Positions 1 through 64,000 of a stretch of DNA of 64,000 nt are shown here, one piece after another. This stretch comes from an uncultured Desulfobacterales bacterium. GTDB lineage: Bacteria > Desulfobacterota > DSM-4660 > Desulfatiglandales > HGW-15. How positions within the stretch are numbered: the stretch's first letter is position 1; each line of letters opens with the position of its first letter. Location: the NCBI GenBank assembly GCA_964647905.1, contig CAZYJR010000008.1, forward strand, positions 47,823 to 111,822. The letters are read 5' to 3'. The position numbers were made by a program, and so were the translations under genes. The notes beneath the pieces are model-generated. The model was not told the origin of the DNA and did no database searches. It saw only the letters and a list, made by a program, of their open reading frames with translations.

Positions 1-125
1 ATTGATTTTTTGGGTGCGAAGCATCCATAAGGAAAGGGAGGGGTGATTCGGCGGATCCTGCCCGGCCGTCACCGATACACACGCCGGGGTATAGGCTTGA
101 ATGATCCATTAAAAAGGGAGTCAAG

Positions 126-2708
126 ATGCAATACAATGACAAGAAACGCAAGGACGTCCTGGCTGATCTCCTGGCAAACACCACTCTGACGCGGCGCAGT
201 TTCGTGAAGGCGTCGGCGGCCACAGGAGGCGCCTTGGCCGCGGGCGGAAGGCTGATGCCGACGCTCAAAGCCCTTGCCAAGACGAATGAAACACCGGGCG
301 GGGCCGAAGGAGAGTGGCTGCCGGCCACCTGCCAGGGGTGTACGTCATGCTGCTCCCAGCAGGTCTATGTAATTCAAGGTCGTGCCGTCAAGGTGCGAGG
401 CAATCCGCATTCAAAGGTCAATGTAGGGGCCGGCTGTCCGCGGCCGCACCTTGCCATCCAGCAGGTCTATGACCCTGATCGCATCAGGACCCCCATGAAG
501 CGGACCAACCCCCGGAAAGGCCGCGATCAGGACCCTCAATTCGTGCCGATCACATGGGACGAGGCGCTCGACACCATCGCCGACAAGATCATTGAACTGC
601 GCGACAACCATGAGACCCACAAGTACATGCTCATGCGGGGGCGGTACACCTATATGCGCGATATCCTATATGATCGAATGACCAAGATCATCGGATCGCC
701 CAACAACATCTCCCACAGCGCCATCTGCGCAGAGGCGGAAAAGTTCGGGCCCTATTTTACCGAAGGTTTGTGGAACTACCGGCAGTATGACGTTGAAAAC
801 GCCCGCTACCTCCTGCTCTGGGGGGCCGATCCACTGTCCGCCAACCGCCAGGTCTCCTATTATTCGAGCGCCTGGGGCACGGTCCTCGACCGGGCCCAGG
901 TGACGGTGGTGGAACCCCGTCTATCGGCCACGGGCGCGAAAGCGGATGTCTGGCTTCCCATCAAACCGGGGAACGACGGCGCTCTTGCTGCCGCGATCGC
1001 TCATGTGATTCTCACAGAAGGGATCTGGTACCGGGATTTCGTGGGTGACTTCAGAGACGGAGAAAACCGGTTTCGACCCGGCCAGGATGTCCGCGAAGAC
1101 GACTTCGAGGAAAGATTCACCTACGGTCTCGTAAAGTGGTGGAACCTGGAGCTCAAGGATAAGACGCCGGAGTGGGCGGCATCCAAGACCGGCATCTCGG
1201 CCGAACAAATCCGCCGGGTGGCGCTTGACTACGGCAATGCAGCCCCCCATGCGATTTCCTGGGTCGGCGGCGGCCCGGTCATGCAGGTGCGCGGCTGTTA
1301 CGGCGGCATGCTCTGTCACGCCTTGAACGGCCTGGCCGGATCTGTGGACAACGCCGGCGGAACCCTGGCGCCCAACAAGGAATTTACATCACCTTTTCCG
1401 GGACCCGACGATTTCATGGATGAAATCGCCCAAAAAGGCATAAAACACGAAAAGATCGATCAGCGCGGCCGGCTGGAATTCCCCTCTCTCAAAGAGGGAA
1501 AACCCGGCGGCGGGGTGGTCACCAACAACGCGGCTGAGGGCATCCTCAACGAAGATCCCTATGAAATAAAAGTCGCGGTCGCCTACATGAACAATTTTTC
1601 CTTCTCCGCCGGACAACCCGAGCGATGGGAGCGGGCCCTGTCCAAGATCCCCTTCGTGGTCCACATGACCACCAATGCGTCGGAGTTTTCCTGGTTTTCG
1701 GACATTCTGCTGCCCAACACCCACCATCTCTTCGAAAAGTGGGGCTACGTCAAGGTACACGGCAACGGCTACCGGCACGTCACACTGATGCAGCCGATCA
1801 TCAAGCGTATCGGCGACTACAAGACGGATGAATCCGAATTCACCTGGCTGATTGCAGAAAAACTGGCCGAGCGGGGCTTCGACAACCTCTTGCGCCACTA
1901 CAAGACCTACCGGGATCCGGAGACCGGCAAAGAGCCGAGCAGTGATGATGAATTCGCGCTTTTTGCCCTGAAGATAGCCACCCGGAATCTGTGGGACCCC
2001 TCCAAGTACGAGGGCGGGGACAGATTCGGCGGATGGGCGGAATTCCGCAAGATCGGTGTCTGGAATTCGGATCCTTATCCGTTTCGCAAGCGCTGGGGAA
2101 AGATGAAGACAAAGACCGGCATGTTCGAATTCTACAGCGAAACCCTCAAAGAGGCCCTGAAGAACCATGCCGAAAAACACGATACGACCGTCGATCGTGT
2201 AATGGAGGTTTGCGATTACCAGGCCAGGGGAGAGCAGGCCTTCATCCCCCACTTTGAAGAACCGTGGACGTCCGGTGACCCGGGGGAGTATCCCCTCCTC
2301 TTTGTGGACCACAAATCGCGGCTCAATCGGGAAGGCCGCTCGGCCAACTGTCCCTGGTACTACGATTTCAAGGACGTGGATCCCGGAGACGAGAGCCGGG
2401 ACGATGTGGTCAAACTCAACCCATTGGACGGCAGGAAATTCGGCATCGCCAACGGTGACCGGGTTCGCCTGACCTCCCCCACCGGCCGCATCGAGTGCAC
2501 GGCAAAGTTATGGGAAGGGGTGCAGCCGGGAACGGCGGCCAAGTGTTACGGCCAGGGGCATTGGGCCTACGGCCGGTTGGCCGCGAAGGTATTCGGAAAA
2601 GCCCCCCGGGGCGGCAACAACAACGACCTGATACCCGCCGTATATGACCGCTTGAGCGGCAGCAGCGTGCGCCACGCCGGGACCCGCGTCAGGATCGAGA
2701 AGATCTAG
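126..2708 (+). CDS. Tat-exported molybdopterin oxidoreductase catalytic subunit, ArrA-like (Psr/Phs/Arr clade)
   Basis: 860-aa ORF with SD AAGGGAG upstream. Twin-arginine signal TRRSFVKASAATGGALAAG. FeS motif C-x2-C-x3-C-x27-C (CQGCTSCC...GAGC). RGRY at 171-174 (R173/Y174), HSAIC-x4-K (197-206) and Y218 match, at a constant +8 offset, the arsenate-pocket and Mo-Cys residues I recall for Shewanella ArrA. Confidence 0.85.
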   Translation: MQYNDKKRKDVLADLLANTTLTRRSFVKASAATGGALAAGGRLMPTLKALAKTNETPGGAEGEWLPATCQGCTSCCSQQVYVIQGRAVKVRGNPHSKVNVGAGCPRPHLAIQQVYDPDRIRTPMKRTNPRKGRDQDPQFVPITWDEALDTIADKIIELRDNHETHKYMLMRGRYTYMRDILYDRMTKIIGSPNNISHSAICAEAEKFGPYFTEGLWNYRQYDVENARYLLLWGADPLSANRQVSYYSSAWGTVLDRAQVTVVEPRLSATGAKADVWLPIKPGNDGALAAAIAHVILTEGIWYRDFVGDFRDGENRFRPGQDVREDDFEERFTYGLVKWWNLELKDKTPEWAASKTGISAEQIRRVALDYGNAAPHAISWVGGGPVMQVRGCYGGMLCHALNGLAGSVDNAGGTLAPNKEFTSPFPGPDDFMDEIAQKGIKHEKIDQRGRLEFPSLKEGKPGGGVVTNNAAEGILNEDPYEIKVAVAYMNNFSFSAGQPERWERALSKIPFVVHMTTNASEFSWFSDILLPNTHHLFEKWGYVKVHGNGYRHVTLMQPIIKRIGDYKTDESEFTWLIAEKLAERGFDNLLRHYKTYRDPETGKEPSSDDEFALFALKIATRNLWDPSKYEGGDRFGGWAEFRKIGVWNSDPYPFRKRWGKMKTKTGMFEFYSETLKEALKNHAEKHDTTVDRVMEVCDYQARGEQAFIPHFEEPWTSGDPGEYPLLFVDHKSRLNREGRSANCPWYYDFKDVDPGDESRDDVVKLNPLDGRKFGIANGDRVRLTSPTGRIECTAKLWEGVQPGTAAKCYGQGHWAYGRLAAKVFGKAPRGGNNNDLIPAVYDRLSGSSVRHAGTRVRIEKI

Positions 2709-2719
2709 GAGGATACACG

Positions 2720-3445
2720 ATGCCCAGATACGCCATGGTTATCGATCTGCAGAGTTGCGTCGGATGCGGTGCCTGCAGCCTTTCCTGCCGCAGCGAGAAC
2801 AATGTGCCGGACGGGATTTACTGGTCCAACAAGATCACTGAGACGGTCGGGACCTTTCCCAACGTCCGCTACCACTACATCCCAACGCTTTGCAACCACT
2901 GCGAAAACGCCCCCTGTGTCCGGGGCTGCCCCACCCGGGCCATGCACAAACTAGACAATGGGATTACCATGCACGATCCCAAAAAGTGCATTGGCTGCAA
3001 ATACTGCGAATTCAACTGCCCTTACGGGGTAATCTATTTCAACTGGCGCAAACCGCATCCCTTCTGGCGGCGGGAAAAAGCGTTGATCGAGGGAGGAACC
3101 TTCTCCCCGGCCGGAGTGGCCCGAAAGGCCGGCGGGGGGGTGATTCCCTACTACAACCCGGAGCGCGATGAAACCCTGGCCGGTATCAGACCCAAGGGCG
3201 TGGTGGAGAAATGTACATTCTGCGATCATCGCATCAAGAGAGGGCTGCTCCCGCGCTGCGTGGAAGCCTGCCCGGCCGATGCACGGATATTCGGCGACAT
3301 ATCGGATCCCGGCAGCGAGGTCAGCAAACTGCTCGGGAAATTCAGGCCGTTCCGGCTGCGCGAGCAGCTGGGCACCGATCCCCATGTTTTCTATATCCGC
3401 GATTTCAACCCCGCCCACTACCAGCCGACAAAGGGAGGTGTCTAA
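2720..3445 (+). CDS. 4Fe-4S ferredoxin-type beta subunit (PsrB/ArrB/DmsB-like)
   Basis: 241 aa with four Cys clusters (CVGCGACSLSC, CNHCENAPCVRGCP, CIGCKYCEFNCP, CTFCDHR...CVEACP). Lies directly after the alpha subunit. Confidence 0.9.
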   Translation: MPRYAMVIDLQSCVGCGACSLSCRSENNVPDGIYWSNKITETVGTFPNVRYHYIPTLCNHCENAPCVRGCPTRAMHKLDNGITMHDPKKCIGCKYCEFNCPYGVIYFNWRKPHPFWRREKALIEGGTFSPAGVARKAGGGVIPYYNPERDETLAGIRPKGVVEKCTFCDHRIKRGLLPRCVEACPADARIFGDISDPGSEVSKLLGKFRPFRLREQLGTDPHVFYIRDFNPAHYQPTKGGV

Positions 3446-4590
3446 TGAAGTCGTCCCAAGGAGCCTATATCACTTGGCTGGGCCTGCTCGGCGCCGCCAT
3501 TCTCGCCGGACTCTACGCCGCCTTCCGGTTGTTTACGGAAGGTCATTACCTGTTCAATGCCAACGATGTCCTGATGTGGTCCCTCCCCCTCGGCGTCTAT
3601 ATCTACCTCGCCCTGACCAGCACCGGCTTGACCCTGCTGGCATCGCTGCCCCTTGTTTTCGGGGTCGAGAAATTCGAACCATTGGCCAAACGTCTGGTCT
3701 TTTTGGCCATCGCCACCCTGGTCGGAGGGTTTGTGTCCATCGGGCTGGAGCTGGGCAATATTTTTCACATGTATTACATCCTGCTCTCCCCCAACCTGAG
3801 TTCCCCCATTTGGTGGATGGGGTTCATCTACAGCGTGGAGCTGGGGGTCTTGGCCATAAAGTTCTGGAGGCTCCACGTGGGAGACCGGCACAGCCCGCTG
3901 AGCAGGGTGTTGGGGCAGATCTCATTTGTCGCCGCCATCGTGGCTCCCCTGATGATCGGCTCCGTGTTCGGTCTTACGGAGTCGCGGGTTACCTATTTCG
4001 GCCCGGTGATGTCCATTTACTCCCTGATGATGGCCATCCTGAGCGGGACGGCAATGTGCCTTTTCTACAACCTCGTGCTCGACGCTCTTTCCGGCGACGG
4101 GCGGAGTGAGCCCGCTTCCGCGGTCCAGGATGATATTGCTCGGATTTTTGTTTGGACACTCGGTATAGTGATCATCTTCACTCTGGTCAAAGTCGCCATT
4201 GAATCCGCGACGGTCATTCCTGAGTTCCTGAACTACCGGAAATACGCTCAGATTTTCGGCGGAATCGGCAAGCTCAACACCGAGGTGATTGTAGGCTTGC
4301 TGGTGCCCTTTGTGCTGATGGCGGTTCCGTCCATCCGCCAGGCTCGTGTCACCCGAATTCTGGCCTCTGGCCTGGTTCTGGTGGGGACTCTCGCCATGCA
4401 CATGGAAATTCTCCTGGCAGGCCAGAGCCGCCCCATCGGTCCAAAGGCCGAGCAGTATCCCGAGTATGTGCACTATCATCCGAGCAGCTACGAGTGGCTG
4501 GTGATGCTGCTGGCCGTCTCAGTGGCCCTGCTGCTCTATACATTGGGTGAGCGCTACTTGAAGCTGGGGGCTGCGCCCGAGCACGGATGA
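3445..4590 (+). CDS. NrfD/PsrC-type polytopic membrane anchor subunit
   Basis: The ORF-track start 3211 overlaps the beta gene. The in-frame ATG at 3445 follows GGAGG and overlaps the beta stop. Sequence is hydrophobic with multiple TM segments (MKSSQGAYITWLGLLGAAILAGLY...). Confidence 0.8.
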   Translation: MKSSQGAYITWLGLLGAAILAGLYAAFRLFTEGHYLFNANDVLMWSLPLGVYIYLALTSTGLTLLASLPLVFGVEKFEPLAKRLVFLAIATLVGGFVSIGLELGNIFHMYYILLSPNLSSPIWWMGFIYSVELGVLAIKFWRLHVGDRHSPLSRVLGQISFVAAIVAPLMIGSVFGLTESRVTYFGPVMSIYSLMMAILSGTAMCLFYNLVLDALSGDGRSEPASAVQDDIARIFVWTLGIVIIFTLVKVAIESATVIPEFLNYRKYAQIFGGIGKLNTEVIVGLLVPFVLMAVPSIRQARVTRILASGLVLVGTLAMHMEILLAGQSRPIGPKAEQYPEYVHYHPSSYEWLVMLLAVSVALLLYTLGERYLKLGAAPEHG

Positions 4591-4615
4591 ACTTCGGGGA
4601 GGAGAATAATAATCG

Positions 4616-5296
4616 ATGAAAGCATCAAGAGAGCGGCTTCTTGACCAGGAAAACGCAAGAGCGGTGGTTTATCGACAATTGGCCGACGCCTTTCGCGTAC
4701 CGTCGGAGGCATTGTTCGAGGGACTGAAGGAAATGGCCGCTGCACTAGAGCTACTGGATTCCGAAGCCTGGGGAGACGCCGCGCGACTGGCGGCCGGCCG
4801 CTATGACGATCCGGATGATCGCCTCGAGATAAAGATCGACCATGCAGCGCTTTTCATGGGGCCCTTCCTGGCACCGGCTGCACCTTACGGATCGGTATAC
4901 CTTGAAGACCAACGCCGGCTGATGGGTGCTTCGACCGTGGATGCAAGGCGGCATTACCTCAGCTTGGGGTTGGATCTGTCACCGGACTTCAAGGAAGCGC
5001 CGGATCACATTTGCGCCGAGCTGGAGTTCATGCATGTGCTGGTCCATCGGGCGATTGGGGCCGTCGAGACCCTTGACCGGGAGTTGCTGGCGAAGAGCGT
5101 CCGTCAACAGAGCATCTTTCTTGTAAAGCACCTTGGGACATGGGCGCCGGCCTTTGCGCACCAGATCCTCCAGCACGCCCAAACCGGCTACTACCGGAAT
5201 TTGGCCGCAGTGCTCGAAACGTTTGTGGCCGAAGAGATGGAAGCCCTCCCTGATCTGAAGAATCTGCAGCCGGCGCCCCGCTCGGCAGCCGGCTGA
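4616..5296 (+). CDS. TorD/DmsD/NarJ-family redox-enzyme maturation chaperone
   Basis: 226 aa with SD GGAGGAG. Contains the family-typical PDHICAELEFMHVL segment and sits in the chaperone position of the operon. Confidence 0.8.
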   Translation: MKASRERLLDQENARAVVYRQLADAFRVPSEALFEGLKEMAAALELLDSEAWGDAARLAAGRYDDPDDRLEIKIDHAALFMGPFLAPAAPYGSVYLEDQRRLMGASTVDARRHYLSLGLDLSPDFKEAPDHICAELEFMHVLVHRAIGAVETLDRELLAKSVRQQSIFLVKHLGTWAPAFAHQILQHAQTGYYRNLAAVLETFVAEEMEALPDLKNLQPAPRSAAG

Positions 5297-5316
5297 CAGT
5301 CAACCGGAGGAAACCC

Positions 5317-6009
5317 GTGGGACCATTTGAAAGCCTGTTGAAGGAATCGGCAAGGGTCCATGGGCACCTGTGCCCGGGACAGGTTATCGGCGTCCGTATG
5401 GCCATGCTGGGCTGCCGCCTGATCGGTCTGAACCGACCCACCAGCCGGGACCAGATCAAGAAACTGATCGTTTACGTCGAAATGGACCGCTGTACGGCCG
5501 ACGCCGTGGCGTACGTCAGCGGGGTGAGGCTGGGACGGCGCAGTCTCAAATTCATGGATTACGGCATCATGGCGGCCACTTTTCTCAATATCGAATCGGG
5601 GCGGGCCTACCGCGTGCTTTCGACCGAGGAATCCCGCGATCTGGCGGACGTCTACGCTCCGGCGATCCAAGGCAAACGCGCCCGGCAGCTGGAGGCTTAT
5701 CGGCGCATGCCGGACAGCGTCTTGTTCCGGGTTCAGAAGGTAAACGTCCGTCTGAACGACTGCGACCTGCCGGGTCCGACCCGAAGCAAGGTGGCCTGCA
5801 GCCTATGCGGTCAGATCATTCGCGACGGGCGTGAGATCAGGTATAACGGAGAGCCTGTCTGTAAACCGTGTTCCGATGACTGCTACTTTTCCCATGCCAG
5901 GGAGGTCAACTGGCCGGAGATGAACTGGTCGCCGCTTGAAGAAGAAACCCGGCGCCGGGGCCCATCGATTGACTCAGGCCGCAACAGGAAGATCGCGGCG
6001 ATCCACTGA
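5317..6009 (+). CDS. FmdE/FwdE-family protein with C-terminal zinc ribbon
   Basis: GTG start 5 nt after GGAGGA. N-terminal HGHLCPGQVIGVRMA motif is typical of the FmdE domain. C-terminal CSLCGQ...CKPC pair. Confidence 0.75.
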   Translation: MGPFESLLKESARVHGHLCPGQVIGVRMAMLGCRLIGLNRPTSRDQIKKLIVYVEMDRCTADAVAYVSGVRLGRRSLKFMDYGIMAATFLNIESGRAYRVLSTEESRDLADVYAPAIQGKRARQLEAYRRMPDSVLFRVQKVNVRLNDCDLPGPTRSKVACSLCGQIIRDGREIRYNGEPVCKPCSDDCYFSHAREVNWPEMNWSPLEEETRRRGPSIDSGRNRKIAAIH

Positions 6010-6113
6010 GCTCCAACGCCCGGTGCAAACCAACAAAGGCTAAGAGCCCTTCCACCTCGCTTTCCGGATCAACAGCCCGTTTTGCATTTCGAGAGCGACA
6101 AGTACACAAACCG

Positions 6114-6142
6114 TTGACATGTCTCAATTAGCAGTATAGTAT
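6114..6142 (+). promoter_or_regulatory. sigma70-like promoter for the arsR-ABC operon
   Basis: TTGACA (6114-6119), 17-nt spacer, TAGTAT (6137-6142), about 30 nt before the ATG at 6173. TTGACATGTCTCAA is also a partial palindrome. Confidence 0.45.
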
Positions 6143-6172
6143 CTGCGCAACCACTTAAACTTTGGAGATGCC

Positions 6173-6496
6173 ATGACACAAGAGGACAAGGCGGCGCGTA
6201 TGTTCAAGGTGCTTTCCTCCGCCACCAGGCTGAGGATGACGGAGCTCTTGAAGGGCCGGGCCCTGTGCGTAAACGCGCTTGCCCGGGCCCTGGAGATCAC
6301 CCCCGCGGCTGTCTCCCAGCACCTCAGGGTACTGCGAGACGCGGACCTGGTCACAGGAGAAAAGAGGGGGAACTTTGTCCACTATACCATGAACCAAAAG
6401 ACCCTCCTCGAGTGGTACGAGACTGCGGCCGGATTCCTGGCAGTGCAGGAAAGGATCGTCCTTCCCACCATACAGGGCGGAGACGGGAAAGACTAA
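6173..6496 (+). CDS. ArsR/SmtB-family transcriptional regulator
   Basis: 107 aa with HTH LCVNALARALEITPAAVSQHLRVLRDADLV and wing GNFVHYTMN. Confidence 0.9.
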   Translation: MTQEDKAARMFKVLSSATRLRMTELLKGRALCVNALARALEITPAAVSQHLRVLRDADLVTGEKRGNFVHYTMNQKTLLEWYETAAGFLAVQERIVLPTIQGGDGKD

Positions 6497-6498
6497 GG

Positions 6499-7482
6499 AT
6501 GGAGAGGCCGGAATCGATCATTGAGGTGGGAGGGCTCAGCAAACGCTTCGACGGGGTCGCCGCGGTTGATTCGGTGGGCTTCGACGTACGCGGGGGAGAG
6601 CTCTTCGGCTTCCTGGGACCCAACGGCGCGGGCAAGACCACCACGATCAACATGCTGACCGGTCTGGCGCGACCAGACAAAGGGACCGTCACCATAGGAG
6701 GCATAGACTGCACCGACCGCCCCAGGGCAGCCCAGCATCTGATAGGGGTGGTCCCGGACGAGAGCAATCTCTATCCCGAGCTCACCGGATTCGACAATCT
6801 GTGCTTCTGCGCCGCTCTTTACGGAATGGCAAAGGCCGAGCGCAAGGCCAGGGCAAGAGAGCTCCTCTCCGCCTTCGACCTCGAGGAGGCCGCCGAACGG
6901 AGGTTCGGCGGGTTTTCCAAGGGGATGAAGAGGAGGCTGACCATCGCGGCCGGGATCATCCACAGGCCCGAGATACTGTTCCTGGACGAACCGACCACCG
7001 GGATCGACGTGGCCGGGGCGCGAAAGCTCCGCCGGCTTATTGCCGATCTCCACCGGTCCGGGACGACGATCTTCCTCACCACCCACTACATCGAGGAGGC
7101 CGAGAGGCTCTGCAGCCGTACTGCGTTCATCGTATCGGGACGGATCGTGAGGATCGACACCGTGGAGAATCTGCTCCAGCCCTTCCAGGAGAGGCCCGCG
7201 GTGCAGATCTCATGCTCCAACCCTCTGGACGGGCTGAAGCACCTGCTTCAGGAGTCTTTCCCGGATCTGGGGTTCTCCTTCCCGGGGCCCGGCTTGATCC
7301 GGGCGGAGTCCCATAGGCCGGTGCGGGCGGGCGAGCTGGTCAGATATCTGGAAGAGCAGGGCATAGAGGTATCCGAGGCCCGAAGGATGAGGCCGTCCTT
7401 GGAGGAGGTCTTCGTCAGAATCACCGGTCTGGAGGCGGAGGCCATGCGGAAAGAAAAGGAAAAGGCAGGAGGCGGACCATGA
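6499..7482 (+). CDS. ABC transporter ATP-binding protein
   Basis: In-frame ATG at 6499 (the track start 6265 overlaps arsR). Walker A GPNGAGKTT, signature FSKGMKRRL, Walker B ILFLDEPT. Confidence 0.9.
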   Translation: MERPESIIEVGGLSKRFDGVAAVDSVGFDVRGGELFGFLGPNGAGKTTTINMLTGLARPDKGTVTIGGIDCTDRPRAAQHLIGVVPDESNLYPELTGFDNLCFCAALYGMAKAERKARARELLSAFDLEEAAERRFGGFSKGMKRRLTIAAGIIHRPEILFLDEPTTGIDVAGARKLRRLIADLHRSGTTIFLTTHYIEEAERLCSRTAFIVSGRIVRIDTVENLLQPFQERPAVQISCSNPLDGLKHLLQESFPDLGFSFPGPGLIRAESHRPVRAGELVRYLEEQGIEVSEARRMRPSLEEVFVRITGLEAEAMRKEKEKAGGGP

Positions 7483-8216
7483 AGCTCTGGATCGCCTTTT
7501 GGAACATACTGACAAAGGACATGAGGACCTATTACCTCAAGCCGCCCAATATCAGCTGGGGCCTCATCTTCCCCCTGGCCTGGACCGGCATGTTCTTCAT
7601 CAAGTCAGGGAGCGAGCTGGGGAGCATACCTGCACTGCTCCCGGGGGTCGTGGCGATCTCCATCCTGTTCGGGACCACCTCCATGCTGGCCGTGACCGTG
7701 ACCTTCGAGAAGAAGAACCGATCCTTCGAGAGGCTCCTCCTGGCCCCCATCCCGCTGGAGCTGCTGATGCTGGCCAAGACAGGCGGGGCGATACTGTTCG
7801 GTACGGCCAACGCCTTTGTGCCGGTGGCAATGGCCGCGTTCTTCACGGATCTATCAGAAGTGGTATGGGTGGCGTTCATTCCTTCGGTTATCCTGATTGC
7901 TGCATCTTCAACTTTCTTGGGGCTTTTCATAGCAGTCGCCGTGAGCGAGGTCTTTGAGGCTCAGACCTTTTCCAACTTTTTCCGTTTTCCCATGATCTTC
8001 CTCTGCGGCCTTTTCTTTCCCATCGAAAGACTGCCCGTGTTCCTCAAGCCCCTCTCTTATATACTCCCTCTGACCTACGGGGCGGACGTGCTCCACGGAG
8101 CGGTCCACGGGGGGCACTCCATGCCCTTCACCCTGGACCTGGCCCTGCTCGTGGTGTTCTGCACCGCGCTCTTCGCCGTGAGCCTCCGCAACATCAAGAG
8201 GCGCTGGATCACCTAA
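7479..8216 (+). CDS. ABC-2 type transporter permease
   Basis: 245 aa, about 6 TM segments, 4-nt overlap with the ATPase gene. Confidence 0.85.
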   Translation: MKLWIAFWNILTKDMRTYYLKPPNISWGLIFPLAWTGMFFIKSGSELGSIPALLPGVVAISILFGTTSMLAVTVTFEKKNRSFERLLLAPIPLELLMLAKTGGAILFGTANAFVPVAMAAFFTDLSEVVWVAFIPSVILIAASSTFLGLFIAVAVSEVFEAQTFSNFFRFPMIFLCGLFFPIERLPVFLKPLSYILPLTYGADVLHGAVHGGHSMPFTLDLALLVVFCTALFAVSLRNIKRRWIT

Positions 8217-8289
8217 ATCAACCCCCGCCCGCGACCCTTGATAAACGCTGTAGCTCGGAGTAAAAAGACCTGGGGCTTGGCACAAGAGT

Positions 8290-9972
8290 ATGAAGGCGCT
8301 TCTTATTTATCCTTATTTCCTGGACCAGAGGCTCGACCAGGAAGACATTGACGTCATCCCCCAGGGCCTCTATTACGTGGCGGCGGTCCTCCGCTCGGCC
8401 GGAATGGAGGTGGGAGTGGCTGATCTCCACGGGTTTCGGGATAGGCCCGACGAGATCGGAAACATGATCGCGGCGGCCGATCCGGACCTGATCGGCGTTT
8501 CGGTCCTGCATGCCAACCGCTGGGGCGCAATCGACATAGCCGGGATAGCCAAAGCCGCCCGGCCCGAGACTCCGGTCGTATTCGGCGGGGTGGGGGCCAC
8601 GTTCCTCTGGGAGCTCCTCCTCGGCCGGTTTGCGGAGATCGACTACGTGGTCCTGGGCGAAGGGGAGTACACCTTCCTTGAGCTCGCCCGGACCCTGGAA
8701 GCCGGGGGCCCGGCGGGCGCAGCAAGCATATCAGGGCTGGCCTTTCGCCGGGGCGGACGTCCTATCAAGACCGGCCGGCGGGAGCCCATCCCCGATCTAG
8801 ACGCCCTGCCCCACCCGGCCCGGTTCTTTACGTACCGGCATCTGCTCCTCTCCCGCGGCTGCCCCGGGCGGTGCACCTTCTGCGGCTCCCCGGGGTTCTG
8901 GCCGGGGCCCGTGAGGTCCCACTCGGCCGGCTACTTCCTGGAAGAGCTGGAGATGCTCTCAGCGAGAGGGGTGGGGCACTTCTTCGTCTCGGACGACACC
9001 TTCACCCTGGATCCGTCCAAGGTGGTGGAGATCTGCCGGGGCATAATCGATCGGAGGCTCTGGATCACCTGGCAGGCCATATGCCGAGTGGACCAGGTGG
9101 ACAAGGAGCTCCTGTACTGGATGAGGAAGGCCGGCTGCATCCAGATAAGCTACGGGGTGGAGAGCGGGTCCCCAGCGATACGAAAGCGCCTGGGAAAACC
9201 CTTGCGGGAAGATGACATCCGCAGGGCCTTCTCCCTCACCACCAGGTTCGGGATCCTGCCGAGGGCCTATTTCATCTACGGTTCACCGGGCGAGACCCGG
9301 GAGACCATCCAGGCGACCCTGGATCTTATGACCGAGATAAGGCCCCTGGCAGCCATCTTCTATGTTCTGACCCTATTCCCGGGCACGGCCCTGGCGGACC
9401 GGTTCCTGCGGAGGACCGGGCGGTCAAAGGAGGTCTGGCTGGAACGATCGGAAGACATTCCCTATTGCGAGACCGATCCGCAGCTCACCAGGGAGCAGGT
9501 CCTGGAGTTCGGCCGCTTGTTGAGGGAGGGGTTTTACCGGATGCTGCCGCGGGCGGCTGACGCCGTAGAGCTCGAGGAGCGGGAGGATCTTCGCCCGTCC
9601 CATGCGGATTTCCTCTCCCGCCTCGGAATGACCTTCCACCGGGGGGACTACGCCCGGCTGGAGGCCGTGCCCGAAAAGGCGGCCCTGGCCCGGGGGCTCT
9701 ACTCCAGGGCCCTGGACTTCCACCCCGATCCCAGGGCCTTCCTGGGCCTGGCTATGCTGGATCAGCAGTCCGGCGAGGCGGCCTCGGCCGAGAAGACCCT
9801 CCGGAGGGGCCTGGAGCGATTCCCGGAAGACGCGCCCCTTGCGCTATGCCTGGGCGTCCTCCTGATGAACCAGGGGCGTTTCCAAGAGGCCTTGGATCTG
9901 CTGGGCCGCTTCCCGGACAACTCGGACATCCGCCCGTACCTGGACGAATGCCGGCGTATGCTCGGGAGATAA
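8290..9972 (+). CDS. B12-binding-domain radical SAM protein with C-terminal TPR-like repeats
   Basis: N-terminal cobalamin-binding-like fold (KALLIYPY...GLYYVAAVL). Radical SAM triad CPGRCTFC. C-terminal helical repeats (ALDFHPDPRAFLGLAML...). Confidence 0.8.
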   Translation: MKALLIYPYFLDQRLDQEDIDVIPQGLYYVAAVLRSAGMEVGVADLHGFRDRPDEIGNMIAAADPDLIGVSVLHANRWGAIDIAGIAKAARPETPVVFGGVGATFLWELLLGRFAEIDYVVLGEGEYTFLELARTLEAGGPAGAASISGLAFRRGGRPIKTGRREPIPDLDALPHPARFFTYRHLLLSRGCPGRCTFCGSPGFWPGPVRSHSAGYFLEELEMLSARGVGHFFVSDDTFTLDPSKVVEICRGIIDRRLWITWQAICRVDQVDKELLYWMRKAGCIQISYGVESGSPAIRKRLGKPLREDDIRRAFSLTTRFGILPRAYFIYGSPGETRETIQATLDLMTEIRPLAAIFYVLTLFPGTALADRFLRRTGRSKEVWLERSEDIPYCETDPQLTREQVLEFGRLLREGFYRMLPRAADAVELEEREDLRPSHADFLSRLGMTFHRGDYARLEAVPEKAALARGLYSRALDFHPDPRAFLGLAMLDQQSGEAASAEKTLRRGLERFPEDAPLALCLGVLLMNQGRFQEALDLLGRFPDNSDIRPYLDECRRMLGR

Positions 9973-10123
9973 AGGAGAGCTTGCTCATGCATGCGGGCCA
10001 GGAAAGAGTAGGCGGCGAGGTGCTGAAATCGCTTGAACATGGGCCGAGTCTGCCCCATTATGCGGTCTTCGCATCGGCGGCGTTCACTGCAGTCGCATCC
10101 GGTGCATTGAGGGGCTCTTACAC

Positions 10124-10825
10124 ATGCTGTTGGGCACGATCGTCAACACTCTGGCCATCATCGCAGGCGGACTCATAGGTCTCTTCTTCAGCCGTTTCAT
10201 CCCGGAGAGGCATTCCGGAACGGTAATTCAGGCGGTGGCCCTTGCCATCATCATGATGGGAATCAAGATGGCCTGGGGGACGGAAGACGTCATCCTGGTC
10301 ATCTGCAGCTTGGCCCTTGGAGGGGCCCTGGGTGCGGTGATCGGGGTCGAGGATCGGCTGGAGGGCCTGGGGAACAAGCTCCAACAGCGCTTCAGCGGAT
10401 CGGGGGAAGGAATATCCAAGGCCTTCGTGTTCACCAGCCTCCTCTACTGCGTTGGATCCCTGGCCATCGTAGGGTCTCTGGAGAGCGGACTCGAGGGGAA
10501 GCATGAAATACTCTTCGCCAAGTCCGTGTTGGACGGCCTGGGATCAGTCCTCTTCGCCGCGACCATGGGTGTAGGCGTCCTTTTCTCCTCGATTCCTGTC
10601 TTTCTCTACCAGGGTGGCATAGTCGTTACAGCGTCCTTCGGCAAACAGCTCCTGACCCCGGAGGTGATCGCTCAGATGTCCGCTGTGGGCGGGCTGCTCA
10701 TCATGGGCATGGGGCTCAACATGCTCGGTGCCACCAAGATCAAGGTGGGGGATATTCTTCCCGCCATATTCGTCCCCCTCCTGTACCACCTGTCCAGGGA
10801 TCTGATAACGCTTTTCTTTTCCTGA
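10124..10825 (+). CDS. DUF554-family integral membrane protein
   Basis: 233 aa. N-terminus MLLGTIVNTLAIIAGGLIGL and Gly-rich TM segments are typical of YdfK/YqgA-like DUF554. Confidence 0.7.
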   Translation: MLLGTIVNTLAIIAGGLIGLFFSRFIPERHSGTVIQAVALAIIMMGIKMAWGTEDVILVICSLALGGALGAVIGVEDRLEGLGNKLQQRFSGSGEGISKAFVFTSLLYCVGSLAIVGSLESGLEGKHEILFAKSVLDGLGSVLFAATMGVGVLFSSIPVFLYQGGIVVTASFGKQLLTPEVIAQMSAVGGLLIMGMGLNMLGATKIKVGDILPAIFVPLLYHLSRDLITLFFS

Positions 10826-10882
10826 TCTTTACCGTCCTCCGGACACCGGTCATACCCGTCTCTCCATCAAACTCCCCCGATC

Positions 10883-10896
10883 TTGACTTAGGTCAA
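10883..10896. promoter_or_regulatory. CRP/FNR-type palindrome TTGACTTAGGTCAA (copy 1 of 5)
   Basis: Exact 14-mer, intergenic, upstream of the xdhC remnant and fmdE paralog. Confidence 0.6.
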
Positions 10897-10900
10897 AGAC

Positions 10901-11098
10901 ATGGAGCGACGGCTCCTTAAGATGGAACCAGAGGACAGGACGATTCCTGCACAGGGGCCCGGGCGGGGAAGCGCTGCACCCATCGGCCTGGATATCGGTG
11001 CCGACACGCCCGGCGAGACGGCAGTGGCCATAGCGGCTGAATTGATCCAGGCACGCCGCAGACCCCTTTCTCCCGAAACGGAGAGGATAGGAGGGTGA
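10901..11098 (+). pseudogene. C-terminal remnant of an XdhC/CoxI-family Mo-cofactor insertion protein
   Basis: Only 65 codons. APIGLDIGADTPGETAVAIAAELIQ matches the conserved XdhC C-terminal block. The N-terminal roughly 200 aa are missing. Confidence 0.5.
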
Positions 11099-11100
11099 TC

Positions 11101-11748
11101 ATGGAAAGAACCGCCCGGCGCCTAGCCGGCGCCCCCCTGGCGGGGACAATCGGGGAATACACGTTCGCCCGGTTCAAGAAAAAGGTGGAGGCCTTTCACG
11201 GCGCGCCCGCCCCGGGGATTCTCATCGGAGGCTACATGGTGGTGCTGGCGAGATCCATGCTTCCGCCGGGGACGCTGTTCGAGGCGCTGGTCGAAACATC
11301 CAAGTGCCTGCCCGACGCGGTGCAGCTGCTGACCCCGTGCAGCACCGGGAATCGCCGCATGAAGGTCGTAGACCTCGGACGCTACGCCCTGACTCTCTAC
11401 GATAAGGTCAATGGAAAAGGCAGGCGCGTATCCATCGATCTTCAACTGCTGGCCGACTGGCCGGAGATTCGTGATTGGTTCATGAAGCTCAGGCCTAAAA
11501 GGGAGCAGGACACCGATCGATTGCTCATGGAGATCGAACAGGCCGGCGAAGCATTCCTGGCCTGCGAGCCCGTTCAGATCAAAGAACCGTGGCTTCAAAA
11601 AGAGTCTATAGGAGAGATCGGAATCTGCCCTATGTGCCGGGAGGCCTACCCCAAGAACCACGGACCTTGCTGCCGCGGCTGCAACGGCGGCGCCCCCTTT
11701 CGTCCCCTGGAATCCGGAGGCAAAGGGACCTTGTCAATCGCCTCATGA
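11101..11748 (+). CDS. FmdE/FwdE-family protein with C-terminal zinc ribbon (paralog of 5317-6009)
   Basis: ATG 5 nt after GGAGGG. FHGAPAPGILIGGYMV motif; C-terminal CPMCRE...CCRGC. Confidence 0.7.
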   Translation: MERTARRLAGAPLAGTIGEYTFARFKKKVEAFHGAPAPGILIGGYMVVLARSMLPPGTLFEALVETSKCLPDAVQLLTPCSTGNRRMKVVDLGRYALTLYDKVNGKGRRVSIDLQLLADWPEIRDWFMKLRPKREQDTDRLLMEIEQAGEAFLACEPVQIKEPWLQKESIGEIGICPMCREAYPKNHGPCCRGCNGGAPFRPLESGGKGTLSIAS

Positions 11749-11939
11749 CTCCCTTCCTTGCTCCATGGCCGAGCACTCGAGGGTCTTACTGGGAGCTTTT
11801 CAGGCCGATCGGACATGTCAGGCCTTTTATCAACCATTTCAGCCTGTTTTAGCATAGCAACAATCGCTGACCCCCCGTTGACGCAAATAGACCCGCTCGA
11901 GTTTTTTTTCGAGCCTATGTCTCTCGAAACCTCATTTCC

Positions 11940-11953
11940 TTGACTTAAGTCAA
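11940..11953. promoter_or_regulatory. CRP/FNR-type palindrome TTGACTTAAGTCAA (copy 2 of 5)
   Basis: Perfect 14-bp palindrome 76 nt upstream of the CBS-gene ATG. A TGnGCTAT -10-like element lies about 30 nt downstream of its centre (class II geometry). Confidence 0.6.
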
Positions 11954-12028
11954 AGCCCGGCCTCCTTGCTTGTGCTATGCGTGAGCCATCATCCGGCGTA
12001 TCCGGCGGATGCAAACAGGAGCAAAGCT

Positions 12029-12646
12029 ATGCCGGAGGACAGAGAGACATACAGTCAAGGCATTCCCCGGTCGATCGACCTCTCCGAGGAGGATGTCTAC
12101 GACGCCATGAAGGAGCTCTCGGGATACCTGGACATCACTCCGGGAGACTTCAGAGACGTTTACAGGCACGCATACCGCCACGCCGTGGAGCGGATCACCC
12201 GTACGATAAAGGCCCGCCACGTCATGACCAGAGAGGTGGTATTCGTCCACCCTGAGGCTACGGCTGGGGAGGTCGCCCTCTTGATGGCCCGCCACGGCAT
12301 CTCGGGACTCCCGGTGCTCGACCAGGCCGGCCGCGTAAAGGGGGTGATCTCGGAGAAGGACTTCCTCAGCCATATGGCGGCGGGGGCGAACCTGACATTT
12401 ATGGAGGTGGTGGCGGAGTGCTTGGAGGCCAAGCGATGCGCGGCCAGTCCGGTTCGGACCAAGACCGCCGCAGAGATCATGACCTCGCCTGCGATAACGG
12501 TGGGCGAGGATACCCCGATCATGGACATAGCCGACCTGCTGGTGGAGAGCAATATCAACAGGGTGCCGGTAGTGGATCAGGACGGCGGACTGAAGGGCAT
12601 CGTCTCCAGGGAGGACTTGGTCAAGTCGATTACGTTCCAGGGATAA
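12029..12646 (+). CDS. CBS-pair domain protein
   Basis: ATG 7 nt after AGGAG. Two CBS repeats (VMTREVVFV...GISGLPVLD; IMTSPAITV...NINRVPVVD). Confidence 0.8.
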   Translation: MPEDRETYSQGIPRSIDLSEEDVYDAMKELSGYLDITPGDFRDVYRHAYRHAVERITRTIKARHVMTREVVFVHPEATAGEVALLMARHGISGLPVLDQAGRVKGVISEKDFLSHMAAGANLTFMEVVAECLEAKRCAASPVRTKTAAEIMTSPAITVGEDTPIMDIADLLVESNINRVPVVDQDGGLKGIVSREDLVKSITFQG

Positions 12647-12650
12647 CAAA

Positions 12651-13187
12651 ATGGAATTCACAAGGAAAATGAAGGGGAGCACCAAGAGCCCGCCTCCGGT
12701 AAGGGCCAAGGAGATTCTCTGGTCCTGGATCGGGTCCTTCTTGGGAATTGCGGCGGTGGGGTATATAAATGACCCCCTTCTTTCACAAACCGACCTGGTG
12801 ATGATCATCGGATCCTTCGGAGCGTCCGCGGTCCTCATATACGGGGCGGTCAAGAGCCCCCTGGCCCAGCCCAGGAATCTCCTGGGCGGCCATGTCATCT
12901 CCGCGTTCATCGGCGTCATGAGCTATCAGATCTTTCAAGGCAATATCTGGCTTGCCGGCGCGTTTGCCGTGGCCACGGCCATTGCGGCCATGCACGCGAC
13001 CAAGACGCTTCACCCTCCGGGCGGTGCCAGCGCCCTTATAGCCGTAATCGGGGGCAGGGAGATCCAAGACCTGGGCTACCTGTATGTTGTCGTCCCGGTA
13101 GGGTTGGGGGCCGCTGTGATGCTGGTGGTGGCCCTGGTGGTCAACAACCTGCCGAAAGACAGGAGGTATCCTGAATTCTGGTGGTAA
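12651..13187 (+). CDS. HPP-family membrane protein
   Basis: 178 aa and hydrophobic. Contains the eponymous LHPPGGASALIAV motif. Confidence 0.8.
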   Translation: MEFTRKMKGSTKSPPPVRAKEILWSWIGSFLGIAAVGYINDPLLSQTDLVMIIGSFGASAVLIYGAVKSPLAQPRNLLGGHVISAFIGVMSYQIFQGNIWLAGAFAVATAIAAMHATKTLHPPGGASALIAVIGGREIQDLGYLYVVVPVGLGAAVMLVVALVVNNLPKDRRYPEFWW

Positions 13188-13206
13188 TCATGGAATAGGA
13201 GGAGCC

Positions 13207-15741
13207 ATGGAACTCAGAAGACGAACCCTCTTGAAGCTGGGAGTCGTGTCCTGGGCCGCGGCATCGCTCGATATGAAGTTCTTCAGCTACCTGGGCGAAG
13301 CCGCTATACCGAAGAACGAGGACAGGGTAGTTCGTTCAACCTGCTCCCCCAACTGCACCGGGGCCTGCGGTTTCAACGCCCATGTGACCGACGGCAGAAT
13401 AACCACCCTTATCCAAAGCGCCGACTATCCTGAAGAAGGGTACAACCCCAGGGGATGCCTCCGCGGGCTCTCCATGATGAACCTGATATACGGAAAAGAC
13501 CGGATCAAATACCCGCTCATCCGCACGGGGCCGCGGGGAAGCGGCCTTTTCCGCAAGGCGACCTGGGACGAGGCCCTCGACTACGCAGCCGAAAAACTCA
13601 AGGGCGTAATGGAAAAATACGGGCCCGAGGCCGTCGGTCTGACGGTCCAGGTGCCGGGGACGGGCTATGTACACAAGGGGGCCTTTGTGAGGCTGGCCGG
13701 GCTGGCCGAATGGTCCATCCACCACGGCTATGATCAAAACGGGGATCTGCCCATGTTCTGGCCCATGACCTTCGGGGTACAGACCGAGGAGCTGGAATCC
13801 CTGGAATGGCCAAACGCCCGCTACACAATGGTTTGGGGCTCCAATATAATTCAGACCCGCCTCCCGGACGCCCACAATCTAATAAAGGCCAAGGAGAACG
13901 GCAAACTCGTGGTAATGGACCCCGACTTCTGCTCCACAGCGGCAAAGGCGGATGAATGGGTGCCGGTGAAGCCTGATACCGATGCGGCCCTGGCCATGGG
14001 GATGGCCAAGGTGATGATCGACAGGCGGCTCTTCGATGGTGACCTTCTCCGAGATTTCACGGACATGCCCATCCTGGTCAGGAAAGACACGGGAAAACGC
14101 CTCCTGGGCCGGGACGTAAAGGAGCTGGCCGGCGCGGCGGCCCGCCGGGACATACCCGACTACCGGGATCTATTCGTTGTCAGGAAGGGGGAAGGCCTTG
14201 CCCTTCTGGATCCCGAGGACCTGAAACCCTCGGGAGCGGAGCTGGAATGGGAGGGGGTCGTGGAGCTCGCCGGAGGGGGCAAGGTGGAGGCGACGACGAT
14301 CTTCAATCTGCTCAAGGAGCGACTGGAGGGCTTCTCTGTGGAGAGGGTCTCGGGGATAACCGAGGTCCCGGCCGAGCAGATACAAAGGATAGCCGTGGAG
14401 GCGGCGGAGAACACACCGCTCCACGTGATTTACGGGGCCAGCAATTATCAATGGTACAACGGTGACCTGAAAGGCCGGGCCATCTCTCTGCTTCCGGTCC
14501 TTACCGGGAGCATCGGGAAGAGCGGCGGCGGGTTGTCCACGTATGCCGGGCAGTACAGGATCCGGTTCGACCTCGGGGACTGGTGGTTTCCCCCGGAGGG
14601 CAGGCTCAACTGGGTCCCTTACCTCTACTTCCTCCAGGGCGGGGGGAAACGCTATCCCGAAAACGGCATAAAGGCCATGGTCGGCGGGTGGGGAAACCCC
14701 TTCGACCAGCACAACATGGCCAACCGCCTGAAGGAACGCGCCTCCTCCGGGGACATCCAATTCATACTGACGTTCGATTTCTCCATGACCACCTCGTGCA
14801 TGTGGTCCGATGTGGTCCTCCCGGCCACCACCTGGTACGAGAACTATGAGCTGACCGCCACCATCCTCCACCCGTATCTGCAGCTCCAGCAGCCCGCGAT
14901 AAGGCCCCTTTTCCAGAGCCGCACCGGGCTGTGGGTCGCAAGGGAGCTGGCCAAGAGGCTCGATCCGGGGTTTGAGAAGTACTTCTTCCCGGAGCTGGAC
15001 GAGGAGCGCGCCTCCCTTCGGGTGATCGATCTGCTGCTCGAGACAGGCGGTCCGGAGACGGCCGGGATAACATCGGATATGCTCAGGAAGGGGCCGATCC
15101 GCCTTCATTCCACGGCCCCGGAGGACAGGCAGATCCCGTTCTACGAGCAGGTGAATAAGAGGGTCCCGTTCCCGCCAAGGAGCTATCCCCCGCCCCTGGA
15201 GGCGACGGCGAGGTTCGTGAGGAGCGGCAGGATCGAGTTTTACAAGGACGAGGACCTGTTCCTCGAGACCGATGAGCAGCTTCCCACCCACAAGGATACA
15301 TTCGAGGAGACGGAGTACAGAGTAAACCCTGACGCCCGCTGGAGGTACAAGCTTCGCTTTGTGACCAAGAACTCCCTCTACAGGGTGCATTCCACTCATT
15401 CCAACAACGTGTGGATGAACGAACTTCAGGGCAACAGGCCCAAGGTGTTTCTGAACCCTGAAGACGCCCGCGAGAGGGCCATAGAGAACGGAAATCTCGT
15501 GGAGGTCTACAACGACAGGGGCAGGACCCGGGCATACGTGGTGATTGATCCGGGATGCCGCAAGGGAACGATCATATTCGACCAAGGCTGGTGGGCCAAG
15601 TACCTGAAGAATGAGTCCTACAACTCCCTGACCATGCCTTGGATCAAACCCCATCACGAAATCTACTTCGTACCCGGGATCTGGTCCCCCACCACGGTGT
15701 GGAACGAATGCCTGGTGGACGCAAGGAGGGTCGAAGAATGA
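13207..15741 (+). CDS. Tat-exported type II DMSO-reductase-family (NarG/EbdA/SerA-like) molybdopterin catalytic subunit
   Basis: SD AGGAGG. Tat signal RRRTLLKLGVVSWAAA. FS0 motif C-x3-C-x3-C (CSPNCTGAC). YDQNGDLPMFWPMTFGVQTEE...WGSNIIQTRLPDAH aligns to E. coli NarG [20 protein letters not shown]...WGSNVPQTRTPDAH, including the Asp Mo ligand. Confidence 0.85.
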   Translation: MELRRRTLLKLGVVSWAAASLDMKFFSYLGEAAIPKNEDRVVRSTCSPNCTGACGFNAHVTDGRITTLIQSADYPEEGYNPRGCLRGLSMMNLIYGKDRIKYPLIRTGPRGSGLFRKATWDEALDYAAEKLKGVMEKYGPEAVGLTVQVPGTGYVHKGAFVRLAGLAEWSIHHGYDQNGDLPMFWPMTFGVQTEELESLEWPNARYTMVWGSNIIQTRLPDAHNLIKAKENGKLVVMDPDFCSTAAKADEWVPVKPDTDAALAMGMAKVMIDRRLFDGDLLRDFTDMPILVRKDTGKRLLGRDVKELAGAAARRDIPDYRDLFVVRKGEGLALLDPEDLKPSGAELEWEGVVELAGGGKVEATTIFNLLKERLEGFSVERVSGITEVPAEQIQRIAVEAAENTPLHVIYGASNYQWYNGDLKGRAISLLPVLTGSIGKSGGGLSTYAGQYRIRFDLGDWWFPPEGRLNWVPYLYFLQGGGKRYPENGIKAMVGGWGNPFDQHNMANRLKERASSGDIQFILTFDFSMTTSCMWSDVVLPATTWYENYELTATILHPYLQLQQPAIRPLFQSRTGLWVARELAKRLDPGFEKYFFPELDEERASLRVIDLLLETGGPETAGITSDMLRKGPIRLHSTAPEDRQIPFYEQVNKRVPFPPRSYPPPLEATARFVRSGRIEFYKDEDLFLETDEQLPTHKDTFEETEYRVNPDARWRYKLRFVTKNSLYRVHSTHSNNVWMNELQGNRPKVFLNPEDARERAIENGNLVEVYNDRGRTRAYVVIDPGCRKGTIIFDQGWWAKYLKNESYNSLTMPWIKPHHEIYFVPGIWSPTTVWNECLVDARRVEE

Positions 15742-16412
15742 GAAGAGGCATGGTCATCGATCTCGAGAGCTGTATAGGGTGCCGTTCATGCGCGGTTGCG
15801 TGCAAGGAGCACAATGCCCAGCCGCCCGGGAACTGGTGGAACAGGGTCATGTCCCCCGGGAGCCACCGCCATCTCACGCCGCCGGAAAAAGGACGGATGT
15901 ACTTTCTCCCTGTCCACTGCCAGCACTGCGAGAACGCCCCCTGTGAAAAGGTCTGCCCGGTGGACGCCACCTACCGCTCGGACCAGGGGGAGATCCTGGT
16001 GGACTTCGAGCGGTGCATCGGGTGCCGCTACTGCATGGCCGCCTGCCCTTACGGCGTCCGGCAGTTCAATTGGGAAGAGCCGAAAAAGGCCGTCCGCAAG
16101 TACGAGTATCAAAACGGCTACGTCTACGGACACCCCCGGGAATACCGCCTGAAAGGGCGGCTCGTCTATATGCCTTTCCGATTCAAAGGGGTGGTCGAAA
16201 AGTGCAACTGCTGTGTTCATTACAAGGATCAAGGGCTGGAGCCCGCCTGCGTGCGGGGGTGCCCAGGAAATGCGCGGCACGTGGGCGACCTGGACGATCC
16301 GGAAAGCGAGGTGTCCAGAATGATCCGGGATAAGAACGGTTTCAACCTCTTGCCGGAGAAGGGGACGAGACCCAATGTGTTCTATCTCCCCCCGAGAAGG
16401 AAGGAGGTCTAG
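15738..16412 (+). CDS. 4Fe-4S ferredoxin-type beta subunit (short, DmsB/PsrB-like)
   Basis: In-frame ATG at 15738 overlaps the alpha stop (ATGA). Four Cys clusters (CIGCRSCAVAC, CQHCENAPCEKVCP, CIGCRYCMAACP, CNCCVH...CVRGCP). Confidence 0.85.
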   Translation: MRRGMVIDLESCIGCRSCAVACKEHNAQPPGNWWNRVMSPGSHRHLTPPEKGRMYFLPVHCQHCENAPCEKVCPVDATYRSDQGEILVDFERCIGCRYCMAACPYGVRQFNWEEPKKAVRKYEYQNGYVYGHPREYRLKGRLVYMPFRFKGVVEKCNCCVHYKDQGLEPACVRGCPGNARHVGDLDDPESEVSRMIRDKNGFNLLPEKGTRPNVFYLPPRRKEV

Positions 16413-16415
16413 GGC

Positions 16416-17645
16416 ATGAGAAGCATCAAGAATTGGGCGATTCTGGCAAGCGGCCTCCTAATAGTGGTAGGGGCCATGGCCTGGATTTATCAATACAGAG
16501 AAGGACTGATGGTAACCAACATGAGGAACTCTTACTCATGGGGACTTTATGTCTCGGGGCTCGCCTTCTTTGTGGGCAACGCCGCCGGAGGGCTGGTGCT
16601 CACCTCACTGATTTACGTCTTCGGCCTGACTCACCTCAAGCCCTTTGCAAAGATAGGCGCTCTTACCGCCTTTGCCAATGTCACCGCGGCCATGCTCTCC
16701 ATACTCCCGGACATAGGACAACCGATCCGCCTCTACAATTTGCTGCTGCACCCTCAGCTCGCATCCCCCTTGATCTGGGACATCGTCATCCTGAATCTCT
16801 ACGCGGTGCTCTCCCTGCTCTACCTCTACCTCCTGATCCTCCCGGATCTCAAGGGGCGGCTCGGGAGGCTGGCCTTGAAAGTGGATGACCCTGCGGCGTT
16901 CTCCGAGAAATGGGTCAAGCGCCTGGCCCCGTTTTCTCTGGTGGCCGCGGTGGGAATCCACGTGATAACGGCCTGGATCTTCGCCACCCAGGGGGCCAGG
17001 GACTGGTGGAACTCGGCCGCGCTCGCCCCGGATTTCCTTGCGGCTGCCCTGGCCTCCGGGACCGCGGTGGTCCTGCTTGTTTCCCTGTTTGCTTACGGCG
17101 TCAAAGAAAAACATGCCCGCGCATATCGCACTATGGGTATTTTTATATCCGTTTCTTTGTTTATACATTTCTTCCTGATGTATAATGATTTTTTCATACA
17201 TGCCTGGTATGGCGCGTCTGAGGCCTTGTCCACCCTGTCCGTCACCCTGAAGGATTACGGAGCGGCCCACGCCTTTGAAACGGCCGCCCCGCTCTTGGCC
17301 GTTCTTCTATTTCTCTCCGCGAAGACCAGGCAGCGTGCGTGGGCCCTGGCCTCCGGCTGCCTGCTGGTGCTCTCGGGCGTCTTTGTCCATCGCTTCCTGC
17401 TGATGCCCGCCGCCTTCGACAGAATACCGCTCTCCTTTGAGCCGCTGGGGCTCCAGCACACTGACTGGGCGATGCCCATAGCCTCGGGGCGGTATGGCGA
17501 GGGGCTGGATGTCTTTGTCACCAAGTGGCATTACTTCCCGAGCGCAATAGAGTGGGCGGTGTTCCTCGGGGTCCTTGCCTACGTGAGCATCCTCCTCCTC
17601 ATCGCCGTCGACCGACTTCCGATTCTGAGCAGGGAGGGATCATGA
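16416..17645 (+). CDS. NrfD/PsrC-type membrane anchor subunit
   Basis: 409 aa, polytopic, SD AGGAGG. Same architecture as 3445-4590. Confidence 0.8.
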   Translation: MRSIKNWAILASGLLIVVGAMAWIYQYREGLMVTNMRNSYSWGLYVSGLAFFVGNAAGGLVLTSLIYVFGLTHLKPFAKIGALTAFANVTAAMLSILPDIGQPIRLYNLLLHPQLASPLIWDIVILNLYAVLSLLYLYLLILPDLKGRLGRLALKVDDPAAFSEKWVKRLAPFSLVAAVGIHVITAWIFATQGARDWWNSAALAPDFLAAALASGTAVVLLVSLFAYGVKEKHARAYRTMGIFISVSLFIHFFLMYNDFFIHAWYGASEALSTLSVTLKDYGAAHAFETAAPLLAVLLFLSAKTRQRAWALASGCLLVLSGVFVHRFLLMPAAFDRIPLSFEPLGLQHTDWAMPIASGRYGEGLDVFVTKWHYFPSAIEWAVFLGVLAYVSILLLIAVDRLPILSREGS

Positions 17646-18268
17646 TGGATCGAGCCGCTCTCAAAGAAGACCTCAAGGCCTTGTCCGCGCTTTTCAGCTA
17701 CCCGACTCGACCGCACTCCCTGGGGGACCTCAAGAGGGCGGGCCTCATGGAGGTGGGGAATGGCCGGCCGCCGGTGGGAACCACCGGGCTCCGAACCCTT
17801 CAAAACGCCTATGTGCGCCTGTTCATAAACGCCCTCCCGGAAATCCCCTGCCCGCCGTACGGCTCTTTCCACCTGGAAGGAACGCTAATGGGGGTCTCCA
17901 CCCTGCGCATCCGGGATCTCTACGCGGCATACGGCTTTCAGACCCGGGAGATGCCGGATCACATAGCGGTGGAGCTGGAATTCCTCCACCTTCTGACCCA
18001 CCTACTGCCCGTTGGGGACCTCGAGGTGAGGCAGGATCACGCATTCCTCTTGGAGCACCTCAGGCTGTGGTCCCCCGCCTTTTTCGAAGGTGTGGAGGTA
18101 AGTGACGAAAGCGGCTTCTACGCGGGAGTCTGCAGATTCGCCGGTTCCGTGCTCCAGGCCGATTTCATGGATGAAGCAGAGCTTCTGAGCATGCACTATC
18201 CTCCTGAGACCGGGACCGGCAGCTTGATTATGCACCGGGCCCCTTTATCGGGAACGGGCTCGAGATAG
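17642..18268 (+). CDS. TorD/NarJ-family chaperone
   Basis: ATG at 17642 overlaps the upstream stop (ATGA). PDHIAVELEFLHLL motif. The last roughly 30 codons run into a foreign antisense remnant, so the C-terminal end is uncertain. Confidence 0.7.
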   Translation: MMDRAALKEDLKALSALFSYPTRPHSLGDLKRAGLMEVGNGRPPVGTTGLRTLQNAYVRLFINALPEIPCPPYGSFHLEGTLMGVSTLRIRDLYAAYGFQTREMPDHIAVELEFLHLLTHLLPVGDLEVRQDHAFLLEHLRLWSPAFFEGVEVSDESGFYAGVCRFAGSVLQADFMDEAELLSMHYPPETGTGSLIMHRAPLSGTGSR

Positions 18269-18423
18269 ATCTCCCCCAAGCTCCTCCGGGCGGCCAACCG
18301 GGCTATAGGGAGACCGAACCCTGTTCCGTAGGGTTTGGAGGAATGAAAGGGGATGAAGGACTCAACCAGGATGCAGTCCCCCGAGAAGTCCTCCTGGAGA
18401 AAGGAGCTCGTCGGATGAGACAA
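18196..18423 (-). pseudogene. Orphan C-terminal fragment of a histidine-kinase ATPase domain
   Basis: KPYGTGFGLPIARLAARRSLGEIYLEPVPDKGARCIIKLP matches the G2 box and C-terminus of HATPase_c. No HisKA or sensor part lies upstream. It overlaps the torD 3' end and the hdrC 5' leader. Confidence 0.5.
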
Positions 18424-19044
18424 AGATCAGCGAAGAACACGCTCTCAGACAAGGGAGAGGTCAAAGGCTGTGTTGATTTGACCGACAAGGACGATTCTCT
18501 CCTGGACGAGGTCAACCGGCTGAGCGGAGAGAACATAGGGCTATGCCTTCATTGCCGGTGCTGCGCCAACGGCTGTCCTTATACCGAGGTGATGGACTAT
18601 CCGCCGCATGTAGTTTTTCGCCTGGTTCAGTTGGGGCTCAGAGAAGAGGCCCTGGCATGCTCGACCATTTGGATATGTGTGAGCTGCAACACCTGCTCCA
18701 TTCAGTGCCCTGTTGCCCTCGATATTCCGGCCGTAATGGACGGTCTGCGCTATGTGGCCTTGAGCGATGACGCCAGGCTCGGAGAGCCGGAAATTGTCAA
18801 ATTCCACAGAGAAGTAGTTCAATCCATCCGGCGTCACGGCAGAACCCACAAGCTGGAAATCATGCTGAACTACAAAATCAGGACCCGGAAATGGTTCGAG
18901 GACATGGACTTGGGATTGAAGATGCTGGCCAAGCGAAAGCTGGATCTTCGACCTTCCCGGATCAAGGGGATCGAAGGGGGCTCCTGGAGCAGGATCTTCG
19001 AAGGAAAAGGAGGGAACCATGGGATATGGAGAAGAGACAGTTGA
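18415..19044 (+). CDS. hdrC: Heterodisulfide reductase subunit C-like protein
   Basis: ATG 8 nt after GGAGAAAGGAG. Two ferredoxin motifs, CLHCRCCANGCP and CVSCNTCSIQCP, spaced as in HdrC. Confidence 0.75.
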   Translation: MRQRSAKNTLSDKGEVKGCVDLTDKDDSLLDEVNRLSGENIGLCLHCRCCANGCPYTEVMDYPPHVVFRLVQLGLREEALACSTIWICVSCNTCSIQCPVALDIPAVMDGLRYVALSDDARLGEPEIVKFHREVVQSIRRHGRTHKLEIMLNYKIRTRKWFEDMDLGLKMLAKRKLDLRPSRIKGIEGGSWSRIFEGKGGNHGIWRRDS

Positions 19045-19891
19045 GATGTCCTATTTCCCGGGATGCTCAATGGTGACTTCTGCGAAGGAGAGCAATCTTT
19101 CTCTTCTGCAGGTTATGAAAAACCTGGATATGAATCTAACCGAGCTGGACGACTGGAACTGCTGCGGGTCTTCCTCGGCCCACAGCACGGACCCCTCTCT
19201 GGCCTTGAGTCTTGCGGCCAGGAACCTGACCCTGGCCTCCGGCCGAGTACCCCTGATGGTCATGTGCCCTTCGTGCCTAATACGGCTCAAGACGGCCCGA
19301 GCCTATCTCAGCAAAGACCCGGAAGCCCGGGAGCGCCAAGAGGAGTTATGGGGAGGGGCCATTGACCCGGACCTCAAAATCATGCATTTCTTTGAGGTGA
19401 TGGATGCGGTTCCGCCCGAACGCCTCGCCGCATCACGAGTCAAGAAGCTGGACCGCCTGAGAATCGCCGCGTACTACGGATGCATGCTGGCAAGACCCCC
19501 GATACTTCGAAAGGAGCCCCGCTATTCGGGAATAATGGAGAGGATTCTTTCCAGGGTCGGCGCCTACTGTGTGCCGTGGAGGTATCACTCTCTTTGCTGC
19601 GGGACCTTTCTGGCGGCGGCCAGACCGGATATCGCCACACCGTTGGTCAACAAAATAACTGAAGACGCGGTCAAATGGGGCGGGGAGTGCATTGTCACCG
19701 CCTGTGCCATGTGCCAAATCAATCTGGAGATCCGCTGTACCCTGAAAAGCAGGATCCCGGTGTTCCATTTCTCGGAGATCCTCGCCCTCGCCATGAGCGA
19801 AGACGGAGATTCCGCGGCGGGATGGCTGAAGCGCCACCTGACGGACCCTAGGCCCCTGCTGGCCGAAAAGGGATTGATTGAAACCCATTGA
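19019..19891 (+). CDS. hdrB: Heterodisulfide reductase subunit B-like (CCG-domain) protein
   Basis: SD AAGGAGGG. YFPGCS...NCCGS and YYGC...LCCG CCG-type motifs. Confidence 0.75.
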   Translation: MGYGEETVEMSYFPGCSMVTSAKESNLSLLQVMKNLDMNLTELDDWNCCGSSSAHSTDPSLALSLAARNLTLASGRVPLMVMCPSCLIRLKTARAYLSKDPEARERQEELWGGAIDPDLKIMHFFEVMDAVPPERLAASRVKKLDRLRIAAYYGCMLARPPILRKEPRYSGIMERILSRVGAYCVPWRYHSLCCGTFLAAARPDIATPLVNKITEDAVKWGGECIVTACAMCQINLEIRCTLKSRIPVFHFSEILALAMSEDGDSAAGWLKRHLTDPRPLLAEKGLIETH

Positions 19892-19982
19892 TCCAAAGCC
19901 GTTTATGACTAAAATAGTAGGAGTTGGTTGCCTGGGAGATGAGTATGACAAGACGCGTCAATCGTGCGAGGAGGGGGAAGCA

Positions 19983-20525
19983 ATGTACACCAAGACAGTG
20001 ATGGATCACTTCAAGTCCCCCCGAAACGTAGGGGTCATTGAAGACCCCGACGGGGTCGGGGAGGTGGGCAATCCTCTCTGCGGGGATATGATGAGCATCT
20101 ACCTCAAGGTGAAGGAGGAGCGGATAGAGGACATTAAGTTCCAGACCTTTGGTTGCGGTGCGGCCATCGCGGTCTCCAGCATGTTGACCGAGATGGCCAA
20201 GGGTAAGACCCTGGAGGAAGCGAAAAAAATCTCCAATAAGGACGTTGCCGAGGCCCTGGAAGGGCTTCCCAAGAACAAGCTCCACTGCTCCAACCTGGGG
20301 GCGGACGCCCTGCACATGGCGATCAAAGATTATGAAGACCGCAAGGCGGGAAAGCCCAAACCCGAGGAGAAACGCAAGGAGGTACATGAGCACACCCATG
20401 GGGGCAAGTGCTACTGTCCTTATTGTAAGTCTGAGCTTTCTGAAGGGATCAGCTTTTGTGAATCATGCCAGCTCAATGTGCACCCTGAACATGAATCATC
20501 CCAAGACCTTGGAGGATCGTCATGA
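19983..20525 (+). CDS. nifU: NifU/IscU-type Fe-S scaffold with C-terminal zinc-ribbon tail
   Basis: MYTKTVMDHFKSPRNVG...NPLCGD...FGCGAAIA...LHCS scaffold Cys triad, with SD GAGGAGGGGG. Tail is CYCPYC...CESC. Confidence 0.85.
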   Translation: MYTKTVMDHFKSPRNVGVIEDPDGVGEVGNPLCGDMMSIYLKVKEERIEDIKFQTFGCGAAIAVSSMLTEMAKGKTLEEAKKISNKDVAEALEGLPKNKLHCSNLGADALHMAIKDYEDRKAGKPKPEEKRKEVHEHTHGGKCYCPYCKSELSEGISFCESCQLNVHPEHESSQDLGGSS

Positions 20526-21682
20526 AGGTGGTGAATCTGGATCATCTCTCGGCCAACCCACTGCTCCCCCCGGTGCAGGACGCCATGATCGAGGCCGTAA
20601 AGAAGAATTACGGCAATCCTTCAAGTCAGCATCGCCTCGGAGACAAGGCGGCCGAAGTCCTTGAATCAGCAAGGGAATCCGCGGCCTCGCTTATTGGATG
20701 CCGAACTCCAAAGGAGGTGGTCTTCACCTCGGGAGGGACGGAGTCCGTGAACCATGCCATCAAAGGGGCCGCCCTGGCCCTGCGCGAAAAGGGCCGTCAC
20801 ATAGTAAGCTCCAATATTGAGCATAATGCCGTGCTTCGAGCCCTGAGAAGACTCAAGCTAATGGATTACAAGGTCACCTCCCTGCCCGTGGACCCGGACG
20901 GGCGGGTGGATCCTCAAGACGTGGCCAAGGCCATCCGCGGGGACACCATCCTGGTGACGATCATGCACAGCAACAACGAGATCGGGACCCTTGAGCCAAT
21001 CAGGGAGATCGCACAGATTACGCGGGAGCGGAAGGTCTTGTTTCACACAGATGCCGTAGACTCTGTAGGAGTCCTTCCCGTTAATGTTCAGGAGCTTGGA
21101 GTGGACCTGCTGAGTTTCGCCTCAAATACGTTCTATGGCCCCGCTGGGGTGGGCGGACTCTATGTGAGAAGCGGCACTAAGCTGTGGCCCCTGCTGGACG
21201 GCGGGGTGCAGGAAAACAACAAGCGGGCTGGCGCTGAAAACCTCATCGGCATCGTAGGCATGGGGGTTGCGGCGGATCTCGCCCGCGAGGAAATGCCGCA
21301 TCGAATGGCGCATGTGAGAAGCTTGAGGGAAAAGCTGCTCCGAGAGCTACCCCGGTTCGTGGACGAATACCATATCAACGGGCATCCCGAGCATTGCCTG
21401 CCCCACCTTGTTTCGATCTCCATCAAGTACGTGGAAGGAGAGAGCATTGTCCTGCTGCTGGATGAGGAGGGATTCGCGGTTTCCACACGATCGGCCTGTG
21501 CCGCCGGGGCGCTTCAGGCATCCCATGTGCTTCTGTCCATAGGCAGGGACTTTGCCGATGCCCAAGGCACTCTTGTGATCTCTCTTGGGATGGAAAACAC
21601 CGCTGCCGACATCGACCGCTTCTTGCCGGCCCTTAGATCCGCGGTGGCCACCCTGCGGAAGATATCCCCCCTTTACAATTAG
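20522..21682 (+). CDS. nifS: Cysteine desulfurase (NifS/IscS class)
   Basis: 386 aa, class V aminotransferase pattern (FTSGGTESVN, SNIEHNAV, HTDAV, ...STRSACA active-site Cys). 4-nt overlap with nifU. Confidence 0.85.
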   Translation: MKVVNLDHLSANPLLPPVQDAMIEAVKKNYGNPSSQHRLGDKAAEVLESARESAASLIGCRTPKEVVFTSGGTESVNHAIKGAALALREKGRHIVSSNIEHNAVLRALRRLKLMDYKVTSLPVDPDGRVDPQDVAKAIRGDTILVTIMHSNNEIGTLEPIREIAQITRERKVLFHTDAVDSVGVLPVNVQELGVDLLSFASNTFYGPAGVGGLYVRSGTKLWPLLDGGVQENNKRAGAENLIGIVGMGVAADLAREEMPHRMAHVRSLREKLLRELPRFVDEYHINGHPEHCLPHLVSISIKYVEGESIVLLLDEEGFAVSTRSACAAGALQASHVLLSIGRDFADAQGTLVISLGMENTAADIDRFLPALRSAVATLRKISPLYN

Positions 21683-22011
21683 GGCTGAATCTCCCTGAGG
21701 GCGTCATCAAGAGCCTCTTGGTCCATTGCCCCTTGGTATGTCCGGAGCGGCTTCCCGTCCCTGAAAAATATCAGCGTGGGAATGCTCCGGACGGAGTAGC
21801 GTTCGGCCGTCTTTGGATTGTCGTCCACATCCAGTTTGAAGACCTTGATTTTCCCCGCATTGCGGGCGGCAAACGACTCCAGGACCGGGGCCATGGCATG
21901 GCACGGCCCGCACCACGGTGCCCAGAAGTCCACGAGGCAAAGGCCCAAGTGTCCAAGCACCTTCTCCTCGAACCCCTCGTCGTTGATGATCTGGACAAAA
22001 CCCTCGCTCAC
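21679..22011 (-). CDS. trxA: Thioredoxin
   Basis: WAPWCGPC active site. A GTG at 22011 preceded by AAGGGAGAGG gives a canonical ~110-aa protein; the track start 22125 adds a non-protein-like extension. Confidence 0.85.
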   Translation of the reverse strand: MSEGFVQIINDEGFEEKVLGHLGLCLVDFWAPWCGPCHAMAPVLESFAARNAGKIKVFKLDVDDNPKTAERYSVRSIPTLIFFRDGKPLRTYQGAMDQEALDDALREIQP

Positions 22012-22027
22012 GGCGGCCTCTCCCTTT

Positions 22028-22228
22028 TTAAGATTGATGGAGTTGCAAAAAGCCCACAACCACGTGGAACTCCACGATGCTCTTCTTTTCCGTCCCCGGT
22101 TCGAACAGCTCGCACAGGGCGGCATAGGCCTCGTAGCCCTCCATCAGCTCGCCGAGCACGTTTTCGTACTCGTGGAAAAAGGTCAGGTCCTGGAGAAACA
22201 GGACCCGGTCCCAGCTTGGTCCCACCAC
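22028..22228 (-). CDS. Small hypothetical protein (66 aa), possibly a gene remnant
   Basis: GTG start. Protein-like composition (WDRVLFLQDLTFFHEYENVLGELMEGYEAY...). Its stop is 16 nt before the trx start. I recognise no family, and protein-like sequence continues upstream without a start codon. Confidence 0.3.
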   Translation of the reverse strand: MVGPSWDRVLFLQDLTFFHEYENVLGELMEGYEAYAALCELFEPGTEKKSIVEFHVVVGFLQLHQS

Positions 22229-22554
22229 CCGGCCCGCATCCTGCCGTTCCCCCAGCGGGCCCGGGACATCGCGGGGCTCGCGGCTGAGAAACGCCTCCCG
22301 GTACCCGCCCCACCTCGTCGAGGAAAAGGCTCGGGGACCGGCACAGCTCCCGCACCGGGGGCTCTTCGCAGTTCAGGTGAACGGAAGGGGACGACTTCCG
22401 CGGTCTGCTCTCTTTTTCGTCCTTGCTATTTTCGCCGATCCTGCGAATAAAAGCCCAGTCAGCCTGCGCCGCAGTGGGCCGGGAGCGGCCGAGTCCAATC
22501 ACACATGATCGGAACGATACAGTGCCCAGAATATACACCTCCCCTTTTGTGCGC

Positions 22555-23679
22555 ATGTCGTGCGCCAACTTTTTTATCGTGATCAGCTTCGGCCATTTTT
22601 TCCTTTTCCCGCTGTTTATCAAAGACAGGGGAGGCTCCAAGGCGGACATCGGGGTGATCATGGCGGCGTTTCTGGTGGCCTCCATCCTCTGCCGGCCCTG
22701 GATAGCGGAGATGGTCGACCGCCTGGGCCGAAAGACGACCTACACACTGGGTTGCATCGTCATCACGGTCATGCCGCTGACCTATCTGTTTCTTCAGGGT
22801 CCCTTGGAGTCTTATTACCTCCCGCTTCTCGGCATCCGGGTGATTCACGGTGTGGGCCTGGCGCTGTGTTTCACTGCCGTCTTCACCTTCATCATCGATA
22901 TCGTCCCACATGAGCGTTTGAACGAAGGGGTCGGCGTTTTCGGAATCACGGGGTTGACCGCCATGGCCGTGGGTCCCGTGATCGCGGAAGCGATCCTGAC
23001 GCATTTCGGGTATACGGTTTACTTCATCAGCGCCGCCGCCTCAGGTGCCGCGGGGCTCGCCGTGCAGAGGCCGGTGACCGAACCCGTGAACGAAGCGTTC
23101 ACCCCGGTCCCAGCCGGGTTTTTCAGTATGCTTTTTCAGCCCCGCTTTCTGTGGGTTTCTCTCCTCGTATTCCTGTTCGGTTTCGGTCTTGCGGCTTCAA
23201 ACACGTTTGTCTCTCCGCTTGCAGAAGAGCGGCGGACTGCGCTCATCTCATTTTACTACATCTCCTACTCATTTGCAGCAGTCTGCACCCGCGTCTTCGG
23301 CGGCAAACTGGCCGATCGTTGGGGGGAGGCGAAGATCGTTCCGCCGGCGTTTCTGCTGACCTCATCGGGCTTCATTCTCCTCATGCCGGACGGCGGCGAC
23401 GTCCTTTTCATCCTTTCCGGATTGCTGTGCGGCAGCGGGCACGGCTTCCTGTTCCCCTCTCTCAATGCCCTGGCCGTGAGAGGAGAGCCGCCTTCGGTTC
23501 GGGGTAAGATCACGGGCATTTTTACCGGAGGGCTGGACTTCGGGGTGTTTTCAGGTTCGGTGATCCTCGGGGTGGTGGGGGAGGCATTCGGCTATGGACC
23601 GCTCTTCGGCCTTGCCGGTCTGTCGCTTCTCATGGCGGCGCCCATCACCTGGTGGGGGACATTGAAAAAGCGTGCGTAG
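22555..23679 (+). CDS. MFS transporter
   Basis: About 12 TM segments with the loop motif MVDRLGRK between TM2 and TM3. Start is uncertain (22423-22555); there is no clear SD. Confidence 0.75.
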   Translation: MSCANFFIVISFGHFFLFPLFIKDRGGSKADIGVIMAAFLVASILCRPWIAEMVDRLGRKTTYTLGCIVITVMPLTYLFLQGPLESYYLPLLGIRVIHGVGLALCFTAVFTFIIDIVPHERLNEGVGVFGITGLTAMAVGPVIAEAILTHFGYTVYFISAAASGAAGLAVQRPVTEPVNEAFTPVPAGFFSMLFQPRFLWVSLLVFLFGFGLAASNTFVSPLAEERRTALISFYYISYSFAAVCTRVFGGKLADRWGEAKIVPPAFLLTSSGFILLMPDGGDVLFILSGLLCGSGHGFLFPSLNALAVRGEPPSVRGKITGIFTGGLDFGVFSGSVILGVVGEAFGYGPLFGLAGLSLLMAAPITWWGTLKKRA

Positions 23680-23889
23680 CTCGATTTCGACCCGGATCCC
23701 GAGCGGCCCAAACCTCTTACATATATTGTCTTTAGGGGTGGAGACTGTCTTTCCCCTCCCGGCCGTAACCGGCACGCTCCACAAAGACCGTCTAGAGGGC
23801 TCTTTCCTGGAGCCTCACACGGGCCCGCTCCTCTCCCTCGCTGTCCCTTACCGGGCCCTCGGCCTCCCCTATATGCCCTCCGATCATGA

Positions 23890-23945
23890 TTGACAAACAC
23901 CCAACTTCTAGATACAGTTAATAAACCTTTTTGTTTATTAACTGT
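23890..23945 (+). promoter_or_regulatory. abiE promoter plus 13-bp inverted-repeat operator
   Basis: TTGACA (23890-95), 17-nt spacer, TACAGT (23913-18). Perfect inverted repeat ACAGTTAATAAAC-N6-GTTTATTAACTGT (23914-23945) ends 5 nt before the ATG. Confidence 0.5.
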
Positions 23946-23950
23946 ACCCG

Positions 23951-24544
23951 ATGAAACACAACGAGCTGCGAAGCATTCAGAAACTCTATTTCGGCTACGA
24001 GGAATTGGCCAGGGCCCTGAGCATCAGCGCGGCCTCGGCCCGGGTCGCGGCCAGCCGCTACGTCAAGCAAGGCCTGCTCGTGCGGGTGAAACGAAACGTG
24101 TACGTAAGGCGTGACGTCTGGGAATCCTCCGACCGGGAGCAGAGATTCTTGCTGGCCAACCTGGGGCAGGTGCCCTCTTATATCTCGCTGATGACGGCCC
24201 TGGACCACACCGATTTGACCACGCAGCTTCAACGGGAGGTCATCGAATCCGTCACCCTTAAGCGGACCCGTGAGATCCGGGTCGAAGAGACCCTTTTCAA
24301 ATACACCAAGATATCCGGCTCTCTCTATTCCGGCTTTGTCAAAGAAAAAGGGGGCTTCATTGCGCTCCCGGAAAAGGCCCTACTGGACGCCATGTACCTG
24401 ACGTCCCTGGGCCGCTATTCCCTGGACCTCTCCGCTATTGACCGCTCGAAGCTGGACCTGGAGCGGCTCAAGACCTTGAGCACTCCGTTTCCCTCGAGAA
24501 CGAAGCAGACCCTGGCGAAACATGGATACCTTTCAAAAGCATGA
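23951..24544 (+). CDS. AbiEi-family type IV antitoxin / transcriptional regulator
   Basis: 197 aa. N-terminal wHTH (ELARALSISAASARVAASRYVKQGLLVRVKRNVYV) and conserved LLANL...PSYISLMTAL block. Overlaps its AbiEii partner. Confidence 0.7.
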   Translation: MKHNELRSIQKLYFGYEELARALSISAASARVAASRYVKQGLLVRVKRNVYVRRDVWESSDREQRFLLANLGQVPSYISLMTALDHTDLTTQLQREVIESVTLKRTREIRVEETLFKYTKISGSLYSGFVKEKGGFIALPEKALLDAMYLTSLGRYSLDLSAIDRSKLDLERLKTLSTPFPSRTKQTLAKHGYLSKA

Positions 24545-25199
24545 GGCCTTTGAAATCGAGGTCCTCGACAAGATGCACCGAGCCAAGGGTTTGGAGCCGC
24601 TCGTCTTCGGCGGCGGGACCATGCTCAGGCTCTGTCACGAGCTGCCCCGGTACTCCGTGGATCTGGATTTCTGGGTGATCAAACCCTTAGACGAGGAGAC
24701 CTATCGCGACAGGCTTCAGCGTACGTTCGAAAAGGACTACGAGGTCACGGATGCGGAAATCAAGTACCACTCCATCCTCTTCGAGCTCAGGTCCAACAGG
24801 TACCCCAGACGCCTGAAAATCGAGATTCGCCGAACCCTTGAACACTGGGACTTGCAGGAGAAGATCGCCTTCTCCAAATACGCGACTCTGCAGGTCGCCC
24901 TGAAGGCGCACACCCTGGATCAGACTATGAAAAACAAGATTTCCTCCTTCCTGGACCGCAAGGAGATTCGGGACTGCTTTGACATGGAGTTCATGCTCCG
25001 GCGGGGTGTGGCGCTGCCACCCCTGGACGCCGCTGTCCTGCGCCGACTTCAGGCCGGAATCCAAGACTTGAGGGAGCGGGATTTCAAGGTGAAGCTGGGC
25101 TCCGTCCTGGAGAGCGGCATCCGTTCCTACTACATCTCTGAGGGCTTTTCCTTTCTGAAAGAGAAACTTCACGAAACCCTTGCCGCCTCAGAAAAGTGA
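24522..25199 (+). CDS. AbiEii/AbiGii-family nucleotidyltransferase toxin
   Basis: FGGGTMLRL...SVDLDFW (hGG...DxD NTase motif). 23-nt overlap with abiEi. Confidence 0.75.
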   Translation: MDTFQKHEAFEIEVLDKMHRAKGLEPLVFGGGTMLRLCHELPRYSVDLDFWVIKPLDEETYRDRLQRTFEKDYEVTDAEIKYHSILFELRSNRYPRRLKIEIRRTLEHWDLQEKIAFSKYATLQVALKAHTLDQTMKNKISSFLDRKEIRDCFDMEFMLRRGVALPPLDAAVLRRLQAGIQDLRERDFKVKLGSVLESGIRSYYISEGFSFLKEKLHETLAASEK

Positions 25200-25407
25200 C
25201 ACCCATAAATCTTTTCCTACAACAGCCGGTTGGCCAAGCAGGTCATGCTTAACTTGGATTTCGCTCTTTGAAGATGGCCATTTTTCTGTTTCATGTCGAA
25301 CTTGTGACTTCATTCAGTCGTGCTCCAGTCAGGGCAGGCTAGAGGCGGCTGCCCAACGGATTTAGACGTTGGCCACTTGGCTGAAATTGCTTGGGGATTG
25401 ATTGAAT

Positions 25408-25444
25408 AAGGCTGTTGAATCCCCCAAACGGATTCAACAGCCTT
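25408..25444. terminator. Bidirectional hairpin terminator between abiEii and hcp
   Basis: Perfect 15-bp stem AAGGCTGTTGAATCC / GGATTCAACAGCCTT with a 7-nt loop. It sits between convergent genes and has only a partial U-tract. Confidence 0.55.
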
Positions 25445-25470
25445 TCCTTGGTGATCATCACCCTGAAAGA

Positions 25471-27225
25471 TCAGGCGAGGATGGCCCGAAGGTCCTCATC
25501 CGGTGTGGAGATGGGCATGATGTTGTAGTTGTCCACCAGCACCTGGAGGACTTCAGGGGTGATGAAGGCCGGTAGGGACGGCCCGAGCCTCATATCCCTG
25601 ATGCCCAGGGACAGAAGGGTGAGCAGGATTGCCACGGCCTTCTGCTCGTACCAGGAGAGGACCAAGGACAGGGGGAGCTCGTTCACGCCGCAGTCGAAAG
25701 CCTCTGCCAGGGCCGTGGCGATCTGTATCGCCGAGTAGGCGTCGTTGCACTGACCCACGTCCAGGAGCCTGGGAAGCCCACCGATCTTGCCCAGCTTCTT
25801 GTCGAAGAACCTGAACTTCCCGCACGCCAAGGTCATCACCAGGCAGTCCTCGGGGATCTTTTCCACGAACTCATTGTAGTAGTTCCTGCTCGGTTTTGCC
25901 CCGTCGCAACCGGCCACCAGAAAGATATGCCTGATATCCCCTTTTTTGACGCCTTCGATCACCTTGTCAGCGACCCCCATGATCGTGTTCCGCGCAAAAC
26001 CGACCCAGACGGTCCCGCCGTCCACGTCATCCGGATAGCCGGGCAGGTCCAACGCCCTCTGGATCACCGGGGTGAAGTCCTTGTCCGCGATGTGGGGAAT
26101 ATCCGGCCAGCCCACCACACCCGTGGTGAAGATGTTGTCCTGATACGCCGGGCGCGGTCTTTGTATGCAGTTGGTGGTCATGAGGATGGCGCCCGGGAAT
26201 TGAGAAAACTCCCTCCCTTGATTCTGCCAGGCGGTGCCGAAGTGGCCGTAGAAGTGTGGATAGCGCTCTTTCAGCTTGGGATACCCATGACAGGGAAGCA
26301 TTTCGCCGTGGGTATAGACATAAATCCCCTTGCCGGCGCTTTGGGCGAGGATCTTATCCAGATCGAACAGGTCGTGCCCGGAGACCAGGACGGCCTTCCC
26401 CTTTTTTGCACCCAGGGGGACCTCTGTCGGCGTCGGGTGGCCGTAAGTCCCGGTGTTCCCCGCATCCAGCAATTCCATGGCCCGAAGATTGGTGCGGCCG
26501 CACTCGAGCACCAGCCCAAGCAGATCATTCGTTTTCAGGTCATTGTCCAGGGTGGCGGCCAGGCCCTTGTGAACCGCCTGATACACTTTGTCGTCCCTCT
26601 GGCCCAGTTCTCTGGCGTGGTAGGCATATCCGCATACCCCTTTGAGCCCGAAAAGAAGGGTGTGCCGGAGGGAGCGGATGTCGGGGGCCACGCCGGGATC
26701 GGACTTGAGACCGTAATCCTTGGCCTGTTCGATCATCCCCTCCCGAGTGGCCGCAGGTTGAAAGTCCGCCGCTGTTCCTGCAAGCATATCCTGCCGCAGC
26801 GAGGCAGGGATTTCCTTCTTTAGCCCCTCCCGGAGACGAACGGAGTCCTTGACCAAGGACTCGAGCCTCCCCGGGTCAAACTCCACGTTCGTCAGTGTGG
26901 CGAACATGGCCTTGCAGACGAACTGGTTCACGGCGTCGTCGTTTATCCCCGCTTTCTGAGCGGCCAAGGCGGAAAGGGACAAGCCTTTCAACGAATGCAC
27001 CAGCAGGTCCTGCAAGGCGGCCACATTGGGCTTCTTTCCGCACACACCTATTGTGGTGCACCCCCTGCCTCCCATTGTCTGCTCGCATTGATAGCAGAAC
27101 ATCTTTGTGTCCTGGGCGGCCCACAACTCCTTGGAGCCCAGCAAGGCGGGGCAAAAGGCTGAAGCCGCCACACCCATGGCACCTGTCTGAATGAATCTCC
27201 TTCTGGTTATCTCCTTTTTAAGCAT
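25471..27225 (-). CDS. hcp: Hybrid cluster protein (hydroxylamine/NO reductase) with N-terminal twin-arginine signal
   Basis: MFCYQCEQT...GVCGK N-terminal cluster motif and full-length Hcp body. The ATG at 27225 follows GGAGGG by 5 nt and adds MLKKEITRRRFIQTGAMGVAASAFCPALLG...LWA-AQ. Confidence 0.9.
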   Translation of the reverse strand: MLKKEITRRRFIQTGAMGVAASAFCPALLGSKELWAAQDTKMFCYQCEQTMGGRGCTTIGVCGKKPNVAALQDLLVHSLKGLSLSALAAQKAGINDDAVNQFVCKAMFATLTNVEFDPGRLESLVKDSVRLREGLKKEIPASLRQDMLAGTAADFQPAATREGMIEQAKDYGLKSDPGVAPDIRSLRHTLLFGLKGVCGYAYHARELGQRDDKVYQAVHKGLAATLDNDLKTNDLLGLVLECGRTNLRAMELLDAGNTGTYGHPTPTEVPLGAKKGKAVLVSGHDLFDLDKILAQSAGKGIYVYTHGEMLPCHGYPKLKERYPHFYGHFGTAWQNQGREFSQFPGAILMTTNCIQRPRPAYQDNIFTTGVVGWPDIPHIADKDFTPVIQRALDLPGYPDDVDGGTVWVGFARNTIMGVADKVIEGVKKGDIRHIFLVAGCDGAKPSRNYYNEFVEKIPEDCLVMTLACGKFRFFDKKLGKIGGLPRLLDVGQCNDAYSAIQIATALAEAFDCGVNELPLSLVLSWYEQKAVAILLTLLSLGIRDMRLGPSLPAFITPEVLQVLVDNYNIMPISTPDEDLRAILA

Positions 27226-27353
27226 TTCGTCCCTCCTTGGTGTTTAATTTACGGTTGCCGCCTCTCACAAAGGCGATGCCCAAAACGATGTTTCCAACAT
27301 GCACGGGCTTCCCCGGCCTTTGGTATAGGATAGAGAGACAAGAAATAAGCGCA

Positions 27354-27367
27354 TTGACTTAAGTCAA
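27354..27367. promoter_or_regulatory. CRP/FNR-type palindrome TTGACTTAAGTCAA (copy 3 of 5)
   Basis: Centre is about 135 nt upstream of the hcp ATG. Confidence 0.6.
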
Positions 27368-27568
27368 AGAGAGGCGACAAAAGAACGAACAGAGATGCTC
27401 GAGAAACGGTGAGGCCGTCTCGGGGGAGAAGAAGCGGAGGAACTTGGTCATGAACTTCCAGCAATTGATCTTGCTCCCGGTCATGGCCGACCCTCACGGG
27501 CTGTGTCTTGTCCTTGCAGGTAAGCAAGCCTGTGGAGGTTATGATGCCATGAAACGGGATCAAAGTCC

Positions 27569-27582
27569 TTGACTTAGGTCAA
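27569..27582. promoter_or_regulatory. CRP/FNR-type palindrome TTGACTTAGGTCAA (copy 4 of 5)
   Basis: Second copy in the hcp upstream region, about 350 nt from the ATG and just downstream of the metY stop. Confidence 0.5.
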
Positions 27583-27642
27583 CTATTCGCCCCGGGCACA
27601 AGACAACCCGCCTTCCGGTCCCTTAAACACGCCCGCCTGAGC

Positions 27643-28929
27643 TCAGGCGGCCGCCTCCAGGGCCTGGTCCACGTCCTCCAGGATGTCCCTCAAGTCCTCT
27701 ATGCCCACCGAGAGGCGCACCATGTCCGGCGTGATTCCCGCGGCCCTCTGGGCAGGCTCGGAGAGCTGTGAATGCGTGGTGCTGGCCGGGTGTATGGCGA
27801 GGGTCTTGGCGTCGCCCACGTTGGCCAAGTGGGAGATCAGTCGGAGCCTGTTGATGAAGCTCTCCCCTGCACTCCTGCCGCCGCGGATCCCAAAGACCAC
27901 CATGGCTCCGAATCCGCGTTGAAGCAGGCGGGCTGCCACAGGATTGGCCCTGTCCGAGGAGAGCCCGGGGTAGCGCACCCAGCTCACGCGAGGATGATTC
28001 TTGAGGTGCAGAGCGGCTTTTATGGCGTTCTCGCAGTGCCGCTGCATCCGTAGAGAAAGCGTTTCCAGCCCCTGGAGGAACATCCAGGCGTTGTCCGGAC
28101 TGATGCAGGCCCCCAGGTTCCGGAGCGGCACCAGTCGCATGCGCATGATGAAGGCCACGGGGTTCGATTCGCCCAGGTCTTGGGCGAATCGGATCCCGTG
28201 GTACGAGGAGTCCGGCTCGTTGAAAAGGCGGAACTTCTCGTCGGTCCAATCGAAGCGCCCTTTGTCCACCACGATCCCCCCTATGCCCGTACCATGCCCG
28301 CCGAGCCACTTGGTCAAGGAATGGACAACGATGTCCGCGCCGTGATCCAGGGGGCGGAGCAGGTAGGGTGTGGTGAATGTGGAATCAACGGCCAGGGGAA
28401 GATGGTGGCGGCGGGCGACTCGGGCCACTTCCGGGATATCCGTTACGTCCAGCACAGGGTTTCCTATGGTTTCTGCATAAAGAAGCCTTGTTTTGGAGTT
28501 CACGGCCCGGTCGAAGTTCTCAGGGTCCCCGGGGTCGACAAAGCGGACGGTTATGCCCAGCTCCGGCAGGATATCATTGAACATGGTGTAGGTCCCGCCA
28601 TAGAGGTTATTGGCCGAGACCACCTCATCCCCCCGGCCGCATACGTTGATAACCGTATAAAAAACCGCAGCGGTGCCGGAGGCGAGAGCCAATGCTCCCG
28701 CCCCTCCTTCGAGGGCGCTCATCCGCTGCTCCAAGACCTCCTGCGTGGGGTTCATTATCCTTGTGTAGATATTGCCCGGCTCCTTCAGGGCGAACAAGTT
28801 GGCTGCATGCTCGCTGTTCTTGAAGAGGTACGAGCTGGTGCGGTGTACCGGGACGCCTCTGGATCCGGTCTGATCCACAAGGGCCCCGGCGTGAAGGGCC
28901 AGGGTGTCGAATCGGTAATTCCCGCTCAT
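27643..28929 (-). CDS. metY: O-acetylhomoserine sulfhydrylase (PLP-dependent)
   Basis: MSGNYRFDTLALHAG start 9 nt after AGGAGG. SLTKWLGGHG contains the PLP Lys. Whole-length similarity to MetY/Cys-Met metabolism enzymes. Confidence 0.85.
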   Translation of the reverse strand: MSGNYRFDTLALHAGALVDQTGSRGVPVHRTSSYLFKNSEHAANLFALKEPGNIYTRIMNPTQEVLEQRMSALEGGAGALALASGTAAVFYTVINVCGRGDEVVSANNLYGGTYTMFNDILPELGITVRFVDPGDPENFDRAVNSKTRLLYAETIGNPVLDVTDIPEVARVARRHHLPLAVDSTFTTPYLLRPLDHGADIVVHSLTKWLGGHGTGIGGIVVDKGRFDWTDEKFRLFNEPDSSYHGIRFAQDLGESNPVAFIMRMRLVPLRNLGACISPDNAWMFLQGLETLSLRMQRHCENAIKAALHLKNHPRVSWVRYPGLSSDRANPVAARLLQRGFGAMVVFGIRGGRSAGESFINRLRLISHLANVGDAKTLAIHPASTTHSQLSEPAQRAAGITPDMVRLSVGIEDLRDILEDVDQALEAAA

Positions 28930-29069
28930 TTTTGAGGCTCCTCCTTTAAGAATTTTCACTTCTCAGATTCTACCACCTTGTGGTATGATGTATCAAGTCT
29001 TAAACCGAACCAAAGGATATCCGCCCCGGCGCGGTGACCCGGGACGTGGAGAGCACCGGAGAGAACCTG

Positions 29070-30260
29070 ATGAGCGAGTACATCGAGCACGACAATGAGG
29101 GTGTGTCCGTGGGGTTGGTGAAGACCGAGTACTTCACCCTTGGTTATCCTCCGAACGAGATGACCCCGGAGCGCGGAGGAAGACTGGGACCGGTAACCCT
29201 GGCCTACGAGACTTACGGGGAGCTGAGCCGGGAGCGAGACAATGCGGTGCTGGTCCTCCACGCGCTCTCCGGAGACGCCCACGCGGCGGGCTACCACGCC
29301 CCGGGAGATCTCAAGCCCGGCTGGTGGGACATAATGATAGGACCGGGCAAGGCGATAGACACGGACAGGTATTTTGTCATCTGCAGCAACATACTGGGCA
29401 GCTGCATGGGCTCGACAGGGCCCTCCTCAATCAACCCAAGGACCGGCCGGCCCTACGGCCTGGCCTTTCCCATGATCACCATAGGAGACATGGTCAGGGC
29501 CCAAAAGGCCCTTGTGGACGACCTTGGGATAGAGAGGCTCCTCTGCGTGATCGGGGGGTCGATCGGAGGGATGCAGGTCCTGGAGTGGTGCGTCCGATAC
29601 CCGGACAAGGTGCTCTCCGCCGTTCCCCTGGCCACCACCACAAGGCACTCGGCGCTCGCCATCGCATTCAACGAAGTGGCCAGGCAGGCCGTTATGGCGG
29701 ATCCCAACTGGGCGGGCGGGGATTACTACGGCGGGAAAAAACCGGAGCCGGGCCTTTCAGTGGCCAGGATGATAGGGCACATCACCTACCTCTCGGAGGA
29801 GGCCATGAGACGGAAGTTCGGGAGGCGCGGGCTGAAGCCCGAGGTAGAACTGCATCCGGGCTTTGCCCCCGACTTTCAGGTGGAAAGCTACCTGAGGCAC
29901 CAGGGAGGCAAGTTCGTCAAGCGCTTCGATGCAAACTCCTTTCTATACATAACCAAGGCGGCGGATCACTTCGACCTGGAGCAGCGGTACGGTGCGGGCT
30001 CGGCTGTCAAGGCCTTTTCCAAGGCAAAGGCGCGCTTCCTGGTGGTCTCCTTCACCTCAGACTGGCTCTATCCCACTTATCAGTCCAGGGCCATGGTCAG
30101 GGCCATGAAAAAGAACCACCTGGATGTGAGCTTCTGCGAGCTTGAATCGGACTGGGGCCACGACGCGTTCCTGCTGCCCAATCCCAAGCTGACCGACCTG
30201 ATCCGGGGATTTCTGGACCGGGGGTCAAAACAAGCCGGATGGAGGCTTCGTGCGGTTTGA
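29070..30260 (+). CDS. metX: Homoserine O-acetyltransferase
   Basis: ATG 6 nt after GGAGAG. GGSIGGMQ nucleophile elbow; LSGDAHAAG and the C-terminal ...SDWGHDAFL block are typical of MetX. Confidence 0.85.
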   Translation: MSEYIEHDNEGVSVGLVKTEYFTLGYPPNEMTPERGGRLGPVTLAYETYGELSRERDNAVLVLHALSGDAHAAGYHAPGDLKPGWWDIMIGPGKAIDTDRYFVICSNILGSCMGSTGPSSINPRTGRPYGLAFPMITIGDMVRAQKALVDDLGIERLLCVIGGSIGGMQVLEWCVRYPDKVLSAVPLATTTRHSALAIAFNEVARQAVMADPNWAGGDYYGGKKPEPGLSVARMIGHITYLSEEAMRRKFGRRGLKPEVELHPGFAPDFQVESYLRHQGGKFVKRFDANSFLYITKAADHFDLEQRYGAGSAVKAFSKAKARFLVVSFTSDWLYPTYQSRAMVRAMKKNHLDVSFCELESDWGHDAFLLPNPKLTDLIRGFLDRGSKQAGWRLRAV

Positions 30261-30843
30261 CCTCAGGATCATTGCCTCTTGGATAGAGCCCGGATCCACG
30301 GTCCTGGACCTGGGCTGCGGAGAGGGCGACCTCCTGGTCCTGCTCAGGGACCGGAAGGGGGTTCAGGGATTCGGCATCGAGCTGGTGGAGTCCAAGGTGG
30401 CCCGTTGCATAGCAAGGGGGCTCTCCGTAATCCAGGGCGACATGAACCTGGAGGTCATGGATTACGCGGATCGGTCTTTCGACTATGTAGTCCTGAGCCG
30501 GACCCTGCAGCAGGCATACAAACCGGACGATCTGATCCGGTCAATGCTGAGGATCGGCAAGAGAGGAGTGGTCAGCTTCCCCAACTTCGGCCACTGGCGC
30601 GTCAGATGGCAGCTCCTGACAACGGGCCGTGCGCCGGTCACCCGCCAACTCCCCTATCAGTGGTATGACACACCTAACATCCGGGTCCTCACCTTGAAAG
30701 ACTTCCGAAGATTTTCGAAGCAGGTGGGCTTCGAGATCTTTCGGGAGGTCCCGGTAGTCACCGACGAAGAAAGCGCCAGCGGAAAGACGGTGACGACCCT
30801 CCCCAATCTCCGGGCCACCTATGGTATCTTCCTGATCGGGTAG
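30250..30843 (+). CDS. metW: Methionine biosynthesis protein MetW
   Basis: GTG after GGAGG. MRFDLRIIASWIEPGSTVLDLGCGEGDLL is the canonical MetW N-terminus. Overlaps metX. Confidence 0.85.
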   Translation: MRFDLRIIASWIEPGSTVLDLGCGEGDLLVLLRDRKGVQGFGIELVESKVARCIARGLSVIQGDMNLEVMDYADRSFDYVVLSRTLQQAYKPDDLIRSMLRIGKRGVVSFPNFGHWRVRWQLLTTGRAPVTRQLPYQWYDTPNIRVLTLKDFRRFSKQVGFEIFREVPVVTDEESASGKTVTTLPNLRATYGIFLIG

Positions 30844-30896
30844 CCCCTTCGCATTCCTATCAGCCGTTTTGCTCATATGGAAAAACAATCTTCTGT

Positions 30897-30910
30897 TTGA
30901 CTTAGGTCAA
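30897..30910. promoter_or_regulatory. CRP/FNR-type palindrome TTGACTTAGGTCAA (copy 5 of 5)
   Basis: Lies 119 nt upstream of the 31029 ATG (small protein plus RND efflux operon). Confidence 0.55.
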
Positions 30911-31028
30911 TGAAGGTGGATCCGAATCATGGTATATTCATATGATTAAAATGCTTGAGCGCTAGCGGCGGCAAGACCGCCGCCCGAATCCCAATGCCCC
31001 CGCATTCGGGGGATAAAGGAGAAGAGAT

Positions 31029-31328
31029 ATGCGCAAAGGGATGCCCTATACCGGATTGAAACCAGCGCAGCCGCTCCCGCCCGTCCTGGCATCAGCCGAG
31101 AAGGCGTTGCAGACGGGTGACATGGGGCCGCTCTCCGGTCTTTTGGCCGATGAAATGCATCAAGAGCTGGAGAGGCTCTTTGTCAAGGCCCGCGAAGCCA
31201 AGAAGCACAAGGACGAGAATCTGGCGGCGGGCCGGGAATGGGCGGACGCCTATGTCAAGTACGTGATCTACGTACACGGCCTCTATAAGACCATCAAGGC
31301 CGGGCCGGCCCACGGCGCCGGTGAGTGA
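31029..31328 (+). CDS. Small hypothetical protein (99 aa)
   Basis: SD AAAGGAGAAGAG. PYTGLKPA...AGREWADAYVKYVIYVHGLY resembles, from memory, the C-terminal half of a DUF6448-like family. No signal peptide is present. Confidence 0.45.
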   Translation: MRKGMPYTGLKPAQPLPPVLASAEKALQTGDMGPLSGLLADEMHQELERLFVKAREAKKHKDENLAAGREWADAYVKYVIYVHGLYKTIKAGPAHGAGE

Positions 31329-31350
31329 CCGCCCCTGAGAGAGGGGCCCC

Positions 31351-32727
31351 ATGCGAGGACACATGAATCGATTGATCAAGCTGGTTTTGACCATCCTGCC
31401 GGTCGCAGCGGCAGCCGCCCTGACCGCCTACCTGGTCGCGAACCGCCCTGGCCCGGAGAAGAAACCAAGGGGCGAGGAGGTCAGGACGCTGAGGGTGATC
31501 AAGGCGCCCGCCCCGGATCTGGTTCCCAGGGCTACCGGCTACGGCGTGGCCGAGCCCGGGGAGGTGTGGGAGGCGGTGGCCGAGGTCAAGGGGACGGTTG
31601 CGGAAGTCCACCCGCGTCTAAGCTCGGGCGAGTTGATCCGGGGGGACAGTGTGCTGGTCCGATTGGATCCGGCCGAGTATGAGCTTGCAATCGCACGTCT
31701 GGAGGCCGCCCTTGAAGAGACACGAGCGAAGATAAAGGAGCTTTCCGGCGAGGCGGAGAACATTGAGCGGCTGCTTGCCGTCGAGAGGAGATCTCTGGAC
31801 CTGGCCCGGAAATCGTTCGACAGGAAGCGGACCCAGGCGCAGCGAGGCGTCATGTCCCAGGACGAGGCGGACCGAGAGGAAAGAGCGTTTCTCCAGCAGC
31901 AGCAGAAGGTACGGGAGCTTGAAAACACCCTCTCTTTGATCCCGTCGAGACGGAGGGCCTTGAACGCGGCCCTTGCCGTCCATGAGGCGGACCTTGAAAG
32001 GGCGAGGCTGGACCTTTCAAAGACAACCATAAGGGCCCCTTTTGACTGCCGGCTGGGAGAGGTCAAAATCGAACCCGGCCAATTCCTTCGTGCGGGACAG
32101 ACCCTTTTCAAGGCCCACGGGACCTCGGTCACTGAGGTGGAGGCGAGATTCAGGGCCGAGCAGATGCGCAATCTCCTGGGGGAGGAGAAGCGCAGGCGGT
32201 TTCAGACCGGGGTGGGCATAGAGACATTCGCCCGAATCTTCGAAGACATGAAGGTCCTGGTACGCCTGGAGAGCGGTGAGTGGTCGGCCGAGTGGGAGGC
32301 GCGTATCGACCGGGTCCGGGAGGAGACGGACCCGGGGACCAGAGACGTCAAGGTCATAGCGGCGGTCGACCGCCCTTACGAAAAGGCGGTCCCCGGCGAG
32401 CGCCCTCCCTTGACCGCAGGCATGTTCTGCGAGGTGGAGATCCGGGCGCCGGCGCGTCCGGGGAGCATCATATTGCCCAGGTCCTCAGTTCACACTGGCG
32501 GCGTCTTTGTCCTGGACCGGGAGCAGCGCCTGCGTAAGAGAGAGGTGGTTGTGGATTTCGCCCAGGGGGATTTCGTGGTGATCCTATCAGGCTTGGAAGG
32601 CGGCGAGACGGTGGTGGTATCCGACCCTTCTCCGGCGATCATCGGAATGAAGGTCTCGCCGGTCTTGGATGAGGACCTCCTGCAGCGGCTCCTGGCTCAA
32701 GGCAGGGGTGGAGAGGGAACCCCATGA
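31351..32727 (+). CDS. Efflux RND periplasmic adaptor (HlyD/MFP family)
   Basis: N-terminal TM anchor, long coiled-coil hairpin region, and beta-barrel C-terminus. 4-nt overlap with the pump gene. Confidence 0.85.
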   Translation: MRGHMNRLIKLVLTILPVAAAAALTAYLVANRPGPEKKPRGEEVRTLRVIKAPAPDLVPRATGYGVAEPGEVWEAVAEVKGTVAEVHPRLSSGELIRGDSVLVRLDPAEYELAIARLEAALEETRAKIKELSGEAENIERLLAVERRSLDLARKSFDRKRTQAQRGVMSQDEADREERAFLQQQQKVRELENTLSLIPSRRRALNAALAVHEADLERARLDLSKTTIRAPFDCRLGEVKIEPGQFLRAGQTLFKAHGTSVTEVEARFRAEQMRNLLGEEKRRRFQTGVGIETFARIFEDMKVLVRLESGEWSAEWEARIDRVREETDPGTRDVKVIAAVDRPYEKAVPGERPPLTAGMFCEVEIRAPARPGSIILPRSSVHTGGVFVLDREQRLRKREVVVDFAQGDFVVILSGLEGGETVVVSDPSPAIIGMKVSPVLDEDLLQRLLAQGRGGEGTP

Positions 32728-35700
32728 TCCGCCTTTTCACCGCGCATCCCACCGCCGCGAACCTGCTGATGATCTCATTCCTAGTGGCGGGTGTGCTCAG
32801 CACCCCGCACATCCTCCGGGAGACCCAGCCGGACTATGCCCCGAGCGAAGTCGAGATTCGCATCAGATACCCCGGGGCCACCGCCGGAGAGGTGGAGGAG
32901 GTGGTATGCAGGAGAGTGGAAGACGCCCTTGACGGGATCAGCTTCGTCGAAGAGGTGCGGTCCGACGCGCGGGAAGGGCTTGCCTCCATCGTGGTGGAGA
33001 TGAGCGACGCGGGCGAGATCCTGACCTTTCTGAACGATATACAGACCGAGGTGGACGCCATAGACGATTTCCCGGCGGAGGTGGAAGACCCGATAATTAC
33101 CGAGCTAGGCCGGACCGATCCGGTCATGTCTCTCTTGGTCTCCGGGCCCATGAGCCTGCCGGATCTCAAGGCCTACTCCGAAGACCTGAAGGACCGGATG
33201 CAGGAAGCCGGAATTCCGCTGATCGATATCACGGGGTTCTCGGAGCACCAGCTCCGGGTCTCCCTCTCCGGCGATGCGCTCAGGCGCCTGGGGCAGGGCG
33301 CGGCGCAGGTGGCCGAGCGCATCGCCGCCCAGAGCAATGACATGCCCCTGGGTACCATTGAAACCAGGGAGACCGAGATCCTTCTCAGGTTCGTGGACCA
33401 GCGCCGGACGCCCGAAGAGCTTGAAAACCTGGTCATACTGGCCGGTCCCGAGGGGGGCGAGGTCCGGCTCGGCGACATCTCCAGGGTGGAGGACCTCTTC
33501 GAGCCAGCTGAAGAAAAGGTCGTGGTCGGGGGGAGCAGGAGCGCTCTATTGAATGTCTGCAAGACCAAGGAGCAGGACTCCATACGGATCGCCGAGCAGG
33601 TCAAGGCCTTCATCCGGGACGAGCGCCTCCGCCGCCCCCGGGTGGAGCTCACCGTCACCCAGGACCAGACCGGCATCCTCGAGGACCGGCTGGAGATGCT
33701 GCTCAAGAACGGCGTACAGGGGCTTATACTGGTATTCGCCGTCTTGTGGCTCTTCTTCGGGGGCCGGATCTCATTCTGGGTGGCCCTGGGACTGCCGGTC
33801 TCCTTTCTGGGCGCGTTCATCCTGGTCCCGCACCTGGGGCTCAGCATCAATATGTTCACCATGGTGGGTATGCTGATGGCCCTGGGGCTGTTGATGGATG
33901 ACGCGATCGTAATCGCCGAGAACATCATGGCCCACAGACACAGGGGCAAGTCCCCGCTCCAGGCGGCGGTGGACGGCACCAGGGAGGTGGCACCGGGCGT
34001 TGTCTCGTCATTCATTACCACCGCCTGCATTCTGGGGCCGCTTGCCTTTGTGGGGGGTCAGATAGGAAAGGTCCTCCGGGTGGTCCCCATGATGCTCATC
34101 CTGGTCTTGGCGGTCAGCCTGATAGAGGCCTTTTTGATCCTCCCCGCCCACCTCAACCACGCCCTCCACGGCATAAAGGAAAACAAGGCAGGCCGTTTCA
34201 GGCGGGCCTTTGACGCCTCGTTCGCCTGGGTGCGCGACCGCCTCCTAGGAGGGGCCGTGGAGGTGCTCCTCAGGTGGCGATACCCTTTCCTGGGCCTTGT
34301 GACCTCCGTATTCATACTCTCGCTGGGCATGGTGGCATCCGGGAAGATCAAGTTCCAGGGGTTCCCGGAGCTCGAAGGCGACGTGGTCCTGGCGCGCCTG
34401 CTGCTCCCCCAGGGCACCCCGCTCTCCCGCACCGAGGGTGTGGTGAATCGCGTGCTGGAGGCCCTGGATCGCACCAATGAAGAGTTCAAGCCCAAACAGC
34501 CCGAAGGAGAGGATTTGGTTCGAAACGCCTATGTCCAGTACAACCTGAACACCGAGGCTTTGGAGAGCGGGCCCCATGTGGCCACCGTCACGGTGGATCT
34601 CCTTACCGCTGAAAGACGTACCGGCACCATAGAGGGATATCTGGCAACCTGGAGAAGGGAGATCGGCGATCCGCCGGACGTGCTCAGTCTCACCCTGGGC
34701 GAGCCCGGGTTCGGGCCCGGCGGACGGCCCATCGAGGTCCGGGTGAGGGGAAGGGATCTGGAGGAACTGAAAAGGGCGGCGGCCGATTTGAAGCAGTGGT
34801 TCGGGGGCTTCGAGGGGGTGATCAACCTGGCCGACGACCTCAGGCCGGGCAAGCCCGAGCTTCGCATGAAGATGCGTGAAGGGGCCTACGGGATGGGGAT
34901 CGATGCCGAGACAGTCTCCCGGCAGCTCAGGGCCTCGTTCCAGGGCGCGGTGGCCGATGAGATCCAGGTGGGCCCTGAATCCTACGAGATCGAGGTCCGT
35001 CTCGCCGGAAAAGATCGCGACAGCCTGGCCCGAATAGAAGACTTCGACCTCTTTCTTCCGGACGGGACCCGGGTCCCCCTGAGTTCGGTGGTCTCCTGGG
35101 AGGAGGCGAGAGGCTGGGCCAGGATCGCGCGGTTCAACGGAATGCGGGCGGTGACTCTGAGGGGCGACGTGGACACCCGGCTCATAAACACCAACGAATT
35201 GATGCGGCTCTTCAACGACACCTACCTGCCCGAGTTCAAAGAGACCTACCCCGAACTCGAGCTCTCCATCGCCGGATCCCTGGAGGAGACCAACACCACC
35301 CGCAAGTCCATGCTGAGAGCCATGATGATAGGGTTCATCGGGATCTTCATACTGCTGAGCTTCCAGTTCAGGACCTATACCGAGCCTTTCATAGTCATGT
35401 TGGCTATACCCTTTTCCCTGATCGGCGTGGTTTGGGGTCACGGCCTCATGGGCGTTCCCATCAGCATGCCCAGCCTGCTCGGCTTCATCGCTCTCGGCGG
35501 AGTGGTGGTCAACGACTCCATACTCCTGGTCATGTTCCTCAAGACCGCAAGGAGGGAAGGGCTCTCCCTCCACCAGGCCGCGGCCCGGGCCAGCCGGACG
35601 AGATTCCGGGCCGTGCTCCTGACCTCCTCCACCACCATCGCCGGCCTCCTGCCCCTCCTGTTCGAGAAGAGCCTGCAGGCCCAGATCCTGATCCCCCTGG

Positions 35701-35822
35701 TGATCAGCACCGCGTTCGGCCTGATGGCCAGCACCGTGCTGGTGCTCCTGGTGATCCCCTGCATGTACCGTATCCTGGGCGACTTGGCGCTGACTGAGGA
35801 GGTGGGCATTGCGGGGCGTTGA
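32724..35822 (+). CDS. Efflux RND permease (AcrB/CzcA superfamily)
   Basis: 1032 aa with 12-TM topology and two large periplasmic loops. No outer-membrane factor gene follows. Confidence 0.9.
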   Translation: MIRLFTAHPTAANLLMISFLVAGVLSTPHILRETQPDYAPSEVEIRIRYPGATAGEVEEVVCRRVEDALDGISFVEEVRSDAREGLASIVVEMSDAGEILTFLNDIQTEVDAIDDFPAEVEDPIITELGRTDPVMSLLVSGPMSLPDLKAYSEDLKDRMQEAGIPLIDITGFSEHQLRVSLSGDALRRLGQGAAQVAERIAAQSNDMPLGTIETRETEILLRFVDQRRTPEELENLVILAGPEGGEVRLGDISRVEDLFEPAEEKVVVGGSRSALLNVCKTKEQDSIRIAEQVKAFIRDERLRRPRVELTVTQDQTGILEDRLEMLLKNGVQGLILVFAVLWLFFGGRISFWVALGLPVSFLGAFILVPHLGLSINMFTMVGMLMALGLLMDDAIVIAENIMAHRHRGKSPLQAAVDGTREVAPGVVSSFITTACILGPLAFVGGQIGKVLRVVPMMLILVLAVSLIEAFLILPAHLNHALHGIKENKAGRFRRAFDASFAWVRDRLLGGAVEVLLRWRYPFLGLVTSVFILSLGMVASGKIKFQGFPELEGDVVLARLLLPQGTPLSRTEGVVNRVLEALDRTNEEFKPKQPEGEDLVRNAYVQYNLNTEALESGPHVATVTVDLLTAERRTGTIEGYLATWRREIGDPPDVLSLTLGEPGFGPGGRPIEVRVRGRDLEELKRAAADLKQWFGGFEGVINLADDLRPGKPELRMKMREGAYGMGIDAETVSRQLRASFQGAVADEIQVGPESYEIEVRLAGKDRDSLARIEDFDLFLPDGTRVPLSSVVSWEEARGWARIARFNGMRAVTLRGDVDTRLINTNELMRLFNDTYLPEFKETYPELELSIAGSLEETNTTRKSMLRAMMIGFIGIFILLSFQFRTYTEPFIVMLAIPFSLIGVVWGHGLMGVPISMPSLLGFIALGGVVVNDSILLVMFLKTARREGLSLHQAAARASRTRFRAVLLTSSTTIAGLLPLLFEKSLQAQILIPLVISTAFGLMASTVLVLLVIPCMYRILGDLALTEEVGIAGR

Positions 35823-36051
35823 AACCGTCTTTCAAACGCTGAAACTCCTTCAGGGTTTTGGCCCCGCTGGTGATTTCCAATTTGACCATACCGGTTGTCA
35901 AAACAACATAGTGTTTCAACAAGAAATCTATACGGTCTTTGATTTCGGGTATAAAATCCTTCCTCATGGTCTCCCTTTTGGTCCGGGCGCCGATCGCTTC
36001 TGCTGCGGCCGTCAACAAACCCTCATCGATCAACACCGTCGTTTTCCTCAT
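35823..36051 (-). pseudogene. Degenerate vapB-vapC fusion remnant
   Basis: MRKTTVLIDEGLLTAAAEAIGARTKRETM is a VapB/DUF2191 N-terminus. It is fused in frame to a mid-PIN segment (VLTTGMVKLEITSGAKTLKEFQRLK). The reading frame then runs into the RND gene end. The region is locally AT-rich. Confidence 0.4.
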
Positions 36052-36128
36052 ATATGCCTCCATTAACCATCCAATTGATATGGTTATACGATACATACAT
36101 ATTTCAGTGCGGCTCGTCAAGAAACTGC

Positions 36129-36359
36129 TCATGTAACATTCTTTATTCGAACGGCCTCCAGCGGGCAGGCCTCGATGCAGTCCCAGCAGGCCATGCACAT
36201 GTCCTGGAAGATTGCGGGCGATTCAAAGGCCCCGTCTATCTGCTTGGCCACTTTGTGAGTACAGGCCGATGCGGCCGCACAAAGCCCCTCCTCGGGGTTG
36301 CATTCCCCGGGGTTGCATATCTCATAATCTATCATGGCAAAGGTCTTCTTGGGCTGCAT
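36129..36359 (-). CDS. Small ferredoxin-like 4Fe-4S protein
   Basis: 76 aa. Motif CMACWDCIEACP plus an atypical N-terminal Cys set (CNPGEC...C...C). Last gene of the DsrE/Lpd operon. Confidence 0.6.
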   Translation of the reverse strand: MQPKKTFAMIDYEICNPGECNPEEGLCAAASACTHKVAKQIDGAFESPAIFQDMCMACWDCIEACPLEAVRIKNVT

Positions 36360-36373
36360 TCCCGCCTTCTCTT

Positions 36374-37810
36374 CTATCCGTGGAGCGATCGACCCGCAGC
36401 CTTCAAAGAGGCCTCGAACATTATCTCGGGCAAGGTGGGATGTGCGTGAATGGTCTCGGCCAGATCGCTGACAGTCGCCCCCATCCTTACGGCCAATGTC
36501 GCCTCGGCGATCAGGTCGGTCGCATGAGGACCGATGATATGTACGCCCAATACCCGGCTGGTACCAATTTCGGAGATGATTTTGGCCTGTCCCGCGATCT
36601 CTCCCATCACCTGAGGCTTGCCCAGGGCTCTGAAGAGCACGCTGCTCGATTGAACTTCACGGCCCTGATCCCCGGCCTGAGACTCGGTCAGACCGACTCC
36701 CGCAACCTCGGGAGAGGTGAAGACGGCGTTCGGCACGGCCTGGTAGTCCATAGTGCAATCTCCTCCGGCCGCGTTCTCGGCGGCAACCAGGCCCTCGGCG
36801 GTGGCCACATGGGCCAGCATGACCCTGGAAGGCCCCAGGACGTCTCCTATGGCATACACATCAGGATTGCTGGTCACCATACGGTGATCGGCCGAGACCC
36901 AGCCCTGGCCGTCGAGCTCCACGCCGAGGGAACCGAATCCCTCGATCCCGGAGGTGTTGGGAGTGCGCCCGATACAAACCAAGACCTTGTCCACCTGCTC
37001 AAAAAACGGTTTCTTGTCTTTTTCCGTAGGGTTTTCCAGGAAAGGGGACGGACCGATTTCCACGCTCAGCCGGCCGTCCCTTTCCTCGAGACCGGCTACG
37101 GTCCTATTGAGTATGAAATTGATTTTTCGTTTCTTCATTTCCCGCTGGAGGATCTTGGAGCAGTCCTCATCCAATGAGGGCAAGGGCAGCAGGCGGGAGA
37201 GGGCCTCCACGACGGTCACTTTGGATCCCAGTGCGGAGAGCATGCATGCGAACTCGCACCCGATCACCCCGCCTCCCACGATCAGAACGGACTCCGGCAC
37301 CTCCTCCAGGCCGAGGGCGTGATTGCTGGAGAGGACCCTCTCTCCGTCAAATTCCAGACCGGGTAGCTCAAAGATGCTGCTGCCCGTTGCCAGAATCAGC
37401 TTGTCCCAGGGCACCTGCTCCTCGTCCCCATTCCCGGTCCTGACCCCGAGCATGCCGCGCCCCTTTATGTAGCCGGTTCCTTGGATGTACCGGATGCGGT
37501 TCTGTTTCAACAACTTCAAGATGCCGCTTCTCTGGTCGCTGATGACCTTTCGCTTTCTCTCCATCAAGGCAGGCATGTCGGCACGGGCCGCGCCCTCCAA
37601 GGTGATGCCGAATGATTCGGCCTTTCTGATCTTATCTAATAACTCCGCCGTGGTGATCATCACCTTTGAGGGAATGCAGCCCCAGTTCAGGCAGGTGCCC
37701 CCGACGTCATCCCTCTCTATGACGGTCACCTCCGCGCCCATCCGGGCCGCTCCCACTGCGGCTGTGTATCCACCCGGGCCTGCACCGAGTACGGCAATCC
37801 TTGTCGCCAT
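36374..37810 (-). CDS. Dihydrolipoyl-dehydrogenase-like FAD/NAD(P)H pyridine nucleotide-disulfide oxidoreductase
   Basis: ATG at 37810 after GAGAGGAG. GAGPGGY dinucleotide fold, redox disulfide GGTCLNWGCIPSK, and C-terminal HAHPTLPE His-Glu dyad. Confidence 0.85.
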   Translation of the reverse strand: MATRIAVLGAGPGGYTAAVGAARMGAEVTVIERDDVGGTCLNWGCIPSKVMITTAELLDKIRKAESFGITLEGAARADMPALMERKRKVISDQRSGILKLLKQNRIRYIQGTGYIKGRGMLGVRTGNGDEEQVPWDKLILATGSSIFELPGLEFDGERVLSSNHALGLEEVPESVLIVGGGVIGCEFACMLSALGSKVTVVEALSRLLPLPSLDEDCSKILQREMKKRKINFILNRTVAGLEERDGRLSVEIGPSPFLENPTEKDKKPFFEQVDKVLVCIGRTPNTSGIEGFGSLGVELDGQGWVSADHRMVTSNPDVYAIGDVLGPSRVMLAHVATAEGLVAAENAAGGDCTMDYQAVPNAVFTSPEVAGVGLTESQAGDQGREVQSSSVLFRALGKPQVMGEIAGQAKIISEIGTSRVLGVHIIGPHATDLIAEATLAVRMGATVSDLAETIHAHPTLPEIMFEASLKAAGRSLHG

Positions 37811-37830
37811 GGGTCTCCTCTCCCGCTCCT

Positions 37831-38163
37831 TCAAAGAATTCCTATGACGCGATCACAGGAATCCATTAAATCAACCAGAGATTCATATGAACCCGTCAAA
37901 ACTTCCTGCCCGGCGGTGCCCACCTCGATGCCCCGCAGCCGGGCGTCGTCGCTCAGGACATGGACCTCCGCTTTCATATCCATCAGCTTACGGAGATCAA
38001 CGGGCCCTGGAGTCCTTGTCCCGAGAGAGCAAAAGCGGACGCCCTCTTGCAGCAGGAAAAGGCTTACGCTGTGACCTTTTGCAAGCATGTCCTCGGCGGT
38101 CTGGAGCGCACGCCCGGCATTGTCGGTCCCGGGCCCGCTCTTGAGAAGAAGGCCTATCTTCAT
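37831..38163 (-). CDS. DsrE/DsrF/DsrH-family protein (third of three)
   Basis: 110 aa. MKIGLLLKSGPG...SVSLFLLQEGV pattern typical of the DsrE-fold family. Confidence 0.65.
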   Translation of the reverse strand: MKIGLLLKSGPGTDNAGRALQTAEDMLAKGHSVSLFLLQEGVRFCSLGTRTPGPVDLRKLMDMKAEVHVLSDDARLRGIEVGTAGQEVLTGSYESLVDLMDSCDRVIGIL

Positions 38164-38178
38164 GATCCAGCTCCTTTA

Positions 38179-38559
38179 TCAGAATATGAGTTGGAGGCTC
38201 GTTGACGTCATCAGCTCTGATAACTTTTGGCGATCAATGATCTCCAACTCTTCAACCAGGTCATCTTCACCGAGGCCCCGTTTATCGAGCGACTCTTTCT
38301 CTACGTAGAACTCTGCGGGCGTCTCCTTCTTCTCGTATAGTCCCTTTGCAATGACCTCCTCCAAGGTTTCGCTCATTGACAGCCACGGTCGCTCGCCCGG
38401 GTCTTGATCCGCTTTGGCCAAGTAGACCCCGTCATCGATCAAGACGAAGACCGGCCGAAACCCCATGGCTATGGCGCCGTTTGTATGGCGAAGCCCCTCG
38501 GCCGCCTGAAACCCCCCGTAAGGCCCCCTGCGGACGACTATCAGAACATCCTGGGTCAT
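38179..38559 (-). CDS. DsrE/DsrF-family protein (Cys-less, DsrF/TusC-like position)
   Basis: 126 aa with SD AAAGGAGGAAG. VLIVVRRGPYGG...VFVLIDDGVY pattern and no cysteine. Confidence 0.65.
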   Translation of the reverse strand: MTQDVLIVVRRGPYGGFQAAEGLRHTNGAIAMGFRPVFVLIDDGVYLAKADQDPGERPWLSMSETLEEVIAKGLYEKKETPAEFYVEKESLDKRGLGEDDLVEELEIIDRQKLSELMTSTSLQLIF

Positions 38560-38574
38560 GACTTCCTCCTTTGC

Positions 38575-38928
38575 CTAAGGACCCACATTCAAGACTACGT
38601 CGGTCTCACTCAGGATTTGAAAAAGGCTCTTCAAGGTGCCGGGAGCGGCGCCCTCTATGAACTGCTCTTTTCGCAGACCGCGAAAACTAAAGCAGGTCCC
38701 TCAGAGATCCACCCGAACCCCCTGTTCAATCAGATCGGCGAAGCCCTTCTCGGCATTGGGCGCTCCCGACGCCCTCTGCCCCTTCAAGAACCCGTAAGTG
38801 CCGTCGCCCGAGCCCACCACGGTCAAGCCATGTCCCTTGCTCTTTGCGGCCTTCGCGATCCCCAGGACGGTATCCATGTCCTGGCCGCTGTAAGGCGACG
38901 AACTCAGCATCAAGGTGATATTTTTCAT
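38575..38928 (-). CDS. DsrE-like selenoprotein (in-frame UGA = Sec at codon 76)
   Basis: ATG at 38928 (MKNITLMLSSSPYSG...). TGA at 38703-38701, then 41 further in-frame codons (GTCFSFRGLRKEQFIEG...DVVLNVGP) to TAG at 38575. The UGA sits where DsrE/TusD carry the conserved active-site Cys (V-C-G-x-C). A SECIS-like hairpin follows. Confidence 0.7.
38662..38695 (-). other. SECIS-like hairpin downstream of the DsrE UGA
   Basis: RNA CUGCU-UUAG-UUUUCGC-GGUCU-GCGAAAA-G-AGCAG: 12 bp in total, starting 6 nt after the UGA. The apical GGUCUG is identical to the E. coli fdhF SECIS loop as I recall it. Confidence 0.6.
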
Positions 38929-38965
38929 TGATCTTCGCGCCTCCTTTTCTGATAGTCTTGGTGTC

Positions 38966-39418
38966 TCAGTCAGGATTCCTTTCTCTTTGGAGCTTGGATA
39001 TAAGAAATCTAGCGCCCCTGCGGGAGAGCCCGAGCCTCCCTGCAAGGGTCTCCTCATCCACGGGTCCCTCGGCCCTGAGGATCTCGAGCACCTCGGCCTC
39101 CAGCTCATCCAGCCAGTCCTCGAACAGGACAAGCAGCTCCGGATCCGCGATGGCCCGCAGCTGTTCGGACTGAGTCACCTTGTCCACCAGGCTGCGGCAC
39201 ATCTGCGTTGGGTCGACACCTTCGCCCATGCACTCGGCCAGTCACAGATACACCAGGCCGGACACCTTGTCCCCCTCGGATCCCCCGATCATATTCATGA
39301 GAAACCGTTCACGGGCCTCTTCATCCAGGTCCGCGAGAAGCCTTCCCAGGACTTCGGTGATCTTGGACAGGGCCTCTTCAGGATCCATTCCGGCGACGGC
39401 TTGTAGGAGTTCGTTCAT
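38966..39418 (-). CDS. Candidate selenoprotein with C-terminal winged-helix (AsnC/Lrp-type HTH) domain; in-frame UGA at codon 59
   Basis: ATG at 39418 (GGAG 4 nt upstream), 58 codons, TGA at 39244-39242, then the same frame continues into the 87-aa track ORF, whose own ATG lacks an SD. Context is ...SGLVYL-U-LAEC.... C-terminal EILRAEGPVDEETLAGRLGLSRRGARFLISKLQ. Confidence 0.5.
39204..39232 (-). other. SECIS-like hairpin downstream of the second UGA
   Basis: GGGCGA-AGGUG-UCG(A)CCC with a bulged A and outer pairs. The loop GGU falls at +22..+24 after the UGA, exactly as in the DsrE gene. Confidence 0.45.
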
Positions 39419-39442
39419 TTTACTCCACGCCCCTCCGTGGCA

Positions 39443-39778
39443 TCAAAAGGTTAAGGAGGCGTTCCTGGAGGCCAAGAGCTCGGCCGCCACACCGCTCAGC
39501 TCGCCTATCACATCCAGGATCCTGTGATCCGCCAGTTCGTAGTAGACAAACGGTCCCTTGCGCTCCACCCTCACCAGCAACGAGCGTTTGAGCTCCTTCA
39601 AGTGGTGCGATACCAACGGCTGCGACAACTCCAGCTCCTCCACGATGGCAGAGACCGATTTCTTCCCCCCGCTGAGGAGCAGCAGTATTCTCAAGCGGTT
39701 GCCGTCCGAGAGGCACTTGGCCAGAAAGGCCGCCAGCTGCAGGTGATCGTCATCCAAACCTGGCACACCCTTTTTCAA
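39443..39778 (-). CDS. ArsR/SmtB-family transcriptional regulator
   Basis: NRLRILLLLSGGKKSVSAIVEELELSQPLVSHHLKELKRSLLV...FVYYEL. The start (TTG at 39778 or a downstream GTG) is uncertain. Confidence 0.85.
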   Translation of the reverse strand: MKKGVPGLDDDHLQLAAFLAKCLSDGNRLRILLLLSGGKKSVSAIVEELELSQPLVSHHLKELKRSLLVRVERKGPFVYYELADHRILDVIGELSGVAAELLASRNASLTF

Positions 39779-39801
39779 TATATAAATGAATATTTATATA
39801 T
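39778..39801. promoter_or_regulatory. AT-rich 10-4-10 perfect inverted repeat (candidate ArsR operator)
   Basis: ATATATAAAT-GAAT-ATTTATATAT immediately upstream of arsR. 19 of 21 nt are shared with the element at 40581-40600. Confidence 0.5.
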
Positions 39802-40420
39802 CATGAGTCCCCTTGTCAACGACGATTTGATCCCCCCCTATCGGCTCTTGTGGCTGCTTCAGTCCCAGCAGACCATAATGATATGGAGGCAAATCAATGG
39901 TACCCCCTTCGATTGAAAACCCGGCCTGCTCGATCCATAGGCGGCATTCAGAAGGGCGCGGCCGGATTCCCATTGAAGGGCCGCGAGGGGTGGCGGGATC
40001 GTAGTTCCAGTGGATGACCGCCACCCGACCCCCGGGTCTGAGGATGCGCCGGGCCTCGCCCAGCAATGCGAGGGGGTCTTCGGCGTGCATGATGTTGAAA
40101 AGCATTGCCAGGTCCACCGAATCCGGCGGGAGCCCGGAGCCTTGGCCTACGAAGTCGCGCAAATGAGTCTTGACGTTCCCGCAACCCATCTCTCGAGCAC
40201 GGCGCCCGCATTCCTCTATCATGGCGGGTTCGATGTCCAGGCAATGGATAGTCCCGCTTATCCTCTTGGCGGCGGGAACCGCAAAGGTCCCATACCCGCA
40301 GCCGAAGTCCACGGCGTCCCGTACGGTCCGGTCCACCCTCAGAGCGGTGAATATCCGGTCCAGGTCAAAGAACGACTCCCATGCCTCCTCGTCCGGCATG
40401 TCGCTTTCCCGGGTCTTCAT
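39794..40420 (-). CDS. Class I SAM-dependent methyltransferase
   Basis: 208 aa. Motif I VDFGCGYGTF and post-I LDIEPAM; RILRPGGRVAV. Confidence 0.8.
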   Translation of the reverse strand: MKTRESDMPDEEAWESFFDLDRIFTALRVDRTVRDAVDFGCGYGTFAVPAAKRISGTIHCLDIEPAMIEECGRRAREMGCGNVKTHLRDFVGQGSGLPPDSVDLAMLFNIMHAEDPLALLGEARRILRPGGRVAVIHWNYDPATPRGPSMGIRPRPSECRLWIEQAGFSIEGGTIDLPPYHYGLLGLKQPQEPIGGDQIVVDKGTHDI

Positions 40421-40453
40421 TCCGGCTTCCTCCCGCTCCCCCGCCTCGAGCTG

Positions 40454-40540
40454 TCAAGCGGCCTCCGCCGGCAGGCTGAGCGCTCCTTTGCGGCATGCGG
40501 CAACGCACAGGTTGCACTTCAGGCAGTCCCCGTCTCGCAC
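40454..40540 (-). CDS. Candidate 28-aa mini-ferredoxin sORF
   Basis: GTG after GGGGGAGGAG. Encodes (M)RDGDCLKCNLCVAACRKGALSLPAEAA with a single C-x2-C-x2-C-x3-C motif. Lies 33 nt upstream of the methyltransferase and is below the ORF-track size cut-off. Confidence 0.3.
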   Translation of the reverse strand: MRDGDCLKCNLCVAACRKGALSLPAEAA

Positions 40541-40580
40541 GATTTCCACTCCTCCCCCTCACGGCCGAGATGCCAACACC

Positions 40581-40600
40581 AAATAAATGTATATTTATAT
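40581..40600. promoter_or_regulatory. Second copy of the AT-rich ArsR-type operator-like element
   Basis: AAATAAATGTATATTTATAT (core ATAAAT-GTAT-ATTTAT), lying between tauE and the sORF/methyltransferase. Confidence 0.45.
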
Positions 40601-40670
40601 GTTGTTGGAGCGTTTGTCAATCAAAATCTTCCAGCCAGCACGGCGGCTCTTCGACTGAGCCGCAGCGATC

Positions 40671-41462
40671 TCAAATGATCCCGGAGGCCAGGGCCATGGC
40701 GATCCCGAAGAGAAGCAGGCCGGTCAAGGTCTGGACTGCACGCATGGTGACTTTGTGAAGAAACCGCCGGCCTATGAGCACGCCGGCGAACGCGGCAAGG
40801 ATTCCCGCGGCGATCAAGGGCCATTGTTCAGGCCCGAGCGGATTCGCCGCCTCCGCCAGGAAGAATGCGGCCGCATAGGTCGCGATCCGCGCCGTGTCCA
40901 CCATGAAACCGATCATGGCGTTGGTTCCCACAAACGCCTCGGTGGAAACGGCCGTCTTTGCAAGAAAGGCGGAGCGAAGCGCCCCCTGGTGCCCTGAGAA
41001 CCCTCCGAAGAAGCCTGACAGGAGACCACCCAGGACCAAGTGCCGGGGTTCGAACTGGACCGCCCTCAGGCGCGGCAGGAGCTCGAACAACGCGAAGGCC
41101 AGCATGAGGGCACCCATGGCGAGCTTCACAGGGGTAATCACCGCCATCCTGGGGCCCAGTGAATACCTGGCTATCTCCCCCAGATGGGATACATACCCCA
41201 GCGCGGCGGCACCCGCGAAAGCCGCCCCTATGGCGGGAATCCCGAATCGAAGGACAAGCCCCCGGTCCATGTGCCTGCCGACGACGGCGATCTTGAAGGC
41301 GTTGTTCGCGCCGTGGACCACTGCAGTGGCCGCGACCGCCACCTCCACCGGAAAGAATAAGGCGAAAACAGGCATGAGAAGGGTCCCCAGCCCGAACCCT
41401 GAAAAGAGGGTCAACCCCGAGACCAAGAGCGCCGCACAGGGCACCACGATGAACTCCATCAT
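40671..41462 (-). CDS. TauE/SafE (DUF81) family anion exporter
   Basis: 263 aa, about 8 TM segments, Gly-rich internally duplicated pattern typical of TauE/SafE. Confidence 0.75.
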   Translation of the reverse strand: MMEFIVVPCAALLVSGLTLFSGFGLGTLLMPVFALFFPVEVAVAATAVVHGANNAFKIAVVGRHMDRGLVLRFGIPAIGAAFAGAAALGYVSHLGEIARYSLGPRMAVITPVKLAMGALMLAFALFELLPRLRAVQFEPRHLVLGGLLSGFFGGFSGHQGALRSAFLAKTAVSTEAFVGTNAMIGFMVDTARIATYAAAFFLAEAANPLGPEQWPLIAAGILAAFAGVLIGRRFLHKVTMRAVQTLTGLLLFGIAMALASGII

Positions 41463-41511
41463 TCGCTCCTATGCCCCCCGGGCATCCCGGAGGCTCGTAT
41501 TCCAGCATGCA

Positions 41512-41865
41512 TCATTCACCTTTGGGCCTTCCTTCGTCTTCACCGAGCACCACCTCGCGGTAGAGCTCCTCTACCCGGCTCTTCACGAACTCCAGCGCCT
41601 GCCGGCCGCCCGGGGTCAATGAGTACTCCTTCCTGGCCCGCGGACCCCGGCCCGGATCCTTCCTGCACTCCAGCCATCCGCGCCCCTCCAGCCTGGCCAA
41701 CAGGGGGTAAATCGTCCCCGGGCTGACCTCGTAGCCGTGTCTTCGAAGCTCCCGGATCATCCACTGCCCCACCACCGGGCCCCGGGCGGCGTGGTGAAGG
41801 ATGTGAACCTTCCAGAACCCGAGCAGGATCTCCCTTTGAAACGCCTTGGTCTCCGATGTGTCCAT
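41512..41865 (-). CDS. PadR-family transcriptional regulator
   Basis: HGYEVSPGTIYPLLARLEGRGWL is the PadR wHTH signature. Confidence 0.85.
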   Translation of the reverse strand: MDTSETKAFQREILLGFWKVHILHHAARGPVVGQWMIRELRRHGYEVSPGTIYPLLARLEGRGWLECRKDPGRGPRARKEYSLTPGGRQALEFVKSRVEELYREVVLGEDEGRPKGE

Positions 41866-41973
41866 GGGGTCCTCCTCAACACATAACGCTTAGCATAATC
41901 GATAACCGTAAAGAAGTCAGCCCTATTGGACCCTCCTGTGGACGACAGGCCTCTTGACTCTAAGTGTAAATTG

Positions 41974-41991
41974 ATGCATATTCGTATGCAT
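41974..41991. promoter_or_regulatory. 7-bp inverted repeat overlapping the vapB start (candidate autoregulatory operator)
   Basis: ATGCATA-TTCG-TATGCAT. A TTGACT -35-like box lies at 41954. Confidence 0.35.
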
Positions 41992-42187
41992 GCGTACAAC
42001 GTTAAACATTGATGATGAAACTCTTGAAAGGGCCATGCAGCTCACCGGCATTCGAGAGAAGACCGCGCTGGTCAGGCGGGGACTGGAAGCCCTGATCGCT
42101 CAAGAGAGCAGCAAACGCCTGGCCAAGCTGGGCGGCACCGAAGGCCGGCTTGAGCAGCCCCGAAGGCGGCGCCCACCGGGCTTCTAG
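41990..42187 (+). CDS. vapB: VapB-type (DUF2191) antitoxin
   Basis: MRTTLNIDDETLERAMQLTGIREKTALVRRGLEALI is the canonical family N-terminus. Confidence 0.8.
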   Translation: MRTTLNIDDETLERAMQLTGIREKTALVRRGLEALIAQESSKRLAKLGGTEGRLEQPRRRRPPGF

Positions 42188-42549
42188 TGATGGTGCTCGT
42201 GGACACCTCTATCTGGGTTGACCATTTTAGGCGTGGAAACCGCCGCCTCAAGGCCCTTCTCCTGGACGCCCAAGTCGCCTGTCATCCCTTCGTAATAGGA
42301 GAGCTCGCCTGCGGCAACCTGGAAAACCGAGCTGAAATCCTCGCCCTTCTCGTCTCACTTCCAGCGCCACCGATTCTGTCCCGGGAGGAGTTCCTTCATT
42401 TCATAGACCGGCATCGCCTTATGGGCCGGGGGATCGGGTTCGTGGATGTCCACCTCCTTGCCTCGGCCCGCATTTCGGGACTGCAGTTGTGGACCTCTGA
42501 TAAGAGGCTCTTATCCGCAGCCCGGGAACTAGGCCTGTCATATGGTTGA
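42187..42549 (+). CDS. vapC: VapC PIN-domain ribonuclease toxin
   Basis: LVDTSIWVDHFR...VIGELACG... PIN acidic residues. Its start overlaps the vapB stop. Confidence 0.85.
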   Translation: MMVLVDTSIWVDHFRRGNRRLKALLLDAQVACHPFVIGELACGNLENRAEILALLVSLPAPPILSREEFLHFIDRHRLMGRGIGFVDVHLLASARISGLQLWTSDKRLLSAARELGLSYG

Positions 42550-43055
42550 TGACAACACCGACGTACGCCGGGGGTGAGGGCGTTACGGACATGATTAAAA
42601 TAAGAAATTGCAAAGCACTGCCTGATTTTGATTTGGCCCTTCAAATCATCAGAGACTACATCCAATGGCTGGATATGGATCTTTGTTTTCAGGATATAGA
42701 CAATGAATTGTCGGGATTCAGCACCATCTACTCGCCACCCGGCGGGGCGTTTCTGATTGCATATCATGGAGATGCTCCGGCCGGCGGCGGGGGCGTGAGA
42801 AGGCTCGAGCCCGGGGTCTGCGAGATGAAGCGCCTGTTCGTGTATGAGCGGTTCAGGGGGTGGGGGGTGGGGAGGGCCTTATGCACCGCATTGATCAGGG
42901 AAGCGAAGGAATTGGGATATGATAAGATGCGGCTGGACACCCTGGGGCGCATGAAGACCGCGGCAAGGCTCTACGAAGGCCTGGGGTTCAAGGAAATCGA
43001 GCCCTACCGATTCAACCCGGATCCAGGGGTGAAATACATGGAGCTGGAGCTGTGA
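42549..43055 (+). CDS. GNAT-family N-acetyltransferase
   Basis: RLFVYERFRGWGVGRAL acetyl-CoA motif A. The start is uncertain (42549 or ATG 42591). Confidence 0.8.
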   Translation: MTTPTYAGGEGVTDMIKIRNCKALPDFDLALQIIRDYIQWLDMDLCFQDIDNELSGFSTIYSPPGGAFLIAYHGDAPAGGGGVRRLEPGVCEMKRLFVYERFRGWGVGRALCTALIREAKELGYDKMRLDTLGRMKTAARLYEGLGFKEIEPYRFNPDPGVKYMELEL

Positions 43056-43709
43056 TCACAGCCGAACCGCTTCCCCCAGTTCCAGCCCGGCTTCAAGGGC
43101 CCGGTCCAACACCTCGGGGCGCCCCCTTATCATGCCCCGGTCAAAGAGGCCGTAGACTTCGATTTCCCGGATGATATCATACCCCATTGATCGGAGCGGC
43201 AGGCGCATGGCCTCCAGGGTGACCCCGATGCTCTCCTTGGTCTCCTGTTCGCATATCGCGGCGATCACCGCCTTCCTTCCCTGCCCGGCCAACCGGCTGG
43301 ACCACGGCCGCGGCCGGGAGTCTCCGAAGTCATAGAAACAGTAGAGCCGGTCGATAAAGGCCTTCATCAAGGCCGTGACATTGTAGGTGTGTGTGGGGGA
43401 GACCAGCACCAGGCCGCGCGACCGGAGAACAAGGGGGTACAACAGGGTCATGCCGTCATTGAGCCCGGTGCATATCTTATCTTTTCTGCACTTCTCACAC
43501 CCTTTACACGATTGAAACCAATAGTCGCGCAAGTGCCGGTTGTCCGCTTCCACTCCTTGTCTCTTCAACCCCCCGGCTATGTGCTCCAGGAGGATGTCAG
43601 AGTTGCCTCCCCGCCTCGGGCTGCCGCCGAGGCCAAGGACCCGCCTATGTACTGAATAATCGGTATGGCGGGGGGCGCAATGTCCAAACTCCAACGAATT
43701 ATCCACCAT
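43056..43709 (-). CDS. Iron-sulfur flavoprotein / NADPH-dependent FMN reductase family
   Basis: SD AAGGAGG. GGSPRRGGNS FMN loop and Cys cluster CKGCEKCRKDKIC as in Isf-type flavoproteins. Confidence 0.7.
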   Translation of the reverse strand: MVDNSLEFGHCAPRHTDYSVHRRVLGLGGSPRRGGNSDILLEHIAGGLKRQGVEADNRHLRDYWFQSCKGCEKCRKDKICTGLNDGMTLLYPLVLRSRGLVLVSPTHTYNVTALMKAFIDRLYCFYDFGDSRPRPWSSRLAGQGRKAVIAAICEQETKESIGVTLEAMRLPLRSMGYDIIREIEVYGLFDRGMIRGRPEVLDRALEAGLELGEAVRL

Positions 43710-43739
43710 GCGGCCTCCTTATGGGCTGCTACGACCCGT

Positions 43740-46700
43740 TTATACGCCGTCCAGGGCCGCCCTGACCCTGGCGGCGAGCTCATTCATTGAAAAAGGCTTT
43801 TGCATGAACTGCGTTCCGCGGTCCATTACGCCCCTGTGGACTATCGCGTTGGCGGTGTAACCGGACATGAACAAGGTCCTCAGATCCGGGTGGAGCTCCT
43901 GAAGCCTCACGGCCAAATCCCGGCCGTGCATCCCGGGCATGACTACATCGGTGAGGAGCAGGTGGATCGGGCCGTCATGCTCCCGGGCGGCGGCCAGGGC
44001 CAGGTCCGGGCCTTGAGCCGACAGCACGCGGTACCCCAGCCGCTTGAGGATCTTTCCGGCCAGTTTCAGGATAGCGGCCTCGTCTTCCACCACCAGGATC
44101 GTTTCTCCTCCGCCCCGGGGAATCTCCTTCTCGACCTCCCCCTCGTCTTCCTTGACCACCGACTCTCCCGGGACGCGCGGGAGGTAAATCTTGATGGAGG
44201 TCCCCTTCGCAGGTTCGCTGTAGACGTTGATGAAGCCGCTGTTCTGCTTGACAATACCGTAGACCGTAGCGAGCCCCAGGCCGGTGCCCTTGCCCACATC
44301 CTTAGTGGTAAAGAACGGCTCGAAGATGTTCTCCATGGTCTCCCGGTCCATGCCGCTGCCGTCGTCGCTCACTGCGAGCATAACGAACTCGCCTGTTACA
44401 AAGGCCGGGTGCTCCGAGCAGTACTCCTCATCAAAGGCGACATCGGCCGTCTCGATGACGACCCGCCCGACGCCGCCGATGGCGTCCCTCGCATTGATGC
44501 ACAGATTGGCCAGGATCTGATCCACCTGGACGGGATCCATCTTGACCCGCCAAAGCCCCTTCCCGGGCAGCCATATCAAGTCGATGTCCTCGCCTATCAA
44601 GCGCCTGAGCATCTTGAGCATTCCCTCTATGGTCTCGTTCAGGTCGAGCACCCTGGGGCTGATGGTCTGCTTGCGGGCGAAGGCCAGGAGCTGCTTGGTG
44701 ATCTCCGCTGAGCGCCGCGCCGCCTTGAGGACCTCCTGGAGGTCGGCATGGAGCGGGTCACCCGGTTCCGCCTTTTCCAGGGCTAGCTCCGCATACCCTA
44801 TTATCACGCCCAGCATGTTGTTGTAGTCGTGGGCCACGCCCCCGGCGAGCCTCCCCACCGATTCCATCTTCTGGGCCTGAAAGAGCTGCCTCTCCAGGGC
44901 CTCCCTCTCTTGCTCGGAGCGCTCCTTCTCCTCGGCCATCTTAAGGGCCTTCAGGGCGAAGGCCAGATCGCCCGCCATCTCGGCGAAAAGGGCCTGCTCC
45001 TCGAGGTCGTGGCCGGGCCCGTACTCCAGCGATGCGGCAAGGTAGCCGAGCACGATGCCGCCATGGGCCAGGCGCACGCACAAGGAGTGTGTCTCAGCGC
45101 ATTCCTCGGCCATCGGGCATTGGTCGCAGACCGCTTGTCTGTGCTCGATCAACAAGGCGTCCTCCCTGGACCCGGCCCTGTCGCAGCAGGGAGGCAGCTC
45201 GTTCCGCTCAATCATGCTCGAGACCCGCTCCAGGGCCTCTCCCAATCCCGCTCCGGCCCATGAAACGGGCCGGTCGTCCCGGTCGACCAGTATGATCAAG
45301 GCGGAGGCATAGCCCCGGTTGTCCACCAGCAGCCTGCAGGCCTCGCTGATCAAGGTGTCCCGGTCCCTTTCCCGGCCGATCAGTTGATTCACATCCCTGA
45401 TCGCCCTCAGTACGTTGTTGAGGTGCTCGACCCGCTCCTCGGCCTCCTTTCGCTCGGTGATATCGAGCATGGCACAGACCAGGCCCTCCGGGCTTCCATC
45501 GCGACCGAAGAAGAGCGATTCGTGGAAGATGACCCTGCGTCGCCGCCCGCTGCTGTCCAGGATCTCGACCTCATAGACCTCAACATCGCCCTTTTCCAAA
45601 AGGCTCAAATCAGCGGTATGAAAGCGTTCTGCCATCTTCGCCGGCATGATATCAAGGGCGCTCCTGCCTATGATTTCCTCCTTGGCCAGGCCCACGAAAT
45701 CCGAGAACGCCCTGTTGCACCCCAAGTAGAGACCTTGCGTGTTCTTGTAGAAGACGGGCACCGCTATGGAATCTATGATGGTCTCGAGGAGATCCTCGCT
45801 CTGGCGCAGCTCCGAGGTGCGGCGTGCAACCTGCCTGTGCAATGACCAGGACCAAAAAAAGACTCCAAAGAGTATCAAAAGGAGCGGGATCACGATCATG
45901 GCCGAGTACCTGAGGGCGGTCAAGAGATCCAGGGGCTCTTCCTGGTAGACCCCCAGCCACTTCTTCCTTATGCGCCTGTACTCGCCGGTCTCCTCCAGGA
46001 CCTTCAAGCCTTCGCTGAACTGGGCCAGCAGCGGCCTCTGGTTATTGGGAACCGCATAGCAGTAGTCCAGTGAAAGGAGCGGGGTCTTGCCCGCGGTGAG
46101 ATTGGTCCACCCGTGCCGCTCGATCCAGTAAAGGGCCGTCATACGGGCCATCAGGGCGCAGTCGTGCCTTCCCTTGGATAGCTCCCGCAGGGCGTCCTCT
46201 TGGGAGTCCACAAGGGTGAGTCGGTCTCGGAGTCCGTTTTCCACGGCAAAGTCGTGCATGATATCGCCGTCTTGAACCACGATGCGCTTTCCGGCCAGAT
46301 CTTCGACGCCGCCCGGGGGCGGGCCGGAATCCCGGCGGACCACGCCCACATAATGGCTGACCATGTGGGGCGGGGAGAAGTCGAATACCAAATCCCTCTG
46401 CGGGGAGTAGAGCATTCCCTGGACCGCGTCGATCCGACCCCGCTCCAGCTCATCGCGCACCCTGGCCCACGGCCCCAGGCGGATCTCCACATCCAGCCCC
46501 AGCTCCCTGGCGATCGCCCGGGTAAGCTCAACGCTGTACCCCGCCGGGCGCCCGTTCTGATCCAGATACTCGTAGGGCGGGTAATTGTGATCCCCGCCTA
46601 TCACCAGCCGGCGATTGGACGGCAGCTCCAGGGCTGCAAACCACTTGGAATGAAGGTAACGATAGGTCCCGTCCGCAATGACCAAGGCGAGCCCCTCGTT

Positions 46701-47399
46701 CAAGAGCTCCAGCGTGTCCCTGTCCCCCTCCCTGACCGCGAAGCAGAAGTCCTGGCGGAACTCCGAAACGGGCCTGTTTACTATCCGCAGGTTTGTCAGC
46801 CCTATGTCCCTGATCAGGCGGAGAGCCACCAGGCGCTGGATGACCACCGCGTCATGGAGGCCCTGCGAGAGCTCGCGAAGGGCGTCCTCAAAGGTGGCGG
46901 TCGTGTGTATCCTTATCCCCCGATCCTCCCGGCGCAGGAACTCCTCGGTGTTGTCCCCTTTCATGACGGCCACCCGCCGCCCCTCCAGGTCCCTTATGTC
47001 GAGGATGCCCTTGGTTTCCTCCCTCACCACTATTGCGCCGTGAAGAGACATGTAGGGGAAGGTGAAGTCAAACAGTTCCTCCCGCTCGGGCGTGCGGCCC
47101 ACCAGGGGCAGGGCCTGGATCCCGCCTCTTTCCAGCCAACCCTTTACCTCGTCCCAAGGCCCCACCCGGAAGGTGACATCATGGCCCATTGCATGGAGCG
47201 CAGCGCGCATCAGCTCCACTGAGAAGCCGCCGGCAAGGCCGTCCTCGTCCACGATGCAAAAGGGCGGGTAATCGTACTCGCACCCGGAGATGACCGTGGG
47301 CCTGGTCAACGGGGCGGTCTCCGCGGCCTGTGCCGGGCCTTGAATCAGAAGCACCAATACCGAGGCGATGACCACGGACGGCGGCAGGCAGCGTTTCAT
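43740..47399 (-). CDS. Hybrid sensor histidine kinase (3x periplasmic solute-binding domains, TM, PAS, GAF, HisKA, HATPase, REC)
   Basis: The ATG at 47399 ([25 protein letters not shown] signal) overlaps the upstream stop. Three SBP_bac_3-like repeats. H-box [10 protein letters not shown]-boxes GTGLGLATV, and C-terminal ILVVEDE...TDVVMPGM receiver. Confidence 0.85.
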
Positions 47400-48796
47400 C
47401 AGAATGAATACCTCAAGCCCAAGTACCAGTTGGTGTTGTCCTTGAACCGGCCGAAGAACGTGTGATCCTCTTCTCCTGCAAACAGGTTTCCGCCGGTCTC
47501 CACGGTCCATTCGTCATTGACCTTGTAGGTGATCTTGGGCCTGAAGTAGGCGTCCTGATCGAAAGGCGAGTAAAAGGTGAAGAGGGAAAGAGTGAGGTCT
47601 TGATTCATGAGCAGCTTGGTGAGCCTGAGGGTCAGGAGGTGCCGGTTCTCGTCCCGGGCCCTGGACCCCGGCGGCAGGCGTCGCCTGTAGACCTCATAGT
47701 CCATCATATGCTCCAGGTAGTACTGCAACGACCCGGTGAACTCCTTGGCCAGCTCCCGCTCATAGCCTATCAGCAACCGGATTTCGCTGTTGTTGATAAA
47801 CGGGTCGAGACCGTCCCCGTTCTCCCGGGAGTCATAAAACCCCAACTCCAGGTTGCCGATCCCATGCCCCAGGGGGCCTTGAATGCTGGCCCCGTACACA
47901 TTGAGCCCGGGGAACAGGTAATCTCCGGATGCAGGATCCATGCCCGCGGGGCTCTTCCAATACCCGAAATAGCCGTAGAAGGCCAACTCGTAACCGGATA
48001 TGTTCCTATACGCCCTGAGAGCGATCTCATCGTGGTCGAACCAATGGTCCGGCTCCCTGGCGGCGATCCGGTGGTCTTCGCCCGCGATCCGCCCGAGTGA
48101 GGAGTTCCAATAGCTCAGCCTCTCCCCGTCTATGAAGCGGTCCGGGTCGAATCTGGGCGTATAGACCAGGTTGAGATTCAATGCATCGGTGAACCAGCCG
48201 ATGCGAACCGCGTTCCCTGGCGCCTTCAAGTACTCCACGTCCCTGCCGCTCAAGAACGACACCCAGTCCTTGGGAAAGAGATCATTGATGAAGATGAGGT
48301 CTCCCGTGCCCCAGGAGAGGACTTGGCGGCCCGCCCGCACGTCCACCGAGGGCAGGGGAGAAAAGGTGAAGCGGGCCCGCCGCCAGTCAACGGACGCCTC
48401 ATCGGTCACCCCGTCCAGGACCGCGTCGGCCGTTAGCTCCAAGGCCCCGGAGTCCCGGAACTTCTCCGTCTCGAGCTGCAGGCGTGCCTCCCCCAGGGTG
48501 GCGCTCTCGGATTGGGTGGGATCATCCCGGAGCCGCGGTCCGAACCTACCCTCCACATACCCGTGCAAGGGTATGTCGAGCAAGGCCTTTCCGCCGGGTT
48601 CCTCGGGTGTCGACTCCCGCCCGGAGCGCTCCGGTCCCTCCCCTGACAAGCCGGGAGGGAGTGCGGGCTCGGGTGAGGCTTCCTCCCCGAGACCGGCGGG
48701 CAGGGCCGGCTCATCTGCCTTCGCCTCTTGGGCGGCCCCGAGGAAAAGGGCGGCCGCTGCCAGCAGAACCGCCCGGATCGCTTTTCCCCTGCTCAT
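47399..48796 (-). CDS. Outer-membrane beta-barrel protein (partner of LolA-like/RND exporter)
   Basis: Signal peptide ...GAAQEAKA. Alternating beta-strand pattern and C-terminal ...GLRYSF aromatic terminus. ATGA overlap with the upstream gene. Confidence 0.6.
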   Translation of the reverse strand: MSRGKAIRAVLLAAAALFLGAAQEAKADEPALPAGLGEEASPEPALPPGLSGEGPERSGRESTPEEPGGKALLDIPLHGYVEGRFGPRLRDDPTQSESATLGEARLQLETEKFRDSGALELTADAVLDGVTDEASVDWRRARFTFSPLPSVDVRAGRQVLSWGTGDLIFINDLFPKDWVSFLSGRDVEYLKAPGNAVRIGWFTDALNLNLVYTPRFDPDRFIDGERLSYWNSSLGRIAGEDHRIAAREPDHWFDHDEIALRAYRNISGYELAFYGYFGYWKSPAGMDPASGDYLFPGLNVYGASIQGPLGHGIGNLELGFYDSRENGDGLDPFINNSEIRLLIGYERELAKEFTGSLQYYLEHMMDYEVYRRRLPPGSRARDENRHLLTLRLTKLLMNQDLTLSLFTFYSPFDQDAYFRPKITYKVNDEWTVETGGNLFAGEEDHTFFGRFKDNTNWYLGLRYSF

Positions 48797-49590
48797 CTCA
48801 GATATTCCCGCGGGGCCCGGCGGAGGTACCGCTCGGTGAAGATATCCTCCGGCAGGTCGTTATCGTATGCGACATCGCTGAACTCGAGGACAGTGTTCCC
48901 GCCGCCCTCGAGATCGCTCATCCGCTGCTTGGTGATGGTCTTTCGCCCCTGGATGTCCTTTACCTCCAGCACGGTCATCTCCCTGTACTTGTTGTCTCCT
49001 CTGTAATACTCCGCCTTCACCGGCAGGAATGTGGACTTGTGAACGTACACTATGTAGTAGTCGAACTCCACGTTATCCGGGTTCTTGGGCGTGTTTTTCA
49101 GGACGTAATAGTTCTCCGTGGTATCCGCCAATTCGTGCGAGTCCTCCTCGACACCCCGGCCTGATACGTCCTCGTAGAAGAAATGGGAGCCCACGAAGCT
49201 GGTCCGCTCGTCCGAAGCGGCGATGCGCTTGGTCACATCCAGGGCCGGCAGGTAGAGCCAGCGGTCGTCGTCGCGGCCCACGTGCTTCCACACCAGGAAC
49301 ACCGTGCCCCGCTCATCCGATGGCCGGTGAAAATACACATAGAAGCGCTGTTCCATGTCCCGGTCATCCATGTTCTTCCTGAGGATGGTAAGGGACTTGT
49401 TCCTGGTCCTGCCCTGGGCGTCGGTGATGGTCATCTCCACCCTGGCTTTGCCGTCCTCGCCCTGGTAGTAGGCCATGTGATTGGCCTCGGAGACGATCTC
49501 TTCCACGCTCGGTGCGGCGAGCGCGGGGATAACGCCCGGGGCCGACGCCACGAATACCACGATCAACCAGGCAAACACCTTCTTTCCCAT
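48793..49590 (-). CDS. Outer-membrane lipoprotein-sorting (LolA-like) protein
   Basis: Signal peptide. Family-typical YQGEDGKARVEMTI...RWLYLPAL...RIAASDERTSFVGSHFFYED. Confidence 0.7.
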   Translation of the reverse strand: MGKKVFAWLIVVFVASAPGVIPALAAPSVEEIVSEANHMAYYQGEDGKARVEMTITDAQGRTRNKSLTILRKNMDDRDMEQRFYVYFHRPSDERGTVFLVWKHVGRDDDRWLYLPALDVTKRIAASDERTSFVGSHFFYEDVSGRGVEEDSHELADTTENYYVLKNTPKNPDNVEFDYYIVYVHKSTFLPVKAEYYRGDNKYREMTVLEVKDIQGRKTITKQRMSDLEGGGNTVLEFSDVAYDNDLPEDIFTERYLRRAPREYLR

Positions 49591-49633
49591 AACCGACTCC
49601 TTTTTCCTTTCTCGTTCAAGCCGTGGATCAACC

Positions 49634-52522
49634 TCATGCGGAAGGGCTCTCCCTCCGCTCTTCGACCATGCACGACTCCCGTCTGGAGGTCAGGGCGCAG
49701 GAGAGGAACAGGACCAGGAGCACCGCCAGGCTGACCCATGTCCATTGAGTCCAGCTCAAGGTCAAGAATTGCTGCAGATTAACGATTATCAACGCCAATG
49801 CCGCCACCCCGGTGACCAGGCAGGTGCCGCAGTGGCAGATCAAGGAAAGCTTCCTGCTGCGGGGAAAGAGGAGCGGCTCCAGGTAGCGGATGAGAGAGGG
49901 CAGGATCACCAGGGTAGCGACACCCGAAACCAGCAGGATGGAGGCCATGAAGGTGCCGACCGTGATATAGGGCACCAATGGCGCCAGCAGCAGAGGTGTG
50001 AAACCCACCGCTATCACCACCACATTGCGGGCGATGGCCCTGGCCGGCTCCCCGAACACACCCGGGACCGTGGCCCTCCACCCCTCCCGGTCCCGGTACA
50101 TGGCCCTGGTCCGGACCAGGAAGTGTATGGCGAAATCCACAGCCAGGCCGATGGTAAGCGAGGAGAGGACCGCCACCGGCATGTCGTAGCTCTTGCCCGC
50201 CAGGCCTATGGCCCCGTAGATGACCGCCACGGTGACGGTCAAGGGGACCATGGAGAGGAGGCCCCACAGGGCTGAGCGGAAAAGCAGGATCATCATCAGG
50301 AGCACCACCAGGAAGCTCCCCAGAAAGGCCTGGAGCATGCCTCGCACCATCTTGGCCTGCCAGACCACGTTGATGTAGGTCAGGCCGAACCACCCCGCCT
50401 CGGCCTTCACAGGGGGCGGGTTTTCCTCCATGAAGGTCTCCATCGCCTTTACCACCCTTGTCATGTCCCTGTTGTCCCCGCTCTTCAACTGGACCCAGAG
50501 CGTGCTCTTGCGAAAGTCCGGGGTGACGAAGTGCCAGAGATCCTGGGGCCGGTGGCTGCTCTGGTAGGTGACCAGGGTCTGGGCGACCGCCCTGGAGGTC
50601 TCGGGGATCCTGAAGGCCTCCTCCCTCCCCTCGAAGAGCTCCCTGTGGACCGTCTTCACAATGTCGGCAAGGGAGTTGGATTTCCCCACTATTCCCGTTT
50701 CCAGAAGCCCCTCCTGAAGCCTCTCGATGTACCGCAGCATTTCAGGGTCCTTGAAGACATCGTCCCTTAGCTTTTCCCGGTCCAAGAAGAGCAGGAGCTC
50801 CTCCCACCCGTAGACCGAGTCGCCGGAGGCCTCCTCCATGCGCTCTCGGGCGTACTCCTCCAGGCCCGCCAAGAGCTCCTCCCTGTCCACCGCCCCGAAG
50901 GCCGGATCCTCGGCCTTGCCGGCGAGCAGGCCGGCAAGCTCCCCTGTGGTCTCTTCAAAGGCCTCCTCGGCGGCGAAGACCTCCAACCGCCCCCTGAAAT
51001 CCGCCGCATAACTCTCCGGGTCGAAAGGCCCGGCCTCGGGCGCCAGGCTCAGATAGGCCGTGTAGGTCCCTCCGAAATGGCTGTTCAAGACCCTGTCCGC
51101 AGCCCGTATGGGGTGGTCCTCCTTGAACCACTTGGTCGGGTTGTCGTTGATGACGATCCTGGAGATCCCGTAACCGGCCACCACTACAAGGACCACGGTC
51201 ACTCCCAGATAAACCTTGCCCCTGCGGTAGGTGTCTCCGCCCAAGGCCTTCAAGAAGCGGCCCATGATTCCCGGGCTTGGATGCTCTTCATCCGGCCGGA
51301 CCTTCAGCCCGAAGTCCGCCAGTCTCCGCTCGGGGATGAACATGATGTAGGCGGGGATCAGGGTGATGGTAAGGACCCAGGCGAAGAGGATCCCCAGGGC
51401 CACGAATATGCCGAAGACCTGAACCGGGGGAATGGGAGTCAGGGCCAGGGACGCGAACCCGGCGGCCGAGGTGCATGAAGTGTAGAGCATGGGCAGGAAA
51501 AGTGTGTCGATGGTCTCTCTAACGGTCTTCAAGCGGTCCCTTGCAGCCTGGTAACGATCAAAGAACTCGGAGAGGATGTGGATCGAGTCCAGGACCGCAA
51601 TCGGCATGATAAAGATAGGAATCATGGAGCTCATGATGTGGATGGTGTTCCCGGTGATCACCAGCAGGGACATGGTGAAGATCACCGAGGCCATGGCCAC
51701 CAGCATGGGGGCGACGATCAGGACCAGATTGCGGAAAAAGACCAGCATCAAGACAAAGACGACCAGCATGGCAAGGGGCGCCGAGATAGCCATCTGCTTG
51801 AACATCTCCACCCCGAAGACGTCGTTCGCCACAGGCAGCCCGGTGATGTGCCACTCCTCGTCCCCTCCCTCGAAGCCCTCGATCTTTTCCCTGAGCTTGG
51901 ACCAGACCTCATAGCTCAGGTCCTTGGACGTGATGGGCAGATATACGGCCAGGGCCCGTCCGTCCCCTGATACCAGCGTATCATTCAGGAAAGGGATCCG
52001 TTGCGCCTTGTCCCTGACCGCCAGGGCCTCCTGATCGTCCTTGGGCGGATTCGGCATGAGCCACTCGAACCGGACCGTTCCCATGCCGCCCTGCTCGATA
52101 TTGTCCACCGTGGAGGGTGCAATGATGTCCGCCCGGACCACCCCGGCCCGCGGGTCATCCAGGCCCAGGGCCCCGCCCTGCAGGGTCTGGGCGAACTCGG
52201 TCAATTCATACACCCGTCCGAGCGACTCCCGATTGAACACCCCCTGGGGATGCTCCTCATTGACCACGCCCACCACGATGATCTCGTTCAAGTCGAAAGT
52301 GGACTTCATCCGGTTGTGAAAGACCCGCACCGGTTCATCCGCGCTCAGCATGTTCTCGGGGTCGGTATCCACCCGGACCGGGTTGAGAAAGGGGAATCGC
52401 CCGGGGAAGACGCCGGGCAGGACGGCAAGGGCGCCCATTACGGCCACGAGAACGACTATGGTCCAGACCACGGTCCTGGGGCGATGAGTGGCCACATCGC
52501 TTGTGAAAAGAGCCAAGTTCAT
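49634..52522 (-). CDS. RND-superfamily exporter (MMPL/HpnN-like, two 6-TM bundles)
   Basis: 962 aa. Two sterol-sensing-like TM blocks separated by large soluble loops. SD AAGGA. Confidence 0.8.
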   Translation of the reverse strand: MNLALFTSDVATHRPRTVVWTIVVLVAVMGALAVLPGVFPGRFPFLNPVRVDTDPENMLSADEPVRVFHNRMKSTFDLNEIIVVGVVNEEHPQGVFNRESLGRVYELTEFAQTLQGGALGLDDPRAGVVRADIIAPSTVDNIEQGGMGTVRFEWLMPNPPKDDQEALAVRDKAQRIPFLNDTLVSGDGRALAVYLPITSKDLSYEVWSKLREKIEGFEGGDEEWHITGLPVANDVFGVEMFKQMAISAPLAMLVVFVLMLVFFRNLVLIVAPMLVAMASVIFTMSLLVITGNTIHIMSSMIPIFIMPIAVLDSIHILSEFFDRYQAARDRLKTVRETIDTLFLPMLYTSCTSAAGFASLALTPIPPVQVFGIFVALGILFAWVLTITLIPAYIMFIPERRLADFGLKVRPDEEHPSPGIMGRFLKALGGDTYRRGKVYLGVTVVLVVVAGYGISRIVINDNPTKWFKEDHPIRAADRVLNSHFGGTYTAYLSLAPEAGPFDPESYAADFRGRLEVFAAEEAFEETTGELAGLLAGKAEDPAFGAVDREELLAGLEEYARERMEEASGDSVYGWEELLLFLDREKLRDDVFKDPEMLRYIERLQEGLLETGIVGKSNSLADIVKTVHRELFEGREEAFRIPETSRAVAQTLVTYQSSHRPQDLWHFVTPDFRKSTLWVQLKSGDNRDMTRVVKAMETFMEENPPPVKAEAGWFGLTYINVVWQAKMVRGMLQAFLGSFLVVLLMMILLFRSALWGLLSMVPLTVTVAVIYGAIGLAGKSYDMPVAVLSSLTIGLAVDFAIHFLVRTRAMYRDREGWRATVPGVFGEPARAIARNVVVIAVGFTPLLLAPLVPYITVGTFMASILLVSGVATLVILPSLIRYLEPLLFPRSRKLSLICHCGTCLVTGVAALALIIVNLQQFLTLSWTQWTWVSLAVLLVLFLSCALTSRRESCMVEERRESPSA

Positions 52523-52706
52523 GTCCTTACTCCGGTTGAGCCCTTGATAGCCATATTAGGTAGTTTCCGTCCAGAAATGGCCCTTTCTCCCAATCTCGGC
52601 GTCGATCCGCGGGGTTGGTCGTGCGACGTACTCCAGTACGCCTCCTCCCAACCCCTTGATCTTCTTGACCTTGGAAGAAATTGCTCATTTCTGCCCTGGA
52701 AACTTG

Positions 52707-52741
52707 CTAGTGCCCATAAGGCATTTATGGATGGGCACTAG
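52707..52741. promoter_or_regulatory. 11-bp perfect inverted repeat in a divergent intergenic region
   Basis: CTAGTGCCCAT-N13-ATGGGCACTAG, with a nested CCATAA/TTATGG pair. It lies about 185 nt upstream of the RND exporter and 166 nt upstream of the MBL gene. Confidence 0.3.
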
Positions 52742-52906
52742 GTAGGTGTTGCCTTCCCAGCGGATATTAATCGAATGCCCTCATGTCGAAAAGGATAAAC
52801 TGCTGCCAGTATGCGGCCGGGAGACATGGCCGGGTTTTGCCGAGTATACTTGAAATGCGTCCGGTGATGTGCTTGAGTCTTTCGCGCGGACGGAAGGGAT
52901 ACGGTT

Positions 52907-53656
52907 TTGACTCGGATAACCATACTGGTGGACAACTTTGCGGCCCCCGGGCTCGCGGTCGAACACGGGCTCTCGCTCTGGATAGAGACCGGGGGGAGGC
53001 GCATCCTCTTCGACACCGGGCAGGGGGACGCACTGGAGCCGAATGCGCGCGCCCTGGGAGTCGACGCGGGAGATGCCGGGATCCTGGTATTGAGCCACGG
53101 GCACTACGACCACACCGGCGGCGTGGCCCGGGTCCTAAGGCAGGCCCCGAACATCACGGTCTACTGCCACCCGGGCGTCATGAGGCCCAGGTATGCCGTC
53201 CGGGAGGGCGGGCCCAAGGAGATCGGCATCCCGGCCCGATCAAGGGCTGCCCTGGAGGCCTTGCCGGCCGAGCGTTTTCATCAGGTTCTCCAGCCGGTGA
53301 GCCTCTTCCAGGGGGTCGGCCTAACCGACCCGGTGCCCCGTGAGACCGACTACGAGGATCCCGGCGGCCCCTTCTACCTCGATCCCCTGGGAGCGAAAGA
53401 GGACGTAATCGAGGACGACCTGGCGCTATGGATCCGAACCGGGAGCGGGGTGGTCGTCTGCGCGGGCTGCTCCCACGCCGGCCGCAGGCGTCTCGAGCAG
53501 ACCGTGGCGGCCCTTCGAGCCCTGGACCCTGAACTGGTGGTCCCCTGCCACTGCACCGGGGAAGACGCGGTTTGGGTGCTCAGGCGCGCCCTGGGCGAAA
53601 GGGTCGGACCCGGGGCGGCCGGCACCGCATTCACCTTCGAAAAGCCCTACAGTTGA
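52907..53656 (+). CDS. MBL-fold metallo-hydrolase (COG1237-like)
   Basis: TTG start. ITILVDN...EHGLSLWIE...ILFDTGQ...LSHGHYDHTGG. The segment after GCSHAG looks shorter than I expect for the family, possibly an internal deletion. Confidence 0.7.
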   Translation: MTRITILVDNFAAPGLAVEHGLSLWIETGGRRILFDTGQGDALEPNARALGVDAGDAGILVLSHGHYDHTGGVARVLRQAPNITVYCHPGVMRPRYAVREGGPKEIGIPARSRAALEALPAERFHQVLQPVSLFQGVGLTDPVPRETDYEDPGGPFYLDPLGAKEDVIEDDLALWIRTGSGVVVCAGCSHAGRRRLEQTVAALRALDPELVVPCHCTGEDAVWVLRRALGERVGPGAAGTAFTFEKPYS

Positions 53657-53694
53657 CAGTGGCAGCGGCCGCGGGAAACCTCAATGCGGCCGGG

Positions 53695-55767
53695 TCAGCC
53701 GGAGCCCCGGCCCAAGGGATTGATGTGGCACATGAAGGTGCGGCCCGGCGGAGTCGAAGTCACGGGATCGCGGGTGCGGTCGTCGGTCAGGTTGTTCAGG
53801 CTCCACATGGGGTCCGACTCGCCCCAGCCCCAGGCGATCCGGACGATCCCGGGGCGGACCCTGTCGGATATCCTCGCCCTCATCCTGACGCTTCCCCTGG
53901 GGGTGGAGACCTCCAGCAGCCGCCCCTCGGTGATACCCCTGTCCGAAGCGTCCTCCGGGTTGACATCCACCAGAGGCTCGGCCTCTCCCTTTACCAGGGA
54001 CGGGATGTTGCGGAACTGGGTGTGAGTAAAGCGGCTGCTCCTCTCGCCGCTGATCCCGATCACCGCGTCCCCGCCCATTGTCGGGGCGAAGCTGATCCGG
54101 CTCTCCACGCGGCCGTCCATGAAGGGTACGGGCTGATAGCCCGCCTTTTCCAGGCGCTCCGAGAAGAACTCCACCCGGCCCGACGGTGTGGCAAAACCCC
54201 CGTCCCGATATTTTTCGAACCGGAGAGGGGCCGCCCGCAGCCCTTCGGAGTTTTGCCTCAGCATGTCCACGGTGATCCCCGAGGGGGCGAGCTGATAATC
54301 GATTGCCTCCTCCGCCGTCTCCCAGGGGAACTCCTGCTCCAGGCCGAGACTCCTTGCCAGGTCGAACACGATCTTCCAGTCGGGCCTGCTCTCCCCCTGC
54401 CACTCGATCACCTGGTCCTGAAGGATGACCGGGCTGTTCCGTATGTAGGCCCGATTGAGCTGGGTCTTCTCGAAGCAGGTTGTGGCGGGCAGTATCACGT
54501 CCGCGTATCGGGCGGTTCGGTTCTTGAAAGGGTCTATCACCACCAGGAACTCCAGCTTATCCAAGGCCTCTCTCACCCTGTTCGAATCCGGCATGGTGAC
54601 CGCCGGGTTTCCGGACTGGACCACCAGCATCCTGACCGGGTAAGGCCTCTCTTCCAGGACGGCGTCCACCAGGCAGGACTGGGCGTGGAGCCCCCAGCTC
54701 GGGTTGAACTCGTTGAACAGGGGATAGTCCCGGGTGACCGGCTCCACCCCCGCGGGCCGCCTCTCCCTCAGTTGGATGTCCCGTACCGGCACGGGCTGGG
54801 GTATGAAATCCCCGCCCTCCTTGTCCAGGTTGCCGCTAAGGGCCCTGAGCATGGAGACCGCCCGGGTGGTCTGAAACACCTCAAGCTGCATGTCCAGGCC
54901 GTTGCCGTCGATGATGCAGGCCGACCCGGCCGAGGCGTACATCCTCGCCGCCTCCTTGACAGCGGCCGGGTCCAGCCGAAGATCCCGGGCCACGGACTCC
55001 GCAGGGAAGGCCGCGGCAGCGGCCCTCAATGCCTCGAACCCGACGCAGTGGTCCCGCACGAAGTCCCGGGCATAGAGCCCCGAGGCGATGATCTCGTTGA
55101 TCATGGCCATGGCCAGCGGCCCGTCCTGACCCGGCTTTATCTGCAGCCACACGTCGGCCCGCTCCGCCAGGGGGGTCCTTACAGGGTCGATCACGACCAG
55201 CCGCGCCCCGTGCTCCATTGCATGGTAGACCGCCTCCCAGGCCCCGGGGGCGGTGTTCCGGTCGTTCTTGCCCCAGACCACTATGCACCTGGACTCCTTG
55301 GGCCTGGGTAACGTCATGGCCCCGTAGGTGTAGACATGGGCCATTTCCCGGGCCACATGGCAGACCGAGCCGTTGCCTATGGTATTGGGCGAGCCGAATG
55401 CGTTCATCAGGCGGTTGGCATAGTCCCATTGTACGCCCCAGTCAGCCGCCATCCCCCGCAGCCAGGCCACTGACTCCGCCCCGTAAGTCTCCTTGAAATA
55501 GTGAAATTTCCCAGCTACCAGGCCCAGGGCCTCGTCCCACGAGGCCTCGATGAACTCGCCGCCGGAGCCCCGCTTTCTGATCAACGGCTTCAATACCCTG
55601 TCCGGCGAGTAGACCACTTCGGGTGCAAAGGCCAGCTTGGGACACCTGAGCCTCTTCACCGGGGGCAGGAAGGATTTCCTCTCCACACCCGCCAGTCTCT
55701 CTCCCTCGATTCGGGCCGTGACCGGGCAGCAGGCCGAGCACATGCGGCATACGGTATCTCTTATCAT
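53695..55767 (-). CDS. Cytoplasmic molybdopterin oxidoreductase (no signal peptide, Cys-His Mo-ligand motif)
   Basis: The ATG at 55767 (MIRDTVCRMCSACCPV...C FeS motif) forms an ATGA overlap with the upstream gene; the track start 56409 is an out-of-context extension. GNGSVCHVAR resembles the (U/C)H motif of Fdh-type enzymes. Confidence 0.8.
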   Translation of the reverse strand: MIRDTVCRMCSACCPVTARIEGERLAGVERKSFLPPVKRLRCPKLAFAPEVVYSPDRVLKPLIRKRGSGGEFIEASWDEALGLVAGKFHYFKETYGAESVAWLRGMAADWGVQWDYANRLMNAFGSPNTIGNGSVCHVAREMAHVYTYGAMTLPRPKESRCIVVWGKNDRNTAPGAWEAVYHAMEHGARLVVIDPVRTPLAERADVWLQIKPGQDGPLAMAMINEIIASGLYARDFVRDHCVGFEALRAAAAAFPAESVARDLRLDPAAVKEAARMYASAGSACIIDGNGLDMQLEVFQTTRAVSMLRALSGNLDKEGGDFIPQPVPVRDIQLRERRPAGVEPVTRDYPLFNEFNPSWGLHAQSCLVDAVLEERPYPVRMLVVQSGNPAVTMPDSNRVREALDKLEFLVVIDPFKNRTARYADVILPATTCFEKTQLNRAYIRNSPVILQDQVIEWQGESRPDWKIVFDLARSLGLEQEFPWETAEEAIDYQLAPSGITVDMLRQNSEGLRAAPLRFEKYRDGGFATPSGRVEFFSERLEKAGYQPVPFMDGRVESRISFAPTMGGDAVIGISGERSSRFTHTQFRNIPSLVKGEAEPLVDVNPEDASDRGITEGRLLEVSTPRGSVRMRARISDRVRPGIVRIAWGWGESDPMWSLNNLTDDRTRDPVTSTPPGRTFMCHINPLGRGSG

Positions 55768-56705
55768 CTCACCGCCTTTACAAATGAGCTTCGAATCAAC
55801 TCGAAGTGATTGCTGTGGGTCCTTATCTTCCACCATACGTGGCCCCGGCTCTCCACCTCCCACCTGGACGCCAGGGCCCTCTTTCTCCCTTCCAGGAGAT
55901 CGACCACATTGTCCCCGCCCCTCCCCTGGAACTCTCCGGAGAGCTTCCCTCCCAGCCAGTCCTCCTCCCGGGCCGCTTCGGTCGACCAGGAGAATGGGTC
56001 TGAGAACAGCAACTGGGCCCTCCCGCTCCTGGAGGCCACCCGATCCACCTCCTTCAAGTGAGTCAGGGGCTCGGGGACCTTGTCCATCACGTTCAGGGAA
56101 GACACCACGGAAAATGCGCCCGAGGAAAAAGGGATCGCCTGGGCGTCGGCCACCAGGAACTCGGTGTTCTCGGTCTTCCAGTCCTCGGGGAAGCGTATGG
56201 TCGCCGTCCTGGTAATATGACCCTCTTCGGTCAAGGCGAACTCCGCCTCCCTGTTCGCCATGAGCCGCCGGGACATGCGAACAAAGGAGGCCGCATTGTC
56301 TATACCCACCACGAAATCGCATTTCTTGGCCATCTCGAACGAAAACCGACCCACTGCGGAGCCTGTCTCCAGGCAGGCGCCCGAGGCGGGCCTGACCAGG
56401 TCGGCCCACCTTTGATAGGCGTCCGAGACCTCGGGGTCGCCGATCAGGTCACCGTAATGGCTCCACAAGTATGAGGAGACCAAAGGCTCAGTCTCGTAGC
56501 GGTTCCGGGCTCGGTCCCTTTCGGTCCTGTTGGGATCCAGATACGCGACGCCCTCCCTTATGGGATACTCCGAGGCGCACCCGCGGCACTCCAAGACTCC
56601 CTCGATTAGGTCCTCCCCGTCGGCCCGGGACCCGGCATCCCGCAACGGCTTCTCCTCGGGGAGACAGGCCGGGCAGATCAGCGTCTCCAGCAGGATCTTT
56701 TTCAT
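55764..56705 (-). CDS. Trm112-like zinc-ribbon + class I SAM methyltransferase fusion
   Basis: N-terminus LICPAC...LECRGC...YPIREGVAYL (Trm112p/DUF343-like), then methyltransferase motif I LETGSAVGRFS...VVGIDNA. Confidence 0.75.
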   Translation of the reverse strand: MKKILLETLICPACLPEEKPLRDAGSRADGEDLIEGVLECRGCASEYPIREGVAYLDPNRTERDRARNRYETEPLVSSYLWSHYGDLIGDPEVSDAYQRWADLVRPASGACLETGSAVGRFSFEMAKKCDFVVGIDNAASFVRMSRRLMANREAEFALTEEGHITRTATIRFPEDWKTENTEFLVADAQAIPFSSGAFSVVSSLNVMDKVPEPLTHLKEVDRVASRSGRAQLLFSDPFSWSTEAAREEDWLGGKLSGEFQGRGGDNVVDLLEGRKRALASRWEVESRGHVWWKIRTHSNHFELIRSSFVKAVR

Positions 56706-56924
56706 GGATCAACTCCTGTTCCAAGGGTTGTAAATTTAACACATCAGTAGGCGCATGGATAGGGGAAGAAGGCATTCCACGCTGGCATACAGCTTGCATT
56801 AATATTGAGACTAACAGCGGCACGATCCAAAGGCCGCCCCGAGGGAGCACCGAGGCCCCATGCCCGGGCCGCGGGGTTACAATAGGCATCAGAAGAATTG
56901 TAAGAACCCAAGGTCTTACGATTG

Positions 56925-58145
56925 ATGATCAAGATGAATTTGAACAAATGCAAGAAAAGCCTTAGTTTGAATACCAGGCTGCTTGTGGTGATAGGCGCGA
57001 TATTCGTTGCAGCGGGGGTCTTCACTATACTTTTCGTCAATTGGAGTATGAAACGCCATGCCTTGATGGAAGCAAGAGATAAGGCCAGAATAATCCTGGA
57101 TCACAACCTGTCCATTCATACCTATTTCACCCATCAGCTGAAGCCGCGCCTGTTCGAGACTATTGACGTCAAGGAAAGGCCGGGCTACTTCGACCCCATA
57201 TGGATGTCCTCGACCTATGCGATCCGGGAGATAGAGAAGTATTTCGAAGAACTCGCTACGGACCGCTACTATTACAAGGAATGCGCCGTAAACGCCAGGC
57301 ATCCGGACAATGAGGCCGATGAGTATGAGAAGAGCTTCATAGAGGAGCTGAACCGGGATCCGAGCCTCGAGGAGCGGACCGCCATACGGACTCTTGTGGA
57401 TCAGGATTTCTTCACGGTGCTCAGGAAGGGCGAGGTCATGGAGGAGTCCTGCCTGAGGTGCCACAGCACCCCCGAGCAGGCACCGGAAGGGCTTGTTGAG
57501 GCATACGGTCCGGACAGGAGCTTCGATCGCTCGGTGGACCAGGTGGTATCGGCGATCTCCATCAGGATCCCTCTGGAGGAGGCCTACGCCTCTGCAAACC
57601 GCTTCTCCCTCCAACTGGCCGGGTTTCTGGGGCTGGTCCTGGCCGGGCTCTTCGGCGCTGTGGTCTTCCTGAACAACCGCTGGGTCCTGGGGCCGCTGGA
57701 CAAGATTCGAACGAAGGCCCGTCTTATATCCTCAGACCCCGCCCATCTGGGCGAGGAGATCGATCCCCCTCCCGGGCGGGAGCTATCCGAGCTCGCCGCC
57801 GCCTTCAACCAGATGTCCCGCGGGCTTCAAGAGGACCGCGGCCGGCTGGAGGCCCGCGTGGCCGAGAGGACAGAGGAGCTGGAAGCCGCCAACCAAAGGC
57901 TCCGCACCGAGATCTCCGAGCGCAAGCGCACCATCGATGAGCTCCAAGAGACCCTCCGGGAGATAAAGCTCTTAAGGGGGATCCTGCCCATATGCTCCTA
58001 CTGCAAGAAGGTGAGGGACGACCAGGGCTACTGGAATCAACTGGAAAGATACATCACGGAGCACTCGGCGGCCGAGCTCTCCCACTGCATATGCCCGAAG
58101 TGCGCGGAGGAGCACTTCCCCGGCATGGACCTCTACGACGAGTGA
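56925..58145 (+). CDS. Membrane signalling protein: DUF3365-like heme-c sensor domain, HAMP, coiled coil, C-terminal Cys/His-rich domain
   Basis: TM1, then an extracytoplasmic domain with CLRCH heme-binding motif, then TM2. HAMP (ELAAAFNQMSRGL). Tail is LPICSYCKKVRDDQGYWNQLERYITEHSAAELSHCICPKC. Confidence 0.7.
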   Translation: MIKMNLNKCKKSLSLNTRLLVVIGAIFVAAGVFTILFVNWSMKRHALMEARDKARIILDHNLSIHTYFTHQLKPRLFETIDVKERPGYFDPIWMSSTYAIREIEKYFEELATDRYYYKECAVNARHPDNEADEYEKSFIEELNRDPSLEERTAIRTLVDQDFFTVLRKGEVMEESCLRCHSTPEQAPEGLVEAYGPDRSFDRSVDQVVSAISIRIPLEEAYASANRFSLQLAGFLGLVLAGLFGAVVFLNNRWVLGPLDKIRTKARLISSDPAHLGEEIDPPPGRELSELAAAFNQMSRGLQEDRGRLEARVAERTEELEAANQRLRTEISERKRTIDELQETLREIKLLRGILPICSYCKKVRDDQGYWNQLERYITEHSAAELSHCICPKCAEEHFPGMDLYDE

Positions 58146-58978
58146 GCTCCGGTCAACGCGGCCCTCTTTTCCTCCTCGGCCCGGATCACAGAGCCCACCA
58201 GGTTCAGCATGCCCGCATCGCCCAGGGTGAGGCACCAGACGGCCCAGGCCTCCCTGAGCCCCAGGCCGGCCATGATCTCCCGCCTGGAAAGGCCCTTGGC
58301 CCAAAGGCCGGCCACTTTCCCGTAGAGATCCTCCAGAAAGGCCAGCTTGGAGGCCAGGTGTCTCTTCCCCCCGCCGGGCCGCGGCCTGTGGCCGCACCAC
58401 AAGGACTCGAAGTCGAGCTCCAGGACCATCCTGATAGAGCTAATTTGTCGGTCAATCCGCTCGTCCGCCCGGAAGAACTTTATGCGGTCTCCAAGGTACA
58501 GATCACCGGAGAATAGCCAGCCCCGCTCGGGCACCCAGTAGGCCGTGTGGTCCGAGCTGTGCCCCGGGGTGTGGACAGGGACTATGCGCAGCCGGCCCGT
58601 GTCCAGCCCGCCGGTAAGAGGGCGGGCCTCGAAGGGCGTGCAGCGCCCCCAGATCAGGTGCTGGTAGGCCCGTATGCTGAAGCCGCTTTGCACCGCTTCG
58701 ACTGTTTCCGGGTGCGCATAGACCGGCAGGTTGAATCTCCGGCTCAGTGCGGCGCCGTTCCCGCTGTGGTCCTCGTGGTGATGGGTCAGGAGCACCTGGT
58801 CCGGCGGCGAGTCCTCCACCCATGAGCTTACCCCGCGCTGCATGTGCCTGAGCCCGGTATCCACCAGCACCCCTTCGAAACGGTAGCAGAACGCGGTCAT
58901 AATGGGACGACCCACAGGCGACCAGCCCGCCTCGAGGGCCTCCACAGGGCCGAAATCATGGACTCTCCGAACCTTCAT
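58133..58978 (-). CDS. MBL-fold metallo-hydrolase
   Basis: LLTHHHEDHSGNG metal motif; 281 aa. Confidence 0.8.
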   Translation of the reverse strand: MKVRRVHDFGPVEALEAGWSPVGRPIMTAFCYRFEGVLVDTGLRHMQRGVSSWVEDSPPDQVLLTHHHEDHSGNGAALSRRFNLPVYAHPETVEAVQSGFSIRAYQHLIWGRCTPFEARPLTGGLDTGRLRIVPVHTPGHSSDHTAYWVPERGWLFSGDLYLGDRIKFFRADERIDRQISSIRMVLELDFESLWCGHRPRPGGGKRHLASKLAFLEDLYGKVAGLWAKGLSRREIMAGLGLREAWAVWCLTLGDAGMLNLVGSVIRAEEEKRAALTGAHSS

Positions 58979-59151
58979 GAGGTGTTAATCTAGCAGAGCC
59001 GTCGCTCGCCATCAAGAAAGCCTCGGCTCGAGGCTCATTGAAGGAAATCCCGCCCCGGAACCGCTGGAATACAGGATTCACCCCATTGCTAGGGGATCTC
59101 ATTTACGGAATGGTGTGATATCGTAAGCTTTCTTGAAACGGAGAAACCCAT

Positions 59152-60999
59152 ATGAATCCTGAAAGCCCGGGACCGAACCGGTTCGGCCGTGCGGTGACCT
59201 GGAGAAACATACTGGCCGTTGTCCTGATCTGGATGATCCTGGCCTATTTCATGAGGGGGTACGGTACTCCGGAGGTCCTGGATACCCCCTACAGCGAGTT
59301 CAAGGACCGGCTGCGGGCCGGGGAGGTGGCCGCGGTCACGGTAAAAGGGGACAAGATCCGGGGGCGCTTCAAGGACAAGGTTTCTGACGACGGGAAGGAT
59401 TTCGAGCGCTTCGAGACCGTTATGCCCTCCTTTGACGACCCTGAGCTCATGCGCCTCCTGGAGGAAAAGGGGGTGACCATGGAGGCCGAGCCCTCGGAGC
59501 CTTCCTGGCTTGTCACCGCCGCTGCAGGGCTCCTGCCCTGGCTCTTGATAATCGGCCTCATCATATGGTCCAGCCGCAAGTTCCAGCAGCAGGCCGGGGG
59601 CAAGGGGCTCTTCGGGTTCGGCAAGTCCAAGGCCAAGCTCTACGACAGGTCCCTGGTAGAGATGAGCTATGAAGACGTGGCCGGACTACCCAACGCCAAG
59701 AAGGAGCTCCAGGAGGTGGTGGGGTTCCTCAAGGACCCGGAGCGCTACAGGGCGCTGGGCGGGAAGCTGCCCAAGGGCGTCCTCCTGGTGGGCCCCCCGG
59801 GTACCGGCAAGACCCTGATGGCAAAGGCGACGGCCGGGGAGGCGGACGTACCCTTCTTCAGCATCACCGGCTCCGAATTCATCGAGATGTTCGTGGGAGT
59901 GGGCGCCTCCCGGGTGAGGGACATGTTCGGCCAGGCCAAGAAGGAGGCCCCCGCCATCATCTTCATCGACGAGCTGGACTCCATAGGCCGGGTCAGGGGA
60001 ACGGGCTTGGGCGGAGGCCACGACGAGCGCGAGCAGACCCTCAACCAGATCCTCTCGGAGATGGACGGCTTCACCCCGCAGGAGTCAGTGGTGGTCCTGG
60101 CCGCCACCAACCGCCCGGACGTCCTGGACCCCGCCCTGGTCCGCCCCGGAAGGTTCGACCGCCAGGTCACCCTGGAGCTCCCCCAAAAGAAGGCCCGCCA
60201 AGAGATCCTGGGCGTCCACACGGGCAAGGTCCCCTTGGACCCCGAAGTCGACCTGGAGGAGATAGCGGCAAGGACCGTGGGGTTTTCCGGGGCGGACCTG
60301 GAGAACCTGGTAAACGAGGCTGCACTGGCCGCCGCCCGCAAGGGCAGGAAAGAGGTCGGGCCCGAGGAGTTCGACGAGGCCAGGGACAAGATCATCCTGG
60401 GGCTCGAGCGGGACGATGTGGTCAAGAACGAGGAAAAGGAGAGGATCGCCTTTCACGAGGCCGGCCACGCCATCACCGCCCGGTACGTGCCCCAGGCGGA
60501 CCCCCTGGAGAAGGTGAGCATCATTCCCCGGGGCATGGCCCTGGGAGCCACCGAGCAGATCCCGGAGGAAGACAGGCGCAATCTCGACGCCGGCTACCTG
60601 AAGAGCAGGCTGGCTGTCATGCTCGGAGGCAGGGCCGCCGAAAAGATCGTCTTCGGTGAGGTGAGCTCGGGGGCGGCCGATGACCTCAAGAACTCCACCC
60701 AGCTCGCCCGGCGCATGATCTGCCAGTGGGGCATGAGCGAGAAGCTGGGCCCCACCGCCTTCACCCGTGGAGAGCCCCACCCGTTCCTGGGCCGGGAGAT
60801 GGCCGGGCAGCCGGACCACAGCGAGCACACGGCGCGCCTCATAGATGAGGAGATCCAGAAGCTCACCACCGACATGGAGTCAAAGGCCTTGGAGATCCTC
60901 CGGGACCACCGAGACGAGCTGGACACCCTGGCCCGCGCCCTCCTGGAAAGAGAAACCCTCACAGGCCGGGAGATCGACGACCTCCTCGGAACCGGTTGA
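59152..60999 (+). CDS. ftsH: ATP-dependent zinc metalloprotease FtsH
   Basis: Two N-terminal TM segments. AAA+ Walker A GPPGTGKT, Walker B IIFIDELD, SRH. Zn motif HEAGHA. Confidence 0.95.
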   Translation: MNPESPGPNRFGRAVTWRNILAVVLIWMILAYFMRGYGTPEVLDTPYSEFKDRLRAGEVAAVTVKGDKIRGRFKDKVSDDGKDFERFETVMPSFDDPELMRLLEEKGVTMEAEPSEPSWLVTAAAGLLPWLLIIGLIIWSSRKFQQQAGGKGLFGFGKSKAKLYDRSLVEMSYEDVAGLPNAKKELQEVVGFLKDPERYRALGGKLPKGVLLVGPPGTGKTLMAKATAGEADVPFFSITGSEFIEMFVGVGASRVRDMFGQAKKEAPAIIFIDELDSIGRVRGTGLGGGHDEREQTLNQILSEMDGFTPQESVVVLAATNRPDVLDPALVRPGRFDRQVTLELPQKKARQEILGVHTGKVPLDPEVDLEEIAARTVGFSGADLENLVNEAALAAARKGRKEVGPEEFDEARDKIILGLERDDVVKNEEKERIAFHEAGHAITARYVPQADPLEKVSIIPRGMALGATEQIPEEDRRNLDAGYLKSRLAVMLGGRAAEKIVFGEVSSGAADDLKNSTQLARRMICQWGMSEKLGPTAFTRGEPHPFLGREMAGQPDHSEHTARLIDEEIQKLTTDMESKALEILRDHRDELDTLARALLERETLTGREIDDLLGTG

Positions 61000-61194
61000 C
61001 ACTTAGGGATCCGCTCTCTAAAAGGATCCATAAAGAGACCAAAAGGGAGGTTCTGGCTTCCTCCGGATTTGCCTTTCCTTCATATCGAACCTCTTGCAGC
61101 GCCGGATATGGTCGAGGTATAGGGCGGAGCCCCCGAGTGTTTTCACGATAAGAGGGTTCGCCGGGGAGGCTTATTGAGGACCGCGGGTATTCCG

Positions 61195-64000
61195 ATGGAA
61201 TTCGCCGAATTCATCGACCATTGCCTGTGCCTGGACATAGAGACCGGTCCCGAAGGGGAGATCATCGGGCTGGGCGCGATCCGCGGCGACCAAACCTTTT
61301 CCCGAAGAGGAGGCGCCGGCCGGCAAGCCTCCCTCGATACATTGGACAGGATGGCCCGCGGCGCACAGTTCCTGCTGGGCCATAATCTGGTCGGTCACGA
61401 CCTCCCGGTTCTAGAGGCGGCGGCCCCGCGCTCCCCGCTCATCAAGATGCCCGCGGTGGACACCCTTTATCTCTCGCCAATCGCCTTCCCGGAAAACCCG
61501 TATCACCGGCTGGTCAAGGACTACAAGCTGGTGCGGGACACGATGAACGACCCCCTGGCGGACGCACGCATCGCTTTGTCGCTCTTCAAGGACCAGTGGG
61601 AGACCTTTACGGCCATAGGCAAGACCGAAAGCGCCCTGTTGTCGTTCTTCCTCTTCGCATTCTCGGGCGATCCCGCATTCAAAGGCATCGAGCTGGCCCT
61701 CGAGGCCATGGGCGCGGCAAAAGCGGGCGTGGATGATGCATTTGACATTTTCGAGCGATGCACCCGCAGCCGGGTTTGTGGGGAGGCCCTGAAACGGGCG
61801 GTCCCCTCACGCCTGAAGGATCCCTCCCGGCGGGTCTGCCTGGCGTACGCCCTGGCCTGGCTCCGGGTGGCCGGCGGCAACTCCGTCCTCCCGCCCTGGG
61901 TGGGACATCGCTTTCCGGACGTGGCTTTGATCCTCAGAGACCTGCGTGACATTCCATGCGGCGGGCCGGACTGCGGCTATTGCAGAGAGGCCCACGACCC
62001 CGGCAGGATGCTGCAACGCTTTTTCGGGTTTTCCGCGTTCCGGCCGGAACCGGCTGATGCAGAGGGCCGAAGCCTTCAGGAGGCCATTGTCACGAGGGCC
62101 ATGGGGGAGAAGCCCTTGTTCGCGGTTCTGCCCACAGGGGCGGGTAAGAGCCTTTGCTACCAGGTACCGGCCCTGGCCCGCTACCTGCGCCGGTCCGTCC
62201 TGACCATTGTGATCTCCCCGTTGCAGGCCTTGATGAAAGACCAGGTGGACAACCTGCGGAACAAGACGGGAGCCCCCAACGCGGCGGCCCTGAACGGCCT
62301 CCTCACCGCCCCGGAGCGGGGCGAGGTCCTGCGGGGCGTTCGAATGGGCGATGTCGGCATCCTATATGTCTCCCCGGAACAACTGCGCAACCGCTCGTTT
62401 CGCAGCGCCGTCCGGCACCGTGAAATCGCCTGCTGGGTCTTTGACGAAGCCCACTGCCTCTCCAAGTGGGGGCACGACTTTCGGCCCGACTATCTATATG
62501 CGGCCCGTTTCATCAGAGAGTTCTCGACGGCGCACCAGGGCTTTCTCCCTCCGATCCACTGCTTCAGTGCAACTGCCAAGGAAGATGTCAAGGCGGAAAT
62601 CCTGGACCATTTCCGAACACAACTGGGCGTCGAGCTGGAGGTCCACAGCGGCGGAATCGAACGGGACAACCTGCGGTTCGAGGTGCAGACCGCGGCCTCC
62701 GCCCAGAAGCACCCCCGCCTCCATGAACTGCTATCGGAACGCTTGCCTCCGGACCGCCCCGGGTGCTGCATCGTCTACTGTGCAACCAGAAAGGGGGCCG
62801 AGGCAGCGGCCGGGTACCTCCTGAACCTGGGCTGGCCGGTGCAGGCCTTTCACGCCGGGGTAGACGCCTCCCTGAAAAGAGAGATCCAGGATGATTTCCT
62901 GGAAGGACGCACCCGCGTGATTTGCGCCACCAACGCCTTCGGCATGGGCATCGACAAGGAGGATGTGCGCCTGGTGGTCCACTTGGACATCCCCGGCTCC
63001 TTGGAGAACTACATACAGGAGGCGGGGCGGGCGGGACGCGACCGCCTCGAGGCCGAGTGCGTCTTGTTCTATGACGAAGAGGATATAGAGACCCAGTTCA
63101 GGCTCTCGGCCCTGTCCAGGCTGGACCGCCATGAAATCGCCCGGATCCTTCGGGTCCTTCGCAAGGCGAGGAGGAACAGGGAAGGGAACGTGGTTCTCAC
63201 CACGGGGGAGCTGATGCGGGACGAGGCCATGGAGGAGGCGATCGACCCTGAGGACAGGAACGCCCCCACCAAGGTGGTGACCGCGATCTCCTGGCTGGAG
63301 CGAGCAGGGTTCCTGGAGCGGAACGAAAACCGCACCCAGGTGTTTCAGGGCCGCCCCCTGGTGAGAAGCATCCAAGAGGCCCGCGGCAGGATCGAAAAGC
63401 TGGGGCTCTCCGCCGACCGCAAGGCCCAATGGCTGGCGATACTTGAGGCCCTGATCAACGCCGATCCGGATGAAGGTTTCAGCGCGGACGCGCTGGCGGA
63501 GCTGAGCGCCTTCCGGCGCAGCCCGCAAAGCCACGCCCCGGCCGGCGAAGACGAGACAGACAGCCGGCGCGTGCTCCGCACCCTCCACGAAATGGCCGAA
63601 GCGGGCCTGATAAGAAAGACCCTCGTTATGTCCGCCTTTGTGCGCTACAAGGTGGCCGGCCACTCAGGCGTGCTCCTCGATCAGATATGCCTGCTGGAAT
63701 CCGCCATGCTCGACGCCCTGCGCGAGGAGGCCCCGGACGCTGAAAGGGGGGAGATCCAGATCCTGTCCCTTCGCCGGCTCAACCAGCGCCTCATCGATCA
63801 GGGCCTCGAGCGAAGCAATCCGGAGATCCTCAGGAACCTCCTCTTGAGCCTGGCCCAGGACGGCCGGGGGCCGTCCGGGAGCCGCGGCGGCATCACCTTC
63901 AGGTACGCCGGGCGGGACAGATACAGGGTCAAACTCCAAAGGGACTGGAGCTCCCTCCAAGCCGCGGCCGAACTCCGCCGGGCCTCGGCCAGGGCCGTCT
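61195..64000 (+). CDS. DEDD 3'-5' exonuclease + RecQ-family helicase fusion (partial, runs off window end)
   Basis: Open frame from ATG 61195 (or TTG 61174 after GGGGAGG) to 64000 with no stop; it is not in the ORF track. Exonuclease motifs CLDIETG, LLGHNLVGHDL, NDPLADA. Helicase motifs PTGAGKSLCYQ, DEAHCLSKWGHDFRPDY, ATNAFGMGIDK, QEAGRAGRD. Confidence 0.8.
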   Translation, partial: MEFAEFIDHCLCLDIETGPEGEIIGLGAIRGDQTFSRRGGAGRQASLDTLDRMARGAQFLLGHNLVGHDLPVLEAAAPRSPLIKMPAVDTLYLSPIAFPENPYHRLVKDYKLVRDTMNDPLADARIALSLFKDQWETFTAIGKTESALLSFFLFAFSGDPAFKGIELALEAMGAAKAGVDDAFDIFERCTRSRVCGEALKRAVPSRLKDPSRRVCLAYALAWLRVAGGNSVLPPWVGHRFPDVALILRDLRDIPCGGPDCGYCREAHDPGRMLQRFFGFSAFRPEPADAEGRSLQEAIVTRAMGEKPLFAVLPTGAGKSLCYQVPALARYLRRSVLTIVISPLQALMKDQVDNLRNKTGAPNAAALNGLLTAPERGEVLRGVRMGDVGILYVSPEQLRNRSFRSAVRHREIACWVFDEAHCLSKWGHDFRPDYLYAARFIREFSTAHQGFLPPIHCFSATAKEDVKAEILDHFRTQLGVELEVHSGGIERDNLRFEVQTAASAQKHPRLHELLSERLPPDRPGCCIVYCATRKGAEAAAGYLLNLGWPVQAFHAGVDASLKREIQDDFLEGRTRVICATNAFGMGIDKEDVRLVVHLDIPGSLENYIQEAGRAGRDRLEAECVLFYDEEDIETQFRLSALSRLDRHEIARILRVLRKARRNREGNVVLTTGELMRDEAMEEAIDPEDRNAPTKVVTAISWLERAGFLERNENRTQVFQGRPLVRSIQEARGRIEKLGLSADRKAQWLAILEALINADPDEGFSADALAELSAFRRSPQSHAPAGEDETDSRRVLRTLHEMAEAGLIRKTLVMSAFVRYKVAGHSGVLLDQICLLESAMLDALREEAPDAERGEIQILSLRRLNQRLIDQGLERSNPEILRNLLLSLAQDGRGPSGSRGGITFRYAGRDRYRVKLQRDWSSLQAAAELRRASARAV

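What the first reader, a model, noticed from the sequence alone, without database searches (positions are those of the whole stretch)
38575..38928. DsrE-like gene interrupted by UGA at the active-site Cys position, with an fdhF-like SECIS
The ORF track merges a spurious 5' extension and stops at TGA 38701-38703, giving a 75-aa DsrE stump when counted from MKNITL. Reading through yields 41 more in-frame codons (GTCFSFRGLRKEQFIEGAAPGTLKSLFQILSETDVVLNVGP*). These complete a normal-length (117 aa) DsrE fold. The UGA lands where DsrE/TusD have the conserved catalytic Cys of V-C-G-x-C. Six nt after the UGA a 12-bp hairpin (CUGCU..UUUUCGC-GGUCU-GCGAAAA..AGCAG) forms. Its apical GGUCUG is identical to what I recall of the E. 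coli fdhF SECIS loop. DsrE-like selenoproteins have been listed in selenoproteome surveys, so the family is probably known, but here it is mis-called and sits in a three-gene DsrE/F/H-like set.
Basis: partly seen in the sequence, partly recalled or inferred. Interest (0 to 1): 0.7.

Follow-up and report, generated by a model that had tools for sequence, protein, structure and literature searches.

The report
Mis-called DsrE-like selenoprotein gene with SECIS
A small sulfur-carrier-type (DsrE-like) gene that annotation pipelines cut short at a UGA codon almost certainly encodes a full-length selenocysteine protein. This protein family has been known since 2004-2005, so the gene is a correct but fairly ordinary catch, made more useful by its conserved gene neighbourhood.

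Summary
It runs from ATG 38928 through an in-frame TGA at 38703-38701 to TAG 38577-38575.

- **Protein family:** Read through, the 117-aa product matches Pfam DsrE end to end.
- **Relatives:** All 24 genome relatives keep TGA at the same codon. Their 41 downstream codons evolve like coding sequence.
- **Cys homologues:** Full-length distant homologues carry Cys in the U column. That column aligns with the catalytic Cys78 of DsrE and TusD.
- **SECIS:** The hairpin after the UGA meets all four published bacterial SECIS criteria. Its 6-bp upper stem is paired in every relative, and two pairs show compensatory synonymous changes. Its GGUCUG matches E. coli fdhF, one codon further from the UGA.

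This is a selenoprotein gene of the known DsrE-like UxxC family, so it is a new member and not a new kind. Databases truncate it to 75 aa.

Context adds value. It is the only active-site-bearing paralogue of a conserved E/F/H-like triad. The triad sits directly after tsoR and tsoA (a second selenoprotein gene) and before a dihydrolipoyl-dehydrogenase-type flavoprotein.

The function is inferred only. I propose a sulfane-sulfur (or selenium/metalloid) carrier or reductase recycled by the flavoprotein.

The parts
38575..38928 (-). DsrE-like selenoprotein gene: 117 codons including one Sec-UGA, plus the TAG stop. Active-site motif is DL-U-GTC-FSFRG (UxxC).
   Evidence: Translation. PF02635 matches residues 2-114 against profile 1-115/116, E 1e-16. 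The best solved relative is E. coli YchN 1jx7, full length. There are 24 syntenic orthologues.
38701..38703 (-). In-frame UGA read as selenocysteine (residue 76).
   Evidence: TGA sits at the same codon in 24 of 24 relatives and in more distant Nitrospirae and Rokubacteria forms. Cys occupies this column in the full-length homologues P0124, P0129, P0138, P0140, P0143, P0144 and P0148. It aligns with DsrE/TusD Cys78.
38662..38695 (-). Bacterial SECIS hairpin inside the coding sequence. Lower stem is 38695-38691 with 38666-38662. Upper stem is 38686-38680 with 38674-38668. Apical loop GGUCU is 38679-38675, 21 nt after the UGA.
   Evidence: Fold of -13.5 kcal/mol, z = -3.18. The upper 6 bp are 100% paired in 24 distinct sequences, with two pairs changed on both sides. 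All four bSECIS criteria of PMC13188914 are met. GGUCUG is identical to fdhF.
38179..38559 (-). DsrF/TusC-like paralogue, 126 aa. It has no cysteine at all and carries Glu in the U column.
   Evidence: PF02635 E 5.7e-12. TusC models score 43.5 bits, below the cutoff of 94. Follows the Sec gene in 24 of 24 loci. Alignment A4.
37831..38163 (-). DsrH/TusB-like paralogue, 110 aa. It carries Leu in the U column, and no Cys in the motif.
   Evidence: PF02635 E 2.9e-7 and PF04077 E 1e-3. TusB model scores 20.6 bits, below the cutoff of 49.2. Present in every locus with enough sequence. Alignment A4.
36374..37834 (-). Dihydrolipoyl-dehydrogenase-type flavoprotein disulfide reductase (CLNWGC redox centre, HAHPTLPE C-terminal motif). 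The likely true start is ATG 37810.
   Evidence: TIGR01350 scores 484.7 bits against a cutoff of 408.8. MerA is second at 335 bits, below its 454 cutoff. Directly follows the triad in 10 of the 24 relatives.
36129..36359 (-). Small 4Fe-4S ferredoxin-like protein (76 aa), the last gene of the same-strand run.
   Evidence: Weak Fer4 match, E 2.8e-4. Found after the reductase only in the closest relative, L001.
38966..39418 (-). tsoA: LULAXC-motif selenoprotein gene with its own in-frame UGA at 39244-39242 (YL-U-LAEC). It ends 37 nt upstream of the DsrE-like gene.
   Evidence: Translation. The read-through scores 212.9 bits on NF045695 against a cutoff of 170. LULAEC is conserved in 10 related loci. 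A hairpin with a GUCG loop lies 24 nt after the UGA.
39443..39778 (-). tsoR: ArsR/SmtB-type regulator.
   Evidence: NF045707 scores 156.3 bits against a cutoff of 115. Lies next to tsoA and the triad in many relatives.
39794..40420 (-). SAM-dependent methyltransferase, 15 nt upstream of tsoR on the same strand. Likely part of the same unit.
   Evidence: Methyltransf_25/11/31 and UbiE family hits. Weak ArsM-like hits. Methyltransferases also flank the triad in the Nitrospirae and Chloroflexi loci.
40671..41462 (-). TauE/SafE (TSUP) family permease on the same strand, upstream.
   Evidence: PF01925 E 5.6e-21. A TauE gene also lies near the triad in L028.

Best explanation
**What is shown.** The UGA at 38703-38701 is not a stop. 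It is decoded as selenocysteine, directed by a bacterial SECIS hairpin that lies inside the next 45 nt of coding sequence. The loop GGUCU sits 21 nt after the UGA. The product is a 117-aa DsrE-fold protein of the YchN-like branch with a U76-x-x-C79 centre. Sec occupies the position of the persulfide-carrying Cys78 of DsrE and TusD.

**What is inferred.** The protein is the single catalytic subunit of a TusBCD/DsrEFH-style hetero-oligomer formed with the two adjacent paralogues, which lack the motif. Sec76 would take up sulfane sulfur as a selenopersulfide. Cys79 would resolve it to a selenenylsulfide, releasing sulfide or passing the sulfur on. The co-transcribed dihydrolipoyl-dehydrogenase-type flavoprotein would re-reduce the Se-S bond with NAD(P)H. 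The unit would be switched by the ArsR-type TsoR, possibly together with the selenoprotein TsoA.

My confidence in the recoding is about 0.93. My confidence in this particular chemistry is about 0.35.
For: **Recoding**
- The read-through completes the DsrE profile, covering positions 1-115 of 116.
- All 120 best database homologues cover only residues 1-75 of the query, and 104 of them are exactly 75 aa. Pipelines therefore truncate the gene systematically.
- TGA sits at the same codon in 24 of 24 Desulfobacterales-type relatives.
- Downstream codons differ at rates of 0.152, 0.092 and 0.505 per codon position, against 0.165, 0.110 and 0.558 upstream.
- Cys fills the U column in seven full-length homologues.
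- The U column aligns with DsrE and TusD Cys78 and with the first Cys of YchN's CKTC.
- TGA is the ordinary stop of 30 of 46 window genes, so the genetic code is standard.

**SECIS**
- The loop has 5 nt, begins with GG, and lies 21 nt after the UGA. The upper stem is 7 bp and the fold is -13.5 kcal/mol. All four criteria quoted in PMC13188914 are met.
- The upper stem is never unpaired in relatives. Pair counts are C-G 16 / U-A 5 / U-G 3 and C-G 21 / U-A 3, all through synonymous third positions.
- Distant Sec forms in Nitrospirae and Rokubacteria have different 7-bp hairpins at the same place.
- The one Cys form examined folds no better than shuffled sequence.
- A second selenoprotein gene, tsoA, is adjacent and passes its curated NCBIfam cutoff.

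**Function**
- The triad is conserved in 24 of 24 loci. The Lpd-type reductase follows it in 10 of them and in the window.
- Only the E-like paralogue carries the motif.
- Across four phyla the triad follows an ArsR-family regulator and is accompanied by SQR-like or other flavoprotein reductases, TauE, methyltransferases and MMPL exporters.
- This resembles sulfide and sulfane-sulfur clusters that combine a repressor, DsrE/TusA/rhodanese carriers, SQR and TauE (PMC9918477).
Against: - No selA, selB, selD or tRNA-Sec was found in the 64-kb window, so Sec-decoding capacity of this genome is inferred and not shown.
- No Rfam family matched the hairpin.
- In wider sequence context the fold is not better than shuffles (z = -0.8 to -1.2).
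- The lower stem is not conserved.
- The covarying sequences are related, so the number of independent compensatory events is small, probably 2-4.
- For the function, no TusA, rhodanese, DsrC/TusE or persulfide dioxygenase was seen next to the triad in the window.
- The F- and H-like proteins score below the TusC and TusB thresholds. The E-like protein hits no NCBIfam model at all.
- The Lpd-type gene is absent from about half of the relatives and could simply be a metabolic L-protein. In L034 the triad lies beside glycine-cleavage genes.
- Nothing here distinguishes sulfur from selenium or a metalloid as the bound species.
Confidence: 0.9

Rival explanations
1. Same selenoprotein, different chemistry. 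The U-x-x-C pair binds or reduces a soft metalloid or selenium species (selenide/selenite, arsenite/thioarsenate, tellurite, mercury) and not sulfane sulfur. The operon would then be a metalloid-handling unit: an ArsR/SmtB-type metalloregulator, a methyltransferase, a MerA/Lpd-type reductase, and exporters.
For: - TsoR is curated as an ArsR/SmtB-type metalloregulator.
- The methyltransferase has weak ArsM-like hits.
- MerA is the second-best model for the flavoprotein.
- The window carries an ArrA-like arsenate-reductase-type operon, scoring 1270.8 bits end to end.
- In L028 a Sec-containing SelD gene sits about 3 kb from the triad, next to a methyltransferase and TauE.
- YedF, a DsrE-domain CGxC protein, is linked to selenium metabolism (PMC5322559).
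- MMPL/RND exporters recur near the triad.
Against: - The ArrA-like score is below its curated cutoff of 1600, and the gene lies 33 kb away.
- The ArsM-like hits are about 26 bits against cutoffs above 260.
- The flavoprotein passes the lipoamide-dehydrogenase cutoff but not the MerA cutoff.
- The relatives' flavoproteins look like type III sulfide:quinone reductases, which points to sulfur.
- All characterised DsrE-family members carry sulfur.
Confidence: 0.3
2. The UGA is recoded, but not to selenocysteine. It could be read as Cys, Trp or Gly through near-cognate read-through or an unusual tRNA. The hairpin would then only slow the ribosome.
For: No Sec machinery was seen in the window. Direct chemical identification of residue 76 is lacking.
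Against: - The hairpin matches the SelB-binding consensus down to the fdhF GGUCUG loop and spacing.
- TGA is the normal stop of 30 of 46 genes.
- The U column pairs with Cys in homologues, which is the classic Sec/Cys signature.
- A curated selenoprotein family member, TsoA, is adjacent.
- DsrE-like UxxC is an accepted selenoprotein family (PMC1088965, PMC13188914).
Confidence: 0.04
3. The UGA is a genuine stop. The gene is a 75-aa stump or pseudogene, and the downstream 123 nt are non-coding or a relic.
For: Every automated annotation calls it that way. One relative, L015, has an additional in-frame TAG.
Against: - A relic would not keep an open frame or 3-periodic substitution equal to the upstream part in 22 sequences.
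- A relic would not keep invariant C79, R83 and G84 across 40%-identical homologues from four phyla.
- The 75-aa stump lacks the active-site strand and the C-terminal third of the DsrE fold.
Confidence: 0.02

Closest known systems
DsrE-like selenoprotein family (PF02635, UxxC motif). It is listed in the review table under reference 12, and reported from the Sargasso Sea (2005) and as a Desulfovibrio vulgaris selenoprotein (2006).
   Same: Same Pfam family, same UxxC redox motif with Sec in the first position, SECIS immediately downstream inside the ORF, and a deltaproteobacterial (Desulfobacterota) host.
   Different: I could not retrieve the published example (WP_014524487.1), so its relation to this clade is unknown. 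The published entries describe single genes. Here the gene is one of a fixed E/F/H-like triad next to tsoR-tsoA. NCBIfam has no model that catches it, so records still show a 75-aa stump.
E. coli YchN (PDB 1jx7)
   Same: It is the closest solved relative over the full length: 117 aa, profile E 1.6e-12, with CKTC aligned to UGTC and the following RG conserved.
   Different: YchN has Cys and not Sec. By my recollection of the 1jx7 structure it is a homo-oligomer encoded alone. Its function is unknown.
TusBCD (E. coli, 2d1p) and DsrEFH (Allochromatium vinosum, 2hy5) sulfur-relay heterohexamers
   Same: Three adjacent paralogous DsrE-fold genes, of which only one carries the active residue. U76 aligns with Cys78 of TusD and DsrE. 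The likely working principle is a carrier of an activated chalcogen on one residue.
   Different: - All three proteins fail the equivalog thresholds.
- There is a second resolving Cys (UxxC) that DsrE and TusD lack.
- The H-like subunit has no counterpart of DsrH Cys20.
- No TusA, TusE/DsrC or DsrAB lies nearby.
- The partner here is a flavoprotein disulfide reductase.
Tso 'three selenoprotein operon' (TsoA, TsoB, TsoC, TsoR; Haft and Tolstoy 2025, as summarised in PMC13188914)
   Same: tsoR and tsoA are present and pass curated cutoffs, directly upstream on the same strand. The review notes that tso operons have unrelated selenoprotein genes adjacent.
   Different: No TsoB or TsoC was found in the window (and the Pfam scans). 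The DsrE-like protein is not one of the named Tso families. The original paper was not available to me, so I cannot say whether this DsrE-like neighbour is already described there.
Sulfide / sulfane-sulfur homeostasis clusters: S. aureus cst (CstR, CstA = rhodanese-TusA-DsrE fusion, CstB, SQR, TauE), B. licheniformis yrkD-yrkJ, and BigR/SqrR regulons
   Same: A repressor plus a DsrE-type carrier, a flavoprotein (SQR-like in the Nitrospirae and Chloroflexi relatives) and a TauE permease.
   Different: No persulfide dioxygenase, rhodanese or TusA lies in the window's unit. The host is an anaerobe. The carrier is a Sec-containing three-subunit set. The reductase is Lpd-type.
E. coli fdhF SECIS
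   Same: Identical GGUCUG at the top of the hairpin, in the same reading frame (GGU CUG = Gly-Leu), inside the ORF directly after the UGA.
   Different: The loop lies 21 nt and not 18 nt after the UGA. The stem sequence is unrelated. I saw no bulged U in the conserved upper stem.

Membership tests
Bacterial selenoprotein gene (Sec-UGA + bSECIS) | In-frame UGA conserved at the same codon in orthologues, with protein-coding conservation continuing downstream. | tested here: met
   24 of 24 loci have TGA at codon 76. Substitution rates per codon position are 0.152, 0.092 and 0.505 downstream against 0.165, 0.110 and 0.558 upstream. The same holds in Nitrospirae and Rokubacteria forms.
Bacterial selenoprotein gene (Sec-UGA + bSECIS) | Sec/Cys pair: homologues carry Cys in the column of the UGA. 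| tested here: met
   P0124, P0129, P0138, P0140, P0143, P0144 and P0148 have Cys there. The column is invariant as C/U in alignment A3.
Bacterial selenoprotein gene (Sec-UGA + bSECIS) | bSECIS model: 3-9 nt apical loop, 4-16 bp upper stem, G in the first two loop positions, 16-37 nt from UGA to loop, MFE <= -7.5 kcal/mol (PMC13188914). | tested here: met
   Loop GGUCU (5 nt), 7-bp upper stem, 21-nt spacing, -13.5 kcal/mol. The stem is kept by compensatory changes.
Bacterial selenoprotein gene (Sec-UGA + bSECIS) | Sec machinery (selA, selB, selC, selD) in the same genome. | not testable with these tools
   None is in the 64-kb window, and the rest of the genome is not available. Indirect support comes from the adjacent curated selenoprotein gene tsoA and from a Sec-containing SelD beside the triad in relative L028.
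Bacterial selenoprotein gene (Sec-UGA + bSECIS) | Selenium actually incorporated at the UGA position. | not testable with these tools
   Requires 75Se labelling or mass spectrometry.
DsrE-like selenoprotein family (PF02635, UxxC) | PF02635 match above the gathering score over the whole domain. | tested here: met
   61.5 bits against a cutoff of 22.7, covering profile 1-115 of 116.
DsrE-like selenoprotein family (PF02635, UxxC) | UxxC motif with Sec first. | tested here: met
   DL-U-GTC, conserved as UGTC, UGGC or UGSC in all Sec forms seen.
TusBCD / DsrEFH sulfur relay complex | Subunits reach the curated equivalog scores for TusD/DsrE, TusC/DsrF and TusB/DsrH. | tested here: not met
   The E-like protein has no NCBIfam hit. 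The F-like protein scores 43.5 bits against 94.15. The H-like protein scores 20.6 bits against 49.2.
TusBCD / DsrEFH sulfur relay complex | Active-site residue at the position of DsrE/TusD Cys78. | tested here: met
   U76 aligns with Cys78 of 2hy5_A and with residue 90 of the tagged chain 2d1p_A, which is Cys78.
TusBCD / DsrEFH sulfur relay complex | Partner proteins TusA and TusE/DsrC (and, for Dsr, DsrAB) encoded in the system. | tested here: not met
   None appears among the ORFs scanned around the triad in the window or in the gene tables of relatives.
TusBCD / DsrEFH sulfur relay complex | Hetero-oligomer of the three paralogues. | not testable with these tools
   Only co-linearity in 24 of 24 loci and the single-active-subunit pattern are available.
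Tso (three selenoprotein operon) system | TsoR and TsoA present above curated cutoffs. | tested here: met
   TsoR scores 156.3 bits against 115. TsoA read-through scores 212.9 bits against 170.
Tso (three selenoprotein operon) system | TsoB (rhodanese/DsbD-like, UxxxxU) and TsoC (NEPxGxxU) present. | tested here: not met
   No NEPxGxxU motif occurs in any frame of the window or of 24 loci. No rhodanese or DsbD domain appears among the window ORFs scanned.

The most novel reading that the evidence does not exclude
The DsrE(Sec)-F-H triad is not just another single redox selenoprotein. It may be the core of an undescribed selenium-dependent chalcogen or metalloid relay conserved in at least four phyla (Desulfobacterota, Nitrospirota, Rokubacteria, and a Cys version in Chloroflexota). 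In this reading a TusBCD-like hetero-oligomer has its Cys78-equivalent replaced by Sec and gains a resolving Cys. A dedicated flavoprotein (Lpd-type or SQR-like) recycles it, and an ArsR-type regulator controls it, in Desulfobacterales together with the selenoprotein TsoA. This would give the first functional context for both the DsrE-like and the TsoA selenoprotein families.
Probability: 0.3. Interest if true: 0.55.

Novelty: new member of a known kind. Interest (0 to 1): 0.35.

Why it matters
**Annotation.** More than a hundred database clusters of this protein are stored as 75-76-aa "DsrE family" stumps, with a 140-nt false intergenic gap. NCBIfam has no model that would rescue them. The curated alignment and SECIS given here would fix that.

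**Biology.** The DsrE-like selenoprotein family has been listed for twenty years without a function. This locus shows three things about it:
- The Sec sits exactly at the persulfide-carrier position of DsrE and TusD.
- The gene always travels with two inactive paralogues.
- It often travels with tsoR-tsoA and a flavoprotein disulfide reductase.

Together these give a concrete, testable hypothesis of a selenopersulfide relay or reductase for two orphan selenoprotein families. The finding does not change any principle of Sec decoding or of sulfur relay.

Tried and rejected
- **Rfam:** A scan of 38000-39500 at E <= 10 gave no SECIS family. It returned only two chance-level hits, one of which (HCV_SL1412, 39214-39262) merely marks the tsoA hairpin.
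- **C-terminal search:** A word-indexed search with only the C-terminal 48 residues found no candidate. Neither Cys-form close relatives nor correctly extended Sec forms are in that database.
- I searched with the 75-aa N-terminal part instead and made no 3D model.
- **Unavailable paper:** The Haft and Tolstoy 2025 paper that defines the Tso system is not in the library.
- **Alternative genetic code (UGA = Trp or Gly):** Rejected, because TGA ends 30 of 46 genes.
- **Possible Sec in the molybdopterin ORF 53695-56409:** Its long N-terminal extension looked like a possible Sec-interrupted Fdh. The upstream frame does not look coding, and the Fdh-alpha profile starts at residue 219. I therefore treat it as a spurious ORF extension.
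- **SelD in the window:** A tblastn search with the L028 SelD found nothing.
- **12-bp hairpin as the conserved element:** Rejected in part, because only the upper stem is conserved.
Full report
**1. The observation**

The feature is on the minus strand. Reading window 38928 to 38575 as reverse complement gives MKNITL...VRVDL, then TGA at 38703-38701. Forty-one sense codons follow (GTCFSFRGLRKEQFIEGAAPGTLKSLFQILSETDVVLNVGP), then TAG at 38577-38575. A Shine-Dalgarno-like AAAAGGAGG precedes the ATG.

The next gene starts 15 nt after the TAG.

The hairpin is CUGCU-UUAG-UUUUCGC-GGUCU-GCGAAAA-G-AGCAG (38695-38662). It starts 5 nt after the UGA and folds at -13.5 kcal/mol. Its z-score is -3.18 and 1 of 200 shuffles folds as well. 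Embedded in 54 or 71 nt, the z-score is only -1.2 or -0.8.

**2. Is the UGA read through?**

- **Protein family.** With Cys substituted for the stop, the 117-aa protein matches Pfam DsrE (PF02635) from profile position 1 to 115 of 116, E 1e-16. The 75-aa stump lacks the last third of the fold.
- **Database copies.** In a 5.8-billion-protein database the 120 best homologues all cover only 63-64% of the query, which is residues 1-75. Of these, 104 are exactly 75 aa, named "DsrE family protein" or "TusD component". Gene callers leave a 140-nt gap before the next gene.
- **Genome relatives.** A scan of one genome per species returned 24 loci, all Desulfobacterales-type MAGs, with tblastn matches spanning query residues 1-117. 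Every one has TGA at codon 76 and an open, conserved frame to a stop at codon 117 or 118.
- **Substitution pattern.** Mean pairwise differences per codon position downstream of the UGA are 0.152, 0.092 and 0.505. Upstream they are 0.165, 0.110 and 0.558. The tail is under the same protein-level selection as the head.
- **Genetic code.** TGA terminates 30 of 46 Pfam-supported genes in the window, so the code is standard.

**3. The Sec/Cys pair and the active site**

An exhaustive HMMER search with the 75-aa N-terminal part found two kinds of hit:
- Full-length homologues of 111-138 aa at 29-42% identity.
- Further 76-aa stumps.

Aligned, seven full-length homologues have Cys in the U column, for example P0124 from Chloroflexota with ELCGTCLNFRG. 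The 76-aa stumps come from Nitrospirae and Rokubacteria. They also read through a TGA, as YL-U-GGC-LNFRR and HL-U-GSC-LRFRG.

In a 15-sequence alignment the columns C/U76, C79, R83 and G93 are invariant. A profile of that alignment was searched against PDB sequences:
- It hits E. coli YchN (1jx7) over its full length (E 1.6e-12), with CKTC under UGTC.
- It hits A. vinosum DsrE (2hy5_A, E 1.4e-8) and E. coli TusD (2d1p_A, E 1.7e-7), with the U column on Cys78 of both.

From established work on TusBCD and DsrEFH, which I cite from memory, Cys78 is the persulfide-carrying residue. The second Cys (C79 here) is a YchN/YedF-type feature that DsrE and TusD lack.

**4. The SECIS**

The published bacterial model, quoted from PMC13188914, asks for four things:
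- A 3-9 nt loop.
- A 4-16 bp upper stem.
- A G in the first two loop positions.
- 16-37 nt between UGA and loop, with MFE <= -7.5 kcal/mol.

Here the loop is GGUCU (5 nt), the upper stem is 7 bp, the spacing is 21 nt, and the MFE is -13.5 kcal/mol. All four are met.

In the 25-sequence alignment (24 distinct) the upper six pairs are paired in every sequence. Two of them change on both sides, with counts of C-G 16 / U-A 5 / U-G 3 and C-G 21 / U-A 3, and no mismatch. These are synonymous third positions: Phe UUY against Arg CGR, and Arg CGY against Leu CUR. RNA pairing therefore constrains codon choice.

Against shuffled-partner controls the covariation score is exceeded 0 of 500 times. Slid registers drop pairing from 91% to 40-58%. 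The tool warns that related sequences inflate such numbers, and I count only a few independent events.

The Nitrospirae and Rokubacteria Sec forms carry different 7-bp hairpins at the same place. These are CUUUCGC-CGUGCA-GCGAAAG and GCGAUUC-AGGG-GAAUCGC, 21 and 18 nt after the UGA. The single Cys form examined folds no better than shuffles (z = 0.04).

TGACACGGCCCATCGGTTGCAGGTCTGCACC... is in fdhF of 5419 of 5426 complete E. coli genomes. GGUCUG is therefore shared, one codon closer to the UGA in fdhF and in the same frame. Rfam has no model that matches.

**5. Surroundings**

The gene sits in a tight same-strand run on the minus strand, with gaps of 14-37 nt from the methyltransferase onward and a 250-nt gap between the permease and the methyltransferase:

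| Gene | Coordinates | Evidence |
|---|---|---|
| TauE permease | 40671-41462 | |
| Methyltransferase | 39794-40420 | |
| tsoR | 39443-39778 | NF045707, 156 bits against cutoff 115, |
| tsoA | 38966-39418 | see below |
| DsrE-like (Sec) | 38575-38928 | this finding |
| DsrF/TusC-like | 38179-38559 | |
| DsrH/TusB-like | 37831-38163 | |
| Dihydrolipoyl-dehydrogenase-type flavoprotein | 36374-37834 | TIGR01350, 484.7 bits against cutoff 408.8, |
| Small ferredoxin | 36129-36359 | |

tsoA is itself split by a TGA at 39244-39242, giving YL-U-LAEC. Read through, it scores 212.9 bits on NF045695 "LULAXC motif selenoprotein TsoA" against a cutoff of 170. Two selenoprotein genes are therefore adjacent.

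According to the 2026 review, Tso is the "three selenoprotein operon" of Haft and Tolstoy 2025. TsoB and TsoC were not found here.

Only the E-like paralogue has the motif. The F-like protein has Glu in the U column and no cysteine at all. The H-like protein has Leu there. This single-active-subunit pattern mirrors TusBCD and DsrEFH. However, all three proteins fail the curated TusD, TusC and TusB thresholds.

Synteny across the relatives is as follows:
- The E-F-H triad is present in all 24 relatives.
- tsoR or tsoA lies within a few kb in about 13 of them.
- The Lpd-type gene follows the triad in 10.

The more distant forms, as Sec in Nitrospirae and Rokubacteria and as Cys in Chloroflexota, again lie behind an ArsR-family gene, which in Chloroflexota is fused to a rhodanese. 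They are followed by a Pyr_redox_2 protein that is type III SQR-like, by an MMPL exporter with a LolA-like protein, by methyltransferases, by TauE, and in one case by a Sec-containing SelD. The window also has an MMPL gene, a LolA-like gene and a third gene at 47399-52522. One relative has the triad next to glycine-cleavage and lipoate-ligase genes.

No selA, selB, selD or tRNA-Sec is in the window.

**6. How it most likely works**

Shown with high confidence: SelB-type recoding of UGA-76 by an intragenic SECIS, giving a 117-aa DsrE-fold selenoprotein with a U-x-x-C centre at the DsrE/TusD Cys78 position.

Inferred: the protein is the catalytic subunit of an E/F/H hetero-oligomer. Sec76 picks up sulfane sulfur as a selenopersulfide. 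Cys79 resolves it to a selenenylsulfide. The neighbouring NAD(P)H-dependent flavoprotein re-reduces it. TsoR, perhaps with TsoA, senses the stress species.

The analogy is to sulfide and sulfane-sulfur clusters built from a repressor, DsrE/TusA/rhodanese carriers, SQR and TauE (PMC9918477).

The main functional rival is a selenium- or metalloid-handling role. Its supports are:
- The ArsR/SmtB-type regulator.
- The methyltransferase.
- MerA as the second-best model for the flavoprotein.
- An ArrA-like operon at 126-5296.
- SelD next to the triad in L028.
- The selenium-linked YedF DsrE domain (PMC5322559).

The data do not decide between these two.

**7. Comparison with what is known, and novelty**

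DsrE-like UxxC selenoproteins are listed in three places:
- The Sargasso Sea survey (PMC1088965).
- The Desulfovibrio vulgaris selenoproteome (PMC1794560).
- The 2026 review table (PMC13188914).

The kind is therefore known and this is a new member. What I did not find stated in the accessible literature is:
- The fixed E/F/H triad.
- The alignment of Sec with Cys78.
- The recurrent ArsR, flavoprotein and exporter context across phyla.
- The direct tsoR-tsoA linkage.

**8. Verdict**

This is a correct, well-supported detection of a mis-annotated selenoprotein of a known family. It has a useful but unproven functional context. I rate interest at 0.35.

Noticed in passing
window 38966-39418 (-), UGA at 39244-39242: A second selenoprotein gene, tsoA (LULAXC motif, here YL-U-LAEC), is split into 58-aa and 87-aa ORFs by an in-frame TGA. 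Read through, it scores 212.9 bits on NF045695 against a cutoff of 170. A hairpin with a GUCG loop lies 24 nt after the UGA. The chance-level Rfam hit 'HCV_SL1412' at 39214-39262 is that hairpin.
   Followed up: partly
window 39443-39778 (-): tsoR, an ArsR/SmtB-type regulator (NF045707, 156 bits against cutoff 115), has a single Cys (C22). tsoR-tsoA occurs here without TsoB or TsoC, the other two members of the named 'three selenoprotein operon'.
   Followed up: partly
window 126-5296 (+): An ArrA-like molybdopterin oxidoreductase matches NF041714 end to end at 1270.8 bits, below the 1600 cutoff. It is followed by a 4Fe-4S subunit, an NrfD-type membrane subunit and a TorD-like chaperone. Two further molybdopterin oxidoreductase genes lie at 13207-15741 (+) and 53695-56409 (-).
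   Followed up: no
L028 8510-9445 and about 40 codons upstream: In a Nitrospirae relative a SelD gene lies about 3 kb from the DsrE(Sec)FH triad, next to a methyltransferase and TauE. It is itself cut at an in-frame TGA (SSCAG-U-AAKF), so it is a Sec-containing SelD called too short.
   Followed up: partly
L015 4499-4849: This Desulfosarcina MAG copy of the DsrE-like gene has an extra in-frame TAG at codon 69 in addition to the Sec-TGA. It is either a sequencing error or a pseudogene.
   Followed up: no
L034 9001-16360: In one relative the triad lies directly beside gcvT, gcvH, gcvPA, gcvPB and a lipoate-protein ligase. In the window and 10 loci a dihydrolipoyl dehydrogenase follows the triad. 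This hints at a possible lipoyl-protein link that I did not pursue.
   Followed up: no
window 47399-52522 (-); L027 7315-10231; L029 6067-10231: An MMPL/RND exporter followed by a LolA-like (PF17131) protein and a third gene recurs within 10 kb of the triad in the window and directly after it in Nitrospirae and Rokubacteria relatives.
   Followed up: partly
window 53695-56409 (-): The 904-aa ORF has about 200 N-terminal residues with no family match. The Fdh-alpha profile begins at residue 219, and the upstream frame does not look coding. This is probably a spurious ORF extension and not a Sec interruption.
   Followed up: partly
window 41990-42549 (+) and 24522-25199 (+): A small antitoxin-like ORF is followed by a 120-aa ORF that looked PIN/VapC-like by eye. 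I ran no family search on either. An AbiEii-type nucleotidyltransferase toxin gene (PF08843) lies at 24522-25199. These look like toxin-antitoxin modules scattered in the region.
   Followed up: no

What the first reader, a model, noticed from the sequence alone, without database searches (positions are those of the whole stretch)
38966..39418. Unannotated candidate selenoprotein with a winged-helix DNA-binding domain
The ORF track shows only an 87-aa ORF (38966-39229). On the minus strand, ATG 39418 (GGAG 4 nt upstream, 24 nt after the arsR stop) opens 58 protein-like codons. These end at TGA 39244-39242. Four codons later, in the same frame, comes the ATG of the 87-aa ORF, which has no Shine-Dalgarno of its own. 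A hairpin GGGCGA-AGGUG-UCG(A)CCC follows the UGA. Its loop GGU sits at +22..+24, the same distance as in the next gene's UGA hairpin. The joined 150-aa product reads ...GDKVSGLVYL-U-LAEC-MGEGVDPTQMC... and ends in an AsnC/Lrp-like wHTH (EILRAEGPVDEETLAGRLGLSRRGARFLISKLQ). I do not recognise this as a known selenoprotein family. A Sec/Cys-bearing wHTH protein placed between ArsR and a DsrE relay would be a plausible redox, sulfane or metalloid sensor.
Basis: partly seen in the sequence, partly recalled or inferred. Interest (0 to 1): 0.85.

Follow-up and report, generated by a model that had tools for sequence, protein, structure and literature searches.

The report
Known selenoprotein TsoA, miscalled as short ORF

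Summary
On the minus strand, ATG 39418 opens 58 codons, then TGA 39244-39242, then LAEC, then the 87-aa ORF. A GGGCGA/AGGUG/UCG(A)CCC hairpin follows the TGA.

The joined 150-aa protein scores 212.9 bits against NCBIfam NF045695, "LULAXC motif selenoprotein TsoA" (cutoff 170). The upstream ArsR matches NF045707, TsoR. The family was published by Haft & Tolstoy in 2025, so it is not new.

In 80 related Desulfobacterota loci the aligned codon is TGA in 77 and CGA in one. None has Cys. The five codons that form the hairpin show almost no synonymous variation, while flanking codons vary normally. That fits a SECIS element.

tsoR sits directly upstream in 78 of 80 loci. Most loci continue with TsoX, TsoB or TsoC. 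This window has none of them. It continues with a DsrE-like selenoprotein, DsrF, DsrH and a lipoamide-dehydrogenase-like gene, a minority layout.

The C-terminal HTH is only weakly supported and lacks a wing.

Distant relatives without Sec are Met-rich and also follow a TsoR-like ArsR gene. This hints at a ligand-sensing partner of TsoR, but that is inference.

The parts
38966..39418 (-). tsoA coding sequence, 150 codons plus stop. Sec is residue 59, in the motif L-U-L-A-E-C. Cys63 and Cys74 are invariant. The last ~50 residues are HTH-like.
   Evidence: Translation. NF045695 at 212.9 bits against a cutoff of 170, covering residues 5-146. tblastn matches to query residues 1-146/150 run across the TGA in nearly all of the 80 loci.
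39242..39244 (-). In-frame UGA read as selenocysteine.
   Evidence: The aligned codon is TGA in 77 of the 78 related loci where the motif could be read. One is CGA, in a genome that also has a TGA copy. None is Cys.
39210..39227 (-). SECIS-like hairpin GGGCGA-AGGUG-UCG(A)CCC. The apical GGU lies 22-24 nt after the UGA.
   Evidence: Part of the MFE fold and the only structure in the RNAalifold consensus of 75 sequences. Its codons show almost no synonymous variation (one GGT to GGA change) in 77 sequences, against H = 0.4-2.0 bits at flanking degenerate codons.
39423..39426 (-). GGAG ribosome-binding site, 4 nt before the tsoA ATG.
   Evidence: Read directly from the sequence.
39443..39778 (-). 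tsoR, an ArsR/SmtB-type regulator. The listed ORF starts at TTG 39778. The true start is probably GTG 39766 or TTG 39757.
   Evidence: NF045707 at 156.3 bits against a cutoff of 115, with the match starting at ORF residue 11. It lies directly upstream of tsoA in 78 of 80 loci. It has no conserved Cys; only the HH of the recognition helix is invariant.
39780..39819 (-). TTGACA box plus the palindrome ATATAAAT-ATTC-ATTTATAT. Candidate promoter and TsoR operator.
   Evidence: The 20-mer occurs twice in the window, with 0 expected by chance. A similar palindrome occurs in 64 of 80 related loci, in most of them after a TTGACA box and upstream of tsoR. The generic promoter scan did not list it under its own spacing rules.
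38575..38928 (-). DsrE-like selenoprotein gene. UGA is at 38703-38701 in a UxxC motif, followed by its own hairpin with a GGUCU loop.
   Evidence: Translation. PF02635 at 61.5 bits. Hairpin z-score -2.7. The same U is present in L014 and L070. DsrE-like UxxC selenoproteins are a listed family (PMC13188914).
38179..38559 (-). DsrF/TusC-like gene.
   Evidence: PF02635 at 46.3 bits. TIGR03010 at 43.5 bits, below its cutoff.
37831..38163 (-). DsrH/TusB-like gene.
   Evidence: PF02635 at 31.1 bits. TIGR03011 at 20.6 bits, below its cutoff.
36374..37834 (-). Pyridine-nucleotide disulfide oxidoreductase, lipoamide-dehydrogenase-like.
   Evidence: TIGR01350 at 484.7 bits against a cutoff of 408.8. It sits in the same position in L018 and L070.
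36129..36359 (-). 76-aa ferredoxin-like ORF, the last gene on this strand.
   Evidence: PF00037 Fer4 at 21.0 bits, just below its cutoff of 21.1. The next genes are on the other strand.
40581..40600 (-). Second copy of the operator-like palindrome (2 mismatches), again preceded by TTGACA. It lies upstream of a methyltransferase gene (39794-40420).

Best explanation
This is tsoA, a member of the described selenoprotein family 'LULAXC motif selenoprotein TsoA'. It is co-transcribed with, and lies 24 nt downstream of, the ArsR/SmtB-type regulator gene tsoR.

Shown:
- One 150-codon frame runs through UGA 39244-39242.
- A hairpin follows the UGA, with GGU in its loop 22-24 nt downstream.
- The UGA, the four codons between it and the next ATG, and both halves of the protein are conserved together across Desulfobacterota.

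Inferred from established knowledge of bacterial Sec decoding: SelB with Sec-tRNA binds the hairpin and inserts selenocysteine at residue 59. This gives a small helical protein whose Sec59, Cys63 and Cys74 lie in the invariant stretch L-U-L-A-E-C-M-G-E-G-V-D-P-T-x-M-C. It ends in a three-helix HTH-like domain.

Inferred function (my confidence about 0.35): TsoA is the ligand-binding partner of TsoR. TsoR has no conserved cysteine of its own. The Sec/Cys site would capture a soft ligand (a metalloid, a soft metal, or a reactive sulfur or selenium species) and modulate repression at the ATATAAAT-N4-ATTTATAT operator. In this window that operator precedes both the tsoR-tsoA-dsrE(Sec)FH-lpd operon and a methyltransferase gene.

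The confidence given below is for the identification as TsoA, not for the function.
For: Identity:
- NF045695 at 212.9 bits against a cutoff of 170.
- TsoR model NF045707 at 156.3 bits against a cutoff of 115.
- The family and its motif are listed in PMC13188914.

Read-through:
- TGA at the aligned codon in 77 of 78 readable loci, with no Cys.
- The only full-length database proteins (15 of the 120 listed hits) carry W at this column, meaning the gene caller read TGA as Trp. A standard-code translation of a more distant W-bearing hit (P0141) shows a stop codon there.
- The LAEC codons between the UGA and the ATG keep their amino acids while their third positions vary.
- The 'start' Met of the short ORF is replaced by Leu, Val or Ile in 9% of sequences.

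SECIS:
- Almost no synonymous variation (a single change) in exactly the five hairpin codons.
- The hairpin is the only element in the alifold consensus.
- The loop geometry matches that of the neighbouring dsrE Sec gene.

Partnership with TsoR:
- Adjacent in 78 of 80 loci.
- Distant Met-rich relatives without Sec also follow a TsoR-like ArsR gene in about 37 of 50 loci.
- TsoR has no conserved Cys.
- The palindrome is conserved upstream.
Against: - No experiment shows Sec insertion here.
- The Sec machinery genes (selA, selB, selC, selD) cannot be checked from a 64-kb window, and no tRNA gene lies in it.
- Rfam has no matching SECIS model.
- The hairpin alone is no more stable than shuffled sequence.
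- Its pairs are invariant, so there is no covariation.
- For the function, nothing shows that TsoA binds DNA, TsoR or any ligand.
- The HTH assignment is below Pfam thresholds.
- The structure model is poor around the Sec site, with pLDDT below 50.
- The canonical partners TsoB, TsoC and TsoX are absent from this window.
Confidence: 0.93

Rival explanations
1. TsoA is not a regulator. It is a carrier or chaperone that hands a bound metalloid, selenium or sulfane species to the downstream enzymes. Those are TsoB/TsoC in most genomes and the DsrE(Sec)FH relay plus a disulfide oxidoreductase here. The HTH-like domain would serve protein contacts rather than DNA binding.
For: - The downstream genes are all thiol, selenol or persulfide-handling proteins.
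- TsoA lacks the wing of a winged helix, and its HTH hits are sub-threshold.
- One distant relative is followed by a bona fide arsenite methyltransferase, 361 bits against a cutoff of 263.
- From my own knowledge, ars operons encode the chaperone ArsD right after ArsR.
Against: - The only universally conserved neighbour is the regulator, not any enzyme. Downstream genes differ between loci.
- The C-terminal helices do superpose on DNA-binding HTH domains.
Confidence: 0.3
2. There are two separate genes: a 58-aa peptide ending at a genuine UGA stop, and an 87-aa HTH protein restarted at AUG 39229 by translational coupling.
For: - Gene callers produce exactly these two products. Many 58-aa and ~87-aa entries exist in the protein collections.
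- The AUG lies only 12 nt after the UGA.
- TGA is a normal stop in this genome, ending both tsoR and tsoA itself.
Against: - The four codons between the UGA and the AUG are conserved as amino acids with synonymous variation.
- The AUG is CUG, GUG or AUA in some orthologs.
- There is no Shine-Dalgarno sequence before it.
- The stop is always TGA, never TAA or TAG, in 77 sequences.
- The hairpin codons are frozen at synonymous sites.
Confidence: 0.03
3. It is a pseudogene with a nonsense mutation, or the organism reads UGA as Trp or Gly.
For: JGI calls translate the codon as W.
Against: - The TGA is conserved across at least 77 species-level genomes, with both halves under protein-level constraint.
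- Neighbouring genes end at TGA.
- From my own knowledge, Desulfobacterota use the standard code and are well-known Sec users.
Confidence: 0.01

Closest known systems
TsoA, 'LULAXC motif selenoprotein' (NCBIfam NF045695; Haft & Tolstoy 2025, mSystems 10:e0141724, as cited in PMC13188914)
   Same: - Full-length HMM match above the equivalog cutoff.
- The L-U-L-A-x-C motif, with U encoded by TGA.
- The TsoR regulator gene directly upstream.
- Desulfobacterota lineage.
   Different: The name stands for a 'three selenoprotein operon' with TsoB and TsoC, and sometimes TsoX. None of these is in this 64-kb window. Here tsoA is followed by a DsrE-like selenoprotein, DsrF, DsrH and a lipoamide-dehydrogenase-like gene. 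Only 2 of 63 comparable loci share this exact layout.
DsrE-like selenoprotein (Pfam PF02635, UxxC; listed in PMC13188914)
   Same: It is the next gene in the operon. It also has an in-frame UGA, and its hairpin loop GGU sits at the same distance from the UGA.
   Different: It is a different fold and family. It is a neighbour, not a relative of TsoA.
Unnamed Met-rich relatives of TsoA found here (for example P0158, P0163, P0182)
   Same: - The same C-terminal domain, including the invariant F..W.
- The conserved P-x-x-M-C motif.
- A TsoR-like ArsR gene directly upstream.
- Sub-threshold hits to NF045695, 54-80 bits.
   Different: - No Sec and no LULAxC motif. Runs of Met fill that region instead.
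- They are longer at the C-terminus, which leaves room for a wing.
- Some pass Pfam FeoC (PF09012).
ArsR-ArsD of ars operons (own knowledge; not tested here)
   Same: A small protein with clustered soft-ligand residues, encoded immediately after an ArsR-family repressor. It is thought to bind the same metalloid.
   Different: ArsD has a thioredoxin-like fold, three Cys pairs, no HTH and no Sec. ArsR carries its own As(III)-binding cysteines, whereas TsoR has none conserved.
HTH domains of Lrp/AsnC, DeoR, MarR and FeoC
   Same: The last ~45-53 residues superpose on these three-helix cores (rmsd 1.2-3 A). Weak Pfam HTH_11 and HTH_24 hits cover the same residues.
   Different: All hits are below the curated thresholds. 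There is no beta-hairpin wing and no effector domain of those families.

Membership tests
TsoA (NF045695) | Whole-protein score at or above the curated equivalog cutoff of 170 bits. | tested here: met
   212.9 bits, E = 2.2e-63, residues 5-146 against model positions 2-143 of 144, with U written as C.
TsoA (NF045695) | L-U-L-A-x-C motif, with U encoded by an in-frame TGA. | tested here: met
   The sequence reads ...VYL-U-LAEC..., with TGA at 39244-39242. The same column is TGA in 77 of 78 readable loci.
TsoA (NF045695) | Encoded next to the ArsR/SmtB regulator TsoR (NF045707). | tested here: met
   The upstream ORF scores 156.3 bits against a cutoff of 115. The two genes are adjacent in 78 of 80 loci.
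Tso 'three selenoprotein operon' | TsoB (rhodanese/DsbD, UxxxxU) and TsoC (NEPxGxxU) in the same operon. | tested here: not met
   No motif and no tblastn match to TsoB, TsoC or TsoX anywhere in the window. The query sequences were validated as TsoX, TsoB and TsoC. They could lie elsewhere in the genome.
Bacterial selenoprotein gene | Stem-loop shortly after the UGA, with G in the apical loop about 16-37 nt downstream (bSECIS rules of Zhang & Gladyshev 2005, recalled from my own knowledge). | tested here: met
   The hairpin starts at +15. The AGGUG loop is at +21..+25. The hairpin codons are frozen at synonymous sites. No Rfam family matches.
Bacterial selenoprotein gene | The genome encodes selA, selB, selC and selD, and Sec is actually inserted. 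| not testable with these tools
   Only 64 kb is available and it holds no tRNA gene. A second Sec gene (dsrE-like) lies next door.
Bacterial selenoprotein gene | Homologs carry Cys at the Sec column. | tested here: not met
   No Cys form was found among the 78 loci read, the 15 full-length database proteins, or the distant relatives aligned. A Cys form is common in selenoprotein families but is not required.
Winged helix-turn-helix (Pfam HTH_24, HTH_11, MarR, FeoC) | Score above the Pfam gathering threshold, and a three-helix core followed by a beta-hairpin wing. | tested here: inconclusive
   - HTH_11 scores 15.8-17.1 bits against a cutoff of 25. HTH_24 scores 13.2-14.6 bits against 21.9.
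- The model shows three C-terminal helices and no strands.
- Foldseek hits to HTH domains reach probability 0.9-0.99, but E is above 0.1.
- Distant relatives P0182, P0240 and P0141 pass FeoC.

The most novel reading that the evidence does not exclude
TsoA would be the sensing half of a two-protein ArsR-type switch. Its Sec59/Cys63/Cys74 site would capture a soft metalloid, soft metal or reactive chalcogen and relieve repression, either by acting on the cysteine-free TsoR or by binding DNA itself. That would make it the first selenoprotein with a direct role in transcriptional control. The switch would be older than its use of Sec, because Met-rich relatives without Sec keep the same pairing with a TsoR-like regulator.
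Probability: 0.25. Interest if true: 0.7.

Novelty: already known. Interest (0 to 1): 0.25.

Why it matters
For genome annotation, this is one more case where a selenoprotein is stored as a truncated 87-aa hypothetical protein. Hundreds of such half-length entries exist for this family.

Biologically, TsoA has no known function. It is almost never found with Cys in place of Sec, and it is always paired with a metalloregulator that lacks sensing cysteines.

- the conserved palindrome upstream of tsoR;
- the Met-rich sister group without Sec;
- the variant operon with a DsrE(Sec)FH sulfur relay.

None of this changes the verdict. The finding as stated, a new selenoprotein family, is already in the literature and in NCBI's annotation models.

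Tried and rejected
- **Rfam.** Searched at gathering thresholds on the whole window and at E <= 10 on 38500-39500. No SECIS family matched; only chance hits appeared.
- **The founding paper.** Haft & Tolstoy 2025 is not held in the library under its PMC id or its DOI. What it says about TsoA's function and about DsrE neighbours is not known to me. I relied on the review PMC13188914 and on the NCBIfam model names.
- **Structure prediction with homolog P0001.** The model was poor (mean pLDDT 63, below 50 around the Sec site), so nothing can be said about the geometry of U59, C63 and C74. Foldseek against the PDB returned only generic HTH domains, none with E <= 0.001. A profile search of PDB sequences gave the same result.
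- **Covariation in the hairpin.** This cannot be assessed because the pairs are invariant. I used synonymous-site conservation instead.
- **TsoB, TsoC and TsoX in the window.** Searched by motif and by tblastn; none found.
- **A third Sec codon upstream of the methyltransferase.** TGA 40456-40454 is in frame with the gene. I rejected it because no hairpin follows, and the region folds worse than shuffled sequence.
- **Source organism.** It could not be named. The exact-sequence look-up gives no accession or name.
- **Metagenome scan with the broad Met-rich alignment.** It failed for lack of a conserved stretch. A narrower alignment worked.

Full report
**1. The observation**

On the minus strand, ATG 39418 is preceded by GGAG 4 nt upstream. 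It lies 24 nt after the stop of the upstream ArsR-type gene. It opens 58 sense codons that end at TGA 39244-39242. Four codons later (L-A-E-C), in the same frame, comes ATG 39229. That is the start of the only ORF a mechanical ORF list reports here (38966-39229, 87 aa).

The joined frame reads MNELL...GLVYL-U-LAEC-MGEGVDPTQMC...FLISKLQRERNPD. The predicted fold of the mRNA after the UGA contains the hairpin GGGCGA-AGGUG-UCG(A)CCC at 39227-39210. By my count on the sequence, its loop GGU lies 22-24 nt after the UGA. The GGU in the hairpin after the next gene's UGA (38703-38701) lies at the same offset.

**2. What it is**

With U written as C, the joined protein scores 212.9 bits (E = 2e-63) over its whole length against NCBIfam NF045695, 'LULAXC motif selenoprotein TsoA'. 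The equivalog cutoff is 170. The upstream ArsR scores 156.3 bits against NF045707, 'ArsR/SmtB-type metalloregulator TsoR' (cutoff 115).

A 2026 review lists TsoA (motif LULAxC, one Sec) with TsoB, TsoC, TsoX and TsoY. It credits them to Haft & Tolstoy 2025 (mSystems 10:e0141724) and explains Tso as 'three selenoprotein operon' (PMC13188914). The primary paper is not in the library. So the family is described and curated.

**3. Is the UGA really decoded?**

A search of 5.8 billion proteins found 831 relatives.
- Of the 120 best that were listed, most are 83-93-aa C-terminal halves, which are truncated gene calls.
- Fifteen of them are full-length JGI calls, and all 15 carry W at the Sec column.
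- For a more distant W-bearing hit from the representatives search (P0141), the standard-code translation of its contig shows a stop codon at that column. So W there stands for TGA.

A scan of one genome per species found 399 genomes with a relative, essentially all labelled as Desulfobacterota or delta-proteobacteria. In nearly all of the 80 best loci the tblastn match spans query residues 1 to about 146, across the stop.

The aligned codon is TGA in 77 of the 78 loci where the motif can be read. The exception is one CGA, in a genome that also has a TGA copy. None has Cys.

A per-codon analysis of 77 distinct sequences shows three things:
- The four codons between the UGA and the AUG keep their amino acids while their third positions vary, so they are translated.
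- The 'start' Met is replaced in 9% of sequences, by Leu, Val or Ile.
- Codons +6 to +10 (GGC GAA GGT GTC GAC) are exactly the hairpin. They show almost no synonymous variation (one GGT to GGA change), while flanking degenerate codons have 0.4-2.0 bits of synonymous entropy.

That pattern is what an RNA element embedded in a coding sequence leaves behind. It makes up for two weaknesses. The hairpin is not thermodynamically exceptional (z about 0). It also cannot show covariation, because its pairs never vary. Rfam has no matching SECIS model.

TGA also ends tsoR and tsoA itself, so this genome does not generally read TGA as sense.

**4. Surroundings**

tsoR is directly upstream of tsoA in 78 of 80 loci. 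What follows tsoA varies. Among 63 loci with at least 3 kb downstream:
- 43 have TsoB
- 40 have TsoC
- 15 have TsoX
- 4 have the DsrE-like selenoprotein
- 2 have DsrE(Sec) plus the oxidoreductase, as in this window

The identities of TsoX, TsoB and TsoC were confirmed on L005 at 128, 981 and 146 bits.

In this window tsoA is followed by five genes:
- a DsrE-like selenoprotein (UxxC, a listed selenoprotein family)
- a DsrF-like gene
- a DsrH-like gene
- a lipoamide-dehydrogenase-like flavoprotein
- a 76-aa ferredoxin-like ORF

After these the strand changes. No TsoB, TsoC or TsoX exists anywhere in the 64 kb. This copy therefore meets the family tests for TsoA and TsoR but not the 'three selenoprotein operon' layout.

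**5. A likely operator**

The palindrome ATATAAAT-ATTC-ATTTATAT lies just upstream of tsoR (39780-39799) and is preceded by TTGACA. A two-mismatch copy, also after TTGACA, lies at 40581-40600, upstream of a SAM-methyltransferase gene. None is expected by chance.

A similar palindrome is present in 64 of 80 related loci. In most of them it follows a TTGACA box and lies just upstream of tsoR, or upstream of a gene that precedes tsoR. The generic promoter scan does not list it, because the spacing to the best -10 match is about 15 nt. I read it as the TsoR operator overlapping the promoter. This is inference.

**6. How it may work**

TsoR has no conserved cysteine. Only the HH of the recognition helix is invariant. 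TsoA carries Sec59, Cys63 and Cys74 in an invariant 17-residue stretch.

The C-terminal ~50 residues of TsoA give only sub-threshold HTH hits. In a low-confidence model (pLDDT 63 overall, 71-83 in this part) they form three helices. These superpose on DeoR, Lrp/AsnC and Z-alpha DNA-binding domains without reaching significance. The chain ends too soon for a wing.

A profile search of 1.84 billion representative proteins found a wider, unnamed sister group:
- It has the same C-terminal domain plus room for a wing. Some members pass Pfam FeoC.
- It has the same P-x-x-M-C motif.
- It has no Sec, and runs of methionine fill the place of LULAxC.
- It hits the TsoA model at 54-80 bits, below the cutoff.

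These relatives also sit directly after a TsoR-like ArsR gene in about 37 of 50 loci. In one lineage they are followed by a true arsenite methyltransferase. No other neighbour is conserved.

So the conserved unit is the pair: a regulator plus a small protein rich in soft ligands. I therefore favour TsoA as the ligand-binding partner of TsoR, with confidence about 0.35. A carrier or chaperone role is the main rival, at about 0.3. Neither is shown.

**7. Verdict**

The selenoprotein reading is strongly supported. The claim of an unknown family is wrong. The winged-helix and sensor claims remain weak inference. Novelty is 'already known'. Residual interest lies in the unknown function, the variant operon and the Met-rich relatives.

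Noticed in passing
window 39780-39819 and 40581-40620 (minus strand); related loci L001-L080: An AT-rich palindrome (ATATAAAT-N4-ATTTATAT) follows a TTGACA box and occurs twice in this 60% GC window. One copy lies before tsoR and one before a methyltransferase gene. A similar palindrome lies upstream of tsoR in 64 of 80 related loci. It is a candidate TsoR operator.
   Followed up: partly
window 40454-40540 (minus strand): A 28-codon ORF with a ferredoxin-like CxxCxxCxxxC motif ends at TGA 40456-40454. It is in frame with the methyltransferase ATG at 40420. No hairpin follows the TGA (z +1.4 and +1.8), so it is probably a real stop rather than a third Sec codon.
   Followed up: partly
P0158, P0163, P0182, P0192 and others; loci L082-L134: An unnamed family of Met-rich small proteins is distantly related to TsoA. 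Members have no Sec, a conserved P-M-[DE]-M-C motif and a FeoC-like winged helix. About 37 of 50 sit directly after a TsoR-like ArsR gene. In one lineage (L085, L087) an arsenite methyltransferase follows.
   Followed up: partly
L089 237-746 (protein P0141): A more divergent relative carries TGA in a different motif, H-U-I-Q-T-C, again with UxxxC spacing. It scores only 79.9 bits against the TsoA model. It may be a second Sec-containing branch.
   Followed up: no
window 38575-38928 (minus strand): The next gene is a DsrE-like selenoprotein (UGTC motif). Its SECIS-like hairpin is clearly more stable than shuffled sequence (z -2.7). DsrF-like and DsrH-like genes follow. The same Sec-containing module is seen in L014, L018, L035, L042 and L070, and upstream of tsoR in L039.
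   Followed up: partly
L065 (about 2638) versus L068, same MAG: One genome has two tsoA copies. One has CGA (Arg) at the Sec column and the other has TGA. The CGA copy may be a decaying paralog or a sequencing error.
   Followed up: no
window 41990-42549 (plus strand): Two short ORFs overlap by a few bases. Judged by eye, their sequences look like a ribbon-helix-helix antitoxin and a PIN-domain toxin (VapBC-like pair). They lie just beyond the PadR and TauE genes. I did not check them against any library.
   Followed up: no
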